NCBI GenBank assembly: GCA_977020255.1
Contig: CDROCS010000740.1
Span: forward strand, 496,001 to 560,000
Reading direction: 5' to 3'
Origin: Obrimoposthia wandeli
Taxonomy: Eukaryota
DNA length: 64,000 nt
The notes below the pieces were generated by a model. The model worked only from the letters and a program-made list of their open reading frames with translations, had not been told where the DNA came from and did not search any database. The position numbers and the translations under genes are program-made. Below, piece after piece: positions 1 to 64,000 of the stretch. How positions within the stretch are numbered: position 1 is the stretch's first letter; each line of letters begins with the position of its first letter.

Positions 1-511
1 AATCAGACATATATTCATGAACAATATAATCAAACGCGAATTTTGCAGTATCACAATTTCGCGCATGTTTACATATGAAAACATTATGAATGAAAGGGTC
101 TTGTGTAATAGTATTGTTTAATAGTGTGGTAATAGTGGATGGAAATGTATAATTAATATATTGATGATGTATGCTACTAGGTAGCCTTATATGTGAATAA
201 AGGATTTCGTTGGCTTGTTTTTTTTCTATTACATAAACCCACTCGGTTGGTATATTTTACAAAACTTGGCGACGAGGATCAAAAAAATATTTAAAGGATT
301 TAAGTTAACGAAAGCGATTATAAGAAGAAAATTGTTATTTGGCCAGTACTGTATTGAAGTATTAATTGTGAGTATATTATTATTTTCACCTACTATTATT
401 ACATTGTTGGATGATACTTAATAGTGATTAAGTAGTTAATATTATTAAATTTGGTAAAATAAATACGTACAAATATTTCATCTATCATTTTGCGCTATCA
501 TTTGACATTGC

Positions 512-960
512 ATGGCTAGGAATAACAATAGTTTTTGCTGTACTATGCCAGCATTGGGAAATAACCCTGGTGCTGATGATTATAAACATATCTTAAGAAT
601 GTTTAGTAATCTTTTAATTATAAATAATGTTAATGAAGTACAAAAACTTCCGTTATTTTTGAATTCATTAGCTAGAGATGGGTTAGACATCTTTGATGAT
701 CTGAAAGAACTCAAAAGTACGTACGAGCATACTATAGTAAGGTTTGAAAAATATTTCAAATAAAGTAGTTTGATCTTCATAGCTCGGAAAAAGTTTAATG
801 AATTGAAGCAATGTGCTAGTGAGACTATAAATGAGTTTACATGAGTGTGCAATGAGTGTGGTTTTGAAAAAATGATCAGGTTAAAGCGAGAGATTATGAA
901 AAGGAATATATGAAAAAGTGAAGTACATGTAAAGAGTTTGTCTCTGGAGACAAAGTGATA
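512..960 (+). mobile_element. Gypsy-type LTR retrotransposon gag remnant (stops)
   Basis: ORF 512-763 and its read-through give KLPLFLNSLARDGLDIFDDL..TYEHTIVRFEKYFK*SSLIFIARKKFNELKQCASETINEFT*VCNECGF. This follows the retrotransposon gag pattern (L..GL.I+..L..Y..F..YF..R..F..+.Q..E.I.EF....C.F). Confidence 0.7.
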
Positions 961-1289
961 GTAACATTCAGGAAACAACATATGTCTATTATGGGGTAAT
1001 TTTGAGGAGAATTAGAAATTATTCATGGCTTATAATGTTAAATGATAGTGGCAGGCGAGATGTTAGTTAATCAACATTTTATCCATGAGTTAAAATGTTA
1101 AATATTTATTAAATATTGAATAATGAGAATAAATCAAAGGATAATTGATTAATATCTTGATAGAGTGGTGAATAATGAAAGTAAGCATTCTATCACGATG
1201 TTCATTGATTGCAATGTAAATAACAATGTATAAAGTAAGCAATCGTAATAAAATCGGCAAGAGATGTTGTGTAATATAATTGTTTAATA

Positions 1290-3495
1290 AGTAGGGAGAT
1301 GTGATGACTTCGACTCAAGGCAATAGGTCCCTCCCAGAGGAAAGATTCTCCCGAGTGCGTCAAGGTCATTCTTTTGTTTAAAAGCATCAATATTTGTGCG
1401 AGCCAAATTCTAATTTTCAAGGTCAAAATTTTCAAAATATTATTTTTGGCGTATTTTGAAATATTTTTGAAAAATGATTTTTGTTTAAATTTTCAAAATT
1501 TTCAAAAAACATAAAATTTCAAATAACTTGAAATTTTAAAAAACTCAAAATTTTTAGAAAACTCAATATTTTCAAATAACTTGAAATTTTCTAAAAACTC
1601 AAAAATTAAAAAAAAAATTTAAAAATTTAAAAAAAAATTTAAAAATTTAAAAAAAAATTTTAAAAACTTATTTAAATATTTATATTTTGTATTACTTTTA
1701 TTCACAAGTAACAAATATTTATAAAAATTGAATCTTGGTGTTTTATAATATTATCCAAAGGAAACTTATCCTCATTATAATCCTTCATCCTTCATCTCAT
1801 CAATGCGATCATTTATCGTAATCCTTCATATTGTCTTCATTATAATCCGATCTCTAATCTTCATTGTCGCAATCTCTCATCTTTCATCTCATCATCTTCA
1901 TTGTCACAATCCTTCATCCTTCATTAACATAATCCTTCATCCTCCATCGTAATCATACCTCCTCATCTTGTCTTCATCATAATATAGCATCTAATCTTCA
2001 TTATCCCTATCCTTCATCTTATCAATGTAATCCTTCACAAACTAGATGTTCATGTCATTTATGATATTTAGATGATTCTAAAAGAATAAGCATAAGTCTG
2101 TCTTAAAAGAAAATTATGAGATGTTCAAGTAATTAGTGATATTTTACGAGATGTTCAGGGAAATTTGCGATATTTATTAGATTTAATGAGATTTCAGAAG
2201 AGAAAATATATCCTGTAAAGGGTTCAGAGAGAGATTTGAAAAGTTTCAGAAGAAGAAATTAGTGGGTTTTTGAAGCAAATTTAAGCATAGATATTAACAC
2301 CTTAGAAGGATTTTAGAAGGGAAAATGACATAGAAGACAAATTGTTGGTTTAAAAGTGATGTTACCCAGAGGGTTCTGGAAGATAAATTTACAATATTTT
2401 GGTGGTTACGAAGCAATTTCAGGAAATGTATGATATTTAGAGGATATGGGAAACAGAAATTAACAAGGAAATTTGTGATATTTAGAAGATTTAATTAGAG
2501 TATTGGTTTTAGAAGAGAAAATATAGAAAGGGGAGAGGGAATTAACAGGGGGCGATGGTTTCAGAAGAAGAAATTAAACAGATAAAAGAGTTTTACAAGA
2601 TAATTTAGCGGTATGCTCAAGAGGTTTCAGAAGAGGGAATATATGCTTAAAATAGGTTTACAGGAGAATTTAATGGGGGTATTGGTTTCAGAAGAGAAAA
2701 TATAGAAAGGAGGGTCTCAGAGAGGGAATTAAAGGGGGAGTCCATGGGTTTCCGTAGATAATTTATAGTCTTAAAATGGGGTTCAGATGGGAATTTACCC
2801 AGATGGTTCTAGAAGAGGGAATTAGGGGTTTTAGAAGCAAATTTAAGCATAGATATTAACAATTTAGCAAGAGTTTAGAAGAGAAAATGATATAGAAGAA
2901 AAATACACGGTTCGGATGAGATATTACCTAGATGCTTCTAGAAGAGAAAATGATGATACGTAGGTGGTTAAGAAGTAAATTCAGGAAATGTATGATATTT
3001 AGAAGATATGGGTAATATAAATTTATAAGGTGTTCCGGAAATTTGTGATATTTAGGTTTATTTAAGCATTGATGAATAGCTAATTTTCTTCTACTTAATC
3101 CCCTCAACCACCACGAAATTATCATTTTCTTAATCCCCATATTATTCTTCCCTTCTTAGAAAAGAAATTATGTGTTATTTTATGATATTCTAAGATGCCA
3201 TTGCCCAAATACTTATCTTTATCGGTATTTTATCATAAAGATGGGATAAATGATTCGAATCAATAATTTCGCTGTAACTTGCTCTGACATAATTCCACTA
3301 TTAAGTCGCAGTAATTTAGGTAAAGATAATCAGAGTATGTTTCGGTTAGTATTAGCAAAAAAAGAGTCTACCTTTTATGGTAATTTTGAAATATCATTTC
3401 CACATACTTGATAAATGATTTATAGTATAACTCTGAAATTGATCCAAGACCGTTGAAGTATTAGTTATATCTAAATATTCTGTCTTTATTTGACA
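1290..3495 (+). mobile_element. Polinton/Maverick terminus (tip type A) with subterminal repeat region
   Basis: Starts AGTAGGGAGATGTGATGACTTCGACTCAAGGCAATAGGTC, near-identical to 18760. It is followed by A/T tracts, a TCA-rich block and a purine-rich degenerate repeat. 1670-2140 and 3075-3495 align by eye to 15225-15960 and 16665-17010. Confidence 0.65.
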
Positions 3496-4929
3496 TTAAT
3501 GATATATCTACAAAATTTACGATCAAGAAAAATCATCGTCAAGCACATGTTTGATCTTAGAGGTATATCTCATTAGAGAAGTTAACATTATTAAAATAAA
3601 GTTTATAAGGCATACGATTGATCAGGAGCTTCAGGCAGATTCAAGAAGTCGTAGCTAGCTGATTCACACGAAGGAGAAAAACGCGGCGAAATGAGTTATC
3701 TAGGAACCAGTATAAATTGCTTCATTGTTCCGACTTTGTGTAATGTGTAATGTATAAAATATAAACATGATTAGGAACGTGCGAATGTATTGCTAGGCAA
3801 ATAAGGGATTTTCTAAGCGAAGCTAGATAAACTCAACTGCGTCGCTTTTCAATTCATCGTATACCTTCGATGTAGGAAAACTGCATCATTTTAAATGGTA
3901 CTGTTAATCTTGAAGGATTGCGATCACTTACCGAACGAGTAGTTAAACATATAACAAATCTACACACACGAATTATTCAAAATTAACAAATAGTGACATA
4001 CAATTTAAAAATATAATACATTATGGAGCTGCAATTTATCGTTCGTAGATTGTTTTCCTTTCAATTGTAATAAAAAACATGTCCACCAAAAATTTCAATG
4101 TATTATTTTTACTGTGATGCGATGTAGCTCAATACAAAATTTTAATTAAACGCAAAATTTGCATGCTTTACTTCTTACTTCGTTTATCATTAAACCCAAG
4201 TGGATAAGTCTTCATTGTACTCTTTGATACTTCATTTGTTACCTTTTGTTGTCTGGATTCATCAACTTTGGAGGGTTTTGAGTTGCTTTCAGAGTTCGGA
4301 GCGGATTCCTCCTTAATAGGATCTTTGTCTATCATTCAATAAATATTTAATAGATTTACACATCAATAATAAACAATACATACAATTATAATAATAAATA
4401 GTTAAAATCCTGAAACAAAATTCATTAATTGACACAAGAATAAATACTATAATTCAAAATTATTTTCAGTGGATTGTACAATTTGTAACTGAAGTAATAC
4501 CTTTTTTTAATGTAAACAATATGCTTGAATAACTGATGATATTTTATATTTTTAAAAATTCTAAATATTTAAAGTAAAATATCTATGAAAACAGAAACAA
4601 AACATTTAAAATGTGAACGATCTTTTGTAAAAATTAGCAAAAAATATATTACTTTTAATTTGAGTCAGACGATTTCAAGTTACCACAAATAGATTATGTG
4701 GGTGGTTTATATGTCATTCATAACTAAACCAACTTGTAATTACACAGCTTGTTTATTGTAACCAGAAGAGTAATAAGCAATGAAACGACTCTCAAAACTG
4801 TTTTTGGACATACTTTTAAGTTTATTTAAATAAATAGTGACTTATTTAATAATATAAAACATACAAATTAAATATTTAAAAGGACGTTAATATCTAATAA
4901 ATATATGACTTTTTTCTCAAAAGTACTTC

Positions 4930-5042
4930 CTGTTTTCCACAATTCTTCGTAATATTTTCTGAATAGTAAAAGTCTTTAGTTGCTTTTTGAAAACTTCAGC
5001 ATTTTTGCAGTTTCTTATATCCTTCGGTAAATTGTTGTCAAG
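4930..5042 (-). mobile_element. Non-LTR (LINE) ORF2 3' end fragment
   Basis: Minus strand reads DNNLPKDIRNCKNAEVFKKQLK, the usual N.LP..IR....FK..LK end of LINE RT. A related copy lies on + at about 42780. Confidence 0.55.
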
Positions 5043-5339
5043 GTTCAGAGGAGAAATTTAAAATAACCATTATTATGTTTATTATTTAACAATTTAAATG
5101 AGATTTGGCCGCTCTTCCATACTATTCAAGAAATATGCGTTTGACCGAATTATATAATTGTATATGAGCTCAAATGTGCTACATATTCTTTATGAATGAA
5201 AATTAAAACTTTTAACACTATATTCTCATTTATTCTAATAGGATCACCAGGTTTCCATTTATGACTTGATATAGGTGGTATAATTTCTGTATTAAATTCA
5301 TAATTACTGGTTTTCGTGTATTAGCTTCTGTTGATATAC

Positions 5340-5605
5340 AAAGCAGCTATAAGAGAAATATCTGTTCTCACGCATAAATCATCAGAACATTCCTGTGTGA
5401 AATCAAGAAACAAATAAACATGGGGCATGGATATTGATACAAATCAATGAAATATGTTCTATTAAATATTTTCTAGCTTGTCATGCAACAACATCAATAA
5501 CGGCCTGATCTCTTGAATTCATGAATAAAATGGTAATGAACGATAAAATTTTCAGTTCGATTTTATCCACCTTATTTTTTACGTAATGATACTGGTCTAA
5601 CCCAT
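5340..5605 (-). pseudogene. Polinton-type packaging ATPase (FtsK/A32-like), C-terminal remnant
   Basis: Minus strand ITILFMNSRDQAVIDVVA*Q, then a frameshift, then PHVYLFLDFTQECSDDLCVRTDI. These match the Polinton ATPase motifs LFKNPRD..QI..LARQ and P+.YL++DL.Q......RT.I. Confidence 0.6.
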
Positions 5606-5789
5606 TGATCCCTAAAATCTTCATTTATAACATCCATATAAGAATATCGAACTCATCTAATCCTATTAATGTCAACATTTCGCCATACATAATGCGTAAT
5701 ATATTTAGTAGTAATAACAAAACGTTTACATAAATCAATATTATGTGTATACCAAAAGTAAAATATCTGACAAGATAAGCATAAATTGA

Positions 5790-6165
5790 AGGATCATAGT
5801 CAAAATCAGGTAATCCAAGAATAACGACTTTGTCACTTCTAAATACATTGACATATTGAGGATTGTACTTGAGACATCTAACTGCTGGAAATATTTCTGG
5901 ATCAAGCATATAATTGGTACTTGTAATAACTCGACGAGAATGACTGTTTTATTCAGGTCTGAAGATACTGTGACTGATTGAATACAATAAACGGATATTC
6001 TAAATGGATACTCTATAAGTTCAGAACATAGTGGTGACTTGCAACCCCTTATCCTGCAATTTCTTAATGGATTTTAAATAAACAAATTAAATAGTAATCA
6101 CCTGATCTGAAAATAACAAGTGTATAAACTTTACACTTGTAAACTTGTTGGTATGGTATACCACG
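5790..6165 (-). pseudogene. TATA-binding-protein (TBP)-like gene remnant
   Basis: Across frameshifts the minus strand gives KVYTLVIFRSG, IQSVTVSSDLNKTV and DPEIFPAVRCLKYNPQYVNVFRSDKVVILG. These resemble the two TBP repeats (LIF.SGK; QN+V.S.D; YEPELFPGL...LIF.SGK+V+TG). No introns are evident. Confidence 0.6.
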
Positions 6166-7229
6166 TTTAAAAGATAAGTTTAACTAACATTTTTTATTTG
6201 ATATGAGGAGATCATTAGCCACCCAAGAGGAAGAACACATGCATATACGCATACATGTACATACTATTAGGATTCAGCCAATCAGAGACAAACAAAAATA
6301 TGTATGTACTTGACACTTTCAGTTGATAGTTTATAATTATAAAGATGTCGTTTGAAACACATACACTATTTTACGATAAATAAGAAGGCATCAACTATGA
6401 ATTCTGTGAACCCATTATGTATTAAAGTTTGCAGACGAATTACCTGAAGATGTCAATCACTTATGAATTCATTTGGTCAACACTAATCAAGACCAAATTT
6501 GACAACAAAATCTCTTAGTTAAAACAAACTGATGTTAATAGTATGAATAAAATATTCAACAAGATGAATAGCTTCGTCTTAATCGACAATAATATCTAAA
6601 TTCGAGGAGGTGCTGTTATATTTGAGGAATATCACGATTTCACGATATACAAGTTTGATACAGGATAGAGATGAATTTAAATATTATAACTCAAGCATTC
6701 TAGATTAACAAAGCAGCAGTACAGTTTTTTTGATAATTAAATTTAGTTTACAGTTTATGGTTGCTTTTAAATATAAACAAAAGCGTAAATATTTCATCGA
6801 TAATCCTAGACAGTTTAACTCACACAAAGTCATAGCTATATATATATAAACTAGCCAAATTACACAATTTTTCAAACAAAAATAACTTTTTTTTACTTGT
6901 GAGACGAAATAGAAACATTTTTGAAAACCATTTTTGAGTTGTATTAAGAAGAAAATTTGGAAAAATTAAAAAGCAAAACATTTTAATAGAAATAAATGGG
7001 ATAAAAATAAATGGGATAAAAAATTTTAGTTAAAAAATCTTGAAATCCAGTTTCTCCAGAGTACATGTCTCGAAATTTGGTTTCTACCTAGTATACGATG
7101 AGCATTAATCATACATTAGTAAAGTGTTCTCTTCAGCAATTGACTCAACACTCTCGAACCTTGGCTCCTTGAACCACTTTCTAAGTGAGCGTTTTAGCTG
7201 ACAAGAAGACAAAGTCCAAATATTGACCT

Positions 7230-8130
7230 CATGTCTGCTAAAAAGTGTTCTTTCTAGCTCTTGATTCGGTTGGCTATGTTGTAAGAATGGGATATAAAGT
7301 ACAATTTATACTACTGTTATTCGATCAAATCCGTAATGGGGTTTCTTATGGTGGAATTTAATATATACATCGCTGATATATGTAGCTGAAAAACATATGA
7401 TTCAATCAATTCTCTAGAAACCAGGAAATCTTTTTTAGATCATAATAGAGATGCAGCAAGGTATTGACCCGGCTCATCACATAGGGTCTATGATTTCAAG
7501 TCTTATTTGGACTAATGTTTCCGAAATGCATTTCATTCCTACTTTACATTCACTGGGAAGGGTGGCTGTTGCACCTAAATCTTTCATGATGGACCTGAAA
7601 CGCAAACAAGTTTTGCTAAACAACCCGCTGTTCGTACCCATATTCCAACTGGAAAATTAGTGATTATCTGACCACACAAGGTTCTGAAAGGTCTAGGAGC
7701 TTATTATTTCATTTCCGTATTAATACTTAGCCCAAATTCTTCTCTATTCTCAGTCCCTACACTCGACATTCTGTCTAATGCTCCTGGAGTTTAGTGTCTA
7801 GTTCAAAATTTTGGAGATGGCTTTTCAAGGTAGCAGGATTAACTACATTGGCATTGATTATGATGTAATCTATATTTTACATCGTTCTCATTTTAATTGT
7901 TATTCGTAGTAGAACTTAGAGACAAAACTCAAGTATTAGCATCATGAACTACTTGACATTTCCTTAACGATTTGTCTTGGTGAATTTTTGGAAATTCCGT
8001 ATTTAAATTTAATAGGGCACTTTTATCGATTCTAATATAAGTTCATAGCAAATAGTACTACCTGCACTATGACTTTGTTTACATCATTGAGCTCTCTAAA
8101 GTCCCATAAATTGCCGCATATCATTTACTA
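7230..8130 (-). mobile_element. Gypsy LTR retrotransposon pol remnant (RT-RNase H), heavily decayed
   Basis: Minus-strand fragments WDFRELN, IINANVVNPATLKSHLQNFELDTKLQE..CRV*GLRI, RTLCGQIITNFPVGIWVRTAG, TLCDEPGQYLA and YKLYFISHSYNIANRI occur in RT then RNase H order, with many stops. Confidence 0.65.
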
Positions 8131-8189
8131 AAATCAGAATAAACTTTCAGTAAACAAGTATATACAACATTATATAAAACATATTTTAA

Positions 8190-8438
8190 TTAATGAGATA
8201 TTTCACTTAGCTTCTTTAAGTTTAATTCTATTTTTGATGTTGCACATCTTAGCTGATTTTCTAAATTCTCATTAGTTAAATAAGCACAAAATGTATTTAT
8301 TGTGTATTTCATTTTCGATAAAAAAAACCGTTTCTTAAACATAAGCACTTCCAATCTTGGTGAAAAATATCTTAAATTTGAGAATTTTTTCAGCATTGAT
8401 CTAAGTTTCATGAAGAAATATTTTAGATGTTGTTTCAA
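8190..8438 (-). mobile_element. hAT transposase C-terminal (dimerisation domain) remnant
   Basis: ORF ends FLSKMKYTINTFCAYLTNENLENQLRCATSKIELNLKKL, matching the hAT C-terminal FS.M...K...RS.L.DE.L...LR.A.S.I.P pattern. Confidence 0.55.
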
Positions 8439-9537
8439 AAGTGCGTTTCAAATCATTGTGGAATTCTAATTCTTTCAAAAACGTCAATATCAAAAGGAAA
8501 GGATAATACTTCAAAATATTAATTAGAAACTACTATGAAAGGCAGCTGTGAGATTTAACAAAATTTAATCAGCGGATAATAACACAATCATTTTGTATAA
8601 AGTGGGCTGATCAAGCCTGTTTTAGATTAAAAAGTGTTGAAGGACGGGAATTTAACAGGTTTAAAATTTAAATGAAACAATACATATAGCACATCCGAAT
8701 TTATTAATTAAGTGTACTTTAAGGTAATTTGTATTAATTTGGAAATAGGCAAGTATTTAGGGAATTTGTGTAAAAAAATTATATAATTGTACAATGTTTA
8801 CTTTTATATTATTTATATCCACATTGTGTTACACAACTTTCTAATGCACATAAATATCCAGTTACAAGTATTCAAATATAATACTTTCGTGTTTAATTTT
8901 ACTTTTCTATAACATTATTGTCGTAAGAATTTTTCAATGGATTTTAAAATTAAAAACCACTTCAAAAAAATTAATGTTTAAAAATATACTTATTGATATT
9001 CAAATTGAACATATTTTGTCGTTTAAAATACTTTTTTAATTTAAAATATTATGATTAAAATATTTATTTTCAAACTGACTATAAGATATTATTGTAGAGT
9101 TTTTTTACACCGAAACTCATGATATCAAAAATTAAAATTCACTCTTTTATAACTCCAAAATTATTCTATTTTTTGTCTTCAAATAACGAAAATGAAAATT
9201 TCTTTTAGTAAGCTTTATTAATAATAAAATTAGAACACGATATTAAAAACTAGGTGATCAACGAATGTGACAGTTCAAACATATTTAATAATCTACTGCA
9301 TAGATTAATACTATGATGACTACGAAGGTGACGAATAAATTACTTTGATTTCCTCATACCCATGTCACTTTGGAATCCTTATGTTCTGAGATGCCGTTCG
9401 GTTCCTTTCAGTTTTATTTGTACAATATAAAATGGGCATTTTACTTTGATTATATGATAATTTTGATTCCAAACAAAAATTAGGAGTGGTGGGGATAATT
9501 GTTAGTTTCTTATTTGTACTATACGATTTTTTTTGAA

Positions 9538-9830
9538 TATACCCTGTTTTCGCGCTATTAGCCGCACCACGTTGATTAAGCCGCGGCTAATTATCGAGTA
9601 AAATTTAATTTATTTTAATTATGAATTTGTCTATATATTTAAATTAATAAATTTACGCTGATGTAAAATTAATAACTACAGGTCATGAGAAATCTTGTTT
9701 TACAGTTGTTCTCTCGATTTTGGCTGATGGTACCAAATTAACACCTTATGTAATTTTTAAACGAAAACTTTTCCTAAGGGAAACTTCCTCAAAAACGTCA
9801 TAATTTCGGCAAATGAAAAAAGTTGGGTTT
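9538..9830 (+). mobile_element. pogo-family DNA transposon remnant (left TIR plus DDE_1 fragment)
   Basis: TA-CCCTGTTTTCGCGCTATTAGCCGCACC is a pogo-like TIR. It is followed by TGHEKSCFTVVLSILADGTKLTPYVIFKRK..GNF..NVIISANEKSW. Confidence 0.75.
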
Positions 9831-10738
9831 TTTCTTCAGAAATAGAATTGTGGTGGGATAAAGTTTGGATTAAAAGAACTGGATCTTTTTTCAACAAGAA
9901 ATGTAATTGATGCAATTTTAATAAAACATACCTTGATCGACTTGGGATTAATTTTTCTTTAAAATCATGTTTGATTTATCAACGTACGATTTTGATTCCC
10001 TATATAATCCTCTTTAAATTTTAAAATTTTTGACAAAAAATGACATTTTTATGATTTTTTCACACCACAGTTGCAGAACTTTCAATCATACATGGTAAAA
10101 TAGTATGGAATTTTCTTTCTAGATATAGTTCAGATTCTCAATTAAGATAATCGTTTGCAATCTTATTCTCAAAATATGAATTTTACATGAATTTAATTAA
10201 TATCGAGTTTTATTGCACATAAATGGGTGACTTTTTTAAACTAATACATACAAAAAACTGACTGATATGTTGTAATAAGTTTTGCACGGTATTTTATTTA
10301 ATTTTTCGATATTTGTAAATTCCAAATTTTGACACTAACGTTTTTAAAAGCATCCGTATCAATATTCAGATAATATCATTTTAACACTATATGTTTTAAA
10401 TGTGCCAACTGGTTTGCTTCATGAATACAAATTCCAGTTACTCCAACTTATTTAAAATAGTAATTTAATTCAATTTATAATTTCGAGAGTAATAGAACTT
10501 CACCAACGATTTTCAAGGGATATTTAACGATACTTAGAGATCAGAAGGTCTATTAAATATGTTTATTTTAAGTTACTTTTTTATCAAATGAAAGCTAACT
10601 CAATTTTAACCGAATAAAAGAAAAGAATCTACTGTAAAACGAAAACTTCATTTTATTTCTGATGCACCGGCGTTATCATCACCAGCTAAAATGTTTGTGA
10701 GAAAATGATTTGAAAGTCCACAATAGTTGGCAATTGAT

Positions 10739-11323
10739 TTAATCAAATTGATTGGCTAGAAGAATTGGCAACCCCTTCATCAGTCCAGGAGACGGCGCTT
10801 CTAGTGGGCGGCTGTACTCTCTGATGAGCTTCACCAGCCGGAAGAGATATGGGTCAAGAGATTCAGCTCCCTGGTGAATGACAACTTCAGTCAGCATAAA
10901 ATCAGCAATATTCGAGACATACTCCGAGTTGGAACCACAGAATCCCCTGGCTCTGGCGATTTGGCAGGCCTGGATGATCACCGAAGTATTCATCAAACTC
11001 AACTAAAAACTTGTCAACTGCAAGCAATTAGCTTTGGATTTGAAACAAAATATCACCATTACCTGCTTTTCCAGTGACGCCTTCCCGATGAATTGTTTGC
11101 TTGCACAGTCAGCAACGTAGACACACATCTGCACCGGAGCCATGTCCGGCGACTCCGGATAGAATATCGTCTTGTCAAAATGATATCCTCCTGTGACCAT
11201 TTCCCGTTCCACCAGATGTTTCAAGGCCGCCGCAATCTCCGATTCATCGTTCACTGCGTATGCTGTACCCCAGACACGCTCCTCCGAATCGTCGCTTTTC
11301 AGAATCGTCGCAACTCGACCTGG
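10739..11323 (-). CDS. CHAC1: ChaC-family glutathione-specific gamma-glutamylcyclotransferase, last two exons (11323-11063, 10969-10739)
   Basis: Exon A (87 codons, after a TTTTGTAG acceptor) reads PGRVATILKSDDSEERVWGTAYAV..EREMVTGGYHFDKTIFYP..IGKASLEKQ. A 93-nt GT..AG intron (11062-10970) follows. Exon B reads ACQIARARGFCGSNSEYVSNIADFM..DPYLFRLVKLIR..*. The PGRV, VWG.AY, RE..GGY and G.N.EY motifs are ChaC hallmarks. The N-terminal exon was not found; CHAC1 versus CHAC2 is tentative. Confidence 0.9.
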
Positions 11324-11339
11324 CTACAAAACAACAGAG

Positions 11340-12572
11340 CGTCATCTTTTCCAGCCGGGATTCAGCCGGGATTCAGCCGGGATTCAAATAAAATATTATT
11401 TCACTAAGAAATAATTCTCCGATGGAACTGAAATTTGACATGCAATTTGTGATCGATGTCTGGCTACCGTTTCCAAAGTTTCATTCAAAAATATATATTC
11501 CTTCCGGAGATATTCTCCCGCAACCCAGGTTCTACCAGCATTTATACATTTCTGAAACTAAATATCGAAATTTCAATTTCCGGCTCGCGCAACCACCGAA
11601 CACAAACCGCTGAAATTTGGCAAGCAATTTTTGTATAGTGTTCAGGATACTCTAGTCTATGTTTCTGGAATATTTCAATACGGGAAATATTATTTGGCCA
11701 AAGTTTTATCAATGGGGCTTTAAAATGGTCAAAATATGGTACTACAAAGTCCATTTTCGGTGTTTTTTTATTCCAATGGAGCAACATGGATGGCAGTATC
11801 GTGTTCCTGATCATCGATTTAGTATATAAGGAATATAAAAATATGTGATGAAATATATTTGTGGGATCTCGGGAATGAGTTACTCAAAATGTTTATGAAG
11901 TGACAAATTCACCAAACGTTGGACTCAAATTTTCAAATAGACATTTTCAAAATCTTATATTTGGAGATATCCTGTACTTAAGGTATACGGGCTCCCCTCT
12001 AGCGATTGGTGAAGACCGTTTTGTCGGGGCACTCTTGGTTAAGCCTACAGAAGTATCCCAGGTAGGTCAGAAACGGTAACAGGACAATTACCCGCCGGAC
12101 ATTTACCCGCCGGACAATTACCCCCCGGACATTTACCCGCCGGATAATTACCCGCCGGACAATTACCCCCGGACATTTACCCGCCGGACAATTACCTGCC
12201 GGACAATTACCCGACTAGGACAAATACCCGCCGGACAAATACCCCCCGGACAATTACCCGACTAGGACAATTACCCGCCGGACAAATACCCCAAATTGCT
12301 TGCCAAATTTCAGCGGTTTGTGTTCGGTGGTTGTGCGAGCCGGAAATTGAAATTTCGATATTTAGTTTCAGAAATGTATAAATGCTGGTAGAACCTGGGT
12401 TGCAGGAGAATATGTCCGGAAGGAATAAATATTTTTGAATGAAACTTTGGAAACGGTGGCCAGACATCGATCACAAATTGCTTGCCAAATTTCAGTTCAA
12501 TCAGAATTTTATTACTCAGTGAAAAAATGTTTTTGTTGAATCCCGGCTGAATCCCGGCTGGAAAAGATGACG
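11340..12572. mobile_element. Element with about 290-bp inverted repeats (11340-11631 and 12293-12572), MULE/foldback-like
   Basis: The arms are reverse complements (CGTCATCTTTTCCAGCCGGGATTCAGCCGG... and ...CCGGCTGAATCCCGGCTGGAAAAGATGACG). The interior has a short minus-strand coding-like scrap (11632-11815) and a 15-bp array. No TSD is recognisable, so the superfamily is uncertain. Confidence 0.6.
12082..12292 (+). repeat. 15-bp tandem array (GGACAATTACCCGCC, about 14 copies)
   Basis: Direct reading. Variants include GGACATTTACCCGCC, GGACAAATACCCCCC and GGACAATTACCCGACTA. Confidence 0.95.
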
Positions 12573-12582
12573 TAACAATAAT

Positions 12583-13090
12583 CCATATTACAAACGATTT
12601 GTTGAAAATATTTCCGACATAGCAACACCATTGAGGAAGTTGACAAGGAATGATGAGAAATTCATATGGGAAAAGAAGCACAACAAGCGTTCGAAGCTCT
12701 CAAAGAAAGATTGATTAAAGCACCGATATTAGCATTTCCGGATATGAATCGACAATTCATATTAATGATGGATGCAAGTAAATATGCTGTAAGAGCAGTA
12801 TAAGGACAAAAGGATGATTAAGGAAGAGAACATGTCATCGCATATGCGAATTAAATAGAGCAGAAAGAGGATACTCTGTTATTGAAAATGAATGTCTAGC
12901 CATATTATATTCATGTAGACAGTACAGACACTATCTGCTAGAACAAAATGTATTCCTGTATACAGATCACAAACCACTACTGTTTTTGTATTAACATCGA
13001 GTTGAAATGAGAAGGTTAAACAAATGGTTTCTGAAATTAGCCAAGTTAGATCTAAAAATCCGATTTAGAACCGGAAATTCGAATGGCAAT
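12583..13090 (+). mobile_element. Gypsy LTR retrotransposon pol remnant (RT connection-RNase H)
   Basis: YYKRFVENISDIATPLRKLTRNDEKFIWEKKQQQAFEALKERLIKAPILAFPD..FILMMDASKYA..HVIAYA, a frameshift, then LNRAERGYSVIENECLAII..YLL..YTDHKPL. Confidence 0.92.
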
Positions 13091-13449
13091 TAAAATTGCT
13101 CGTCAAGATTGGTAAATGTAGAGGAAAAAGAAAACGTAATAAGAGGATGAGAAAGGAAAAGTATACGTAATCGCAAATGTGAGTAGAGGATTGAACATAG
13201 CTGAAAGATGATACTCTGTTTTCGAAAAAGAATATGAGTAGCTAGATGTACTAGATGTAGATTATACAATATCTTCCAGGGATAAAAAGTGTCCATTTGC
13301 AACTGATCGATTTTTCTCAACCAACTTGCATTTATCATCGCTACTGCTTATTGTAATTTTACTTAACCTTGCATTAAAAATTTGATGATTTGACAAGCTT
13401 ATACTTTGTTACTGTACACGCTCGCTAACGCCACTTTCATAGACGTCTA

Positions 13450-14445
13450 AGTAATTAGAATGTTTTATACTTGTCTGTGGTAGACTAATACCTGTAGCTT
13501 TCATCTGAGATTCACCTCTGTAGTCTTTAAGCTATATGATTTTGAACGTATAAAAATCCCTTGCATATAGCTAAATAATCCCTTGCTCTCATATTTAAAT
13601 TTTCCAATTGCTGTATTAAGTGTTGTATAAAGCGAATAGGTTTTGGAAATTTCGAGGTATCCAATAGTCCATCCGCGATCATAGCAGGTAACAATGTTTC
13701 TTGAACATTTACATTATTACACTTCAAGAAAAATCTATCAATGTCACCTGCTATAATTCTAATGTTTTTAATGTTTTTTTTTCTAAAGTTAAATTGAGCT
13801 CGATATTTCTTTAACTGCATATATTGTAGCTCATACATACGAAGTTTATATAATTATAATACTGCCTGGCCTATATAACTAGGACGATCCAAAATAATAT
13901 CTTCCTTATCCAGTAGAACTGCGATAATGACCGTATCGATTTCGATTGTCTTATAAAAGTGGGCTTTACTACAACAGGTTACCAGCTTTTGTGGAGTATT
14001 ACAAATCAGAAGGCTAATTATTTTCATTAGATTCTCAATGAGTTTTCCAAATAAAGAATTCATCTTCAATTTGTAATAATCTCGTTCGAAATCTGTTGTA
14101 GCTGCAGCTCTTTTAAGAGAATTGTCCTCAATATATTTTGAAAAAACATTAGTTTGTTCAAACTGTATTGCTCTGTATACAAAATCTACCTTAGCATCAA
14201 GTCTAACGTACATTTGTAGCAATCTAGAATGCACAACATAATGTTTCTTAGGGTAATGTGTTAGTAATAATTTTTCAGTCTTACACCCTGGTGGACACTG
14301 TTTAATTGGAGCAAGGGCAACATCGTCGAATTTATTATGTAGCTCATTGGGAATGGATTTTAAGCTGGAAATAATATTCCCCAACTCTAACCGATCAGTT
14401 ACCCAGGAAATGTTACCACAAGGTAAAAACTGGGATATTTGGATA
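13450..14445 (-). pseudogene. Protein-primed DNA polymerase B fragment (Polinton), copy 2
   Basis: ORFs 13854-14597 and 13527-13838 give SQFLPCG..KLLLTHYPKKHYVVHSRLLQ..YYKLKMNSLFGK..PSYIGQAVL..IIAGDIDRFF (degenerate YxDTDS). It is paralogous to 20302-21073 and fused directly to an inverted terminus at 14449. Confidence 0.9.
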
Positions 14446-14462
14446 TTGCCGAGTGTGTGTTG

Positions 14463-15092
14463 GTTGCCATGGAAACACGCATAGCAACTGAGTGTATATT
14501 GGTTGCCATGACAAGCACCATGTTTCCATGGCAACGGCCATCTACTCGGGATAAATTTTTCTTCGGGGAGGGTAAATGTCTTTATTCTGAAAGACACACA
14601 TCCCCTACTTATTACTGAACCAATATTAGTAGGAGGAACTAATACTGTTTTCCCACAAAATAAGACAAATATCCCCCTTTCAAATGTTTACTATACGCAT
14701 TGATTATACTTGAATCAATCATAATTTACGAAAAGGAACTGTTAAATTTGTTTAAGCTCCGTAAGCAAATGTAATAAATCTTCCAGAATCATTGCTTGTA
14801 TTAACTTCAATATTGTTTATAGAAGAAGAACTCACAGGAATATATATTGGATTTTCAATACCCATACTTGTGCTTTTCATGTTGAACCCGAATTGATTTT
14901 ATTAATGGAAGTTTAGTTCCTCCTACGAATATTGGTTCAGTAATAAGTAGGGGGATGCGTGTCTTTCAGAACAAAGACATTTACCCGCGAAGAAAAAATT
15001 ATCCCGAGTGGAAGGCCGTTGCCATGGAAACTTGGTGCTGGTCATAGCAACCAATACACTCACTATGTTGCCACGTGTGTTGCCATGGCAAC
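14463..15092. promoter_or_regulatory. Cluster of RFX X-box motifs inside the Polinton termini
   Basis: GTTGCCATGGAAAC (14463, 15018), GTTTCCATGGCAAC (14522), a perfect GTTGCCATGGCAAC (15079), and half or variant sites at 14480, 14502, 15041 and 15067. This is a motif match only; function is not shown. Confidence 0.5.
14645..14945 (-). pseudogene. Polinton penton C-terminus plus start of the core-protein gene (fragment)
   Basis: Aligns by eye to 26290-26600 (ATTATACTTGAATCAATCATA..AATCTTCCAGAATCAT..TTAACTTCAAT..ATTTTATTAATGGAAGTTTA..GGTTCAGTAATA). Minus strand ends KGGYLSYFVGKQY, paralleling QGGNLPYFTGKQY. Confidence 0.85.
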
Positions 15093-18000
15093 CAACACAC
15101 ACTCGGTTGTCATGTGCGTTTCCATGTCAAACAATTCTCCCGAATACGTCAAAGTCATTCCAAGGTCATTCTTTTGTTTAAATGAGTCAAAATTTCAAAA
15201 ATTCTTCAAAATGAGAACTTAAAAACTTTAAAATATTGATATTTGTATTACTTTTATTTACAAGTAACAAATATTTATCAAAATTTAATCTAAGTGTTTT
15301 ATAATATTATCCAAAGGAAACTTATCCTCATTATAATCCTTCATCTCACCAATGCAATACTTTATCGTAATCCTTCAAATTGTCATAATCGAGCATCTAA
15401 TCTTCATTGTCGCAATCTCTCATCATTCATCATCATCTTCAATATAAAATTCCTCATCCTTCGTCTCATCATTTTCATTATCGCAATTCTTCATCCTTCA
15501 TCTCTGTATCTTCATTATCGCAATCCCTCATCCTTCATCTCTCCATCTCATCAATGTAATTCTTCATCGCAATCATTCATCATGTCTTCATCATAATTCA
15601 GCATCTAATCTTCATTATCGCTATCCTTCATCTTATCAATGTAATCCTTTACCGTAATCCTTCATATTGTCTTCATCATAATCCGGCATCTAATCTCTCA
15701 TCCTCATCTCATCATCCTTCATCTCATCATCGTCATTATCGCAATCCCTCATCCTTCATCTCTCCATCTCATCGATGTAATTCTTCGTCGCAATCATTCA
15801 TCATGTCTTCATCATAATTCAGCATCTAATCTTCAGTATCGCTATCCTTCATCTTATCAATGTAATACTTCACAAACTAGATGTTCATGTCATTTATGAT
15901 ATTTAGAGGATTCTAAAAGAATAAGCATAAGTCGGTCTTAGAAGAAAATTATGAGATGTTCAGGAAATTAATAATTTTTTATGAGGAATATTACTAGTAT
16001 ATTATGTATTGATTCATATTGAAATGGATTCATATGTATTCAGAGGAGAAATTAACGATATGTTTATAGAAGAGAATTCCCTGACATGTGATATTTACTG
16101 ATATTAAGATGGTTTAGAGGAAATATTAACGATTATTAAAAGACTTTTTGAGGAAATTAATATGTATGTATGATGTTTATCATATTTGCTGAATTAGTAT
16201 AAGGAGAAAATGCAAAGTATATGGGGTTTATGATATTAGGTAGTTTGGCAGACAAATTAACTAGATGTTCATGTAATTTATGATATTTAGCTGATTCTAA
16301 AATAATAAGCATAAAACCATCTTAGAAGACATTTTTGAGGTATTCAGAAATTTATGATATTTTAAAGATTTAACAGGGTGTTGATTTCAGAAGAGGGAAT
16401 TAGTGGGTTTTAGAAGTAAATTTAAACATAGATATTAACAATTTAGCAAGAGTTTAGAAGGGAAAATGACATAGAAGATAAATTATCGGCTCAGAGGAGA
16501 TATTATCTAGATGCTTCTAGAAGACAAATTTATGATATTTAGATGGTTAAGTATTATTTCAGGAAATTATTTAAGATATATAGGAAAGGAAATTAACAAG
16601 GTGTTCAAGAAATTTGGATATGTAGATGATTTAGAAGATAATTTAGGTTTAAGCATAGATGATTAGTTAATTTTCTTTTACTTAATCTCTCAACTACCAC
16701 GAAATTATCATCTTCTTAACCTTTATACTATTATTCTCTTCTTAGAGAAGAAATTATGCGTTATTTAGTGATTTTGTTATATTCTAACATGGCATTACCC
16801 AAATACCTATCTTTATTGATATTTCTATCATAAAGATGGAATACATGATTTGAATCAATAATGTAGCTGTAACTCACTCTAAAAACTTCCACTATTAAGT
16901 CACAGTAATTTAGGTAAAAATAATAAGTAAAAATAATAAGTAAAAGATAATCGATTTAAAGCATCAGTTTGAAGTATCAGTTATATCTAAATATTCTGTC
17001 ATTATTTGATAATTTGATAATTTATATATATAATGTCTACTAAATAAGTAGTCTCTGAAATTGATGAGTTAGAAGTATTACGAATTATAGGAAAACAACT
17101 AATATGGTCCTAAAGTGATTTATTAATATACTTATATCAATATAGGAGAGAAAATTATGATATTAAGCTGCTTCTAGAAGATATATTAATGATATGTTCA
17201 GAACATTTATGATATTTAATCTGCCTCAAATGGTTTATTGATAAATTTATATCAATATATTTAGGAAATTAATGATATTTAGATGATTCTAAAGGCGAAA
17301 TTATCGATATATTCGATATATTCGGAAATTTATGATATTTAATCCAGTCCAAAGCGATTTATTGATAGCCTTATATCTATATATTCAGGAAATAATTGAT
17401 TTTTCCAGGAAATTTACAATATTTAGATGCTTCTAGAGGAGAAATGTATGATATCTTCGGGAATTCAATGACATTTAAGTGGTGAGATAAGAGAAATTAA
17501 TGATATGCTCAGGAAATCTACAATTAATGATATTCTCAGCACATTTATGTTATCTAATCAGTCACAAATAGGATTATAACAATATATTCAGGAAATCAAT
17601 GATATTTATGTGTTTCTGAAGATAAAATCAATGATATATTTGGAAAATTAATGATATCCTCAGGAAATTTATGTTATCTAACCCACCCCAAATGGTTTAT
17701 TGATAGGATTATATCAATATATTCAGGAAATCTATGATATTTGGGTACTTCTAAAGAAGAAATTATATGATATTTAGTGATATTTGCGAGCATGGCTTGG
17801 AATTTTTCAATTGATTGGAGAAATTTACGGATCAGCATACATTTATGGAGTGTGTATTTGATTCAGTTTAGTAGTCTTAATGTAAATTTAGTCCATATGA
17901 AGATATCAGTGACTGTTCTCCAATCAATAACTTCCAGCAAAATGTGTTCAATATGGTGGAGAAAGTATGAGTCTCTTAGATTGATTTATTGGATGTACCT

Positions 18001-18759
18001 ACATATGAGCTTACAACAAGAATACCACCGATGATAAAACCCATCAATATCTTCTCTATTCCAAGTAAGATATTATAATATGCTGCTTGAAGAAGGTATT
18101 CGCAGAGGAAGGACATTTATCGACCAACATTACTAACTCTGAGGGAGATTCTTTTTTGACAATGTCTCAATTTTCACAGGTCGGAGATTTACCCAGATTA
18201 ATTAGATGGATATAGATGAAAGTATTCCGAATGAATTACATGATAAACTTGACAATCTTAGAAAATAATATTGGAAGACTTTATTATGAAAAGAAGACTG
18301 CTTTGATCATTTTGCTTGGAAGAAGCTATATAAGAGAAATTAGTGATACTTAGGTATTTCTAGAAGAAGTTTTAATGTTATATCTAGGAAATTTACGATA
18401 TTCAGATGGTTCTATAAGATAAAGTAATGATATGTTCAAGGAAAGTTATGATATTTAGCTTGTTCCAGCGGTAGAATTAATGTAATATTCAGGAGATTAA
18501 CGATATTTAGATGGTTCAAGAAGAAACATTAATGATGAATTCAGGAAATTCGTGAGATTTAAGTGATTCTATAAGATAAATGTATGGTATTTAGCAGATT
18601 CTAGAAGATAAATGTATGATATCTCCGGGAAATCTATGATATTTTAATTGGTTCTAAAAGAGAAATCTATGATATGTTCAGGAAATTCATGATATTATGT
18701 TTGTTCTAGAAGAGAAATGTATGATATCTTCGGGAAATCTATGGTATTTAAGTGGTTCT
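14946..18759 (+). mobile_element. Polinton terminus with subterminal repeats (TCA-rich block with a 221-bp duplication; 52-bp degenerate purine-rich tandem repeat)
   Basis: AGTAGGGGG tip at 14946. Duplicated block starts at 15513 and 15734. The TTCTAGAAGAGAAAT..ATGATAT..CAGGAAAT..ATGATATT unit recurs at 18599, 18652, 18704 and 18756. Confidence 0.7.
17790..18265 (+). pseudogene. Third, strongly decayed pPolB fragment
   Basis: AYIYGVCI (compare AHIDGVCI near 21820), MLLEEGIRRGRTFI (GIRGG motif), MSQFSQVGD and IPNELHDKLDNL. Confidence 0.6.
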
Positions 18760-18965
18760 AGTAGGGAGATGTGATGACTTCGACTCAAGGCAATAGGTCT
18801 CTCCCCTGAAGAATGTCAAATTTCTCCCGAGTAGAGTTGTTGGAGGTCACATTTCTCCCGAATAGACCTGTTGTAGGTCAATTTTCTCCCGAGTAGACAT
18901 GATATTTTCAGGTAAACGTCATTTGAAGATCATTTTTTTTAAACGCATCAATATTTGTGCGCACC
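18760..18965 (+). mobile_element. Polinton tip type A, second copy, interrupted by another terminus
   Basis: First about 45 bp nearly identical to 1290. It ends GCATCAATATTTGTGCGCACC where copy 1 reads GCATCAATATTTGTGCGAGCC and continues. Confidence 0.75.
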
Positions 18966-19904
18966 AGTAGGGGGATTTGTGTCTTTCGGTCCACTCCCCC
19001 CCGAAGAACCAGTGCCAGAATCTTTTTTCAGGATATTTCTGTCAACTATTTTTAAATATTCGATTTTTCAGACCAATTTAAATGATTCGTCCGAAATATT
19101 CGGTCAATATTCGGTCAATTTTTGCTCATTTTTAGGCGGAAAATACCGTGTGTCTTTTAGGCCACCTCGATTACTGAGGCTTTTTAAGTGACATTCAGAT
19201 TAATTTTGAGATATTTCTGGGTAGATTTTCTGTGTGTGGTTCGGGCCAAGGCAAATTGACAGGCGAAAATTAGATTTCCGAGGAATTTTAAATGATTTTA
19301 GGGATATTTCGGTCATTTTAGACAAAAGATACCGTGTGACCTTTGGGCCACACCTAAATACTACTTGAATAATTTACTATTCGGAGGTATTCGAAAGGTT
19401 TCTATATAGAGTTTCATTATGTCTTTCCAAAAAGTTTAATTTAAAATTAATTAAATTAAAACCCAATTGTTAGCCAATTCCAGTCATTAGTGAGGCCAAG
19501 TCAAAGTTTGATGGAATTATTACATTATTTTCCACAGATTTTTGATAAATCAATATATTTTGAATTTATAATAACGGTAAAATGTTCTATTTAAAATTAT
19601 ATTTAAATAATGATTTATTGATGTATATATAGGGTTTCTCTCTGTCTTCCCGGAAAACATAATTTTAAAACCAAACGTTCAGTGGTTTCCAGTCATTAGT
19701 TAGGCCAAGTCAAATTTTGATGGAATTATTACATCATTTTCAAGTGATTTTCTATAAATTAATTTCAAAAGTCTTTCAATTTAAGATTTAAAAATACATA
19801 TTGAAATTTATATAAGAAAATAAATAATATTTTATAGAAAAACAAGTTTAAATATAATATAATAAACACAATTCATTAAAAAATATATTCTTTAGATCAC
19901 AAAA

Positions 19905-22900
19905 TCAAACAAATTTTACATTATCCGGATAGAGATAGTGTCCATATACGACTGATCGGTTCTATTCCACCCATTTCCGTTTATTATCGGAACTACTTAA
20001 GGAAATTATAGTCACCTTTACTGTATACAATTGATGATTAAATGAGCTTATGCGGCTCTGCTGCACACGCTCACTTACTCCGCTTTCGTACACAGCAAGG
20101 AAATTACTATGTTTTAAGTTAGTTTGCCTCAAGCTAATACCCTTCGCTCTCATATGCGAATCTTCAGCCGTAGTCAACATACTATAACATTAAGGATTTT
20201 AAAATATGCACACTTTATAAGTACATATCCCTTTACTCTAATCCTTAAATTTTCCTATTTCCGTATTCGCAGTCAAATAGAGTGGGTGAGTTATAGGATA
20301 TTTAGAGGTATTCAAATAATCCATCTGATATCATAGCAGGCAATAAGTCAGCTTGAACATTTACGTTTCTACATTTCAGAAAGAAGCTGTCCGTATCACC
20401 CGCAACGATTCTAATGGAACAGTTAAATTGTACTCTGCACTTCTCTAACTGAGTGTATTGGAGCTCGTACATCCTTAACTTACTCAAATCTAATACCGTC
20501 TGCCCTGTGTAACTTGGTCTATCCAAACAAATCATATCCTTGTTGAGTAAAACTGCAACAAGGTCATTATCTATTTCTATAAACTTACGAAATTGAGCCT
20601 TACTGTATTACAGATTCTTAGGTTAATTCTCTTTTTCAAATTTTCTATCAATTTTCCAAAAAGAGAATTAACCTTTAACTTATAAAAATCTTTCTCAAAA
20701 TCATTTGTTGCCATAGCCCTCTTTTCAGAATTTGATTTAATATACAGCTCAAAGACATTAGTTTGTTCAAACTTGACTGCACGAGTCTAAGATACATCTG
20801 AAGCAGACGAGAATTGACAAGATAGTGTCTTTTTACCCAATGAGTCAAAAGTAGTTTAACTGTTTTGCTACCAGGTGGGCAATCCTTTTTAGAAGCTAAA
20901 GGTAGATCATCTAAATAATTATGTAAATTATCGGGAATACACAAGTCGACTTCAACTAAATGTGCATGTTGGCTACAGCTTAAATCCTTATATGAAAGTT
21001 CTGATATTAAGTCCCCTAATTCTACCCGATCAATCACCCATGAAAACTTTCCTACTGGTAGAAATTGGGACATGGCCCAGCCATATAAATTATTAACATC
21101 AATGTATAATAATGTGTCACCGTTGTGGATACCCGATGCTCATTGACGAAGGTCATCGCGCCTCGAATTCCCCCATGAAACATCTGATGCATTTCCGGAT
21201 CCTGGATGAGTTCCACTGTAGGTCATGCCAGAATAGCAGGGCTTGTAGTGGTTGCCTCGGTGCCCAGTAATAATTTGAAAGCGCTCATGAACGTCAATCC
21301 TAAATTAATTAAATTTATTAAATTTCAAAAATTACAGAAAATATACAAAAAGTATATTTATTAAATTGAGTATTTTTTAAATATTACAAAAAAATTACCA
21401 ACAGTATATTTAAACAAACCAGGTATCGAGAAGAAGTTCAGAGGCTCCAGTCCGTCGTCTGAGATAGCCCAATACCGGAAAGCCGTGAAGAAGTCAGCGA
21501 GCAGGTATACGTCGATTTTCAGGTAAACCAACATATAGTCCCAGATTGAAGCGCAATGGAGATTCTTTGCATGCTCGTACTGGTCGTTGCTGATGTCATC
21601 GTTCCATTTCGCGGGGATGCTTGTGATTTCCCGTAGAGCAGTCTCGGATACCGCTAGATCGTATGGGAAGATTACTTTTCCCGTGACGAGATGAGGTGGG
21701 AATACTGAATTTGTTAGCGGAACATTTCCTAGATTTCCGACGAGTTTCTCGAGACTGATATCCAGAAACTGAAGTGAGACGATAAATCGAATACACACTC
21801 CATCAATGTGTGCGAGCATCGCCTGGAATTTTTCAGTTGATTGTAGAATCACTGAAATACTCCAATGAGAAAACTTATTCAGCGCATGCTTGAGAATGTG
21901 ATGGAGATCGTACTCTCTCAGGTTATAGAAAACTACTGGGATAGCATGATTCAGTCTTCAAATTACAATTGGAATGGGCAGCTCCAAGAAATTCTCCGGT
22001 CATGTGATCATCATCCCGGACCTTATTTACACAGCGCTTATTACACAGGTAACATTTTGTGGCCGCTACGTAACTCGCTACCTGTTCCGGTGTGAGTGGC
22101 TTCATAACTTCCATTGCATGCTGTCTGTACCAAGGCAGCACCACAGTCTTCACCAAGTCCTCCAGTTTCTTCAGAAAGTCAACTAAACAGTTTTCTCCAG
22201 TATAGACTGAATAGTCATGGGTGTATCCAGTCGCGGAACCAGGAGACATCAACATACCGGCCGCTATCGTGAGATGAATCTGACGATGAATGCCGTAAGG
22301 AGCAAGAAACGACTCGAAATCCCCATATACGACGAAGGGCGAAGAGATTGTTTTCATGAAATCCTTAAATGCAATCACTGATTCCGCAGGCATGGTGAAT
22401 AACGTGATCCGATCAAAATTCATGCGACAGAGAGGAATATGCTTTTCGTAGCTGAGCGCTCTCCGGAACCCGTGCAGGTACTTATGACACCAAGTGCACT
22501 GAATTCGCGTACCTACTCCTCTATTACGAAAATTCAGTAATTTATTAAGTTTCAGTTCCGGAGTGTAGTGAAAAGATTCATTATCCTCAATAAGAAGGAT
22601 ATTCACCGGATTCTTATCAGGATTACAAGTCCAATATATCACGTCGATAAACGGATTCTTGAAAATCTCCTGATTATTAGGCAATAATCCAAACCTTTTA
22701 TATGAAAAAACATTGATTGAAAGAGATGGATTTTCTCTCTCAAATCTCGGAATAACCGCGAGTCGCATTGGCATATCCTCATCCTCGTATTTTAAATTAC
22801 CTAAAATTCATTATATTGGGCTGTCCGATACCTATGTCCCGGAATAATATGATATTTCAAAAGAGCTAAAATGCTGTAAATTAAATAAAGTACACCAGAA

Positions 22901-23400
22901 TTTGGATATTGATGATGCACCTTGATGCCTTCAACACGTCACATGTTGGAATAAATGCGCTCCCCTGCAGTCGATTGCTTATTGTAGTTCGGGTTACTAT
23001 GAAATAAATTTCAAGTACCCTCTTCATAATCCAATTACTGGCATTTTGAGAGTACTTCTCAATTTTCGCATTGAGAGACTATATTCCCCTATCAATTAAT
23101 ACAGGAGTGAATGTAGTGGCCTTGTTTGAAACATTCTATTGTTTCACATCACTCTCATTCTTGAACTCCATCTTGATACCGAATTGCACTTTACAAGTAA
23201 CAAATTCTTCAACTATTACTCTTAAAGATTCGATAAAGTGCTGCGGCACTTTTAATTCAATAACATTAGCGCTAGTCTAATCTAACGATAATGTCACATA
23301 GGACCCTCTATTAACCCGTAACCTCGAACTCTTAGCCGCAGATGCACCACTAGTTGATGGCATCGCGCTTAACATACTTGACGGGGGCATAATCCGTTTT
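19905..23400 (-). pseudogene. Protein-primed DNA polymerase B, near full length, multiple frameshifts
   Basis: N-terminal SNWIMKRV..GSAFIP..CIINIQ; YGDFESF; endonuclease VII-like CYLC..VRDDDHMTGEFLGAAHSNCNL; LKIDVYLLAD; GGIRG; YIDVNNLYGWAMS; VAGDTDSFF; RAKGI..LSSSDNKR..YGHY. Confidence 0.95.
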
Positions 23401-23435
23401 CGAGGAGCAGCTACTACAGTAGCTTAAACATGAGC

Positions 23436-23684
23436 TTAAATTGGATCAGCAGCGACTACTGGAGCAGCTACCACAGGAGCTTGAACTGGAGGTACTGATC
23501 TGTAGCTCATGCTGTTCTGTGGAGAATTCCGGAATATCGCTAATTTTCCACGAGTTTGAAAGTATCCAAGATGATCTCGGTGCTCATTCACAAACGTCGT
23601 CCAACCGATGTCCTGAACTGATTCGCATTGCGGACAGACATAATATGTCTTCAGGTTGAAAATTTTCTGGAAATAGGTCTTCAT
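23436..23684 (-). CDS. Small Polinton ORF of unknown function (CPQC motif)
   Basis: 82-aa ORF co-oriented with the block, between the accessory gene and pPolB. No family recognised. Confidence 0.4.
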   Translation of the reverse strand: MKTYFQKIFNLKTYYVCPQCESVQDIGWTTFVNEHRDHLGYFQTRGKLAIFRNSPQNSMSYRSVPPVQAPVVAAPVVAADPI

Positions 23685-23957
23685 TTGTATTCCACACTCG
23701 TGATGTTGATCATTGAAGCACAGATTCTTGTTTATATAGTACTAAAAATAAATATAAAATTTTTAAATAAAACTTTCTTCAGATTCATTCTGTACTTTAT
23801 ACTAATCTAAAGTAATTTGTTGGCCAATAATAATATTTTAATTTTATGATGACGTAATTTTCTACCGTATACCCACTTGAGCTTGTATTACATCATTTGA
23901 ACCCTTATTGTAATTTAACGAACAAGTTATCTGAACCTTAATTAATATTCAAATAAT

Positions 23958-24338
23958 CTATACATGCAGAAAACATTTTTTATAGGCACAATGATAACCA
24001 TGATCAGTATATGGGCATTTAAAATTAAATGGAATAGGTGAAAGACTCTTCAACGTTTTAGAGTAATTAACGATTCTAAAATTAGGGAAATATTTTTGAA
24101 TAGTTTTTATTTTGAGACCATTATATTCATCCAAGACATAGAAAATTGAATTGGATGACTCAAATGATTTATTGATTTCCATTGGATTAAAGAAACTATT
24201 TCCATCACATAAATTCAATTTATGATAATGATTTATTAAATATCTGTTTATTTTTAATGATTTATAATTTTTCTTATCCCATACTGGTTGTATTTTGAAA
24301 ACATAATGTTTGGGATAGAAGATCGCATTCACAATCAT
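23958..24338 (-). CDS. Conserved Polinton accessory protein (exonuclease-like, C-terminal C..H..C motif)
   Basis: HYVFKIQPVW..NRYLINHYHKLNLCDGN..IFYV..KCPYTDHGYHCAYKK resembles a recurrent Maverick ORF (HY+F.PP..N.WL..YHGL.W..G..C..H..CA). Assignment is from memory of the pattern. Confidence 0.55.
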   Translation of the reverse strand: MIVNAIFYPKHYVFKIQPVWDKKNYKSLKINRYLINHYHKLNLCDGNSFFNPMEINKSFESSNSIFYVLDEYNGLKIKTIQKYFPNFRIVNYSKTLKSLSPIPFNFKCPYTDHGYHCAYKKCFLHV

Positions 24339-24429
24339 TATAAAAATTCCTTTATTACAAATTCAGTATTATTATCAATAAATTCTTAAAAATCAATAAA
24401 ATAAACAGACATATTCGATTAATTATTTA

Positions 24430-24745
24430 TTATTTAAAATTGTTTATGCTTGCCAGCCACAGTAAACAGATTTGTCCGCAAGGGCGTGTTAAAGCGCTTT
24501 GATAATGTATTTTATTGAAATGTACTTTCTTATTTGAATCAAGTACTGTAGAGTATAAAACATATATTGCAATTAAATGTTCTCCAGGCAGATTAGATGA
24601 ATGCGTATTGATTACATATCCTCCTGAGTGAATCAATGATGGAATACGATCAAAACTGAAGACTCCATTGACACGCGAACCGAGTCATTTTCTTCTGCTA
24701 TTTGATATTTCGTCAGAACTAAAATTATATATATTAATTAATACA
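24430..24745 (-). pseudogene. Adenain-like cysteine protease (Polinton maturation protease), internally deleted
   Basis: VNGVFSFDRIP..YVINTHSSNLPGEHLIAIY..VLDS..YQSALTRPCGQICL. The His, Asp and Gln/Cys motifs are present, but the spacing is short and there is an upstream stop. Confidence 0.88.
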
Positions 24746-24793
24746 ATAAAAGAGGCTTACTTCATTTTTAATTTAGTTTGAATAATTTTATGT

Positions 24794-26013
24794 TTATACA
24801 AGTACAGTTCCCCACTTAGTGATTTGAATTTCGGAATCAAATACTCCATAGATTATGATATTAGTTGGATTTTTAAGATCTTTTGTAAACTTGATTTCTA
24901 CTTTCAAATTTCCCTGCTTAGGAATTTGAGATTGAGTAATATCGAAATACGGAAAAAGAACAAATGTGAATAGTGTATACTTGTCTTTGAAATATTTCAA
25001 TGAAATACCGACATTAGAATCCTTATCCATATAACCAAGATTTCTAATTAGAGAATACACATAAGAAAACACATAATCATCGTTTTCAAAGTCATTGTAG
25101 TATGTTTCCTGATAATCAATATTACGTTCAAGTTTTATTGAGTTCACATGCATATGACCAAATTGAGAAACCTACCTTTTAGAGCTTCCTCCATAGGTCG
25201 ATGTGTTCTGGAAAGCAATAAAAACAAAGTTCGGGAGCTGCATATCACCGAAAATCTGGTCCTTGTAATATGAAAGCGCTCCAGTGGGAATTGCATGAGA
25301 AACAAGATTAGTTTTTCTTATGGGATAACATGCATTTTGCTTCTCAAGCCCCATTTGATGAGCGATAAGTACTGACGGTTCAACCTTTACTCTACGAACC
25401 ATCAACTTAGCTTCTGAAATCTCAATTACAGGAGTAATTGATTCGGCGCAAACAATACTGAAACCTACCGGGTTTCTCTTCATTCTAATATGGACATTTA
25501 TTCCAGGCAAAAGATACTTTGGCTGCTTAAAGAAATCCAAATGAAGACTTCCCCATAGTGATAATACCTTAGACTTTTCAATCCAAGCTTTTCTGTTTTC
25601 TTCGTCATCATCAAATCCAGCATCAAGATTAATCAATTTCGTATCATTTCCATAATTCAATAATGTTTCAATCATTGTTTTATGCGTATAACTAGTATTA
25701 TTTCCTTCGACCTTTACATTATTGAAACTGAGAATCACATCCTTAAATAACGTATGAAATTGGCCGCTTTGATTTCCAAATCATTATCTAGTTTAGCACC
25801 TCCTTGATTTGTAACCTTCAATTTCACAAGAAGTAGACTATCATTTAAATCAATATATTGAGAATTCGATCCATTTATATTGAATTTCAAATCCGGAGAA
25901 GAAGTTCCACTAACTGTATTTGTTGGGAATTTTTCCTCAAAACTAGCACAAACAACTACTACTTGAGGCAGTGGTTTGTCAAAAAAACACAATTCGGTTT
26001 AAGCACAACTCAT
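24794..26013 (-). pseudogene. Polinton major capsid protein (double jelly-roll, PY/hexon-like), frameshifted into three ORFs
   Basis: MSCA*TELCFFDKP..FNINGSNSQYIDLNDSLLLVKLKV, then IETLLNYG..LHLDFFKQPKYLLPGINVHIRM..EAKLMVRRVKV..YPIR, then YTLFTF..QGNLKVEIKF..IIIYGVFDSEIQI. The start overlaps the upstream stop (ATGA). Confidence 0.93.
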
Positions 26014-26323
26014 TTCGTGAAAATTGTACCTTTTAAACGCTTGTTTTTAGCTTTTGTTTTAGTGATTTTCTTACGTTTATATCCACTTCCTTTTTGTTTT
26101 CTCAACATTTTTCCAAGACTCGGAGAAATTTCATCTACTTCTTGCAGAGCCGAGTTTTTAGTGTGGGAAGATTTTTTTCGTCTCCAGATAAGTAATTTGA
26201 TCCAACTTTAGCAATAAATTTTCAAAGTCGTTGGAGTAGAGGGAAAGCAAAGCAACACAAAAATTTCATCCATCCTGATCCATACTGTTTTCCAGTAAAA
26301 TAAGGTAAATTACCTCCTTGCAT
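26010..26323 (-). pseudogene. Small basic core-like protein with QxGG/QxGxG motifs (missed by the ORF track)
   Basis: MQGGNLPYFTGKQYGSGWMKFL..FAFPLLQRL*KFIAKVGSNYL, a frameshift, then LRKQKGSGYKRKKITKTKAKNKRLKGTIFTK*. It sits between penton and MCP as in other Polintons. Confidence 0.75.
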
Positions 26324-26358
26324 TGGTTTACTTTATGTATTAATTATACTTGAATCAA

Positions 26359-27290
26359 TCATATTTTTCTAAAATGTATTGTTAAATTTGTTTTAGCTAC
26401 AAATGAAAATTTAAACAATCTTCCAGAATCATCCCGAATATTAACTTCAATGTTGTTTATAAAGCTTGAGCTTACTGGAATACAAATTGGATTATCAATT
26501 GGAATATGTATAATATCTCCATACTTGTTCTTTTTCTGTTGAACCCAAATAGATTTTATTAATGGAAGTTTATTTCCACCCACAAATATCGGTTCAGTAA
26601 TACTTGTGTAAATATAAATCTGATTATATGCATTACTTAACTTGGCCCGATTAGATGCTCGGAAAACCTTATAAAGTTTTTTAAAACTGTTTTCATTGAA
26701 TCCAATAATTGTAGCTAAATTTTTATACATATTTATTTCTTTTATATGTGGTTTCAATTTAAACTCAATTATCTCCTTTTTAACATAAAAGCTTTCAAAT
26801 ATATTATCAATAATTTTTATGAAATATTGACAAAGACTTTCAACATTGGAAAATAAGCAATCATTTTCGAATGCATACTGCTCATGTACATCCTCTTGTT
26901 TATAATGATGCATCTTTATCTTTAAAGTCGGTAAATCATATATTTGATTTGGTAATTTCGATTCATTAAACATACTTTCAATAGCAGCTTCTTTCATACC
27001 GTAACTTAATGCTAAACGTTTATTATCAATTTCTAAATTGAAAGCTTGTCCTTTAGTGTGAGTTATACGTATTTTGTCTTCGTCGCTATGGTAAATAACA
27101 TATTTACTATTAATTGGAGTTATATACTTGACGAAATATTCTCCATGTTTCATTTTCAAACCAGCTTCAACTTCAGTTTTTATTGTTTTCTCCGCAACGT
27201 AATCTATCATTGAACCCCTTTTAATGGATTTTTTTTCCAAGTTGAAATAATTAAAGATAGTTCAATCGATTACCCATCATTGATTTCAGT
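26359..27290 (-). pseudogene. Polinton minor capsid protein (penton, PX-like), N-terminus damaged
   Basis: C-terminus IYIYTSITEPIFVGGNKLPLIKSI..GDIIHIPIDNPICIPVSSSFINNIEVNIRDDSG..LTIHFRK is the characteristic penton ending. Confidence 0.9.
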
Positions 27291-27607
27291 TTAAACATAC
27301 ATACCAGAACAATCTCCGATCGAGTCTGCTCACAGTAGCCAATTGGAAAATAGCGAATCAGAGTCAGAGAAATCTGAATACGAAATTATATAAAGATTCG
27401 GACAAATAATGGAAGTTGAATTTGCTAAGGAAGACAGGAATAAACGGAACATAGACTTTATGAAAGAATGCATACAATATCGAAGAATCGAAAACGACAA
27501 GGAAACAGAATCCGATGATAAAGAACAGAAATAGCAAGTACCTGAGACGGATAATAGTAATATTCCAGCGTTACAAATGTTAAAGAGGAAAGAAAATCCT
27601 CAAAATA

Positions 27608-28051
27608 ATGCCAAAAGTATGTATGTGTCCCCCATGAGATATAAATGATGCTGAACTGAAATTCCATTGCATAAATTGATTGATTAACATAATTGAAATT
27701 GAAATTGTGATTATCAGTACATTTCAAAATATCAAAGATAATACAATACAATATATACATGCTTCAAACGAAGAGTTAACTGATGCACAGGAGCATTTAG
27801 CGACGTTGACCAAGACTATTCAGAACGAAGTCATAAAAAGAAATGGTGTAATGTTATATCTAAAGAAATGCACAATGTTAGTACCTACTATAGACGTAGC
27901 ATTGTTTGTACAATATCATAAGTATACACCAGAAGAAGCTATAGTCAATATCAAACAAAACAGACCAGATACAGAATTTAAACCATTAATAGGTCGAGAA
28001 ATAGATATCCAGAGAATAGAAAGAAACAACGACAGATTGATGATAATCTAG
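27608..28051 (+). pseudogene. Dual-specificity-phosphatase-like ORF (two stops; catalytic HCxxGxxR not retained)
   Basis: DINDAELKFHCIN*LINI..IQYIHASNEELTDAQEHLATLTKTIQNEVIKRNGVMLYLKKC..PTIDVALFVQYHKYTPEEAIVNIKQNRP follows the order and spacing of DSP elements (L...I..+IN; G.V+VHC; T+..AY+M; EA+..+K..RP). Confidence 0.5.
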
Positions 28052-28059
28052 CAGCAATA

Positions 28060-30491
28060 TGAAAAGCTCAGTATCAACAACTGCTAGAACTAGGCTTGCT
28101 AAGTTGCCTCATGACAACAACAGGAGCACAAGAGTTTAACTCAAATCCAGAAAGCAATTCCGGGTTTGATAAAATAACAAAAGCATCATCAGTATGGTAT
28201 TCCAACAATGATCATACTGATAATGTTGACATAATGGTCAATTCGAAAACTAATTTGACACATAAAAGAGAATACAGAAGGAATTCTGTATGTAAAAGGG
28301 AATATATCAAATGGACCAACAGTGGAAGTGCTTGCGTATCTAAATAGAAAGATAAAGGATAACATAGTCAACGAAGCCATATATTATATGCAAAATCGAC
28401 ATCTAGATAAATTCCGAATGTAGTACAAAGCCAGTCAACAAAGGATACTCAATAGAATATCAGAAACATTTGCAGAACACAAGCAAAAATCCTTCGTTGA
28501 GAAAAGGGAATTAAAAGAAACAGACGTGAAAGGCATAACATATGTATTTGACGGACACGTTGTCGAAGTATGGAAGCAAAGGGCTGATAATCGAAAATAG
28601 TGTACTTCTCAGACCGCCCTGAATTTTGAGATCCAGTAATACAAGGGAAACAATATATTTAATTATTGGACAAGCTGAAATTGAGGAGTTGTTAATCCAA
28701 AGATGAATAACTAAAACAAGACGATACGATCAGAAAGTGTTATAACCAAACTAGGTGTGAAGTATTAATCAAGGATATGTGTACTATATCACAAGGACTG
28801 ATCTAAGGAATAGCAATTGGAGTGATATTAGAAGCTATTCCAACAAGTAAAGCAGAAATGATGACACTACCTGGATATAATTGACATCTGATAAATCAAG
28901 ACAACACTTTAGAAATAATCAAGACATCACACAGAAAACCCGTAATTATCATGTGCTTGAAAGATTGTCCAGAACGAATATGCATAATACCAGCAACAAA
29001 AATGACTTCATTAAATGGACATTATGGCGTTGATATCGTCACATGCAAGGACGACGCCTATGGACAAATTAAAGTTGTACTTATGAGTGTTATGTCAAAT
29101 CAGAGCATGCATAAATTCAAAATATTAACCATCAAGAGTAGAAGAAAAGAGCTGAGTGTATGGTATACCGAAATTATCTAATCCAATTATATCCATGATT
29201 ATTGGATGTATAATATTAACACTGATTATATTGACGTGTCGTTCAAAATTCAAAATAAAATTGAAAAAGAAACGTCAAATTTTTTCAAGCCGACCATGAC
29301 AAATGAACCTACAAAAATTTGACATAAATCCACCAATACCATCAATCTAAAATGAGCCAGCACCATAATATTAACCGACAGTATACAAACATATTGAAGA
29401 AAGACATTACTTTTACATTATTATCAGAAGTTTAGAATACCCATAGAAGTCATGACACGTACGATAATAGAAATTGTATTGATCATACAAGCTACAACAA
29501 TCGAAGTGTAAATACGTGTTATACACATAATAATACCCAGACTTAATATAAATCATGTGGTAAACATTCAGTTACAGACTTCAGAGACTGAAGATGCTAA
29601 CCTGAAATTATACGTTATCCGATAAATGCTCACCATACTACTGACTTACTAGATTATACGAAGACCTTACATCTCCGAATCACGATATCCAAGTGCAAAC
29701 GAATCATCCAAGTCACCTGAACAAGAACTACAATATTACCTGATGATAAACGCATCTGAGCAGTTGTTGACAAAATTACGGTTAAGAACAGACAACGTGG
29801 AACAGCATGGAATTCCATTACCATATATTTCAGATTGCTGAATACTGAACAAGCAGCTTTAGCTTGCCCCAATTTAAACAGCGGAAATCAACAAACAGTA
29901 TAAACCAAAGCTATGAATCAAACATACAAGGCATAATGAACATGTAATAAAATATTCAATGAGGTTAGAAAGACATCCACCGTGATCGTTGTGTTAACGG
30001 ACGAACGACAAAATCGGATGTACTACTTAAAGTTGAACTAGCATACGATCAGGTTCAATGGAACACCTGCCACAAGGAACAAGACCAGATCTAAAAAACC
30101 CGATCAAAGAAACCAAAATATAATCATTGAGAGAAAAAAATTGAAAGGAACAATTCCATTGCATCTCAAATCTCGATTAGTGATAAAACTTAAACAAGTA
30201 CCAAAAGAACAGCAACCAAACGTAATCAAAAGATTACAATTTACGTACGGAACGCGAACGACACCACTTGAAACAGCGGAAGACAAGAAATAATGGGATT
30301 ATTAGATGACAGACAGTGAAATAAGACCAGTTAATACTCTAATAGCAATGGCAGTAATTTCTATTACAGTATTTCTACTAACAATAATGTGCGTAAAAGG
30401 CAGTCAAGTATGTCCGAAAATACGACGAAGCAATAGACCAGTAGAATTCGGACGTGTAAAAATCAAACATCGGTTATTGTATTTATTGTAA
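28060..30491 (+). pseudogene. env-like membrane glycoprotein remnant
   Basis: About 2.4 kb of broken reading frame with a signal-peptide-like start (LLELGLLSCLMTTTGAQE), scattered Cys and N-x-S/T sites, and a hydrophobic TLIAMAVISITVFLLTIMCV followed by a basic tail just before the PPT/LTR. The fusion-protein class was not recognised. Confidence 0.45.
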
Positions 30492-30581
30492 TTGAAACGA
30501 AATAATTTAGTAACTTGAAAATATTGATAAAGAAACTTCGAATAAATAAAATTTATAACCAAAGGGTCTAGAAAAATAAGG

Positions 30582-30892
30582 TGTCGGTGAATCGCATTTC
30601 ACTCATAATCAACAACTTAGAAACGTCAGAAAGAATAAGTGTAAACTTAGTAACAAAGCAAATAATAATCGATTATGACACATAGTGTGTCGCCGTTAGT
30701 GATTTATTTTGTAAATTGCCCGCCATAGAATTAGTGATTGTTAAATTGAGAACTATCCATTAGAGAATTGGAGTACCAATTGCATACAGTCTGTTGTAAT
30801 AAAAATACATTGTTTAAACTTTATCCCAAAGTCTTAGCATAAGACCGTTAAGGAAATCAACCGCTAGTTCTTATATGATTTCACCGAGGACA
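30582..30892 (+). mobile_element. LTR (311 bp)
   Basis: TGTCGGTGAATC...GATTTCACCGAGGACA has TG..CA ends with an imperfect terminal inverted repeat, AATAAA near 30797, and a preceding polypurine run. The partner LTR is not in the window. Confidence 0.65.
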
Positions 30893-32608
30893 ATTCACAT
30901 ATTATTTAGCTGAGAATTAACCAACGTGGCGGTAATCCAAACCCTGACATATTTAGAGAATTATTGTCGATGTCGATTGGTTCCAGCTTTTATAGGGTTT
31001 CTAATAAAACGTGATTATATGAAATTGACTGTATAATATATTTAAAATATATTCAAACTTTAAAAACCATATATGACAGAGTTACAGTAGTTGTAGATGA
31101 AATTTATGGTATACATTGACAGAACTATTAAATGAAGCCAAATTATATCCTTTGTGACATTAAGTGCAGTAAAAAAACATTATGGTTTCATGAATTGACG
31201 AGTGTATATTTTGTGAATGACATAATTTGTGTTTTGGTAGCACAGTGATGAAGCTATGCATCATTTTGAGAAATTAATAAATTTAACCTACCCTATAACT
31301 AACTATAAGAAGTATATTAAAATTTTTAATAATGAAAATATAGATATAGAAAATACAGTGGTCATTGATATGACAATTGAGTAACGTAGGTTAGTCTTGT
31401 TTGATAAACAACGTTTAAATAAAAATAATGTTTCATTACGGATTTCTTCATAAGAATTTAGTTAAAATTATCGAATTCCATCATAATCAACAAATATGGT
31501 ATTAATTTACTTGAAACTCACTGTATTAAATATTTTCTTTGTAATATATGTTTTTTACCAATAAATACTACATCTCCAAATCTTATATTCAACGTATATC
31601 AAATTCTATAAAACATTAGTAAATAAATATTATACTTATTTTTATATTACATTACTTATAAAGTTTGTTTAAATACAATATTATAACCTAATTGACCTTC
31701 TATAAATATGAATACTGGCAGTTTCTTTTTAATTTTTTATTGAAGTTAGAATACTATATGTAAAATTGTATTAATTCAAGAATTCGATAATAAATTTGGT
31801 AAGCTTGAATTTATTCAGTTTATTTTTTAAGATAAATTTATAATTTAAAAAAAGAAGTTCATATTCTAGGTAAATTTCTAAAATTAGATATTTTAAAATT
31901 TATTAACAAAAGTTACTTGTATACCTTAGTTATTATGCATTAGTATCTGCAATATTTAAATAGTATTTTTTAAGTGTATTATGTTTGGCATTGTGCCAAA
32001 ATGTCTTGGATTTTTGGAGCGTGTTTGTGTGTATAATTAAAGGTGTACAATATTCTGTTGTCCCGAAGCATTTGAGGCACTGTTTCTATGCAGTACACAC
32101 CAACACATTTACAGACATTCTCTACCTCTGTTACGATATGAATTTATAAGTCAGATAGGAAAATTGTATTTTGGCTGCGGTTTTTGAGGCTTCAGTGAAT
32201 GAAATATATTTTGGTTCAAATTTCTTTTGTATAGTGGAATTAGCACAGCGAACTCGGTAATTTTTCATTTTGGATTTGAAAGTTGAATTAACTTTGGAAT
32301 ATTCTAGAGTAATTTTATTTTTAACATTGCATTTTTTTAGTGCTTGGGATTGTTCTTTTATATATTAATACAATATTTATGTTAACTGTTATGAGAAAGG
32401 CAAAGGATCACATAAATTACACATAGTTTACATCTTAATTTTTATGTGATCTTCAGAGTATCTCATCTTGAAACAAAAACTGACACATTTTTTCAAAATA
32501 TACAAATTTCTTTAATTCCTAGGCACATTTTAACCCTTTTAACAATTAAAAAATATGTAACAGCGATAGAAGCTTACCAAGATTATTTGAAGCAATGCTT
32601 ATGCAGAG

Positions 32609-35600
32609 ATGATGGAGTACAATCGTCCAACAAGTGTTATGAGCATGTTGGCGGACCAGATGCAACTTTCTTGCCTCAACGACCAAGAAGAGATGGGGTT
32701 ACCTGTCAATCAGATAAACTGCCGCTTTTCTCCAATCGAAAACAACGTAAGATACGCGTTTGGCTCTTGTTAATGTAAACTTAGTACAGTTTTAGTACGG
32801 TTTGTTCCAAAATATCTGTGATCTGTTTTAGTTTTATTTAATGTTTTTATGATTCCTACATCAAGTAGATTAATTTTTGAAATCATAATACAGTCACTAT
32901 TTTTATCCTTATTATTTATGGTTATTTTATTTCAGAACACATCAGACGACGACTTCGAAAAACACAGTGAGTGTTTATTTATTTATTTAATATGTGTGAT
33001 TTACAATTGTTAATTTTTTTCTGATTAACCTTTGCGAACGTTACGTGTTGTGCAACGTGCAGTGTCGACGAGTGCTCCCCCACAAAGACTCTCGCTCCGT
33101 GGTGCACATCCATTCTCTGGCGAGCCGTCTCTGTTGGTGGAGGAGCCTCCGACAGTAGCAACAGATGACCACTGGACCGGGGGCCATCAGCTGCCTTCCA
33201 AGCGCAAATGCCACTCTGTATCCGGTCATCTGCCGCGTCCGATAGCACTCAAGCCCATCCAGCACCAGCAGCAGCAGCACCATCATCAACATCATCAACA
33301 CAGCCAACACCAGCCACAACATCACCACTGTCACCATCATTTTTCTCTTCCCCGAGCCACCATTGTCAGACCCATCATCTCACCACACTATAAGAAGTGA
33401 GTGTTCTTCTGCAGTTGGTGTGTTTTGCACCAGATAAGGTACACGATTTAGCGCATAAAAATTGCTATTACACTAAAAACCTTAAAATACAATTTGGCAT
33501 AGTTTATCAAGTTTTAAATTTATCATCTGATGATTGATACATTCATCTCTCAATCACGCAGTGTTTTTCTAACTTTTTGTTACTATGTCTCCCTTTAAGA
33601 AGGATCTCATCATGGGACTACCCCTTTATTTTAAATTAATACAGACACATTTTTAAATGGTAAAATAATTATTAATCCAAAAAATGATTAAAAACGTGTT
33701 TGACGGAATAATAACAAGGTTTTATCATATATATTTCTGATTCATTTCTAAGGCTATGCATGTGCTTGTTTATTTGTACGAAGTTTCTGACATCTTGGTG
33801 CCATTGAGGAGTGCTACTGTAACTCTTTTTCTACTACTAAACGGGATTGGTATTTGTATTTCATTGCAGTTAGTGCAGAAAACCTTTTTTCGCAAAAATG
33901 TAATACTACAAAATATATATATTTAATAAAGTTGACTATAATATTCTTTTATGCGTACATATTTTTATTTACAGGGTGCGGAGAAAGTTCCCGATCGAAT
34001 TTTGAAAATTGAATTAAAGATATTATTATTTAACTAAATTTATCCATTTTGGCTTATTTTGTTTGTAGATACATATATTTATATATTTCAGATCCAAATT
34101 TCCTAAAATTTAATTTGCATTTGTTTAAAATGAGTAAACGTGAGGCCATTATCCAACTTCATTGCGCGGGAAAGACGAACCCAGAGATTGTTAAGATCTT
34201 AAAAGCTCCAAAATCAACAGTTCGGGATGCAGTAAACCGATACAAAGAACTTGGGACATCAGACGATCGTCCCAGAAGTGGACGCTCCCGAACTGCTCGC
34301 ACCCCAGCCAAAATAAAGGCCGTTAGGGAGCGAATAAGGAGGAACCCCAAACGAAGAATGAGGAAAATGGCCAAGGACTTCAAAGTTGACGAAAAAACTG
34401 TCAGAACAATTGTCAAAGATGATCTCAAGTTATCCCCTTTCAAGATGACCAACAGACAACAACTGACGGAATTGCAAAAACAGAAGAGGGTCGAAAGAGT
34501 CAAGATTCTCCTGAACCGAAAGAAGGATGGCACGGATGCTGGGGTAATTGTCTTTTCTGATGAAAAAATGTTCACTGTTGAGGCCCAGTTCAACTCGCAG
34601 AACGACAGAATTTTAGCTAAGAGTGCTGATAGCATTCCCAGTTCGGTAAAATCCGTTTACCGTCGCCAAAAACCTAGCTCGGTATTGGTATGGGCTGCCA
34701 TCTCTGAGAATTGGAGATCCTCTCTCAATTTTGTTAAAGAGGGTGCCAAAGTTAACGCAAACTCGTACATCCAGGATATTTTGACTCCAGCCCATGTTGA
34801 AATGAAGAAAAATTTCAAAAATGACCCTTTCACATTCCAACAGGACGGTGCGCCCTCTCACACTGTGAACAAAACTCAGGACTGGTGTGAGAATCACTTT
34901 CCAGCTTTCTGGAGGAAGGAATTGTGGCCTCCTTCATCACCTGACTTGAACCCTCTGGACTTTTGTGTCTGGTCCATCTTGGAGAGAGAGGCCTGCGCTA
35001 CAGCCCATGATAATACAGAAGCTTTGAAGAAGTCTCTTAAGCGGGAATGGCCAAAATTCCCCAGGAATCCTTTCGTGCCGCAGTGAAGAGCTTCAGGGGG
35101 ATACTTGAGCGTGTAATTGAAGCCAAAGGCGGCCACATTGAAAAAAAGATAGTATAAATGTTAAATAGAGCTCTAACAAATTGTGTGTGTTATTTTTTGT
35201 TTAATTTCAACCTTTATTAGTTGTTAAATTTAACGTTTTATGAGATCGGGGACTTTCTCCGCACCCTGTATATACGTTGTTATGAAAATTATATTTATGT
35301 TAAAATGTTTGCGCTTTTCTTTGCACTAGTCCGTGTATCCCCAGGGAGGCATTCTTTCCGGTTTGGATATCACTGCATTAACGGTTTTACCAAGTGTTCT
35401 CGATCGGATTAAGGTCCAAATATAATAATAGCCAATCATCGATTTATGAGCCAATTATTTGTAGATCGTGAAATAAATTATTCATAATGTTACCAAATAT
35501 GCCGAATGAATGGATGTATTGTCTAGCATGAAGTAGAGGTTCTCGTCATATACGAGAGCGTCATTCACCATAACCATACCGGACGAGTTGTGCTTGGCTG

Positions 35601-38600
35601 TGCTGCGAGTTTGTGACACACATGGTTATAAATACATGTGTATCGACATTGATGTCCGTCTTTCAACATTTTCTACCAGAATTACCTAAATAAAGTCAAG
35701 GGAAGATAATATTTAATAAATATCGAGTACTTTAAGTAGTCAAGTGACTTTTTTTATTTTCAACACCATTTTTTTAGATAACTAATAAGATAAGTTGTAC
35801 TTTAATTTTTGTTACTTTAAACAATGAGTAATCATATAAATAAATAATTTGTTTCAAGAAATATCTACTATTCAAAAACTAGAATATCACCAAAACGTGA
35901 ATTCAATGTAGCGTGAGAGATTTATATGATGACTTTAATCAGAAATTGGCGCATCTTCAAATTCTCTGTCGCTTTTCAACATTGATTGAATCAAAATTGC
36001 TTTGTGACCTTATCAAAATCTTATTTGCCATCATAATAAATTCGAAAGTTTCATTTTCAATTTAAATTGGAGTATGAATAATAAAAAGAACAAACTTTTT
36101 TTTTTCATTCCAAAATTTTTAGAATTATCTAAATAAAATTGCATTTTAATATCCCAACGCAAAGTTGAAATAATGTTTTTTGGATTTGTTTTGCATACTT
36201 GTTTCGACAAAATATTAAATTAACATTCTGCCTTAAAAGTTAAATGACTTAGAAAGCGATTTGAATCTTTCCTTACGACAAGCTGGAATATTTGGCTTAC
36301 GTTTGCAACAATGTAATCTTCTAGAAACCGCTACAACCATTTATGTTGTCATAACATATAGTGTATATCTTAAATTGATATTTTGTATACGAAAATATGT
36401 TGCTGGCCAGGTCGATATCTCAAATCCTTACAAGAGAGATTTGTTTCAAGTGAAATTTTCGTAATGAGCTAACACAATTAGACTCAAAAATTATCCTTAC
36501 AAATAGTTTCAATTAAATGAAAATGCCAATTATATTTTGACACCTTAAATCAGCGGTTTCCAAAGTGTGGAGTGCGACCCCCAACGGGGCAACTGATTTC
36601 CAAAAGGGTCGCGTTAAAAGATCTTTCAATAATTCAAAGAGTAAGCTTCTATAATTTTACGAAGCTATTTTTTAAGTTAGAAATTTGTTTATTAAAAAAA
36701 GCCTTTGAATTAATAAATATAATTGTGTTACTATTTTTTTAAAGGGGGTGCTAAAGTTTTCCCTTTTTGCGGGGGCGCCTTTCAAAAAGTTTGGAAACCA
36801 CTGCTTTAAATAGATATTGTTCAAAGTGTAATATTTTGAAAGAAAGTCGAATTTTGTAGCCACCAAGTTTCAGGATTATCTTGAAATAATTTCGAGATAA
36901 CTGAAATTTAGATTATAATTGTATATGAATGATACACCAGACACAACTGCGAATAGTTCAATCTTAGTTATTATTCATACATTTTGAAGCTTATATTTAA
37001 AACAGTGTTAAAATAGAGAGGAACTTTTAGTACCAATTTGATTGATATTTAATTTTTTAATTAGTGTAATTCGAGATTATCTTTTATGTAAATAAAAAGA
37101 TAATTTTTGTAAATTAATGTCATTACCAATTTTTTATTTCATGTCTGCATTTATGAATTCAAATTATCCACTTTAATTAACTTTATTAATTAATATGGGT
37201 ATGTGTCATTCACTGTTAGAATAGTTATTTAACATTAATTACATCGATTACTCACTTTTAAATTTGTATTATTTGAGTTTTTATGCCTTAATTTGTTAAA
37301 ATATATTATATACATATATGTAGCCGGAAAATATATTGGTTTAATTTTACAAAATTCGATATATTTTTATTTCATGAAAGATTCACTAAATAATTCGAAT
37401 TCTAATAAATAAAAAGTTGTATTTCCCTAATTTATTCAAAAATAACTAATTTATGCTTCAAAATGATTATTTAAACTCATATTACTAAATGGTTTTTAAA
37501 ATTTAGGCAGTATTCGACAGTATTCCTTACTTTTAAATTTGGCGCTAAAAACTCACAAAAATAATTAAGTATTATTAAATTAATTTATTCAAAGAAGTAA
37601 AAACTTTATTTTTGAATGTTTACTACTTATTTTTATCTTAATTTTATGTGTAAAATCATTAAAAAACGTTTAGATCTTTTTGGAATACATTTTTGTATGA
37701 TAATAATCCATATGCATTAAAATAGTCATGTTTTTTTAATTATTGTTTTTAATCATTTTAATTTGTCAATATGGCGCTTGAATATATAACCACTGAAAAG
37801 TGGACGAAGAAGGCGATATATATTTGCAAAACATTGAAAGACATGGCTCTTAGTCATGTAGAAATGTTTTGTAAATGTCATCGGCCTATGAAATTGTTCT
37901 GTAGGGGTTCGAAAGACCTGTGTTTATGGAAGTGTACAATAGGTCACGAATTATCCCCGTGGCATAGAACCTGGTTTGATGGATACTACTTAATGTATCA
38001 ACATGTTATGAATGGTACATTTTATTGGCTCCATGACGTGTATCAAGCACAAACATCACGGATAATGGAGCTAAATTTAAAAACGACACCAAAAGAAGAT
38101 TTACTTCTAACTTTTATGCAATCGACCGTCGAATGCGTGGACTGCTTTGGCTTACAATGATGTATAAAATTTATATGTTTCTCATAAAATATTAATACTA
38201 TCTTTATGCGTTATCTCTAAATATAGAAATTTATATTAAATATATATATTTATTTTAAATTTATGCCGATATTATAATTAATGCTTACAATTTAAATAAA
38301 CAATTATATTTCAAATTATTAAATAATAAAATAGGTGACCTATTTCATTTTATTTCAATTAAAAAATTAAAATTCACTGAGGAATACTTCGAATACTGCC
38401 AAAATTTATATTCAAAATTTTCTTGATTTAATTATAAATAAATTGTCCTATTCAAACAAACATAAATTATACAAATTTTTTTAAATCAATTGATGTTAAA
38501 TACTGTATCAAAATAGTTCTGTGACATAATTTTTTTCCCACGTGTTAAAATTTTTAAATGTCATGAAATATTAATTTTACAAACTTGAAAATTAAAATTT

Positions 38601-41600
38601 TTCATGTTTTGAAATTGGTAACTTCATCTTTAGAAATAATTTACGTGAACGTGGTTAGGCTGTTTTTTATTTCAAATTTGCATAAAACCAAACCCATATA
38701 ATGTTATGACGTGTCGGATCGTACTTAAGTCGCACTAATCACCCCACGGCGGGTTAGAGTCAATATGTACTGTGACCCTGACGTAGCACTAGCCGGTGTC
38801 TGCATCACTACAAAGTTCGACTATTTATGGCCATTTACATGTTTGATACTTGTACTTCAACTAAAAATCATCATTGTCAAGATAATTGTATTAAAGTTGC
38901 AATTTATTATGTTTTACAATTGTGTAAGCGTATTTGTTAAATCCACTCAACTATTTTTATTTATCTATAACTAACGTTCAACAGAATGTTATATTTGTAA
39001 TAATGTAATATATGTATATATATATAATTGAATCATTTACAATTTTGATAGTTTAACATAATAATTTGTTATACAATATTATCAACTAGTATTGATTCAA
39101 TTTAAAAATTGTTGTAATTTTAAAATTGAATTTATTAGTAATTATTTTGCATTTTTCTTAGATCATGATAATTTGTTTTGCTATTTCATTCAATTACCAA
39201 ATCCCAAAATCAGGTAACTACATTTATATTAAAGTACAAATTTAAGTCCATTTCTATACAAAGATTTTAATTGGCAAAAATGTGGCATTTTGTTCAATTC
39301 GACAGTATGTGTGCGGATACATTTAATTTGAAATACTTGAGAAATAACTGACCCAGAATATGGGTACACACATACACATTGGTATTTCTCGATATGTTGC
39401 ATCACTGAAATTCGATGACTAATATGACTTTTCTCCTGTAATGGGTAAGAAAAATTTCAACATACAGTCATAGTTCAATAAAGATGGTCTTTACTTCGTA
39501 TTTTGGATTTTGTTTGGCTCAGAAACTTGTCTATATGAAAATTAAGTAAGGATGCAATTCAAACAACAAAATCACGCGAGTTTCTGTTTGTAGGATTAAT
39601 GTATTTTATGACATTATTAAACTGTGTTTAAGAATTTTGAAATTGGTTCCAATTGAGATTTCATTGGATAAACAAAACAATTTTCATCGTTCATTTTAGT
39701 TGTAATATTTTCACTGTCTGAATGGAATGACTAATAACTGAGATTAATAAATTGTGTCAATGTCTAATGAGTATTTCAGTTGTATTTTTATTCAAGAACT
39801 TTAAGCAATATAAACTTAATTTTTATAAATTATAATTGTAGTTTAGTGTTCAGTTCGAATTTTAATGCATTTGTAAATTGTTTTTTATCTAGTTATACAT
39901 AGTTTTTAAGTTATTATACTATGTGAAAATATCAGAAGTAATTTAATGAAGTTGTCAGAACTACAAAATTATGGTAAATATAATAAAGAAATATTTTAAT
40001 TTTAAATATGTCAGCAAATATGAACATATTTTAATGCCTGGATATCTCACTTGAACTGTTGTTATATTTTCACAGCATAGAAACCATTTCTAGTGGCTTG
40101 ATTATAACGTTTGTTTAGTAAGTCGAATTAGGTGATAGAAATAGCACTAATCTGTCGCTTAGTCAGTCGAATTCAGAGCACAGTGAATTGGCACCGGTTT
40201 TAGTAATTAATTGCCAATCAATCAGCACTTATTGTGTCGATATGAATATAGTGACTATGCATCATCGCCACCATAATGATCTATTAATAACAAAACATTT
40301 ATAACACTGTCAGCGATAGAACGAGAATCACACGCAGAATCGTATATATGTTCTGAAAGTTCTGTAGTTAGCCAAATTGCTAATTGGCATACGAGTCACG
40401 TGAAGCTGCTTTTTCAGTTGTGAAAGATACAGATGCTTCAAATATCGACTAGCACAGATTGTAGACATTTCTTAGCGATAAATTTTAATAATAACTAAAC
40501 TATGTATCAGCTTTAGTAGTTTGGGAACTCTAGCTGATATTTCAAGATATTGTTTTTAATGTGGCAATCCAAAACTTCTAAAATGTAGATGAATATTGTT
40601 TTTTATTTAAATATAAATGTAAATGCTATAAAGTCACAATATTTGTTTGGTGTTACACTTCATTATTTTACCTTTATTTATTATTGACTATTTTACCCTA
40701 TTATCTCTATTTTTATTGAATACAAAACTTCTTAAACGTTTATCATATATTTACATTTGTACAATGTACATTGGTTATGAACACAAATAATCGGAAACAT
40801 ACAATGTTGTAGTTAAATATATTTGTCTTGATTATCGATCATACCTTTCAGATTCAGTTAGATCTTTTAAAAATGAACTTATCATGAGATTAAGCAATTG
40901 TTACACATAATAAAGTAAACTGAAATCTGTGATGTCTGGAAATTTTTAATGAATATTTCGCTGTATTTAATTTAAAAATTCATATTTTAATTAACAATTA
41001 GACAAAACATTCTACTTTAGCCCTTTGATTACTGAATTATGAAAACGATCTGAACTAGTATTTCCTTCATACTATTACACATTAATACAAATGGCAGATT
41101 AAAACAAACCATCAAGTTTGGATTAAGTAGAACACGTTAGATAGCGAATTTACACTTTCCAATTTATTTGCCTAATAGGGAGTCAGCTCATTATGTATCG
41201 CCATATATAGTTAATCAGGAATGAAATGCTTAATTAAATTTGTAAACAAATAAACTCAGGCTATGCAGTACAAAATGTAGTGTGTATGCAAAACGGTACC
41301 TCACCCATAACAAGGTTGTATCATATGTCGCCTAGGTTATTTTTGACGGCCATGTCGCTCTGTGCAGATCTGCCTTCACACCCACCAGTGGTAACCGGTC
41401 TCGCTGCTCCTCCACGACGGAAGCTGCAATGCCTGTGGCGCGCCCCAGTCCACCCAACAGCAGCTCAGACTACTCCATATCGCCGCCCGACCTCGACAAC
41501 GCCAGCCCCAGCCACACACAGAACATGAACCAACATCAGCAACAACAGCAACTCAGTCATCGTCTCCCACAACAGCCAAGCAGCATCCGACCCGCATCAG

Positions 41601-44600
41601 ACAGCAGCAGTGGATTCCACGACCTCTCTTCCCAGCAGTCTTCATCACTGTTGTTGCTGGCCGACTGTGCGCTCTCCTCGGACATGACCATAGCATCTTC
41701 CGCTGACAGTGACAATTCACCCGATTACCACTGCTCACAGGTGTGTTCTTGTCATATCCGTAAATCAATGTATAAGGAAGTTTAGGATAATTTATTTTAC
41801 ACAATAAATATGAACAGTCGTGAGCCAAGACAAGTTATAATCTTCTAAAGTTAATAGTTATTTACTGAAAATAAATTTTAGTAGAAAAATTGAAAATTAC
41901 TTACTCCCATTTCAATCTGTATTTATATTTGTGCTAATTTTTCGGTTTGTTACTGTACTGTTTTATAAGGTAACGTATTTCTTTAATATCGGAATCTAAT
42001 GATGGCACATTCAAAAATTGCTTTTTGGCATTTCTGAGATTAGAATTTAATGAAACTCGATTTTTGTAGGTCTCATATTCTGTATTCTCAGTTTTCATTT
42101 CTAGTGTTCATATAATTGTTCTTTCAATATTAATAATTCCTTCAAATAAAAGAGTTTCTCATACACTGCATATCTGAACAATAAGAAGAAATTTGAACTC
42201 AATTCTAGTTTTGATCTATAACCGATGCATTTGTATGACAATGTGTTTTATTGTCCCTCTTTTTTGGTTCAAATACTAATCTGGTATCTTATAGGATGAC
42301 TTGGAGGTGACTCAATTTTTATTCGATAAATATTAAAGCAGTCAAATTTGAACTTATTATTGATTCATGTGCAAAAAGTATTATAAAACAATTGATATTT
42401 TGTAAAATAAACATCAGAAATTAAACGTTAGTATTTTAAGCATCACTGTTTATTTTTTAACGTATATGTTTATTGTGTACCATATAATTCTTCGTTAAAT
42501 AAATTGTAAACAAAACTGTCAGAATTATATTCAAATTAAAGAAAAGTGCTAGTGAACATTTAATGAACTTTCATTTGCTACTGATATATGCCAAAATTTA
42601 ATCTAAGATTCTACTGATAATCAAAAAAGTATTCTCACAAAACACAAATATTTATATGATATTCTCGAGTCTGGTGCCGTGAGCATGTATATAGAACAAC
42701 GATGATGACTGCAGACTGGTTAAAAAATTCTCAAATAACAAACAGAGTGAAGGAATATTGGAAATGTATGATCCGAATCTTTACAACAATTTACCGATAA
42801 ATTTAAGAAACTGTAAAAATGTTGAAAATTGCAAGAAATAGGTGAAAATATTATGAAGGATAATATTTTGCTAAGAAAACAAGGACTGCTTTTTAGTATT
42901 ACATCGTAGATTTATTACATATATTAGCATAGTATTTTTAATTTAATAACACTCTAAAAATATAAATAATTTTGATCGTTTGTGATTTAAATTGAGAAAA
43001 TATACAATTAGTGTAAATAGAGGGCTTTTCTACAAAATAATTGGACATTTTCATACTATGATTTAAGGAATTATGAGGAAAGGTTGTCGGACAGGTCATG
43101 TCCTTAATAAACTAACTATCGTGCCTGAGCAGTTTATCGTGCCAACCGCAGACAGTTTGGCACTAACAACAATCACGATTGCTTCAGCCACATCCTCAGA
43201 TGTCATTGACCTCTCACTCAACCTACATAGTTAGTCTGTGTTGTGCTCCGGATACACCGAAGGGAATTTTTCCCCACGCGATACATACACACACTCGAGG
43301 AGACTAGCTCATGGATGTACAGAGAAACTCTTCTTGCTACTGTGTTTGTGTGCAGTAGCATTCCTATGTCACAGCATACGTGTGTCATCTGTCTATAAAT
43401 TAATGCTGGCCTTGATTATTTTTATTTAGCTCACCTGCATGCCAAAATTTGCTCTAATTCACCCCTCTTACTCTGTCCGACTGACTTTCTGTGTGTGTCT
43501 GATTGTAAGCGACTGTGTGTATCAGTGTCCTATGTTATGGGTTTGCCAAATGCTGCTACGAGTGTCTGTATGTGCTTGTCTGCTGACTATCTATGATGCA
43601 GACTGAAAAACTTGGCAAGCAAATATCGTCAGGTCACTGACGTACTGTTACTTCTGCCGTTGGTGACTGTGACAGACAACAGTGGATTTTAGAGAATCGG
43701 TGTACGCATGGAAACAACATTTTGTTGGCCAGCTAACATACTTATAGTACATTGTATGACATTTTAATTTTGAAGGGATATTTCACATTTCTAGAAATTA
43801 TTTGTATTAGTTTTCTTAACTACACGCGCTTTTTGTCATAATTATTATTTACTTAATGTAAATTGAAGTATTACCCACCCATTCGAGTTATAATTTTGAA
43901 TTACAAGAGTGTGTGGCAAACGGGTAATTCAAAATTTACAAGTATGGAGCAGTAGTTTTGTGTTAAGTAAGGTACTGAATTTTATTTAGCAACTTATTGT
44001 TATTAATATGACTAGGAACAATTGTTTAAACAAATCATTGAAAACAATTTGTGTGAAAACTAAGAAAATAGGCAAATGATAAAGAAAAACGACTGCAATG
44101 AAAGAAAAAACATCAAACGAAATTATATATGAATGCTTAGATTTTCTACGATCTTTTAGAATATAAATCGTTTTAATTTTATTATCATTTTTGAGATCGA
44201 GTGGTTATGACGAAATGAACAACTTCTGGAATTATGAACAGCACAAACCCCATAAAATATGCTAACAAATATGAGGACGCCTCACATGGGTTTCTAGAAT
44301 TTGAAAAAGAGAAGTAATGTAACAATTTGATGTTTTTAAATGTAAATGATATTTATTTGTTTATCAGACAAATTTAAAGAAGAGTTTTTTCTTCATATTT
44401 TTAGAGTAGTAAATTTAATTATATAGTAAACTAGCACTTTACTATGAACTTAAAAATACTAGAAAACAGTTGTCACATGACATGCTGTTAAATAAAACTA
44501 TATATACAGTAGAACGTCCAAAATAAGTCTGTTAACGGGACTAGAAAAATAGCCCAATTCTGCAGGTCTCCTGGATGGGCTATGAAATTCATTGTGAACC

Positions 44601-47521
44601 TTTGAGATAGTTTTCCAGTTTAGAACTGAGTTTTAATAGATTATATTCTAAACAAACCCAAAATCTTAAAAATAAGGTAAATATAAAAGTATAAGTATTT
44701 GATTATTTCGCTAATTTCATATAAATACAAAAAAATTATTTACACTTTTAACTTTTTTTTTGTTAATTGCACGTTAATTAATCATTGTTTGAATACTGCT
44801 AATATATCATAGAAGTGTGTCATATCGATGCCTTTTTAGATTGAGGTTGTGTCATATCGATGTTGTGTCTTATCGAATTCATGTCATATCGAATTCATGT
44901 CATATCGAATTCATGTCATATCGAATTCATGTCATATCGAGGTTGTGTCATATCGAATTCATGTCATATCGAGGTTGTGTCATATCGAATTCATGTCATA
45001 TCGAGGTTGTGTCATATCGAATTTATGTCATATCCAGGGTGTGTCATATCGAGGTTGTGTCATATCCAGGGTGTGTCATATCGAGGTTGTGTCATATCCA
45101 GGGTGTGTAATACCATGGTGAGTGTCATATCGATCTTTTTTTAGATTGAGGTTGTGGCATATTGAATTCATGTCATATCGAGATCGTGTCATTTCGATGT
45201 TGTATCATATCGATGTTGTGTCTTATCGAGGTTGTGTCATATCGAGGTTGTGTCATATCTATGTTGTGTCATATCGAGGGTGTGTCATATCGAGGTTGTG
45301 TCATATCCAGAGTGAGTCACATACAGAGTGTGTAATATCAATGTTGTGTCATATCGAGGGTGTGTCATATCGAGGTTGTGTCATATCGAGGGTGTGTCAT
45401 ATCCAGAGTGTGTCATATCCAGAGTGTGTCATATCCAGAGTGTGTCATATTCAGAGTGTGTCATATCGATGTTTTTTTCATATTGAGGTTGCTTCATATC
45501 ACGGTTGTGTCATATTTTGGTTATGTTATATCATGTTTGTGCTATATTGAGGTGTTATATCGAGACTGTATCAGTGTGTGATGCAGTGTGCTAGAACTTG
45601 AACGGGTCTCAAGTGAGAACCACTACCCGTACAGAGTCAACAACCCTGCTTCCAGGAGTGCTGTGAGGTTACTATTACGCCTCTGCAGCAGCGCTGCCAC
45701 TCTCAGCCTTCAGATGAGAGTGCGGTACGTGGCCACTGCAATCGCCGGCAGCAATCACGTCGCATCATTGGCACCCCGGTTGTGGAGACCACTATGTCTG
45801 CAGCCGCTGGCACCCATCACAGACCCGATCCACTGCCAATTCGTGCCTCCACACAAACTCGCTGCAAGCGTCGCTATCCCTCCGACACGCAGATCCCAGA
45901 GTTCGGGACTGATTGCAGGAGTCAGGTGAGGCTATCTTGAGATCAATGTATTTCAATGTCAGAGACTTAGCAATAAGAATTGTGCTGTTTATTTTCAAAC
46001 GCTAACATGTGCCATTGTCTGACGTTTGTGACCGTGTTGCAGGCAGGAGCAGGCGGCGCCAACTGCTGTGTGTGCTGCAAGCCGAGACGAGGCCCCTGCT
46101 CCAGCAGTGCAGACAACAGCCCCAGTGCCCTAACTGGAGGCTGCCACAGTGGTCAGCGCCGCGACTGCTTCTTCTTCAATAACAATCGCAACTACCAAGT
46201 CAGTCTGCCACGGATCGCCAGCAGTCCACCACCCCAGTCTTTCGCCAGTGTCGCGACATCGTATGCCTTTAGCAGTGGGGGCAGTTCTGGTCGCAGACAG
46301 AGGATTGGCTCCAACTCCAGCAGCCACTCCACATCCACAACTGTGGATGCCAACACGCCCACAGTTGTCCCGTCTGCCGTAGCCCCACAGACGCCATCCT
46401 GTGCCAGGTCACAGACCGATGGTGACTTGGTGAGTGCCTTTTATGCTTATCTCCATTTTGTTGGTATAGGTTTGTCCCATTTTAATTTACTTGTATGAAA
46501 CTTGAAGAAAATCGATTTTTGCTATCTACTCTATTTAAATAATTATCACAAACTAAGATATTGAGTTGTTACTTGTTATTAATCGTTAATGTATCTACAA
46601 GCGATGGAGTTCATCTAGTGCTAAGAACAACAATGTATTACTGCTTCATGCGAGTCTTAAATCCGTCTGATATTTGTAAGAGAATGTGCCAGATACTCGG
46701 AGAGAATAGTGAGTATGACAACGTGCCAAAATTGACTAAATAAGTGTAGAAATGCTTTAGAAAAAACCCAATAAATGGATGGTTTGAACTTAAAACCACC
46801 AGAAACCGCTTTTACTATTTTATTAATTTTTAGCAAATAAAAAAGTTATTTTTACTAAAGAAATATTTATACAAAAATGGGTATATACGTATAAAAGAAG
46901 CTTATAATATTTGTGGATGAATAAATTTAACAAAAAATGTAAATTACACTTTGTATTTTGTCTTATTTTCACTAGTTTATTTATTTAAGTGTACACTATG
47001 GTGTAGTACATAATTATTAAAATGCCACAACATGCTACATATTAGCTTAGGTTGTCTTACCATTGATAAGGGACGTATTAAAATGTATACGAGAAGAGTT
47101 TTTGTTGTTTTATTCATTGTCATCAATCAACAATTTATAGTTATAAGAGCCAAACTACAGCCAAAATCAGATGTTTTTTAAATAGCGAAGAGACAAATTG
47201 ACAGCTTTTGCGAGTTGTTCCTTTAAAAGACCCGAAATCGGCTAAGGGTTACCAGATAACGATGGTTGCTGCTTGTCGCAGATGGACACCGATCAGCCGG
47301 AGTCGCCGCTGGTGGCCGTACCGGTGCTGCAGCTGTCCATGACAATCGGGACCGCTGCGCTGCGTGATCCTGGAGACCCCCCGGAGATCATGACGTTGAT
47401 GGGGCCGCCCTCATTCGTCAGCAGCGACAGCGGCAGCAGCACCACGGACGACTACGATAACCACTACCAACATCAACCGTCTTTCCAGCCACTGGACATT
47501 GACCAGATCGAGCTAGACTGA
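32609..47521 (+). CDS. FAM53: FAM53-family nuclear protein, 7 coding exons: 32609-32746, 32936-32966, 33063-33396, 41368-41740, 45635-45925, 46043-46429, 47282-47521 (about 597 aa)
   Basis: All introns are GT..AG and the phases chain without error (0,1,2,0,0,0). Motifs occur in FAM53 order: MSMLADQMQLSCLND (compare MVTLITEKLQSQSLDD), PSKRKCHSVS (PTKRHCRSLS), FSLPRA, RPASDSSSGFHD (RPSSASGGFVD), QRCHSQPS (RCRSQPC), RCKRR, and terminal LDIDQIELD* (LDIEQIEKN*). The RPSLDF motif was not seen. Confidence 0.8.
33972..35268 (+). mobile_element. Tc1/mariner superfamily DD37D (maT) transposon, full length 1297 bp
   Basis: TA TSD on both sides. 25-bp TIRs CAGGGTGCGGAGAAAGT(T/C)CCCGATC match at 24 of 25 positions. 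Lies in FAM53 intron 3. Confidence 0.97.
34130..35157 (+). CDS. DD37D transposase with one late frameshift
   Basis: ATG at 34130 (MSKREAIIQL); HTH; FSDEK; FQQDGAPSH then 37 residues to SPDLNPLD. A probable 1-bp deletion near 35048 shifts off the expected end AKIPQESFRAAV..IEAKGGHIEKKIV* (stop 35155-35157). Confidence 0.9.
36551..36803. mobile_element. hAT (Charlie-type) MITE, 253 bp
   Basis: TIRs CAGCGGTTTCCAAA and TTTGGAAACCACTG. 8-bp TSD CCTTAAAT and CTTTAAAT (7 of 8 match). Confidence 0.88.
37506..38400 (+). mobile_element. Merlin (IS1016-like) deletion derivative, 895 bp
   Basis: TIRs GGCAGTATTCGA(C)AGTATTCCT and a perfect 8-bp TSD AAAATTTA (37498-37505, 38401-38408). ORF 37771-38160 has the Merlin N-terminal zinc region CKCHRPMKL..LWKC..SPWHRTWF..YW but no DDE core. 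Confidence 0.88.
42770..42870 (+). mobile_element. LINE ORF2 3' end fragment
   Basis: YNNLPINLRNCKNVE; the nucleotide sequence resembles the reverse complement of 4990-5040. Confidence 0.5.
44817..45530 (+). repeat. 16-bp minisatellite (GAGGTTGTGTCATATC / GAATTCATGTCATATC) in two related blocks
   Basis: Period 16 (GAATTC at 44875 and 44891). Blocks restart at about 44817 and 45122 with the same GTGTCATATCGAT..TTTTTAGATTGAGGTTGTG leader. Confidence 0.95.
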
Positions 47522-48239
47522 CCGACCATTGCATTTATAACACACGCGCACACTCACGCCTCTGTACATTTATACCCTGACCCAGCTCCAATTCAATATT
47601 TACAGCTGATTTGTGGTCTCTAAACTTTATTTTACCTTTGATAATTGTAGAAATGCATTTATAAAGTTTCCTATCTTCTAAATTTATATTTTGTATCATC
47701 CTTCATATTTCCTTTTGAAGTATTTTCTACAATTACTTCCTAGAACAATAGCTGTAGCTGCTATTTTGAGGTGCACTTTTGATTTTGACGTTGGAGGGCA
47801 TGGCTTCAGAGAATGTAGCGGTAGAGGTTTCTTGCATTCGGTTACCCGTTGTTAGATAGATATTTATAATGCTAATATTTATAGTTCTGGACAAATTGTG
47901 TTTGAAAATAATTAAATATTCAAAGAGTAATAGAAGGAAATTAAGAAAATGAAGGCTATAAAGCAAAGGATAATTTAGAATTTCATTCAGAAATTCAACT
48001 AGGCAAGGAACCCCAAAAGTCATCATTAAGTGAACATAGTCAGAGAAAGGGTTGGGAGACAGAATCACTAGCAGAAACCGCATAAGAGGTCATGACAGTG
48101 GAGAGGCAAAGCAAACGGCATTCTCATTCGTGGATAATCGAGAAGATCCATAAACGAAAGGATACACAAATTTTCGAGACGACAAGTAGACAATATAAAT
48201 TTCAAACCGATGCGGAGAATGAACTATGACTCCAGCACG

Positions 48240-48400
48240 CAATTCTGATGAGACACCGTAAGTCAACATAACCTTAACTATTAAACTAATCTTTAACTTA
48301 TTATTCTCTGGTTCTCTCCCAGATAAAGTAAATCTTGAAAATGTAACTTTAAATTTTCGTATCCGGGATGGTCCTTGCCATAATTTCAAGTAACCTACCA
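48240..48400 (+). mobile_element. Possible LINE ORF1 (gag-like) remnant
   Basis: LLFSGSLPDKVNLENVTLNFRIR resembles the LTF.G..LP.KV.+G...F.VR segment of I/Jockey-group ORF1. The match is short. Confidence 0.35.
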
Positions 48401-49856
48401 AATACTCAATATAACTTCAAGTTAAAGAATCCCAGATATAAACTTAATCCGAAACAACCAGAGTTAACCTGAAACCATAAACAAAAATAATCAACATAGT
48501 ATTTAGGAATCTCGACTTAATTTCCAACATAATTTCAGTTGTTTGATTATGACAACTCTTGTAACAGATATTTTATTCGAACATTGACTGATATTACAAC
48601 TTTATATCTACTTAATACGTTCAATTATCCAAGAGTAGATAATATCTTACGTTTAGCTGACTTGAGGCAGTACCTTTTCACATTCAGATTTGAGATTAAA
48701 AAGCAGGGGAAAGACTCACAGAAAGACTTTTGAAAACTCATGAGCTAGAGGCTTTCATAAGAAGTTGGTGCACGAAAAAGGATGTTTTGTGCATTGACAA
48801 AGTTTTGGAGATTTGTTCACATAAATATTTGATAAATTCCCTTCAATGATATTTCTCCTAAATTTAATAAATAAAATTGTGAAATGTTTAACATAATTTC
48901 TATTACATGGATTATAATAAATTGTATTTATTTATAATTGTAAATTTTTACTTAAATTGAATATTTATTAATATATGATTGTATTAATTGAAGTAATAAT
49001 TTGCAATTTGTATTTTAAAGTAGCTACTTATTTTGACAGTTTGATAATGTGATATCTGATAATTTGATATTTTTGACTTGCATTATTTTTTTTAAAAATT
49101 ATGTTGAATTTGATCTTGAATTGTGTGAAATTTGATGAAGTTAAAAAAATAAAAGTTTTGATTTAAGTTCCAATTTAATATTTGACGAAATATTGCAAAT
49201 TATATGAAGTTTGATTTCGAAAAAAAAATCCATTCTGATTTTGATTGATAAGTTTCCAAAATTGCAAAAAGTTTTTGATTTTAAGTTGACAATAAAGATT
49301 TGATAAGAGACTAAGTTTATTGACAATTTTCTTTGTTGATAAAGTAGCAAAGCTTCATAAATTGCATTAATGATAATTTTTTAAATTTTATTTACTTGAT
49401 TAGAATTTTTTATCAGAATCCGTTCAACAATAGTTTAACAAAGCTTTTTTCACGTAACGACTCTGATATAGACTCAGACTTAGTTTTACCCGCATCACAT
49501 TTGTTAGAAAACCTTAATATCCAAGAAATAGCTCAAAATATGATAGAACAATTAAACTGAAACGGGGAAAGAAATTTTCAAATGCTTTAAAATATTTTGA
49601 TTAAACCATGAAGCCTATCAACACCCACACTCTATTATTAAATATGTTTGCGCTCAAGTAAACTTGTTTGATTGACCCTAACGTATTTAAACATATTCCC
49701 GATTATAAAAATGGAAGTAGACAGAGTTTCAAGAAAAATTTATGAAAGAATTAGTTTCAGGAGATACAAGTAAAGTAAGTAGATAATTCTTGAAGAAAAC
49801 AATGTAAATGGCGACTGTGCTTTCTTTGATACTTGACCTAATTGAAGAAAGTTGTA

Positions 49857-49923
49857 CAGTAATACCCTGCTATAAAAATGATTTGCTTATTCCATTGAAT
49901 TTCGTTATATCGCGGTTTCACTG
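49857..49923. mobile_element. Minimal pogo/Tigger-type MITE remnant
   Basis: TA-CAGTAATACCCTGCTATAA ... TTCGTTATATCGCGGTTTCACTG-TA: imperfect TIRs with TA flanks. Confidence 0.5.
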
Positions 49924-51219
49924 TATTTCATATTTCGAGAGGCATTAAGACCATTTAGTCTTATTCAAGTGAATGTGCCATATCAATGTTGCAGTCTAAC
50001 ACACTGTGAACTTGGAAAACCATGGCTCGGATTAACTCTATCAATAATAGTGTTTATATTCACTAACTGTACAGTACAAGCAAGAAATTTCTGCAGTATT
50101 GTTCTACAATGTTTAAAAATCCCTTTTCAACATTTTTTAAAATTTTAACTTTTTTGGGAAACCTTTCATTTGAGAAGCAATGTTTATAGATTATCTACTT
50201 TCCAAATAATTATACCTAGTATGTTTTTGATTTATATCTTTAAAGATTAATTGAACTGAATTCATATATCCATAGATTTTAACACTCCATTATTTTCCTG
50301 GTCTCTTTTCCCCTAAAAAACTGTCTCAATGTAAAACATAGCATTGGGATTTATTATGTATTTGCTATTCATTTTACTAATTTCAGAAATGTTTTTTGCA
50401 AATGTAATTTTAAATATCATTAAAAGTAAATCTATAATATAGATATGTGTAGAATTTATAAAGCAGGTTTATAATAACGTGATAGAAAAAAACGGACTGC
50501 ATATTTAATGTCAGATCAGAGTTTCTTTAAAGTTAATCTTAGTGTTAAAATTACACCACGCTTTTATCTTTCAATTAAATTTTTTGAAAAACGTTTAGAA
50601 ATAACATTTCATATGTGTCTTAAAATTTATCTTCACAATGCTTAACTAAAAGTCATTTATTTTTACTGTACTTAGATGAACTCAGATCAACGCCAAATGG
50701 AGTCTGCTTCGGGAGAGAAGTTAGTAACATTATTCAGCGTCCCTCACATGGCGGCCAAGGTCTGTCTGTGAATGATTCGAAGTTCAGCATATGTGTGCTT
50801 CCCATACATATGCGTATTCGCAAAGATCTATCTCACAAGTCCAATGTGTGCGGATTTACTTCACGAAAGCAGGTCAAACATTCTTCAAGAAACCGCCTTA
50901 TTAACAAAACAGTTAGTGCACTCATCAACATTCCAACCTACTAATCGCTAAGACCTGGAAATGTTCATTATCACATTCATATTACAGATTTAGCTACTGA
51001 AGAGAGCTTGGTTGATAGCGAGGAGTATTGACTTTGGTTTTAATTCACTGTGATAAATTCTAGTTATATATTGTTTTTTCAAAATATTCTATGTAATTTG
51101 TTTGATGTTTCACACTACGGATTTTCTGAGTTACACCAATATATAAGGCTTTAAAATACTACCCAAATGAACATGATTTTGAAAGAAAAATAATTTGACA
51201 TAACAAATCATTTAAGAAT

Positions 51220-51958
51220 TAAGAGCCATGAAGGCTTATTGACAGAACTGTCTCGCAAACCTAACAATAGACGATACAAAGAAAACAATGTTACAATGTC
51301 TAAAATGCAATTGTTCATATTACTGAAATATATCTGTTAACTGCAGACAGAAACTAAAGAAGAATTCTGAAATGTCAAAAACCCAAAAATAGCTTTATGA
51401 AAAACAAATATGCAACCAAGGTTGAGGTATATGATTTTGACATTCATTGTTTTTATTTATATGTAACTGTGAATATCAGAATTGGAATCGACCAGCCTGT
51501 CAAGCGTAGATTAACATTAATTTTGCTAACAAATCTTGACATTAACAAAATTTAGTTGAGAAATAAATGTAAAAATGCAGCATTTATAAAAATCTAATAT
51601 CAAAATAATCTTCCAAGAAGTGTACATCTTATTTTCAGAAAAGAAGATATCAAATAGTCAGACTCTCATAGCCAATATACAGAACTCGGTCAATGTTCTG
51701 AATACGGCTCTTATCCAGGACATTATGAACTTGGCTTCCAGTAGCGGTTCCATAAACTTTGAGCTCTCAACATCAGCCGCACAAAAGCAGCATTCACAGA
51801 TTGAGCTAACAGGTGTTCTAGAAGTTGAAGATACTCCTCTACCCTCGCTGGGTCTCAAAGAGAAGGCGGGTGAAGCTCTACAGAAACTTGACAACAACGA
51901 GTGTACGAAGGTCGTGGCCAAGTACGTGTACAGCGCCCTAGTCAGAGTGATGGACTAA
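51220..51958 (+). pseudogene. Decayed host gene: MYND-type zinc finger exon plus a terminal exon (51639-51958)
   Basis: AY*QNCLANL..MLQCLKCNCSYY*NISVNCRQK has two TGA codons at expected Cys positions of C..C...C..C...YC...CQ, then a GTATATG donor. An open 3' exon follows a TTTTCAG acceptor and ends YSALVRVMD*. Confidence 0.45.
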
Positions 51959-53169
51959 TTCTACTAGTGGATGATGAATAATAAGGCTGGGCTTTTACTT
52001 CTAATTTTGTTGCAGAGACCTGCATCATCATTTTTAAAAGTAAAGTTAACATTAACATAGAATTTAACTGGATGCATAGAAAGCATCGGCTGGAAAGTTT
52101 AGAGTGATTATTGTTTTTAGTAGCAGTTTCTATAAATTAATTATGGGCTTTAGTAAATAAGCCTCGGGTTTTAGTAACCATTTCTATCGATATAACATTA
52201 TTCTTGCGTCTCATAGTAAAGTATTTTGATTCGAGTAGTAAAATTTTAGATGAATTATTTATAGTAGCCATATTTATGAAGATAACTTTATTCTTGGTTT
52301 TGCATTTTCCGTTTCTAGTATGTAAGTCTGTAAATCATGATGAACTAGATAAGATTATGAAACAGATAGATAATTTTGGACTTGATGAGTTATCAGATTT
52401 AATAAAAAGATTCACATGAAGTCTCATGCAAAGATTAATGCGCTATCAGCGATGTTCCAGACTAAGATAGGATCTGGTTCGAGTACAAAGGCATTTAAAG
52501 ACCAGACACTGCCCAAGGGATTATTTTGACCGAATATGTTCAAAGAAAAACTTACTCAGAGATTTTACAAAATTCGACTAGCGATTTTAAAAGATTCAAC
52601 GAGACTTCTGACTCACTCCTTGGCGATTCATATGTGGAGATTTTCAGTGGATGGCAGGTGCGAACCGAGAAATCACACCAGCCGACATTGGTGGAGGTTC
52701 ATAAACGAAGTTTGACGGAGGGATGCTTCGCAGTGCCGGTTGATGATGGAGACAGCGTGCATCCAGACGCAAGGATCGTGGTATCAGGAAAATATAGATT
52801 TTACTTCTCAAGAAAAGCGGCAATGTCGAGGAGAGATGGCCGTCGAAAGAATGACATGTACGATAACCAGCGATGTCGATGTTCCAATGCGGAAGACAAG
52901 GCGAAGGAAATGGATCGTGAAGAAGAATCATCAGATGCAGAGGAGAAACCAATAGAAATCAGACGCGTTTATGAAGATGAAGAAGATGAAGAATTATCAT
53001 GGAGTTCGAGCGGTGAAGTCTGAGAGAAGAAGTGCGCGTTCAGTGGTGGTGATGTGATTGGGGATCATGGGTGGTTGGCGGAGGTGATGATGCGGGTCAA
53101 TACTTTTTATACATATGACGAGATGTAAAGGTAAAGCCCTTGAAACGGAATGCCACATGAAAGGACGTA

Positions 53170-56100
53170 ATGGAGGAGATTCGGAAGCGATATGGGTTTG
53201 AGGAGGAGGATTTCTGGTTACAACGCCAGGGAACGAAAGTTGAGAGGAGGGAAAACATTGGTGAAAGCAGCAATGTTGTCTTGATGAATAGGTTGAAAGG
53301 GATAATTTGGGAGGAGAACAACGAGAGCGCGGATAGGGAGAGGGTTACGAAGTTGGATATAATATTGGCTGGGGATGAATCGACGGAAGCACGTAATACG
53401 GAAGAGGATTCAGACAAGAGAAAGATGTATAGGGATATCGTACGAAGATTCAGCTAAAAGAAAAACAAGTAATTGGAGCAGGCAGTGGAAAACAAAGAAC
53501 ACCTCAAGAAAAAGAAAATAAAGAGTGATATTGCAAAAGCAGAAAGGGAATTTGAAAGTAGAACCACAAAAGAGTCAAAAAATATGAGAGAGGAAACCAC
53601 TAAAGAAAAGAAGTCAAACCAAAATGAGTTGAGGGGGCTAAAGAAGATTTGCATCCCTTATTTCTTCGGAGATTATAAACAATATGAAAGTTGGCGAGCA
53701 ATATTTGAAACAGTCATTGATCAAACAAATGCGCTAAAACAAGAGAAGATGTTGCAACTTATGGAGTATGTTAAAATGAACCATACAGATTAATTCAGAA
53801 CCTTGAATTCACAGATATAAGCAATGATGAAGCCTTAAAATGTTTAGAGGAGAGATGCATAAAAACGGGAAAGGAATTACCGAGGTTCGATGGACGAAGT
53901 TGAGAAATTCAGGGTGGTAAGATGGAGAGAAGACCAAGATCTGGATGCATTTGTCCAATTGATAAATAAAATAATAATCAGAGTGAGAGCGAGGGACGAC
54001 AAAGGCGATCTTATAAATGGGTTTTATTTAACAAGTTGCTGAGAAAATTGCCAATGTCAGGGGTGATGGATTGGACAAAATGAGTACAAAAAAATAGTGA
54101 GGAAGAAAATGTATGCACGTTAAAGATATGGGCACATCAAGAAAGTGAAAAAGGAAAGTAAACAAGGTTATGGGGAGTGGCAGGAACATACAAAAAGTAA
54201 GTATTAATCATGAAACCTATAGGAGACGAACCGGCGAGTTTGTAAAAGGGGCGAGAACATTCGTGGGAAATGCAAAAGCTAATAGCAGAATTAGTTCTGG
54301 ACAATTTCAAAGGAAGGGGAGAAAGATAAAATGTCTAAGGTGTAATATGGAGTACTACACAAACAAATGTGAAGAATTAAAGAAACTATCAGTAGCGAAA
54401 CAAAGACAGTGGGTCGACAATGAACGTTTATGTCGAAATTTATCTTCGAAATAATCATGATCTAAATCCAGTGTAAGGTGGATAAATTGTGTAGAATGAA
54501 CGACTGCATTGGCAAACACCACTGGATACTACATGCTAATGAAGAGTGAAATAATCAGACGCACCCAAACTCCTTCTTTACAAGGTAAATAAAAGAAGAA
54601 AATACATTCGTGGCGTTAAGAACAGTACCAGTTATAGTACGACATAAAGGTCAAGAATTGGTGGCGAGGAGGACCAGATGAACATATAGCAAGATGAGTT
54701 TTTATTAAGGCAAGATATGGGGTGGCCAAAACAACCAACACAAGAAGTGATGTCAACAGAAGTGGAAAAGAAGCGAAATGTGATAGTGACACATGTTACG
54801 CTGAGGATCGATGGATTCAACATAAGTAAGTATTCGACACTAGCAAGGTTATAAAGATGCATGGCGTGGATAATTCGTTTCACAACCAACACACGGTTAG
54901 ATCGAGACAATAGATTATTGAAGGAACGGGAAATCACAGAGATTCAAAATGCAACAAAGCAGTTATTAAAAGCTGAACAACAAAGATATTATCATGAAGA
55001 TTATAAAAGACTAGATCAACAAAGGTAGCTAGAGAATGGCAGTGGTCTAATTAAATTGAACCCATAGATCGATCCAGATGAAATGATACGGTCAAACCAA
55101 AAATTATCCATGCACAAATTTTTGATTATCAAGCAAAGTATTCTATAATATTACCTAACGAAAGTTGGGTTACAAGATTGGTTGTAGAGACGCAACACAG
55201 AAAGCTGCACCATTATGCAGGCGTGTAGCATGTGATGTGTGAGATAAATAAGCAATATTGGATTCCAAAAGCGAGAAGATTAATAAGAAGTGTGGAATTA
55301 AAATGTGTGACATGCCAAAAGAGTAAAGCGAGTGGAATGTCAGCTGCAATGGCTCTTTTACCGTATTTCCGTTTTGAAGAACCGCTCAGAGCATTCGCGA
55401 ACGTAAGAATTGATTACGCAGGATAATTTTAACGAAACGCAGAATGAAACGGTACTTGTGTTTATTAACCTGCTTAAAGACACGCGCAGCACATTTGGAG
55501 ATCACGTATGATTTGACAACATATGAGGTGATCAGAGGGTTAAAACGTTTTATTAGAAGATAAAGAAGACCGATAATGTTATTATTAGATTACGGGCGAA
55601 ATTTTGCTGGAGCAGTAGCAGAAGTTATAAATGCTGTGAAAGAAACGTACGGGATTAAGAAAGAACTAGAAAAGGAAGAAATACGATGGGTGTTCAACCC
55701 ACTTTATACGCCGAGCTTTGGAGGAGTGTTTGAAATTGTGGTGAAGTACATATTGAAGTACACGAAAAAGGACATATTTAAGTTACTGTCAAAGGCGACC
55801 ATAAGTGACGAAGAGTTAACTAAAGCATTGATAAACTTACGATCGATTGGGATAAAAAGTATGGATCCGAAGGAGAGCGAGGTGTTAACACCAAATCCTT
55901 TTTGATAGAAACTTAGAAACGTGTTTTGAAGGACAACGGTGTTGTGTGTAACAGCGTCGGAGATTGGTCCAAAAGTTGACGACATAGCTATGGAAGCGAT
56001 GGATGGAGAAAATTGTGTCAATTTGGGCACCTCGACAACGATGGAATTAGGAACGTACTGTTTAAAGATGGAGATATAGTCTGGGTAATTGACAAGCAAA

Positions 56101-56291
56101 GTGAGAGGGGGCAGTGGAAGTTGGGAATAATTATAGATGTGAGTCCAGGAACGGATAAAAAGGTGAGAGTCGCAATGGTGAAGATTGGGACAAAGTAAAG
56201 TCGCTAGGACTCTTTTGTAAGCTGGAATGTAAGGTGTGAGGAGGACGATTGATACGTTGAGATTGATCTAGTAATATCAAAGGGGAGAGGA
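53170..56291 (+). mobile_element. Bel/Pao LTR retrotransposon, decayed, RT largely deleted
   Basis: Gag IPYFFGDYKQYESWRAIF (DUF1759-like) and Cys/His knuckles (KCLRC..KCEEL..LCRN..HHWILH); protease start VALRTVPVIV; then directly ISKYSTLARL*RCMAWIIRF; integrase YWIPKAR..CVTCQK..IDYAG..TRAAHLE..PSFGGVFE; C-terminal GDIVWV..RGQWKLGII..GTDKKVRV; PPT AAGGGGAGAGGA then TG at 56292. Confidence 0.93.
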
Positions 56292-56482
56292 TGTTTTGTA
56301 ACGAGAATTATGCTAGAAGCTGAAAATTCAGAAGGTAAAATATGTAGATAATCACATGCTGAATAATAAAAAGTAAGCATTTGATTATTTAATAAATAAT
56401 TAAATTAACTATTAAATATAAAAATGTTATAATTGGGATAGTAAAAGACCAAAATATTATGATATTGTATTATCTGAAAATA

Positions 56483-56828
56483 TTTCGATCAAATTTTATC
56501 CACTGGAACAATAATGTTTCGATCAAATTTTATCCACTGGAACAATAATGTTTCAATCAAATTTTATCCACTGGAACAATAATGTTTCGATCAAATTTTA
56601 TCCACTGGAACAATAATGTTTCGGAACAATAATGTTTCGATCAAATTTTATCCACTGGAACAATAATGTTTCAATCAAATTTTATCCACTGGAACAATAA
56701 TGTTTCGATCAAATTTTATCCACTGGAACAATAATGTTTCAATCAAATTTTATCCACTGGAACAATAATGTTTCGATCAAATTTTATCCACTGGAACAAT
56801 AATGTTTCAATCAAATTTTATCCACTGG
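56483..56828 (+). repeat. 34-bp tandem array, about 10 near-identical copies
   Basis: Unit TTTC(G/A)ATCAAATTTTATCCACTGGAACAATAATG. CACTGG recurs at 56501, 56535, 56569, 56603, 56653, 56687, 56721, 56755, 56789 and 56823, with one 16-bp slippage near 56620. Confidence 0.97.
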
Positions 56829-57399
56829 CCTTTTAGTAAGCAGTGTGCAGCTTAAATATCCAAACAAACTGCTGACAGTGATGTTGCAATTTCCAGAGCT
56901 TTTTCTGTTTTTTAATCCAATTAGACTATCTTGTTCGAATGTGAATCTTAAAAAATCAAAGCTCCACTTCAAACTATAGAAAACAAGTCAATCAGTTGCA
57001 CTACAACCTCAATTCCACTGGTAAACGATCAGACAAATCAGAAACTGCAAGAAATACTCCTGCACACATACACCGATGGCAGCGGATCTGGGCAGAGAGG
57101 GAAACTTTTAAACACACATACACATGTATACATGTATGATGTATGTTGCTGGCGAGTAAAAACTGGGCAGATGGGGAAAATGTTTTATACATACATACAC
57201 ACCAAACAATATGTGAGTGAGTGAGTAAGGAGAGTGAGTATGAGTTGAGTGAGTTGTGAGTGTGAGTGAGTATGAAAGTTAAGTGAGTGTGTGTATGTGT
57301 TGAATTGTGCACTTGCGCACACCAACATCACATGTCGACGATATTCGTCGGCACATGAAAGGGGAATCTTTCCCTCTTTTCCCTGGCTTTTTTTATTAT

Positions 57400-57445
57400 T
57401 GTTATCTCTGGCTTCGCGGAATCCACCGCGAAGTCAGAGATAACA
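57400..57445 (+). other. 20-bp RNA hairpin immediately 5' of hammerhead 1
   Basis: TGTTATCTCTGGCTTCGCGG (AATCCA) CCGCGAAGTCAGAGATAACA pairs fully with one G-U. A homologous hairpin precedes hammerhead 2 (63523-63572, minus strand). Confidence 0.85.
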
Positions 57446-57449
57446 AGCC

Positions 57450-57500
57450 ATCTCCCTGATGAGCCCGGCAGGGCGAAACGGGCTTTTTCCCGTCGGAGAT
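57450..57500 (+). ncRNA. Type I hammerhead ribozyme 1 (intact core)
   Basis: AUCUCC-CUGAUGA-GCCC(GGCA)GGGC-GAAA-CGGG(CUUUUU)CCCG-UC / GGAGAU. All core nucleotides and stems I-III are present; predicted cleavage is after C57494. Confidence 0.95.
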
Positions 57501-59439
57501 TGATTATCTTAAGACAAAATGCCAAAGTGCATATTTTCAAAATAGAACTTTTCCCTAATTAAGGAAAGTTCTTAATTAATTCTTTAGTTAATTAATTCTT
57601 TTTTACTTTTTATTTTTTTAAACATTTTTATATTTTTTCAAAATAAATAGTTATAATATTTTCCCAACAAAAATATCATATAATATTATATCATATTATT
57701 ATTAATTATGGAAGTTATGAAAGTATTGGAAATGTTATGGTGATAAAAATAAAGTTTTTAAAAATTTCTATGTTAATTGATTTATGGAAGATTTAATTTA
57801 TGTTTTGATGAAATGTTTTGTCTCAATGTCTTATGAAAATAATGATACAATGCGATTTATGAATTTGTCATGTGATGAGATGAAGAATAAAGTTATGATT
57901 GGTGTTATTATGTTTTATTCTACCACGTCTTCAAAGGATTTATTTGTGGCTTATGTTTTGGAGACGTTAATGAGGAGAAATAAAAGTTTATATCTTATGA
58001 ATTCTATGTTTTATGGTACGACTCCCTCCCTAAAGTTCAGAATAAAGTTCAATATAAAAAAGGTGTCTTAATAATTTAATAAGTATTTTGTGATGGTGGA
58101 TGGGGTTGCAGTAGAAAAAAACACTTATACATTACTTTAAATAATTCATAAAGTCATATATATAGTGATTTAGTGGCAGAGGCATGGAATGGTCGGTACA
58201 TGTGCGGATAAATTGATAAATTTCAGGAGCTAAATGGTAAGCCAAGAATAGTAGGGATCAGATCAAAATCGCTCTTGATGGAATTCAAGTTTCATATAGG
58301 CTTAATCTTCGAATTTAATTTATCCACCTTAACTACTGTACTATCTATTGCCAGTAAACTGCACTTATGCAGTTGAAAAGTGTATATATGTCTCAGGACA
58401 TGTATAGATTTTTATACACACACATTCACGAAATTTCACTCCAAACACACATGAACAGTTTTAAAGGACATTGGTACCCCCAGGGAGGATGGTGTGGATT
58501 AGACCGAACATATCCACCTACTTATACCATTCAGTTGTTGAAAATATCGGTTATTATTCTCAATTCATCAGGACATGAAGGTGTAAATCAAGAAAAAAGT
58601 AACCATGAGAAATTTTAGTTGCATCTTGAAATGAATTTATCAAATATTGTCTGTTAAAGAGAAATGCTTGACATGAAATATGTTTAATAACCGTTTGATA
58701 ACGAGGATTCTTAAACAAAACCAAGTAATGTACGTTTAAATTACGTGTTCTATGTTTACCACCTTGATGAAATAGGTCTTGAGTAATGAAAACTACAGTA
58801 ATACAGTTGTGTCTTGCTATTTTTGTGAATAAATTATTAAAGTTTTACTTTTTATTTTCTTCTTCGTATAAGTCATCAATTACTATAACATCATTACGTT
58901 TAAACTGTTTTAAACAATTTTGATAGAAACCATTGATAATTTTTTGTTCTTAAGTTTACATAATTCACTTTTTGTTAACCCAGATTCGCAAGTATCATCA
59001 TTATGTCAATAAATATTATTAAATCGACAATTGAACATTTTATTGTTTTTTAATAATTTCGTTACAAAATGTGTTTTTCCACTACCACCGGATCCTACTA
59101 TGTAATATACTATATCATTTTTAAGTTTCATAATAAATAAAAATAAATGAGAAAAAAGATTGTTTAAAAGCATTTTATTAATATATACAACAATATTTAA
59201 TTAAAAATTGAAACATAAAACGTTATATACATCATGTTTGTACAATTAAGCTGAACCTCTTTTTTTAAATTCATTTTCCATTTAAGATCTCTATGGACAT
59301 GTGAGTGAACAATTTCTCTAAGATGATTACAAGAAACTTCATTAAACGAGAAAATTATTGAACTAATTTTTTTGTTTCATTTAAAATTTCCTCGACCGAA
59401 TCATCGATTAATTTATCAATTTTACCCATTTACCATGGA

Positions 59440-61300
59440 ATCTATATGTTACCATGACAACCGTTACTATGGTAACTAACGACCTTAGGGGGTCATGACC
59501 TTTTGAAGACATGATCTTTTAAGATTACGGGTTTTTGATGACACTTCTATTTTTAGTATATTTCTTTAAAACTACATATATTTGAAGTAGTTCTTAGAAG
59601 TAGTTATTTGAGATTGTTATTTTAAGATAGTTCTTTGAGGAGGTTCTTGAAGGTGATTCTTTCAAAATGAACCTTCAAGTGTCAAAACCTTCAAAACATT
59701 TATTTTTCTACTATTAAAAATTATATATAATATGCTTGGTCTGACCTTGGTCAGACATTTAAGGGTTAGACCATCAACAGTCAAAATATTCAAAAAAAAT
59801 AGTTTTAATTTAAAAAAAAAATTTCAAACTTAAAAATTTCAAAACTTAAAAATTTTTAAATTTAAAAAAAATGCAATATTAAAAAAAATTACCTCTAACA
59901 TATTTTCTCCAAAACGTTTTCTTCACATTTTTTACCTTTACCATTTTTACTATTAAATTTATTGTTTTTTTAATATTGTTTTGTTTTAATGCGCGTATAT
60001 TCAAATTTTTAATCTAAATGTTTGTTTTTTCGGTTGAGTATTTGAAATATGATTTTACTGCATCATAAAATAACAAGAGAGGCTCATATATTTAAGTGTA
60101 CTAAAATGTAGGCATCAAATTCAGATAGTTGGTTTTTAATCAATGAGGTCTTCATTGTCATAACAGACACACTATAGTATGCTTACTCACTTATCATCAC
60201 TTCATCTTTCATAAGTCATCTCATATTTCAGCTTCTCTCCTAATAATAAATTTCATAAATTCCTCGCCTCTCCTTATCTCCTTCAACTTACTATAAGACT
60301 GAACATGTGCTTTCTAAAGAAACTTATACAAAACTATATTATGAAATCTTCAGTTGCATAGAAGTAAAACTGAAATGAACGATTTTTCATAGATGATTTT
60401 TTGAATATTCTACATGTTATTGATTACTAGTAATTAAATTTCAAGAGTCAATTATTGTTACAGCAAGGATATTTCTAATGTAGAATTCAATTGAAACTTG
60501 GAATACATACTCACAAGAAGTGATGGTTGGGGGAGAAATAAAAAAAGATTTATATTGATTTAGAGGATATATTAACGATAGTTTGATGGTTTAAAGGTTC
60601 GGTGGTGTTCAAGAGGTTTCAGAAAATGAGAAGGGATTTAGATGAGAATTTAGAGAAGATTTATAAGATAAATAACTACGTAGAAGGGACTAGAGATAAA
60701 TCTATCTTTCAGAAAACAAATAAAGGGTTAGGAGGTTTCTGAAGAGAAGGATCAAATAAGTCGGGATATTTAGAAGGTTTCAAGAGAGAAAATATAGCCT
60801 AGATTGATTTTTGAAGGGGAATTAAAGTCATAGAAGAGAGATTTTAGTGATGTTCAGCTGGATTAAATGACAATTTAACGGAGTATTGACGAGGTTTCAG
60901 AAGAGAAATTAACACCTAGAGGGTGTTTCTAAGGTTTAGATTTAGGTGTTGTATATGTGACTTATGATATTTAAGTGTTTAGGAAGGAAATTCGACGAGG
61001 TTGAGGAGAAAGGCAAGATAAGACTTTGAAGAGGAAACTAGTATGATTTAGAAGAGATAGTCTAGTAGAGAAATCAATGTGATTTATATGAGATTTGGAT
61101 TATTTGATGTTAAGATATCATAAAACTACTATTTTAAGGTGAAATTATTCATATTATTCGTGATTTATTGATAGGCATATATTAATATATGAGGAAAAGT
61201 TATGATATTTAGAGTGTTCTAGAGGAATCATTAAGGATAAGTTGAGGAAATTGACGATATTTAAGTGGTTCTAGAGGAGAAATTAATACAAATAATATAC
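59440..61300 (+). repeat. Diverged third copy of the Polinton-like subterminal repeat architecture
   Basis: X-box-like GTTACCATGACAAC and GTTACTATGGTAAC (59449-59476), then A/T tracts, a TCA-rich block (about 60160-60290) and GATATTTA..GGTTCTAGAGGAGAAATT-type repeats (about 60520-61290). No AGTAG tip was found. Confidence 0.45.
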
Positions 61301-63470
61301 GTGATTTGAGTAAATCAAATAAAGAATTCGTAATTGACTCCATAATTAACTCCATACTTGAATCATCAGAGAAGTTAGTAAAGTATAATAGAAACCAAAA
61401 AAGTAGATAATCATAAAATTACAGTTGGGAATTGTAGGACAGTAATTATGACATAGATGGTTATAGGATTCACTTAGTGGCGCCGCTATAAATACGAATT
61501 ATATCATGCATCCTTTTAATATTTCGTTTGTAATTGTTGTCATAACTGTGAAATTAGGCTCGAACATCTACTCATAAAAGTTGTTATAACGCAACTTAGA
61601 AAATCCCAACAATGATAAGACTCCAAAGCTATTAAGCCAAAATCTGAGTATGGATTATGTAAAAAATTCAAATAGTTGAAAAACAGATATATCATAAACA
61701 TATCAAAAATTAAATGACTATTTCGAATTTAAATAGTGCTATGAGCCTATGATTTATGTGACATATGACAAAAAGAATGTCAAATAGACTAAAGAAGTGT
61801 CAACTTCCATAAGACAAGTTCAATTTGTCACTTCAAAAACACTTAAAAATTAATCATTTGTATAATTACTCAATTAGTGAGATTGGAGAAGTTAATGTTA
61901 TTTAATAAATTATATTTATTACTCGAATTTATATGAATATAACTTTAGTACTAATGTTTGTCAACAGCATAAAGTATGTTAAGTATTAATAATATTAATA
62001 ATATTGATATAATAGAAATATAAATTTTCTTTCTGTCAAATTCTGCACTTTTAAAATTTAAAATTAAATTTAAATATACGAATTTTTTAAATAAATTTAT
62101 TTAAAACTCTTCATTATTTATTTTATTTTTAAAACTATTATAGTTTAAAACCCAAAATAATTTGCAGCATTTAATTGATGACAACATTTATTCTATAGCA
62201 GGGTTGAATGAATGGTGGACTAATCATTATGTTTAAGTTGTCTCAGGCTATAAATGAGTAATCTAATACCAAATAACAGAAAATTAAATCAGAGTCACTA
62301 AACGAATTTTTTCAAAATTGCAAATTGAAACTATTGAAGATAATGTCAAAATATGATGAAAAGTCGGAAAATGGTTGTTTAGTTATTTTAAAATAATTAT
62401 TAGTTTAAAACGAATTTATAATTATCATTATTCATTGGATTTGTTAAGCCGCTTAACAAGTTAAGCGTAAGGAAATTAACCAAATAGTGAAATATTTAAA
62501 CAACATCTTAATTGATTTAAAAGCAACTCATATTAATACGTTTAAGTATTAAATATACATGTGAATACAGTTCTATATATGGGTCTATGTATATGGACTC
62601 TCAAAAGTATTATATATATATATCTATATGCATTGTGTAATTGTATTAATAAAATATAATGTTGAAGTAATTTTATTTTAATGTTGAAATGGAGTTACAA
62701 GAATTTTAAAATTGTAATGTAGGAACCTTTTTTTTGAAACACGCTCTATCAACCGTGTTTTACGTTGAATACACATATACAAAATATTAATATGTATGTA
62801 CTTATTTATATATTATAATTTCAATACAATAATATTAATTACACAGTATTGATTTTTAATATGTTGATGGTTTTGATTGAAAAGCTATAAAACAATAGTG
62901 ACACAATATAACCATTGTTATTGTTATGTGTGTTATTGTAAAACATTTAATTCATTGCTATATTTATTTTAAATTATTTTTAAAAAATCAAATTGGTTTG
63001 AATTATTGCAGAACGCGAGATAAACATGTTCCATGTGTAATTGTTCCTGCAATGCACGCCTGGTATCTCTGCTTTGAAACCCCAACAAACTTTACATTTT
63101 CAAAATATCAAGAGTTTTACACTTCAGAAGCCTAACATTCATAAATTAAACTATTATATAAAATGAACATAAATAACACAAGGAACTATCGTTAAACTAT
63201 GTATTCGTAATAATAATATTATATTGCACATGTAAAATATGATCAGATGACTAATTCAAGATAAAAACTGAATTTTTTCTTTAATTCTGTATCTTTAACT
63301 TGAATTAAAATAATAATAATAAATCTTTCATTATTATTGTTAAAATAAATTTTTTCTAATTCTTCTTATGTGTTGGGATTTAAAATTAATTAAAAAAAAA
63401 TTTATGTCAATTCATTTAAATTGACATTTGACAGAAATGCCCACAATCAGGGAGGTACTTTTTATGTTCA

Positions 63471-63520
63471 ACCTCCAACGGGATAAACCCGTTTGGCCCT
63501 GCCGGGCTCGTCAGGGAGGT
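63471..63520 (-). ncRNA. Type I hammerhead ribozyme 2 (G12 to C change, probably inactive)
   Basis: Minus strand ACCUCC-CUGACGA-GCCC(GGCA)GGGC-CAAA-CGGG(UUUAU)CCCG-UU / GGAGGU. The cleavage position is between 63477 and 63476. Confidence 0.85.
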
Positions 63521-63824
63521 GGCATTATCTCTGACTTCGCAGTGGGCAAACGCCCGCGAAGCTAGAGATAATAATGATTGATGTAAGAATGCACATATGT
63601 GTAAAGAGGCATGCATCACACATCTACTCACATACACACATTCACTCACTCACACAGGTACTCACTACTCATCAAATCTGCGGTGTATGTATGTGAGTTA
63701 TTTTCCACCTGTCCAGAATTGTTGGGTCTTTAATTAAAATTAATTAATTTAAAAGTCAATTTAAATTGACATTTTCTAAAAATAATCTAAAGTGCCCACA
63801 ATTAGGGAGGTTTTTCAAAATTCA

Positions 63825-63876
63825 GCCTCCGACGGGTTGTTAGCCCGTTTCGCCTTGCCAGGCTCATCAGGAAGGC
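63825..63876 (-). ncRNA. Type I hammerhead ribozyme 3 (intact core)
   Basis: Minus strand GCCUUC-CUGAUGA-GCCU(GGCA)AGGC-GAAA-CGGG(CUAACAA)CCCG-UC / GGAGGC. Cleavage is predicted between 63831 and 63830. Confidence 0.95.
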
Positions 63877-64000
63877 GGCTATTTTTTGATAAAAATAAAA
63901 AGTGGTTTTGACCACCAAAGATTTTCCGCCCAGCTTTGCAGCAGATGCGGCGGCGGTTTGCCCTTTCTCGGCCGGTTCCGCAGTCCGCAGTTCCGTGTCT

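Follow-up and report, generated by a model that had tools for sequence, protein, structure and literature searches.

Viral TBP-like factors are already known from herpesviruses, poxviruses, and other large viruses, and the Polinton-borne family described here is a further variant. PMC12529657 describes the late-gene TBP mimics of beta- and gammaherpesviruses as having the TBP fold, a polar DNA face, and a variant TATA element before structural genes (TATTWAA for KSHV ORF24) and as using host Pol II; ORF24 keeps all four of the phenylalanines, lacks the acidic TFIIB residues, and acts within a six-protein viral complex. The poxvirus factors VITF-3/VETF also use a viral TBP fold for staged transcription and serve a virus-encoded RNA polymerase, according to PMC12917281. 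The elements of interest here resemble described Polintons/Mavericks (adintoviruses) in having pPolB, an rve integrase, an A32-like ATPase, an adenovirus-like protease, TIRs, a 6-bp duplication, and ORFs that are putatively of capsid type, and differ from them in a TBP gene and a common YATAAACA box. IAP cargo is known in adintoviruses from PMC8502044 (Starrett et al. 2021; preprint 10.1101/697771), where the legend of Fig. 5, in the section on non-animal datasets, also applies the label "TBP", unanalysed there, to MELD viruses with adintovirus-like PolB. The word is absent from the text of the supplement to that paper, and the label may or may not denote the family considered here. Among openly readable papers, searches that combined names for these elements with TBP or TATA terms returned nothing on this family or its motif beyond that legend.

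The stretch analysed (hereafter the window) is 64,000 nucleotides of contig CDROCS010000740.1 from Obrimoposthia wandeli. Within it lies a Polinton/Maverick fragment that has undergone deletion and frameshifts and in which the TBP-like gene, here termed mini-TBP, is dead; this copy is unable to carry out the transcription role proposed below and is a fossil of its family. The peptides from which a TBP-like reading frame had been recognized in the preliminary description (TLVIFRSG and others) are all encoded on the minus strand and are spread over three frames. That reading frame is real, since an uninterrupted relative from the same genome aligned with positions 6156-6100, 6058-5927, and 5903-5772 in three frames with E=5e-17 (the best of 30 shuffles gave E=0.11) and a profile of 55 relatives matched two window fragments with hhalign probabilities of 98.3 and 97.3; the window fragment alone scored 11.9 bits against the Pfam TBP family (PF00352), below the cut-off of 22.9. 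The exon 1 remnant (6102-6190, minus strand) was placed by a tblastn match at 6180-6100 and by reading it side by side with sibling loci L197, L199, and L201, in comparison to which approximately 70 nt upstream, including the start codon, and about the first 14 codons are gone, with the junction near 6191 (size counted by eye). A 38-nt insertion (6064-6101, minus strand) follows at the predicted site of a phase-1 intron; it starts with GT, and its acceptor end is degenerate in this copy. The exon 2 remnant (5740-6063, minus strand), defined by tblastn, hhalign, and the alignment to the relative, covers the last part of repeat 1 together with repeat 2; its frame changes near 5925-5905 and probably again near 5790.

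Beyond the mini-TBP remnant, at 5573-5721 on the minus strand, lies the N-terminal remnant of an IAP (BIR-RING) gene, which matched by tblastn a sibling ORF with a BIR match (E=7e-13) and the IAP of family D (E=0.002), and whose relatives have BIR and RING matches. At about 5573, approximately 1.37 kb (∼1,366 bp in comparison to sibling L198) has been deleted, with loss of the rest of the IAP gene and the start of the ATPase gene. The C-terminal remnant of an A32-like packaging ATPase occupies 5325-5573 (minus strand; tblastn 5531-5357, E=2e-11) with one stop and one frame change, and its intact relatives score above the Pox_A32 cut-off. The ATPase C-terminus reported next to the TBP-like gene is thus present. 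Its placement directly downstream of that gene holds in part: the two are adjacent and co-oriented, but by way of the deletion and with the IAP remnant between them. At the sibling loci, an IAP remnant followed the TBP gene in 8 of 10 (one of the 8 being the source of the query), and the ATPase followed the IAP in two; because siblings have this remnant between the genes and ∼1,366 bp is missing relative to L198, we attribute the adjacency in the window to deletion. Other families do have the TBP and ATPase genes close to each other. The peptide KWKPGDPIRI, previously likened to the tail of an integrase, belongs to the N-terminal remnant (5238-5300, minus strand) of a small basic ORF that follows the ATPase; the same peptide opens that ORF in L177, L178, L198, and family A and does not occur in the C-terminal 95 residues of four integrases, and the integrase assignment was accordingly rejected. 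On the other side of mini-TBP, a divergent and decayed gene at 6351-6700 (plus strand; tblastn E=2e-12 to 2e-16) is predicted to encode a single-stranded-DNA-binding protein (SSB) of the T7 gp2.5/Enc34 type. Read from the right, the order is therefore the SSB-like gene (plus strand), the TBP-like gene, the IAP N-terminus, the deletion, the ATPase end, and the start of the next small ORF. The ATPase end is the sole Polinton core gene in this remnant, and TIRs and a 6-bp duplication were not found for the window copy. In a DNA search of the 1.35-Gb genome, 40 of 458 candidates (a number of search candidates, not of copies) were scored and yielded 45 matches, and the other copies were mostly 71-78% identical. 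A repeat of approximately 250 bp at 4847-5096, 76-80% identical to many copies, abuts the Polinton remnant.

The preliminary description had also placed a Polinton terminal region nearby. The feature in question, at 1290-3506 on the plus strand, is a younger high-copy repeat with a sharp AGTAGG end. The same end is common to this repeat and to young TBP-bearing elements, which makes "Polinton terminus" plausible in kind. As a terminus of the TBP-bearing remnant it is unproven: its copies are 88-90% identical versus 71-78% for the TBP region, it had no match in the TIRs of the fetched TBP-bearing elements, with matches in 39 stretches confined to flanking DNA, and it was met, partially, in two of 10 sibling loci. 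The repeat is non-coding, recurs in the window at 15227-16609 and 18760, contains internal repeats of 37-100 nt, and is found elsewhere in the genome in fold-back or 3.85-kb tandem arrangements; it is possibly a non-autonomous Polinton derivative. Further Polinton pieces are present in the window. A second, longer Polinton remnant (19935-26950, minus strand) has pPolB, a zinc-finger-like ORF, "exo", protease, and capsid-type genes in the order of family D, a pPolB end with a minor-capsid-type piece lies at 13286-14944 (minus strand), and a separate ATPase fragment lies at 58534-59140 (minus strand). The reading frames at 10739-11323 (minus strand), in two pieces, presumably resemble a ChaC-type gamma-glutamylcyclotransferase, and at 11363-12560 inverted arms of 268 nt flank a 15-nt tandem array in what is likely a MITE.

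Intact relatives of the gene were found inside Polintons. Among metagenome and viral loci, a Polinton core gene (pPolB, ATPase, integrase, capsid, or protease) stood beside the TBP gene in 35 of 75, and in 25 of the 32 loci of at least 3 kb; six of the 75 carried canonical-type TBPs without Polinton core genes, and the viral contigs yielded one TBP locus, also of canonical type and without Polinton genes. In O. wandeli itself, uninterrupted copies lie within complete Polintons. The young family F (copies 96-99% identical) has the TBP gene between pPolB and ATPase in all six fetched copies, each bounded by inverted repeats at a spacing of ∼11-12 kb, and one of them shows a readable target duplication of 6 bp; the examined copy of family A has 576-bp TIRs 12.75 kb apart. 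DNA_pol_B_2, rve, and Pox_A32 were over their cut-offs in the relatives, Peptidase_C5 was under its cut-off at E=0.002, and the capsid-type ORFs were conserved in size and place without a Pfam match. The polymerase-like ORF of family A (L082:428-2731, minus strand) is shortened to 768 aa and has no Pfam match, though the family is very abundant; family A may be non-autonomous or catalytically altered. In family D (L094:9308-9745, L213), a dual-specificity phosphatase gene and an IAP gene flank the TBP gene. The SSB assignment comes from the model of an uninterrupted relative (pLDDT 93), for which the top structural matches were 4klk, 5odk, and 1je5 (Z 8.1-8.5, rmsd 2.5-2.8, 101-105 residues aligned); a protein search with one SSB-like ORF returned nothing, and Pfam gave nothing convincing on its 15 relatives. 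There are one or two copies of the T7-type SSB gene per element (L102-L132, L069, L213), apparently spliced in several metagenome loci.

In a protein search of the genome, at least 150 of 26,087 candidates (again not a copy number) matched, 150 being the most that were scored. PF00352 was above its cut-off in 150 of 150 scored, the top ten of which were host-type TBP genes. Besides the host genes there were at least 140 further PF00352 matches over the cut-off, and those examined stood in Polinton gene order. The host has several TBP-family genes, among them a divergent pair 1.2 kb apart (L051/L052, G000:C238:870559-875236), and two intronless divergent host TBP-family copies with further matches on C968 (L053/L056, L054, L055). 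In a tree of 144 rows, 121 of them without genomic context (quick search, SH-aLRT, unrooted), a branch with support of 99 parted 12 Polinton-linked rows from three host and eight canonical rows. This separation indicates that mini-TBP was not acquired recently from this host. The central claim of the preliminary description, that a TBP-like gene belongs to a Polinton lineage, was thereby borne out in both linkage and phylogeny, given TIR-bounded elements with pPolB, integrase, ATPase, and protease whose TBPs stand apart from those of the host.

The gene had been described as intronless, and this description does not hold at 6101-6064, where the window has its 38-nt insertion and sister families have a putative GT-AG intron. 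Family A has an insertion of 35-42 nt at one codon position in 28 of 28 copies, beginning with GT in all and ending with AG in 27; both exons are open and both splice sites present in 26 of the 28, and unspliced read-through was seen in 0 of 28. The insertion occurs at the same position in the family of the window copy and in two others, and is absent from family B and young family F. One of 64 scored metagenome loci (L147) has an insertion of the intron type. Fourteen of the best 150 library matches start at the Met just past the intron site, which fits gene calls made on exon 2 alone. The host TBP introns seen were 47-48 nt long and at other positions (counted by eye). No joint fell at the intron among 15 of 41 joints listed, which came from four runs of unknown kind on one sample and are uninformative on splicing. 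Judged by its sequence, the 35-42-nt GT-AG insertion is probably a spliced intron.

The predicted model of the uninterrupted 144-aa relative is a two-repeat TBP saddle (pLDDT 95.4). When this model was compared with 48,161 chains, the top five matches were all TBPs (Z 11.3-13.7, rmsd 2.5-2.9 over 143-144 residues), with the next match at Z 6.4, and the best match in a PDB profile search had E=1e-22. Against PF00352 the same protein scored 64.6 bits, above the cut-off, for one repeat only. There were 62 relatives at E≤1e-5, most of 144-165 aa and all with PF00352, and 65 clusters at 50% identity at E≤1e-30. Structural matches to NCLDV TBPs in BFVD reached E=2e-8, most viral matches being much longer proteins. 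The protein is like the cellular and archaeal TBPs (PF00352; 5fur_A, 7o4i_O, 1mp9_B) over the whole predicted saddle, with an rmsd of 2.5-2.6, and in its C-terminal stirrup and equivalents of F116, F190, F207, and N69. It is unlike them in its length (∼145 aa), its shortened H1 and stirrup 1, the absence of H2, an identity of 24-27%, the loss of the residues corresponding to F99 and N159, its polar DNA face, and its carriage in many copies by a mobile element. The TBP part of the earlier term "TBP-like transcription factor" is supported by the predicted fold, and the transcription-factor part is a likely reading of the fold, the residues, and the promoter-like motif described below.

Among 55 relatives, three of the four intercalating phenylalanines were kept (F116 55/55, F190 55/55, F207 54/55), as was N69 (54/55), and the acidic C-terminal stirrup was retained at L189 (49/55), E188 (55/55), and the residue that we take to be E186 in yeast numbering (52/55). 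The F99 column had no Phe in 55 of 55 and Gln in 47, in a stirrup 1 whose alignment is uncertain. The equivalent of N159 was Ser in 53 of 55, and one of the two base-reading asparagines is thus gone; with the F99 equivalent also lost, DNA bending may be impaired. The remainder of the DNA face is polar and likewise conserved, each altered position having gone to one nearly fixed residue: V71 to Asn (55/55), V122 to Arg (54/55), T124 to Met (55/55), I194 to Arg (53/55), V203 to Cys (52/55), and L205 to Asn (55/55). Relative to host TBP, most of H1 and stirrup 1 is missing and helix H2 falls in an alignment gap; in the model, the segment from residue 50 to residue 61 is free of helix, though part of H2 persists in longer proteins of the wider family. 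In cellular TBP the basic helix H2 of repeat 1 is the surface for TFIIA, Brf1, TAF1, and Mot1. The residue numbers used above are those of yeast, from Table 1 of PMC12529657 and from PMC1636458, and the latter reports that I194F, V203T, and L205V alter specificity in yeast TBPm3. The acidic C-terminal stirrup of TBP serves TFIIB according to PMC10005294. The herpesvirus-type preinitiation complex has several viral activators, loss of the TFIIB residues, and an extra DNA-binding domain; the Polinton protein is a stand-alone domain of ∼145 aa that has kept the TFIIB residues, and no viral partner activators were identified for it. For 10 of 12 genes tried, dN/dS had a median of 0.18 and a maximum of 0.45 in the 27 unsaturated pairs of 45 (the other 18 were saturated); mini-TBP is under purifying selection.

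Upstream regions were analysed in 69 metagenome loci and 14 own-genome stretches, with the Polinton ORF labels MCP, mCP, PW, and "exo" being our presumed identities and start codons picked by script, which is unreliable for spliced genes. In the interval 10-60 nt upstream of the start, the motif ATAAACR was present in 21 of 23 ATPase, 10 of 12 MCP, 7 of 10 post-ATPase ORF, and 8 of 11 "exo" representatives, for which the shuffle maxima were 2-4. The TBP genes had ATAAACR in 1 of 48 cases and TATAWAWR in 23 of 48 (shuffle maximum 8). Over 58 sites the pattern was YATAAACA, mostly 31-41 nt before the ATG. The division between gene classes is not clean: in 80-nt windows, ATAAAC was also seen upstream of integrase (10 of 22) and SSB (7 of 23) starts, and it preceded just 2 of 11 "PW" starts. 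PMC1636458 states that the C-proximal part of TBP touches the 5' half of the box and the N-proximal part the 3' half; the N-terminal repeat, which is the most altered here, would thus contact the half in which the motif departs from TATAWAWR. A control with TBP-less Polintons was sought in viral contigs, where three scans that used ATPase and capsid sequences as queries met no relative, and in own-genome searches by PF04665 and PF03175, in which the examined elements were all TBP-bearing; with no TBP-less Polinton found, the motif may be general to Polintons.

Taken together, we think it fairly probable that mini-TBP (∼145 residues) acts as the late-gene promoter factor of its element. In this scheme its gene would be expressed early, with host TBP starting transcription at an ordinary TATA box and the transcript being spliced in some families. 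The polar DNA face of the protein would then bind YATAAACA at a distance of approximately 35 nt upstream of the genes for the ATPase and the capsid and of their neighbours, and its retained C-terminal stirrup would bring in host TFIIB and Pol II to start these late genes; lacking helix H2, it would escape host regulators. This reading is weakened by the occurrence of the motif before some integrase and SSB starts, by the several sites that fall within upstream coding sequence, by the loss of the F99 and N159 counterparts, and by the rarity of the intron in the metagenome loci. Such use of host Pol II would be shared with the herpesvirus mimics, and the staged scheme as a whole with the poxvirus factors; a virus-encoded RNA polymerase like that served by the latter was not seen in the 11-13 kb Polintons.

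It is unlikely, in our estimate, that mini-TBP is instead a decoy or host shut-off factor that damps host transcription by binding TFIIB or DNA, with the ATAAAC boxes being read by host TBP or another factor. The TFIIB stirrup is indeed the best-kept surface, helix H2 and the counterparts of F99 and N159 have been lost, and the gene sits among host-modulating genes (IAP, dual-specificity phosphatase). Cellular TBP could also serve as a weak but possible reader and might suffice, since TATAAACG had 27% activity in the plant promoter test of PMC10005294 (Table 4). A pure decoy would not, however, need the new DNA-face residues that are invariant or nearly so in the 55 relatives, and the motif is kept across lineages whose TBPs are distant in the tree. 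Less likely again is a role in replication or packaging, in which the protein would bind DNA at sites such as the terminal repeats and the motif would be the 3'-end signal of the upstream gene or unrelated to it. The frequent location of the TBP gene next to the SSB and pPolB genes would suit this role, and the motif is AATAAA-like and lies at gene junctions, but ATAAAC follows a T or C at 57 of the 58 sites and never an A, most sites fall 31-41 nt before the next start, several overlap the coding sequence of the upstream gene, and none precedes TBP genes downstream of a co-oriented SSB gene. A host TBP/TRF paralogue or pseudogene lying by chance beside Polinton debris, which the putative spliceosomal-type intron and the several host TBP-family genes might have suggested, can be set aside as refuted by the locus linkage (including the further PF00352 matches in Polinton order), the six of six young copies in Polinton context, the well-supported separation in the tree, and an intron position different from those seen in host TBP genes.

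Mini-TBP as a candidate late-gene factor, together with its candidate binding site, makes it possible to test directly how Polintons time their capsid genes and whether integrated copies still pass through a viral cycle. As a natural experiment on TBP, the protein drops H2 and one intercalating Phe and changes three yeast specificity positions; if the proposed role is true, it would represent an altered-specificity TBP that arose in nature and is smaller than the cellular core. Whether one re-specified minimal TBP runs two-stage transcription throughout a widespread Polinton lineage, by means of a private YATAAACA box and host TFIIB, we judge to be an even question; if it does, integrated Polintons would have a virus-like late phase.

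What the first reader, a model, noticed from the sequence alone, without database searches (positions are those of the whole stretch)
57130..57600. Third hammerhead on the opposite strand gives three-way covariation and a conserved hairpin-ribozyme module
Seen: across the three copies, stem II changes C-G to U-A (GCCC/GGGC versus GCCU/AGGC) with the GGCA loop fixed. Stem I changes UCUCC/GGAGA to CCUCC/GGAGG to CCUUC/GGAGG. Stem III stays CGGG/CCCG while its loop varies freely (CUUUUU, UUUAU, CUAACAA). A 20-bp hairpin precedes copies 1 and 2, and further small hairpins lie at 57331-57375. The surrounding unit is otherwise quite diverged. Inference: structure was selected while sequence drifted, so the family has several old subfamilies, and the upstream hairpin may be a functional element (replication, protein binding or a dsRNA trigger) that I cannot assign to a known class.
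Basis: partly seen in the sequence, partly recalled or inferred. Interest (0 to 1): 0.75.

Follow-up and report, generated by a model that had tools for sequence, protein, structure and literature searches.

The report
Hammerhead-ribozyme repeat family, retrozyme-like
Three copies of a small self-cleaving RNA motif (type I hammerhead) sit in short non-coding repeats of an AT-rich, animal-like genome; this is a known kind of mobile repeat ("retrozyme"), and the hairpin beside it looks like one arm of the repeat's folded RNA in one subfamily, not a new kind of module.

Summary
Three type I hammerhead motifs exist: A 57450-57500 (+), B 63471-63520 (-) and C 63825-63876 (-). All 45 helix cells pair. 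Three pairs carry compensatory changes (two in stem I, one in stem II), loop II is fixed and loop III is free.

- B has one substitution at an invariant catalytic-core position, so it is probably dead.
- C, which has an intact core, lacks the hairpin and has an unrelated 6-bp one instead.
- With two copies, the hairpin's covariation has no statistical weight.

B and C are tandem. Their cleavage sites lie 354 nt apart. That monomer is non-coding, 40% GC, and folds as a circle far better than shuffles (z -6.7). This matches the metazoan non-LTR retrozyme / hammerhead-satellite class (PMC7229834), so it is a new member of a known kind.

The hairpin is best read as one arm of the self-paired RNA. 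In whole-unit folds stem I is displaced by flanking complementary boxes, at a cost of 2.3-3.9 kcal/mol. This suggests a transiently active ribozyme, as in viroid-like RNAs.

No further copies could be retrieved and the organism was not identified. Interest is modest.

The parts
57450..57500 (+). Copy A: complete type I hammerhead. Stem I has 6 bp, stem II 4 bp with loop GGCA, stem III 5 bp with a 6-nt loop. The predicted cut is after 57494.
   Evidence: Own descriptor passes. Rfam Hammerhead_1 matches end to end at 32.5 bits against a gathering score of 34. The fold is and the pair counts.
57399..57446 (+). Copy A: 21-bp hairpin with a 6-nt loop, 3 nt upstream of stem I. It contains one G-U, so it pairs fully only on the ribozyme strand.
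57447..57449 (+). GCC linker just 5' of stem I. It is identical in A, B and C and complementary to GGC of loop II, so a 3-4 bp pseudoknot is possible. It is also part of the target of the upstream box.
   Evidence: Read from the alignments. The pairing is an inference.
57163..57181 (+). Copy A: upstream box. Its 6-mer AGAUGG is complementary to CCAUCU, which is the linker plus the start of the stem I 5' strand. An older duplicate of the box lies at 57088-57106.
   Evidence: It is the best duplex partner among 366 upstream windows, at -14.7 kcal/mol. The duplication is shown (D2). This helix is not populated in A's equilibrium ensemble.
57189..57298 (+). Copy A: long-range stem (57189-57200 with 57287-57298) enclosing a GAGU-rich tract. 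The same arrangement occurs in unit B.
   Evidence: (I5, I7), TRF, and the folds.
57331..57375 (+). Copy A only: two small hairpins in a segment of about 45 nt that unit B lacks.
57501..57669 (+). Copy A: tail after the cut. It contains a pyrimidine box (57545-57562) and an AT-rich tract, and ends at CCCAACA (57663-57669). Unit A spans roughly 57088-57669.
   Evidence: Alignment and the sequence. The bounds are approximate.
63471..63520 (-). Copy B: hammerhead with all three helices intact but one substitution at an invariant catalytic-core position, so it is probably inactive. Its other two differences from A in the core and cut site lie at positions the hammerhead definition leaves free.
   Evidence: It fails the descriptor. 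Rfam Hammerhead_1 scores 18.2 bits.
63524..63574 (-). Copy B: hairpin homologous to A's. It has a 17-bp stem with one A-C mismatch and one G-U, plus a 4-bp apical extension created by a 5-nt insertion.
63698..63716 (-). Copy B: upstream box. AGGUGG is complementary to CCACCU of the linker plus stem I 5' strand. It marks the 5' end of unit B (63716 down to 63371).
   Evidence: Rank 1 of 286 windows. The helix has a pair probability of 0.96 in the whole-unit ensemble. It is also in the MFE folds.
63825..63876 (-). Copy C: complete type I hammerhead. Stem II closes with U-A instead of C-G, and loop III has 7 nt. The predicted cut is after 63831.
   Evidence: The descriptor passes. Rfam Hammerhead_1 scores 19.5 bits.
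63901..63916 (-). Copy C: short 6-bp hairpin in the position where A and B have the long hairpin. Its sequence is unrelated to theirs.
63919..63933 (-). Copy C: upstream box. GGGCGG is complementary to CCGCCU. It marks the 5' end of unit C (63933 down to 63720). The DNA upstream of it is unrelated and GC-rich.
   Evidence: rank 2 of 100; probability 0.56.
63477..63830 (-). The 354-nt monomer between the cut sites of C and B. It is the RNA that would be released and circularised if both ribozymes cut.
   Evidence: The circular MFE is -112.4 kcal/mol, against a shuffle mean of -77.2 (z -6.7, 0 of 200 shuffles as stable), with 67% of bases paired. GC is 0.40.
63795..63812 (-). Downstream pyrimidine box of unit C. 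Its counterpart in unit B is at 63440-63458. It pairs with the stem I 3' strand in the inactive fold.
   Evidence: Duplex energies are -9.2 (C) and -10.0 (B) kcal/mol, comparable to stem I itself. The pairing appears in the MFE folds.

Best explanation
These are copies of a non-coding, hammerhead-bearing short repeat of the metazoan non-LTR retrozyme / hammerhead-satellite kind.

Layout. Each unit starts at an upstream box and continues through a variable, strongly self-paired domain. In subfamily A/B that domain ends in the long hairpin. In C it is only a 6-bp hairpin. A GCC linker, a type I hammerhead and an AT-rich tail follow.

Proposed mechanism. When an array is transcribed, the hammerhead folds locally and cuts after its GUC triplet. 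Two successive cuts release a unit-length RNA, 354 nt for C to B. By analogy with described retrozymes, a host tRNA ligase circularises this RNA.

Resting state. The finished RNA settles into a more stable branched fold. In it, both strands of stem I are taken up by complementary boxes, so the ribozyme is switched off.

Role of the hairpin. The long hairpin is one arm of that compact fold. It is also a fast-forming local structure that keeps the sequence just upstream from mispairing with the ribozyme.

Shown:
- the motifs, their pairing and the compensatory changes;
- the tandem spacing;
- the lack of coding capacity;
- the exceptional predicted stability;
- the complementarity of the boxes.

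Inferred: transcription, cleavage, circularisation, the conformational switch, and any role of the hairpin.

The confidence of 0.6 is for the whole statement. It is about 0.85-0.9 for the identity as a hammerhead repeat of the retrozyme kind, and about 0.4 for the stated role of the hairpin.
For: - Motif and helices.
- Rfam: Hammerhead_1 aligns end to end with all three copies.
- Tandem arrangement: the cut sites are 354 nt apart on the same strand, and B and C share 70% identity over 156 nt covering the ribozyme and what follows it.
- No coding capacity: there are only spurious ORFs of 77 aa or less, and no Pfam domain in the neighbouring ORFs. ARAGORN finds no tRNA-like part.
- GC content is 37-40%.
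- The circular monomer folds with z = -6.7. The paper defining the class describes retrozyme RNAs as highly self-paired.
- That paper reports repeats of 150-450 bp with type I hammerheads, GC below 50% and RNAs of about 170-400 nt (PMC7229834).
- In whole-unit folds, stem I is absent from the MFE in all three copies, while enforcing the hammerhead costs only 2.3-3.9 kcal/mol. Stem I pair probability is 0.00-0.07.
- The upstream box is the best partner of the stem I 5' region in A and B and second best in C. Its 6-mer changes in step with the target in each copy (and direct reading).
- Hairpin and ribozyme are the only well-conserved block between A and B.
Against: - Only three copies are available, and only two have the hairpin. 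No covariation test has power.
- All three hammerheads score below Rfam's gathering score of 34 bits, and the default scan reports nothing.
- One of the two tandem copies has a damaged core, so this particular array probably no longer releases monomers.
- The box-to-ribozyme helix is predicted for B (0.96) and C (0.56) but not for A (0.00).
- No target-site duplication was recognised. No Penelope-like element lies in the window.
- There are no expression data, and the organism is unknown.
Confidence: 0.6

Rival explanations
1. The hairpin has no function of its own. It is a local inverted duplication that arose in one lineage. A and B share it only because the hairpin-plus-ribozyme block descends from a recent common source, for example by template switching or recombination between RNA lineages.
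For: - The hairpin is absent from C, whose ribozyme core is intact.
- It is conserved by identity: 18 of 21 pairs are invariant, and shuffles do as well in 240 of 500 cases.
- The base of the hairpin is a near copy of stem I in A. Its 5' arm is also partly repeated 25 nt upstream (D7). Both point to local duplications.
- The mosaic identity pattern (85-89% against about 50%) fits a recently shared block.
Against: - The loop and apex were remodelled in B while the stem stayed paired.
- There is one compensatory G-C to A-U change at the base.
- The same G-U is kept in both copies.
- C has another hairpin at the same place, which suggests that some hairpin is wanted there.
Confidence: 0.3
2. The hairpin-plus-ribozyme block is the 3'-terminal handle of the processed RNA. 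After cleavage, the linear monomer ends with hairpin, linker and hammerhead. A partner protein, such as the reverse transcriptase of an autonomous element or the ligase, would recognise this end, much as SINEs share 3' ends with their partner LINEs.
For: - The block sits at the 3' end of the cleaved monomer.
- It is the only well-conserved part between the diverged units A and B.
- Animal retrozymes are proposed to be non-autonomous derivatives of Penelope-like elements (bioRxiv 10.64898/2026.07.22.740005).
Against: - C lacks the hairpin.
- No reverse-transcriptase gene or Penelope-like terminal repeat is present in the window.
- Nothing here bears on protein binding.
Confidence: 0.12
3. The hairpin is a source of small RNAs, or a double-stranded RNA trigger.
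For: The stem has 21 almost perfect base pairs. Transposon-derived hairpins are a common source of small RNAs (general knowledge).
Against: - The stem is short for known animal hairpin precursors, and its loop has only 6 nt.
- The only microRNA-family hits near it are far below threshold and lie in flanking TG/CA-rich tracts.
- No small-RNA data are available.
Confidence: 0.06
4. The copies are fragments of the terminal repeats (pLTRs) of Penelope-like elements, not of a separate retrozyme.
For: Type I hammerheads also occur in tandem in Penelope-like terminal repeats, and these are related to retrozymes.
Against: - Hammerheads of Penelope-like elements are described as minimal variants (PMC7229834). 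By my own recollection of that literature, they have a very weak helix III and act as dimers.
- Here helix III has 5 invariant pairs.
- No reverse-transcriptase or GIY-YIG ORF was found in the window.
Confidence: 0.1

Closest known systems
Metazoan non-LTR retrozymes (Cervera and de la Pena 2020, PMC7229834), described in corals, mussels, axolotl and many invertebrate phyla
   Same: - A type I hammerhead with a stable helix III.
- Short non-coding tandem units: 354 nt between cuts here, against the published range of 150-450 bp.
- GC below 50%.
- A monomer predicted to fold into a very stable self-paired circle.
   Different: - The sequences are unrelated to the coral, mussel and axolotl constructs printed in that paper's supplement.
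- Only a dimer and a solo copy are visible here.
- One copy has a damaged core.
- Expression and circularity are untested.
- The units differ greatly in length (about 214, 346 and 582 nt), because the domain between the upstream box and the ribozyme varies.
Classical hammerhead satellites and SINE-like repeats: newt satellite 2, Schistosoma Sm-alpha, cave-cricket pDo500 (named in PMC7229834 and PMC3088659)
   Same: Repeats of a few hundred bp, each carrying one type I hammerhead, in animal genomes.
   Different: - No tRNA-like part of the kind that, from memory, Sm-alpha has was found.
- Helix III is long, so the dimeric action described for the newt and axolotl motifs should not be needed.
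Hammerhead viroids (Avsunviroidae) and other viroid-like circular RNAs
   Same: The ribozyme-active fold is a minority conformer. The most stable fold sequesters the ribozyme strands inside a rod-like or branched structure (general knowledge of these RNAs). Here stem I is absent from all whole-unit MFE folds.
   Different: - This element is encoded in genomic DNA in tandem.
- It has type I rather than type III topology.
- There is no evidence of RNA-to-RNA replication.
Pseudoknot-stabilised hammerheads (Perreault et al. 2011, PMC3088659)
   Same: That paper reports a pseudoknot between the stem I and stem II regions in about 40% of hammerheads of all three types. Here the invariant GCC before stem I could pair with the invariant GGC of loop II. 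Stem I is two pairs longer than stem II.
   Different: Only 3-4 pairs are possible, and none of these positions varies among the three copies. The contact is therefore a conjecture. The same GCC is also part of the alternative helix with the upstream box.
Minimal hammerheads of Penelope-like elements
   Same: Type I topology, tandem arrangement, and an origin in retroelements.
   Different: The helix III here is canonical, with 5 pairs. No adjacent reverse-transcriptase gene was found.

Membership tests
Hammerhead ribozyme, type I (Rfam RF00163, clan CL00010) | Invariant catalytic core (CUGANGA, GAAA, cut after UH) | tested here: met
   Met by A and C (own descriptor; pattern). Not met by B, which has one substitution at an invariant position.
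Hammerhead ribozyme, type I (Rfam RF00163, clan CL00010) | Three helices around the core, with helix I open at the 5' and 3' ends | tested here: met
   The MFE of the isolated motifs gives exactly this fold. 45 of 45 cells pair, and 3 pairs carry compensatory changes.
Hammerhead ribozyme, type I (Rfam RF00163, clan CL00010) | Score at or above Rfam's gathering threshold (34 bits) | tested here: not met
   A scores 32.5, C 19.5 and B 18.2 bits, all as end-to-end alignments. The default scan gives nothing. Much of the shortfall is plausibly due to the long loop III, which the model treats as an insertion. I still regard A and C as hammerheads on the core and helix criteria.
Hammerhead ribozyme, type I (Rfam RF00163, clan CL00010) | Self-cleavage at the predicted site | not testable with these tools
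   No RNA data are available.
Hammerhead ribozyme, type I (Rfam RF00163, clan CL00010) | Tertiary contact between the stem I and stem II regions | tested here: inconclusive
   A GCC / loop II GGC pseudoknot is possible in all three copies. The positions are invariant, so there is no covariation to test.
Metazoan non-LTR retrozyme | Type I hammerhead in each unit of a short tandem repeat (150-450 bp) | tested here: inconclusive
   B and C are tandem with cuts 354 nt apart, but only two units are visible before the window ends at 64000. B's core is damaged, and A is a solo copy.
Metazoan non-LTR retrozyme | No coding capacity and no LTR/PBS/PPT; GC below 50% | tested here: met
   Only spurious ORFs of 77 aa or less overlap the units. 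No long terminal repeats flank them. GC is 0.37-0.40. PBS and PPT were not searched for specifically.
Metazoan non-LTR retrozyme | Monomer predicted to form a stable, highly self-paired circle | tested here: met
   -112.4 kcal/mol, z = -6.7, 67% of bases paired.
Metazoan non-LTR retrozyme | [quoted passage not shown] | not testable with these tools
   No transcriptome is available, and the organism is not identified.
Metazoan non-LTR retrozyme | Target-site duplications; co-occurrence with Penelope-like elements in the genome | tested here: inconclusive
   No duplication was recognised at the approximate unit ends, which lie in AT-rich, poorly defined flanks. No RT or GIY-YIG domain was found in the ORFs of the window that were scanned, but 64 kb says little about the whole genome.
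Penelope-like element terminal repeat (minimal hammerhead) | Minimal hammerhead with a very weak helix III, next to an RT/GIY-YIG gene | tested here: not met
   Helix III has 5 invariant pairs. No such gene lies in the window.
Hammerhead ribozyme, type III (Rfam RF00008) | Helix III open, helices I and II closed | tested here: not met
   A partial hit at 57433-57479 (27.5 bits against 48.5) uses a GUC in the hairpin's 3' arm. The sequences that would have to form helix III offer only about 2 pairs (direct reading).
Hairpin ribozyme (the catalytic RNA class) | Match to the family's sequence and structure model | tested here: not met
   No hit even at E up to 10. The 'hairpin' here is a plain stem-loop.

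The most novel reading that the evidence does not exclude
The long hairpin and the two boxes that flank the ribozyme form a conserved conformational switch. The upstream box pairs with the linker plus the stem I 5' strand. The downstream box pairs with the stem I 3' strand. The hairpin forms first and insulates the ribozyme so that it can cut during transcription. Afterwards the boxes capture both strands of stem I and lock the released or circular RNA in an uncleavable state. In addition, the hairpin-plus-ribozyme block would serve as the conserved 3' handle of the processed RNA. This would be a defined regulatory architecture for animal retrozymes, which so far have only been described as 'highly self-paired'.
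Probability: 0.2. Interest if true: 0.5.

Novelty: new member of a known kind. Interest (0 to 1): 0.3.

Why it matters
Hammerhead-bearing repeats are abundant sources of small circular RNAs in animals, and how their ribozymes are switched on and off is poorly described. If the box/hairpin architecture seen here recurs genome-wide with covariation, it would give a concrete, testable structural model for that switch. It would also explain why a block next to the ribozyme is conserved. As it stands, the locus mainly adds one more sequence family to a known class. It also shows that the default Rfam thresholds miss this family.

Tried and rejected
- **Chance motif.** Rejected: 0 matches in 100 shuffles, and the model finds only the three copies.
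- **Alternative type III hammerhead.** It would use the GUC inside the hairpin's 3' arm (Rfam partial hit). Rejected because no helix III can form. The resemblance between the hairpin base and stem I is strong in A but not kept in B.
- **More copies from public collections.**
  - Two metagenome scans: the ribozyme pattern found 0. The hairpin-arm-plus-ribozyme pattern found 6 hits, all unrelated bacterial-like DNA without a hammerhead.
  - One prokaryotic genome scan found 0.
  - A word search with the antisense ORF that spans hairpin and ribozyme, hoping for spurious gene calls on related copies, found 0.
- **Sampling a related genome.** About 50 kb around Tc1 copies was fetched from two ENA assemblies (ERZ25067582, whose Tc1 copies are 87% identical in DNA to the window's, and ERZ22157276). 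This gave a different hammerhead family but none of this one.
- **Literature.** The exact ribozyme strings occur in no held paper and in neither supplement checked.
- **Organism identification.** It failed. The Tc1 transposase's best named relatives are crustacean and nematode proteins at 62% identity or less. A second ORF had one unnamed relative.
- **Weak Rfam hits.** The microRNA, snoRNA and flavivirus stem-loop hits are far below threshold. They fall on TG/CA-rich tracts or on the hammerhead itself, and I take them as chance.
- **Box/ribozyme helix on an alignment.** Counting it failed because MAFFT places C's shorter box in other columns. I report direct reading and duplex energies instead.
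Full report
**Observation**

The window is AT-rich (about 32% GC), contains no N, and looks like eukaryotic, transposon-laden DNA. It holds a Tc1-like transposase and Polinton-type polymerase pieces.

The pattern for the hammerhead core plus stem II occurs three times: 57456-57482 (+), 63488-63514 (-) and 63844-63870 (-). None of 100 shuffles gave a match. The full motifs are:
- A: 57450-57500 (+)
- B: 63471-63520 (-)
- C: 63825-63876 (-)

Taken alone, each folds into the three-helix type I hammerhead. On their alignment, all 45 helix cells are standard pairs. Two pairs of stem I and one of stem II carry changes on both sides, and one further stem I pair changes to G-U. The five pairs of stem III never vary. 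Sliding the partners by one to three columns destroys the pairing. Loop II is GGCA in all three copies, and loop III differs in all three.

A covariance model built from the three copies, used only as a search profile, finds nothing else in the 64 kb with filters off.

The hairpin is also real. Its arms, 57399-57419 and 57426-57446, have 21 nt and are 95% complementary. It is one of only two such inverted repeats in the window. A homologue lies before B at 63524-63574.

- Copy B has one substitution at an invariant catalytic-core position. My hammerhead descriptor passes A and C but not B. The literature treats changes at invariant core positions as generally inactivating, with a few tolerated exceptions (PMC3088659). 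None of the exceptions described in that section corresponds to B's change.
- Copy C has an intact core but no long hairpin. At the same place it has an unrelated 6-bp hairpin.
- The default Rfam scan finds nothing. On short stretches, Hammerhead_1 aligns end to end with all three copies but stays below the gathering score of 34 bits: 32.5, 19.5 and 18.2.

**Anatomy**

B and C lie in tandem on the minus strand. Their predicted cut sites, after 63831 and after 63477, are 354 nt apart.

The pairwise alignments suggest a common unit plan, in this order:
1. an upstream box (A 57163-57181, with an older duplicate at 57088-57106; B 63698-63716; C 63919-63933);
2. a variable domain;
3. a GCC linker;
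4. the hammerhead;
5. a pyrimidine box about 20-55 nt after the cut;
6. an AT-rich tail ending in CCCAACA (A 57663-57669, B 63371-63377, C 63720-63726).

In A and B the variable domain contains a long-range stem around a GAGU-rich tract, then the long hairpin. In C it is about 45 nt with the short hairpin. Unit C (63933 to 63720) is directly followed by unit B (63716 to 63371). Upstream of C's box the DNA is unrelated and GC-rich. A (about 57088-57669) is a solo unit on the other strand. These bounds rest on weak alignments in AT-rich sequence and are approximate.

Between A and B, identity is 85% in the hairpin and 89% in linker plus ribozyme, and about 50% elsewhere.

**What it is**

The units are non-coding. 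Only spurious ORFs of 77 aa or less overlap them, the neighbouring ORFs have no Pfam domains, and there is no tRNA-like part. Their GC content is 37-40%.

Folded as a circle, the 354-nt monomer reaches -112.4 kcal/mol against -77.2 for dinucleotide shuffles (z = -6.7, 0 of 200 shuffles as stable), with 67% of bases paired.

This is the published description of metazoan non-LTR retrozymes: type I hammerheads in tandem repeats of 150-450 bp, GC below 50%, and expression as linear and circular RNAs of about 170-400 nt predicted to be highly self-paired (PMC7229834). A 2026 preprint relates these elements to the terminal repeats of Penelope-like elements.

The sequences here are unrelated to the coral, mussel and axolotl examples printed in the supplement of PMC7229834. 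The ribozyme strings occur in no held paper. I therefore file it as a new sequence family of a known kind.

**How it probably works**

Shown:
- **Upstream box.** It is complementary to the linker plus the first four bases of the stem I 5' strand. Its 6-mer differs between copies in step with its target:

| Copy | Box 6-mer | Target |
|---|---|---|
| A | AGAUGG | CCAUCU |
| B | AGGUGG | CCACCU |
| C | GGGCGG | CCGCCU |

  It is the best duplex partner of that region among all upstream windows in A and B, and the second best in C.
- **Downstream box.** It is complementary to the stem I 3' strand: -10.0 and -9.2 kcal/mol in B and C, but a weak -4.9 in A.
- **Whole-unit folds.** The MFE contains none of the six stem I pairs in any copy, while enforcing the hammerhead costs only 2.3-3.9 kcal/mol. 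In the ensemble, stem I has a probability of 0.00-0.07. The box helix has 0.96 in B, 0.56 in C and 0.00 in A, where other pairings displace stem I.

Inferred:
- The ribozyme is active transiently, while the RNA is being made.
- The finished RNA then rests in a fold that hides both stem I strands, as is known for hammerhead viroids.
- Circularisation would be by a host ligase, as shown for other retrozymes.
- The invariant GCC linker could also pair with the invariant GGC of loop II. That would be a small pseudoknot of the kind reported for about 40% of hammerheads (PMC3088659). Nothing varies at these positions, so this cannot be tested here.

**The hairpin**

Of its 21 pairs, 18 are identical in A and B. 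One is compensatory (G-C to A-U), one changes on one side, and one is broken in B. Shuffles do as well in 240 of 500 cases. The apex was remodelled in B by a 5-nt insertion that creates a 4-bp extension. The same G-U occurs in both copies, so the stem is fully paired only on the ribozyme strand.

My preferred reading is that it is one arm of the compact fold and a quickly forming insulator just upstream of the ribozyme. This fits the fact that C has another hairpin at that place. A neutral, recently shared block is nearly as likely. A role as a 3' handle of the processed RNA, or as a small-RNA source, cannot be excluded. Neither can be tested with two copies.

**Attempts to enlarge the sample**

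All attempts failed. Around Tc1 copies in an unnamed ENA assembly (87% DNA identity to the window's copy) I found a different type I hammerhead family in three copies, two of them 352 nt apart (L002). None of this family was found there. The organism remains unidentified.

- I did not scan the viral contig collection with the ribozyme pattern.
- I propose no bench comparison of altered ribozyme constructs.
- Locus L005 comes from a human-gut metagenome, is bacterial-like and unrelated, and was not used further.
I have deleted nothing and do not repeat those details here.
Model R1 is a search profile of the three natural copies.

**Verdict**

The locus is an ordinary but previously unlisted family of hammerhead repeats. 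Its alternative-pairing architecture is suggestive but unproven. Interest 0.3.

Noticed in passing
window 57433-57446 versus 57492-57500: In copy A, the 3' arm of the long hairpin carries a near copy of the cut site plus the stem I 3' strand, and the 5' arm resembles the stem I 5' strand. This produced a partial Rfam type III hammerhead hit (27.5 bits). The resemblance is weaker in B. It may be a trace of a local duplication.
   Followed up: partly
window 57088-57124 and 57163-57199: The upstream box and its flank are duplicated in tandem, 75 nt apart, at 73% identity. Only the second copy matches the ribozyme's 5' region well.
   Followed up: partly
L002 938-984 (-), 1105-1151 (+), 1457-1503 (+): A contig of an unnamed ENA assembly (ERZ25067582) carries three copies of a different type I hammerhead. 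Two are direct copies 352 nt apart and one is inverted. They lie between a reverse-transcriptase-like stretch and a Tc1 copy that is 87% identical to the window's. A related genome therefore also has retrozyme-like repeats.
   Followed up: partly
window 34049-35086 (+): An ORF of 345 aa for a Tc1/mariner-type transposase (HTH plus DDE_3 domains). The element spans about 33970-35270. Its closest relatives (82% identity) are unnamed metagenome proteins. The best named relatives are from a mantis shrimp and nematodes.
   Followed up: partly
window 13854-14597 (-) and 21361-22774 (-): These are pieces of a Polinton/Maverick-type protein-primed DNA polymerase. The first piece has a DNA_pol_B_2 hit. 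The others look similar by eye but have no Pfam hit. The gene is split over several separate ORFs, so it is probably a decayed copy. It was not analysed further.
   Followed up: no
window 56479-56828: A 34-bp tandem repeat of about 10 copies, 97% identical, lies about 250 bp upstream of unit A.
   Followed up: no
window 44843-45515 and 12081-12291: Two minisatellites: a 16-bp unit in 42 copies and a 15-bp unit in 14 copies.
   Followed up: no
window 52000-56000: A strongly purine-skewed strand (GC skew up to +0.32, AT skew up to +0.24) at higher GC than the surroundings. The ORFs there have no Pfam domain. One sub-threshold RXLR_WY hit is taken as chance.
   Followed up: no
window 63472-63515 (-): Rfam's tick-borne flavivirus SL6 model gives a sub-threshold hit (22.5 bits against 38.3) on the hammerhead of copy B. 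It outscores Hammerhead_1 there. This looks like a chance resemblance of a GC-rich stem-loop and is no sign of viral sequence.
   Followed up: yes
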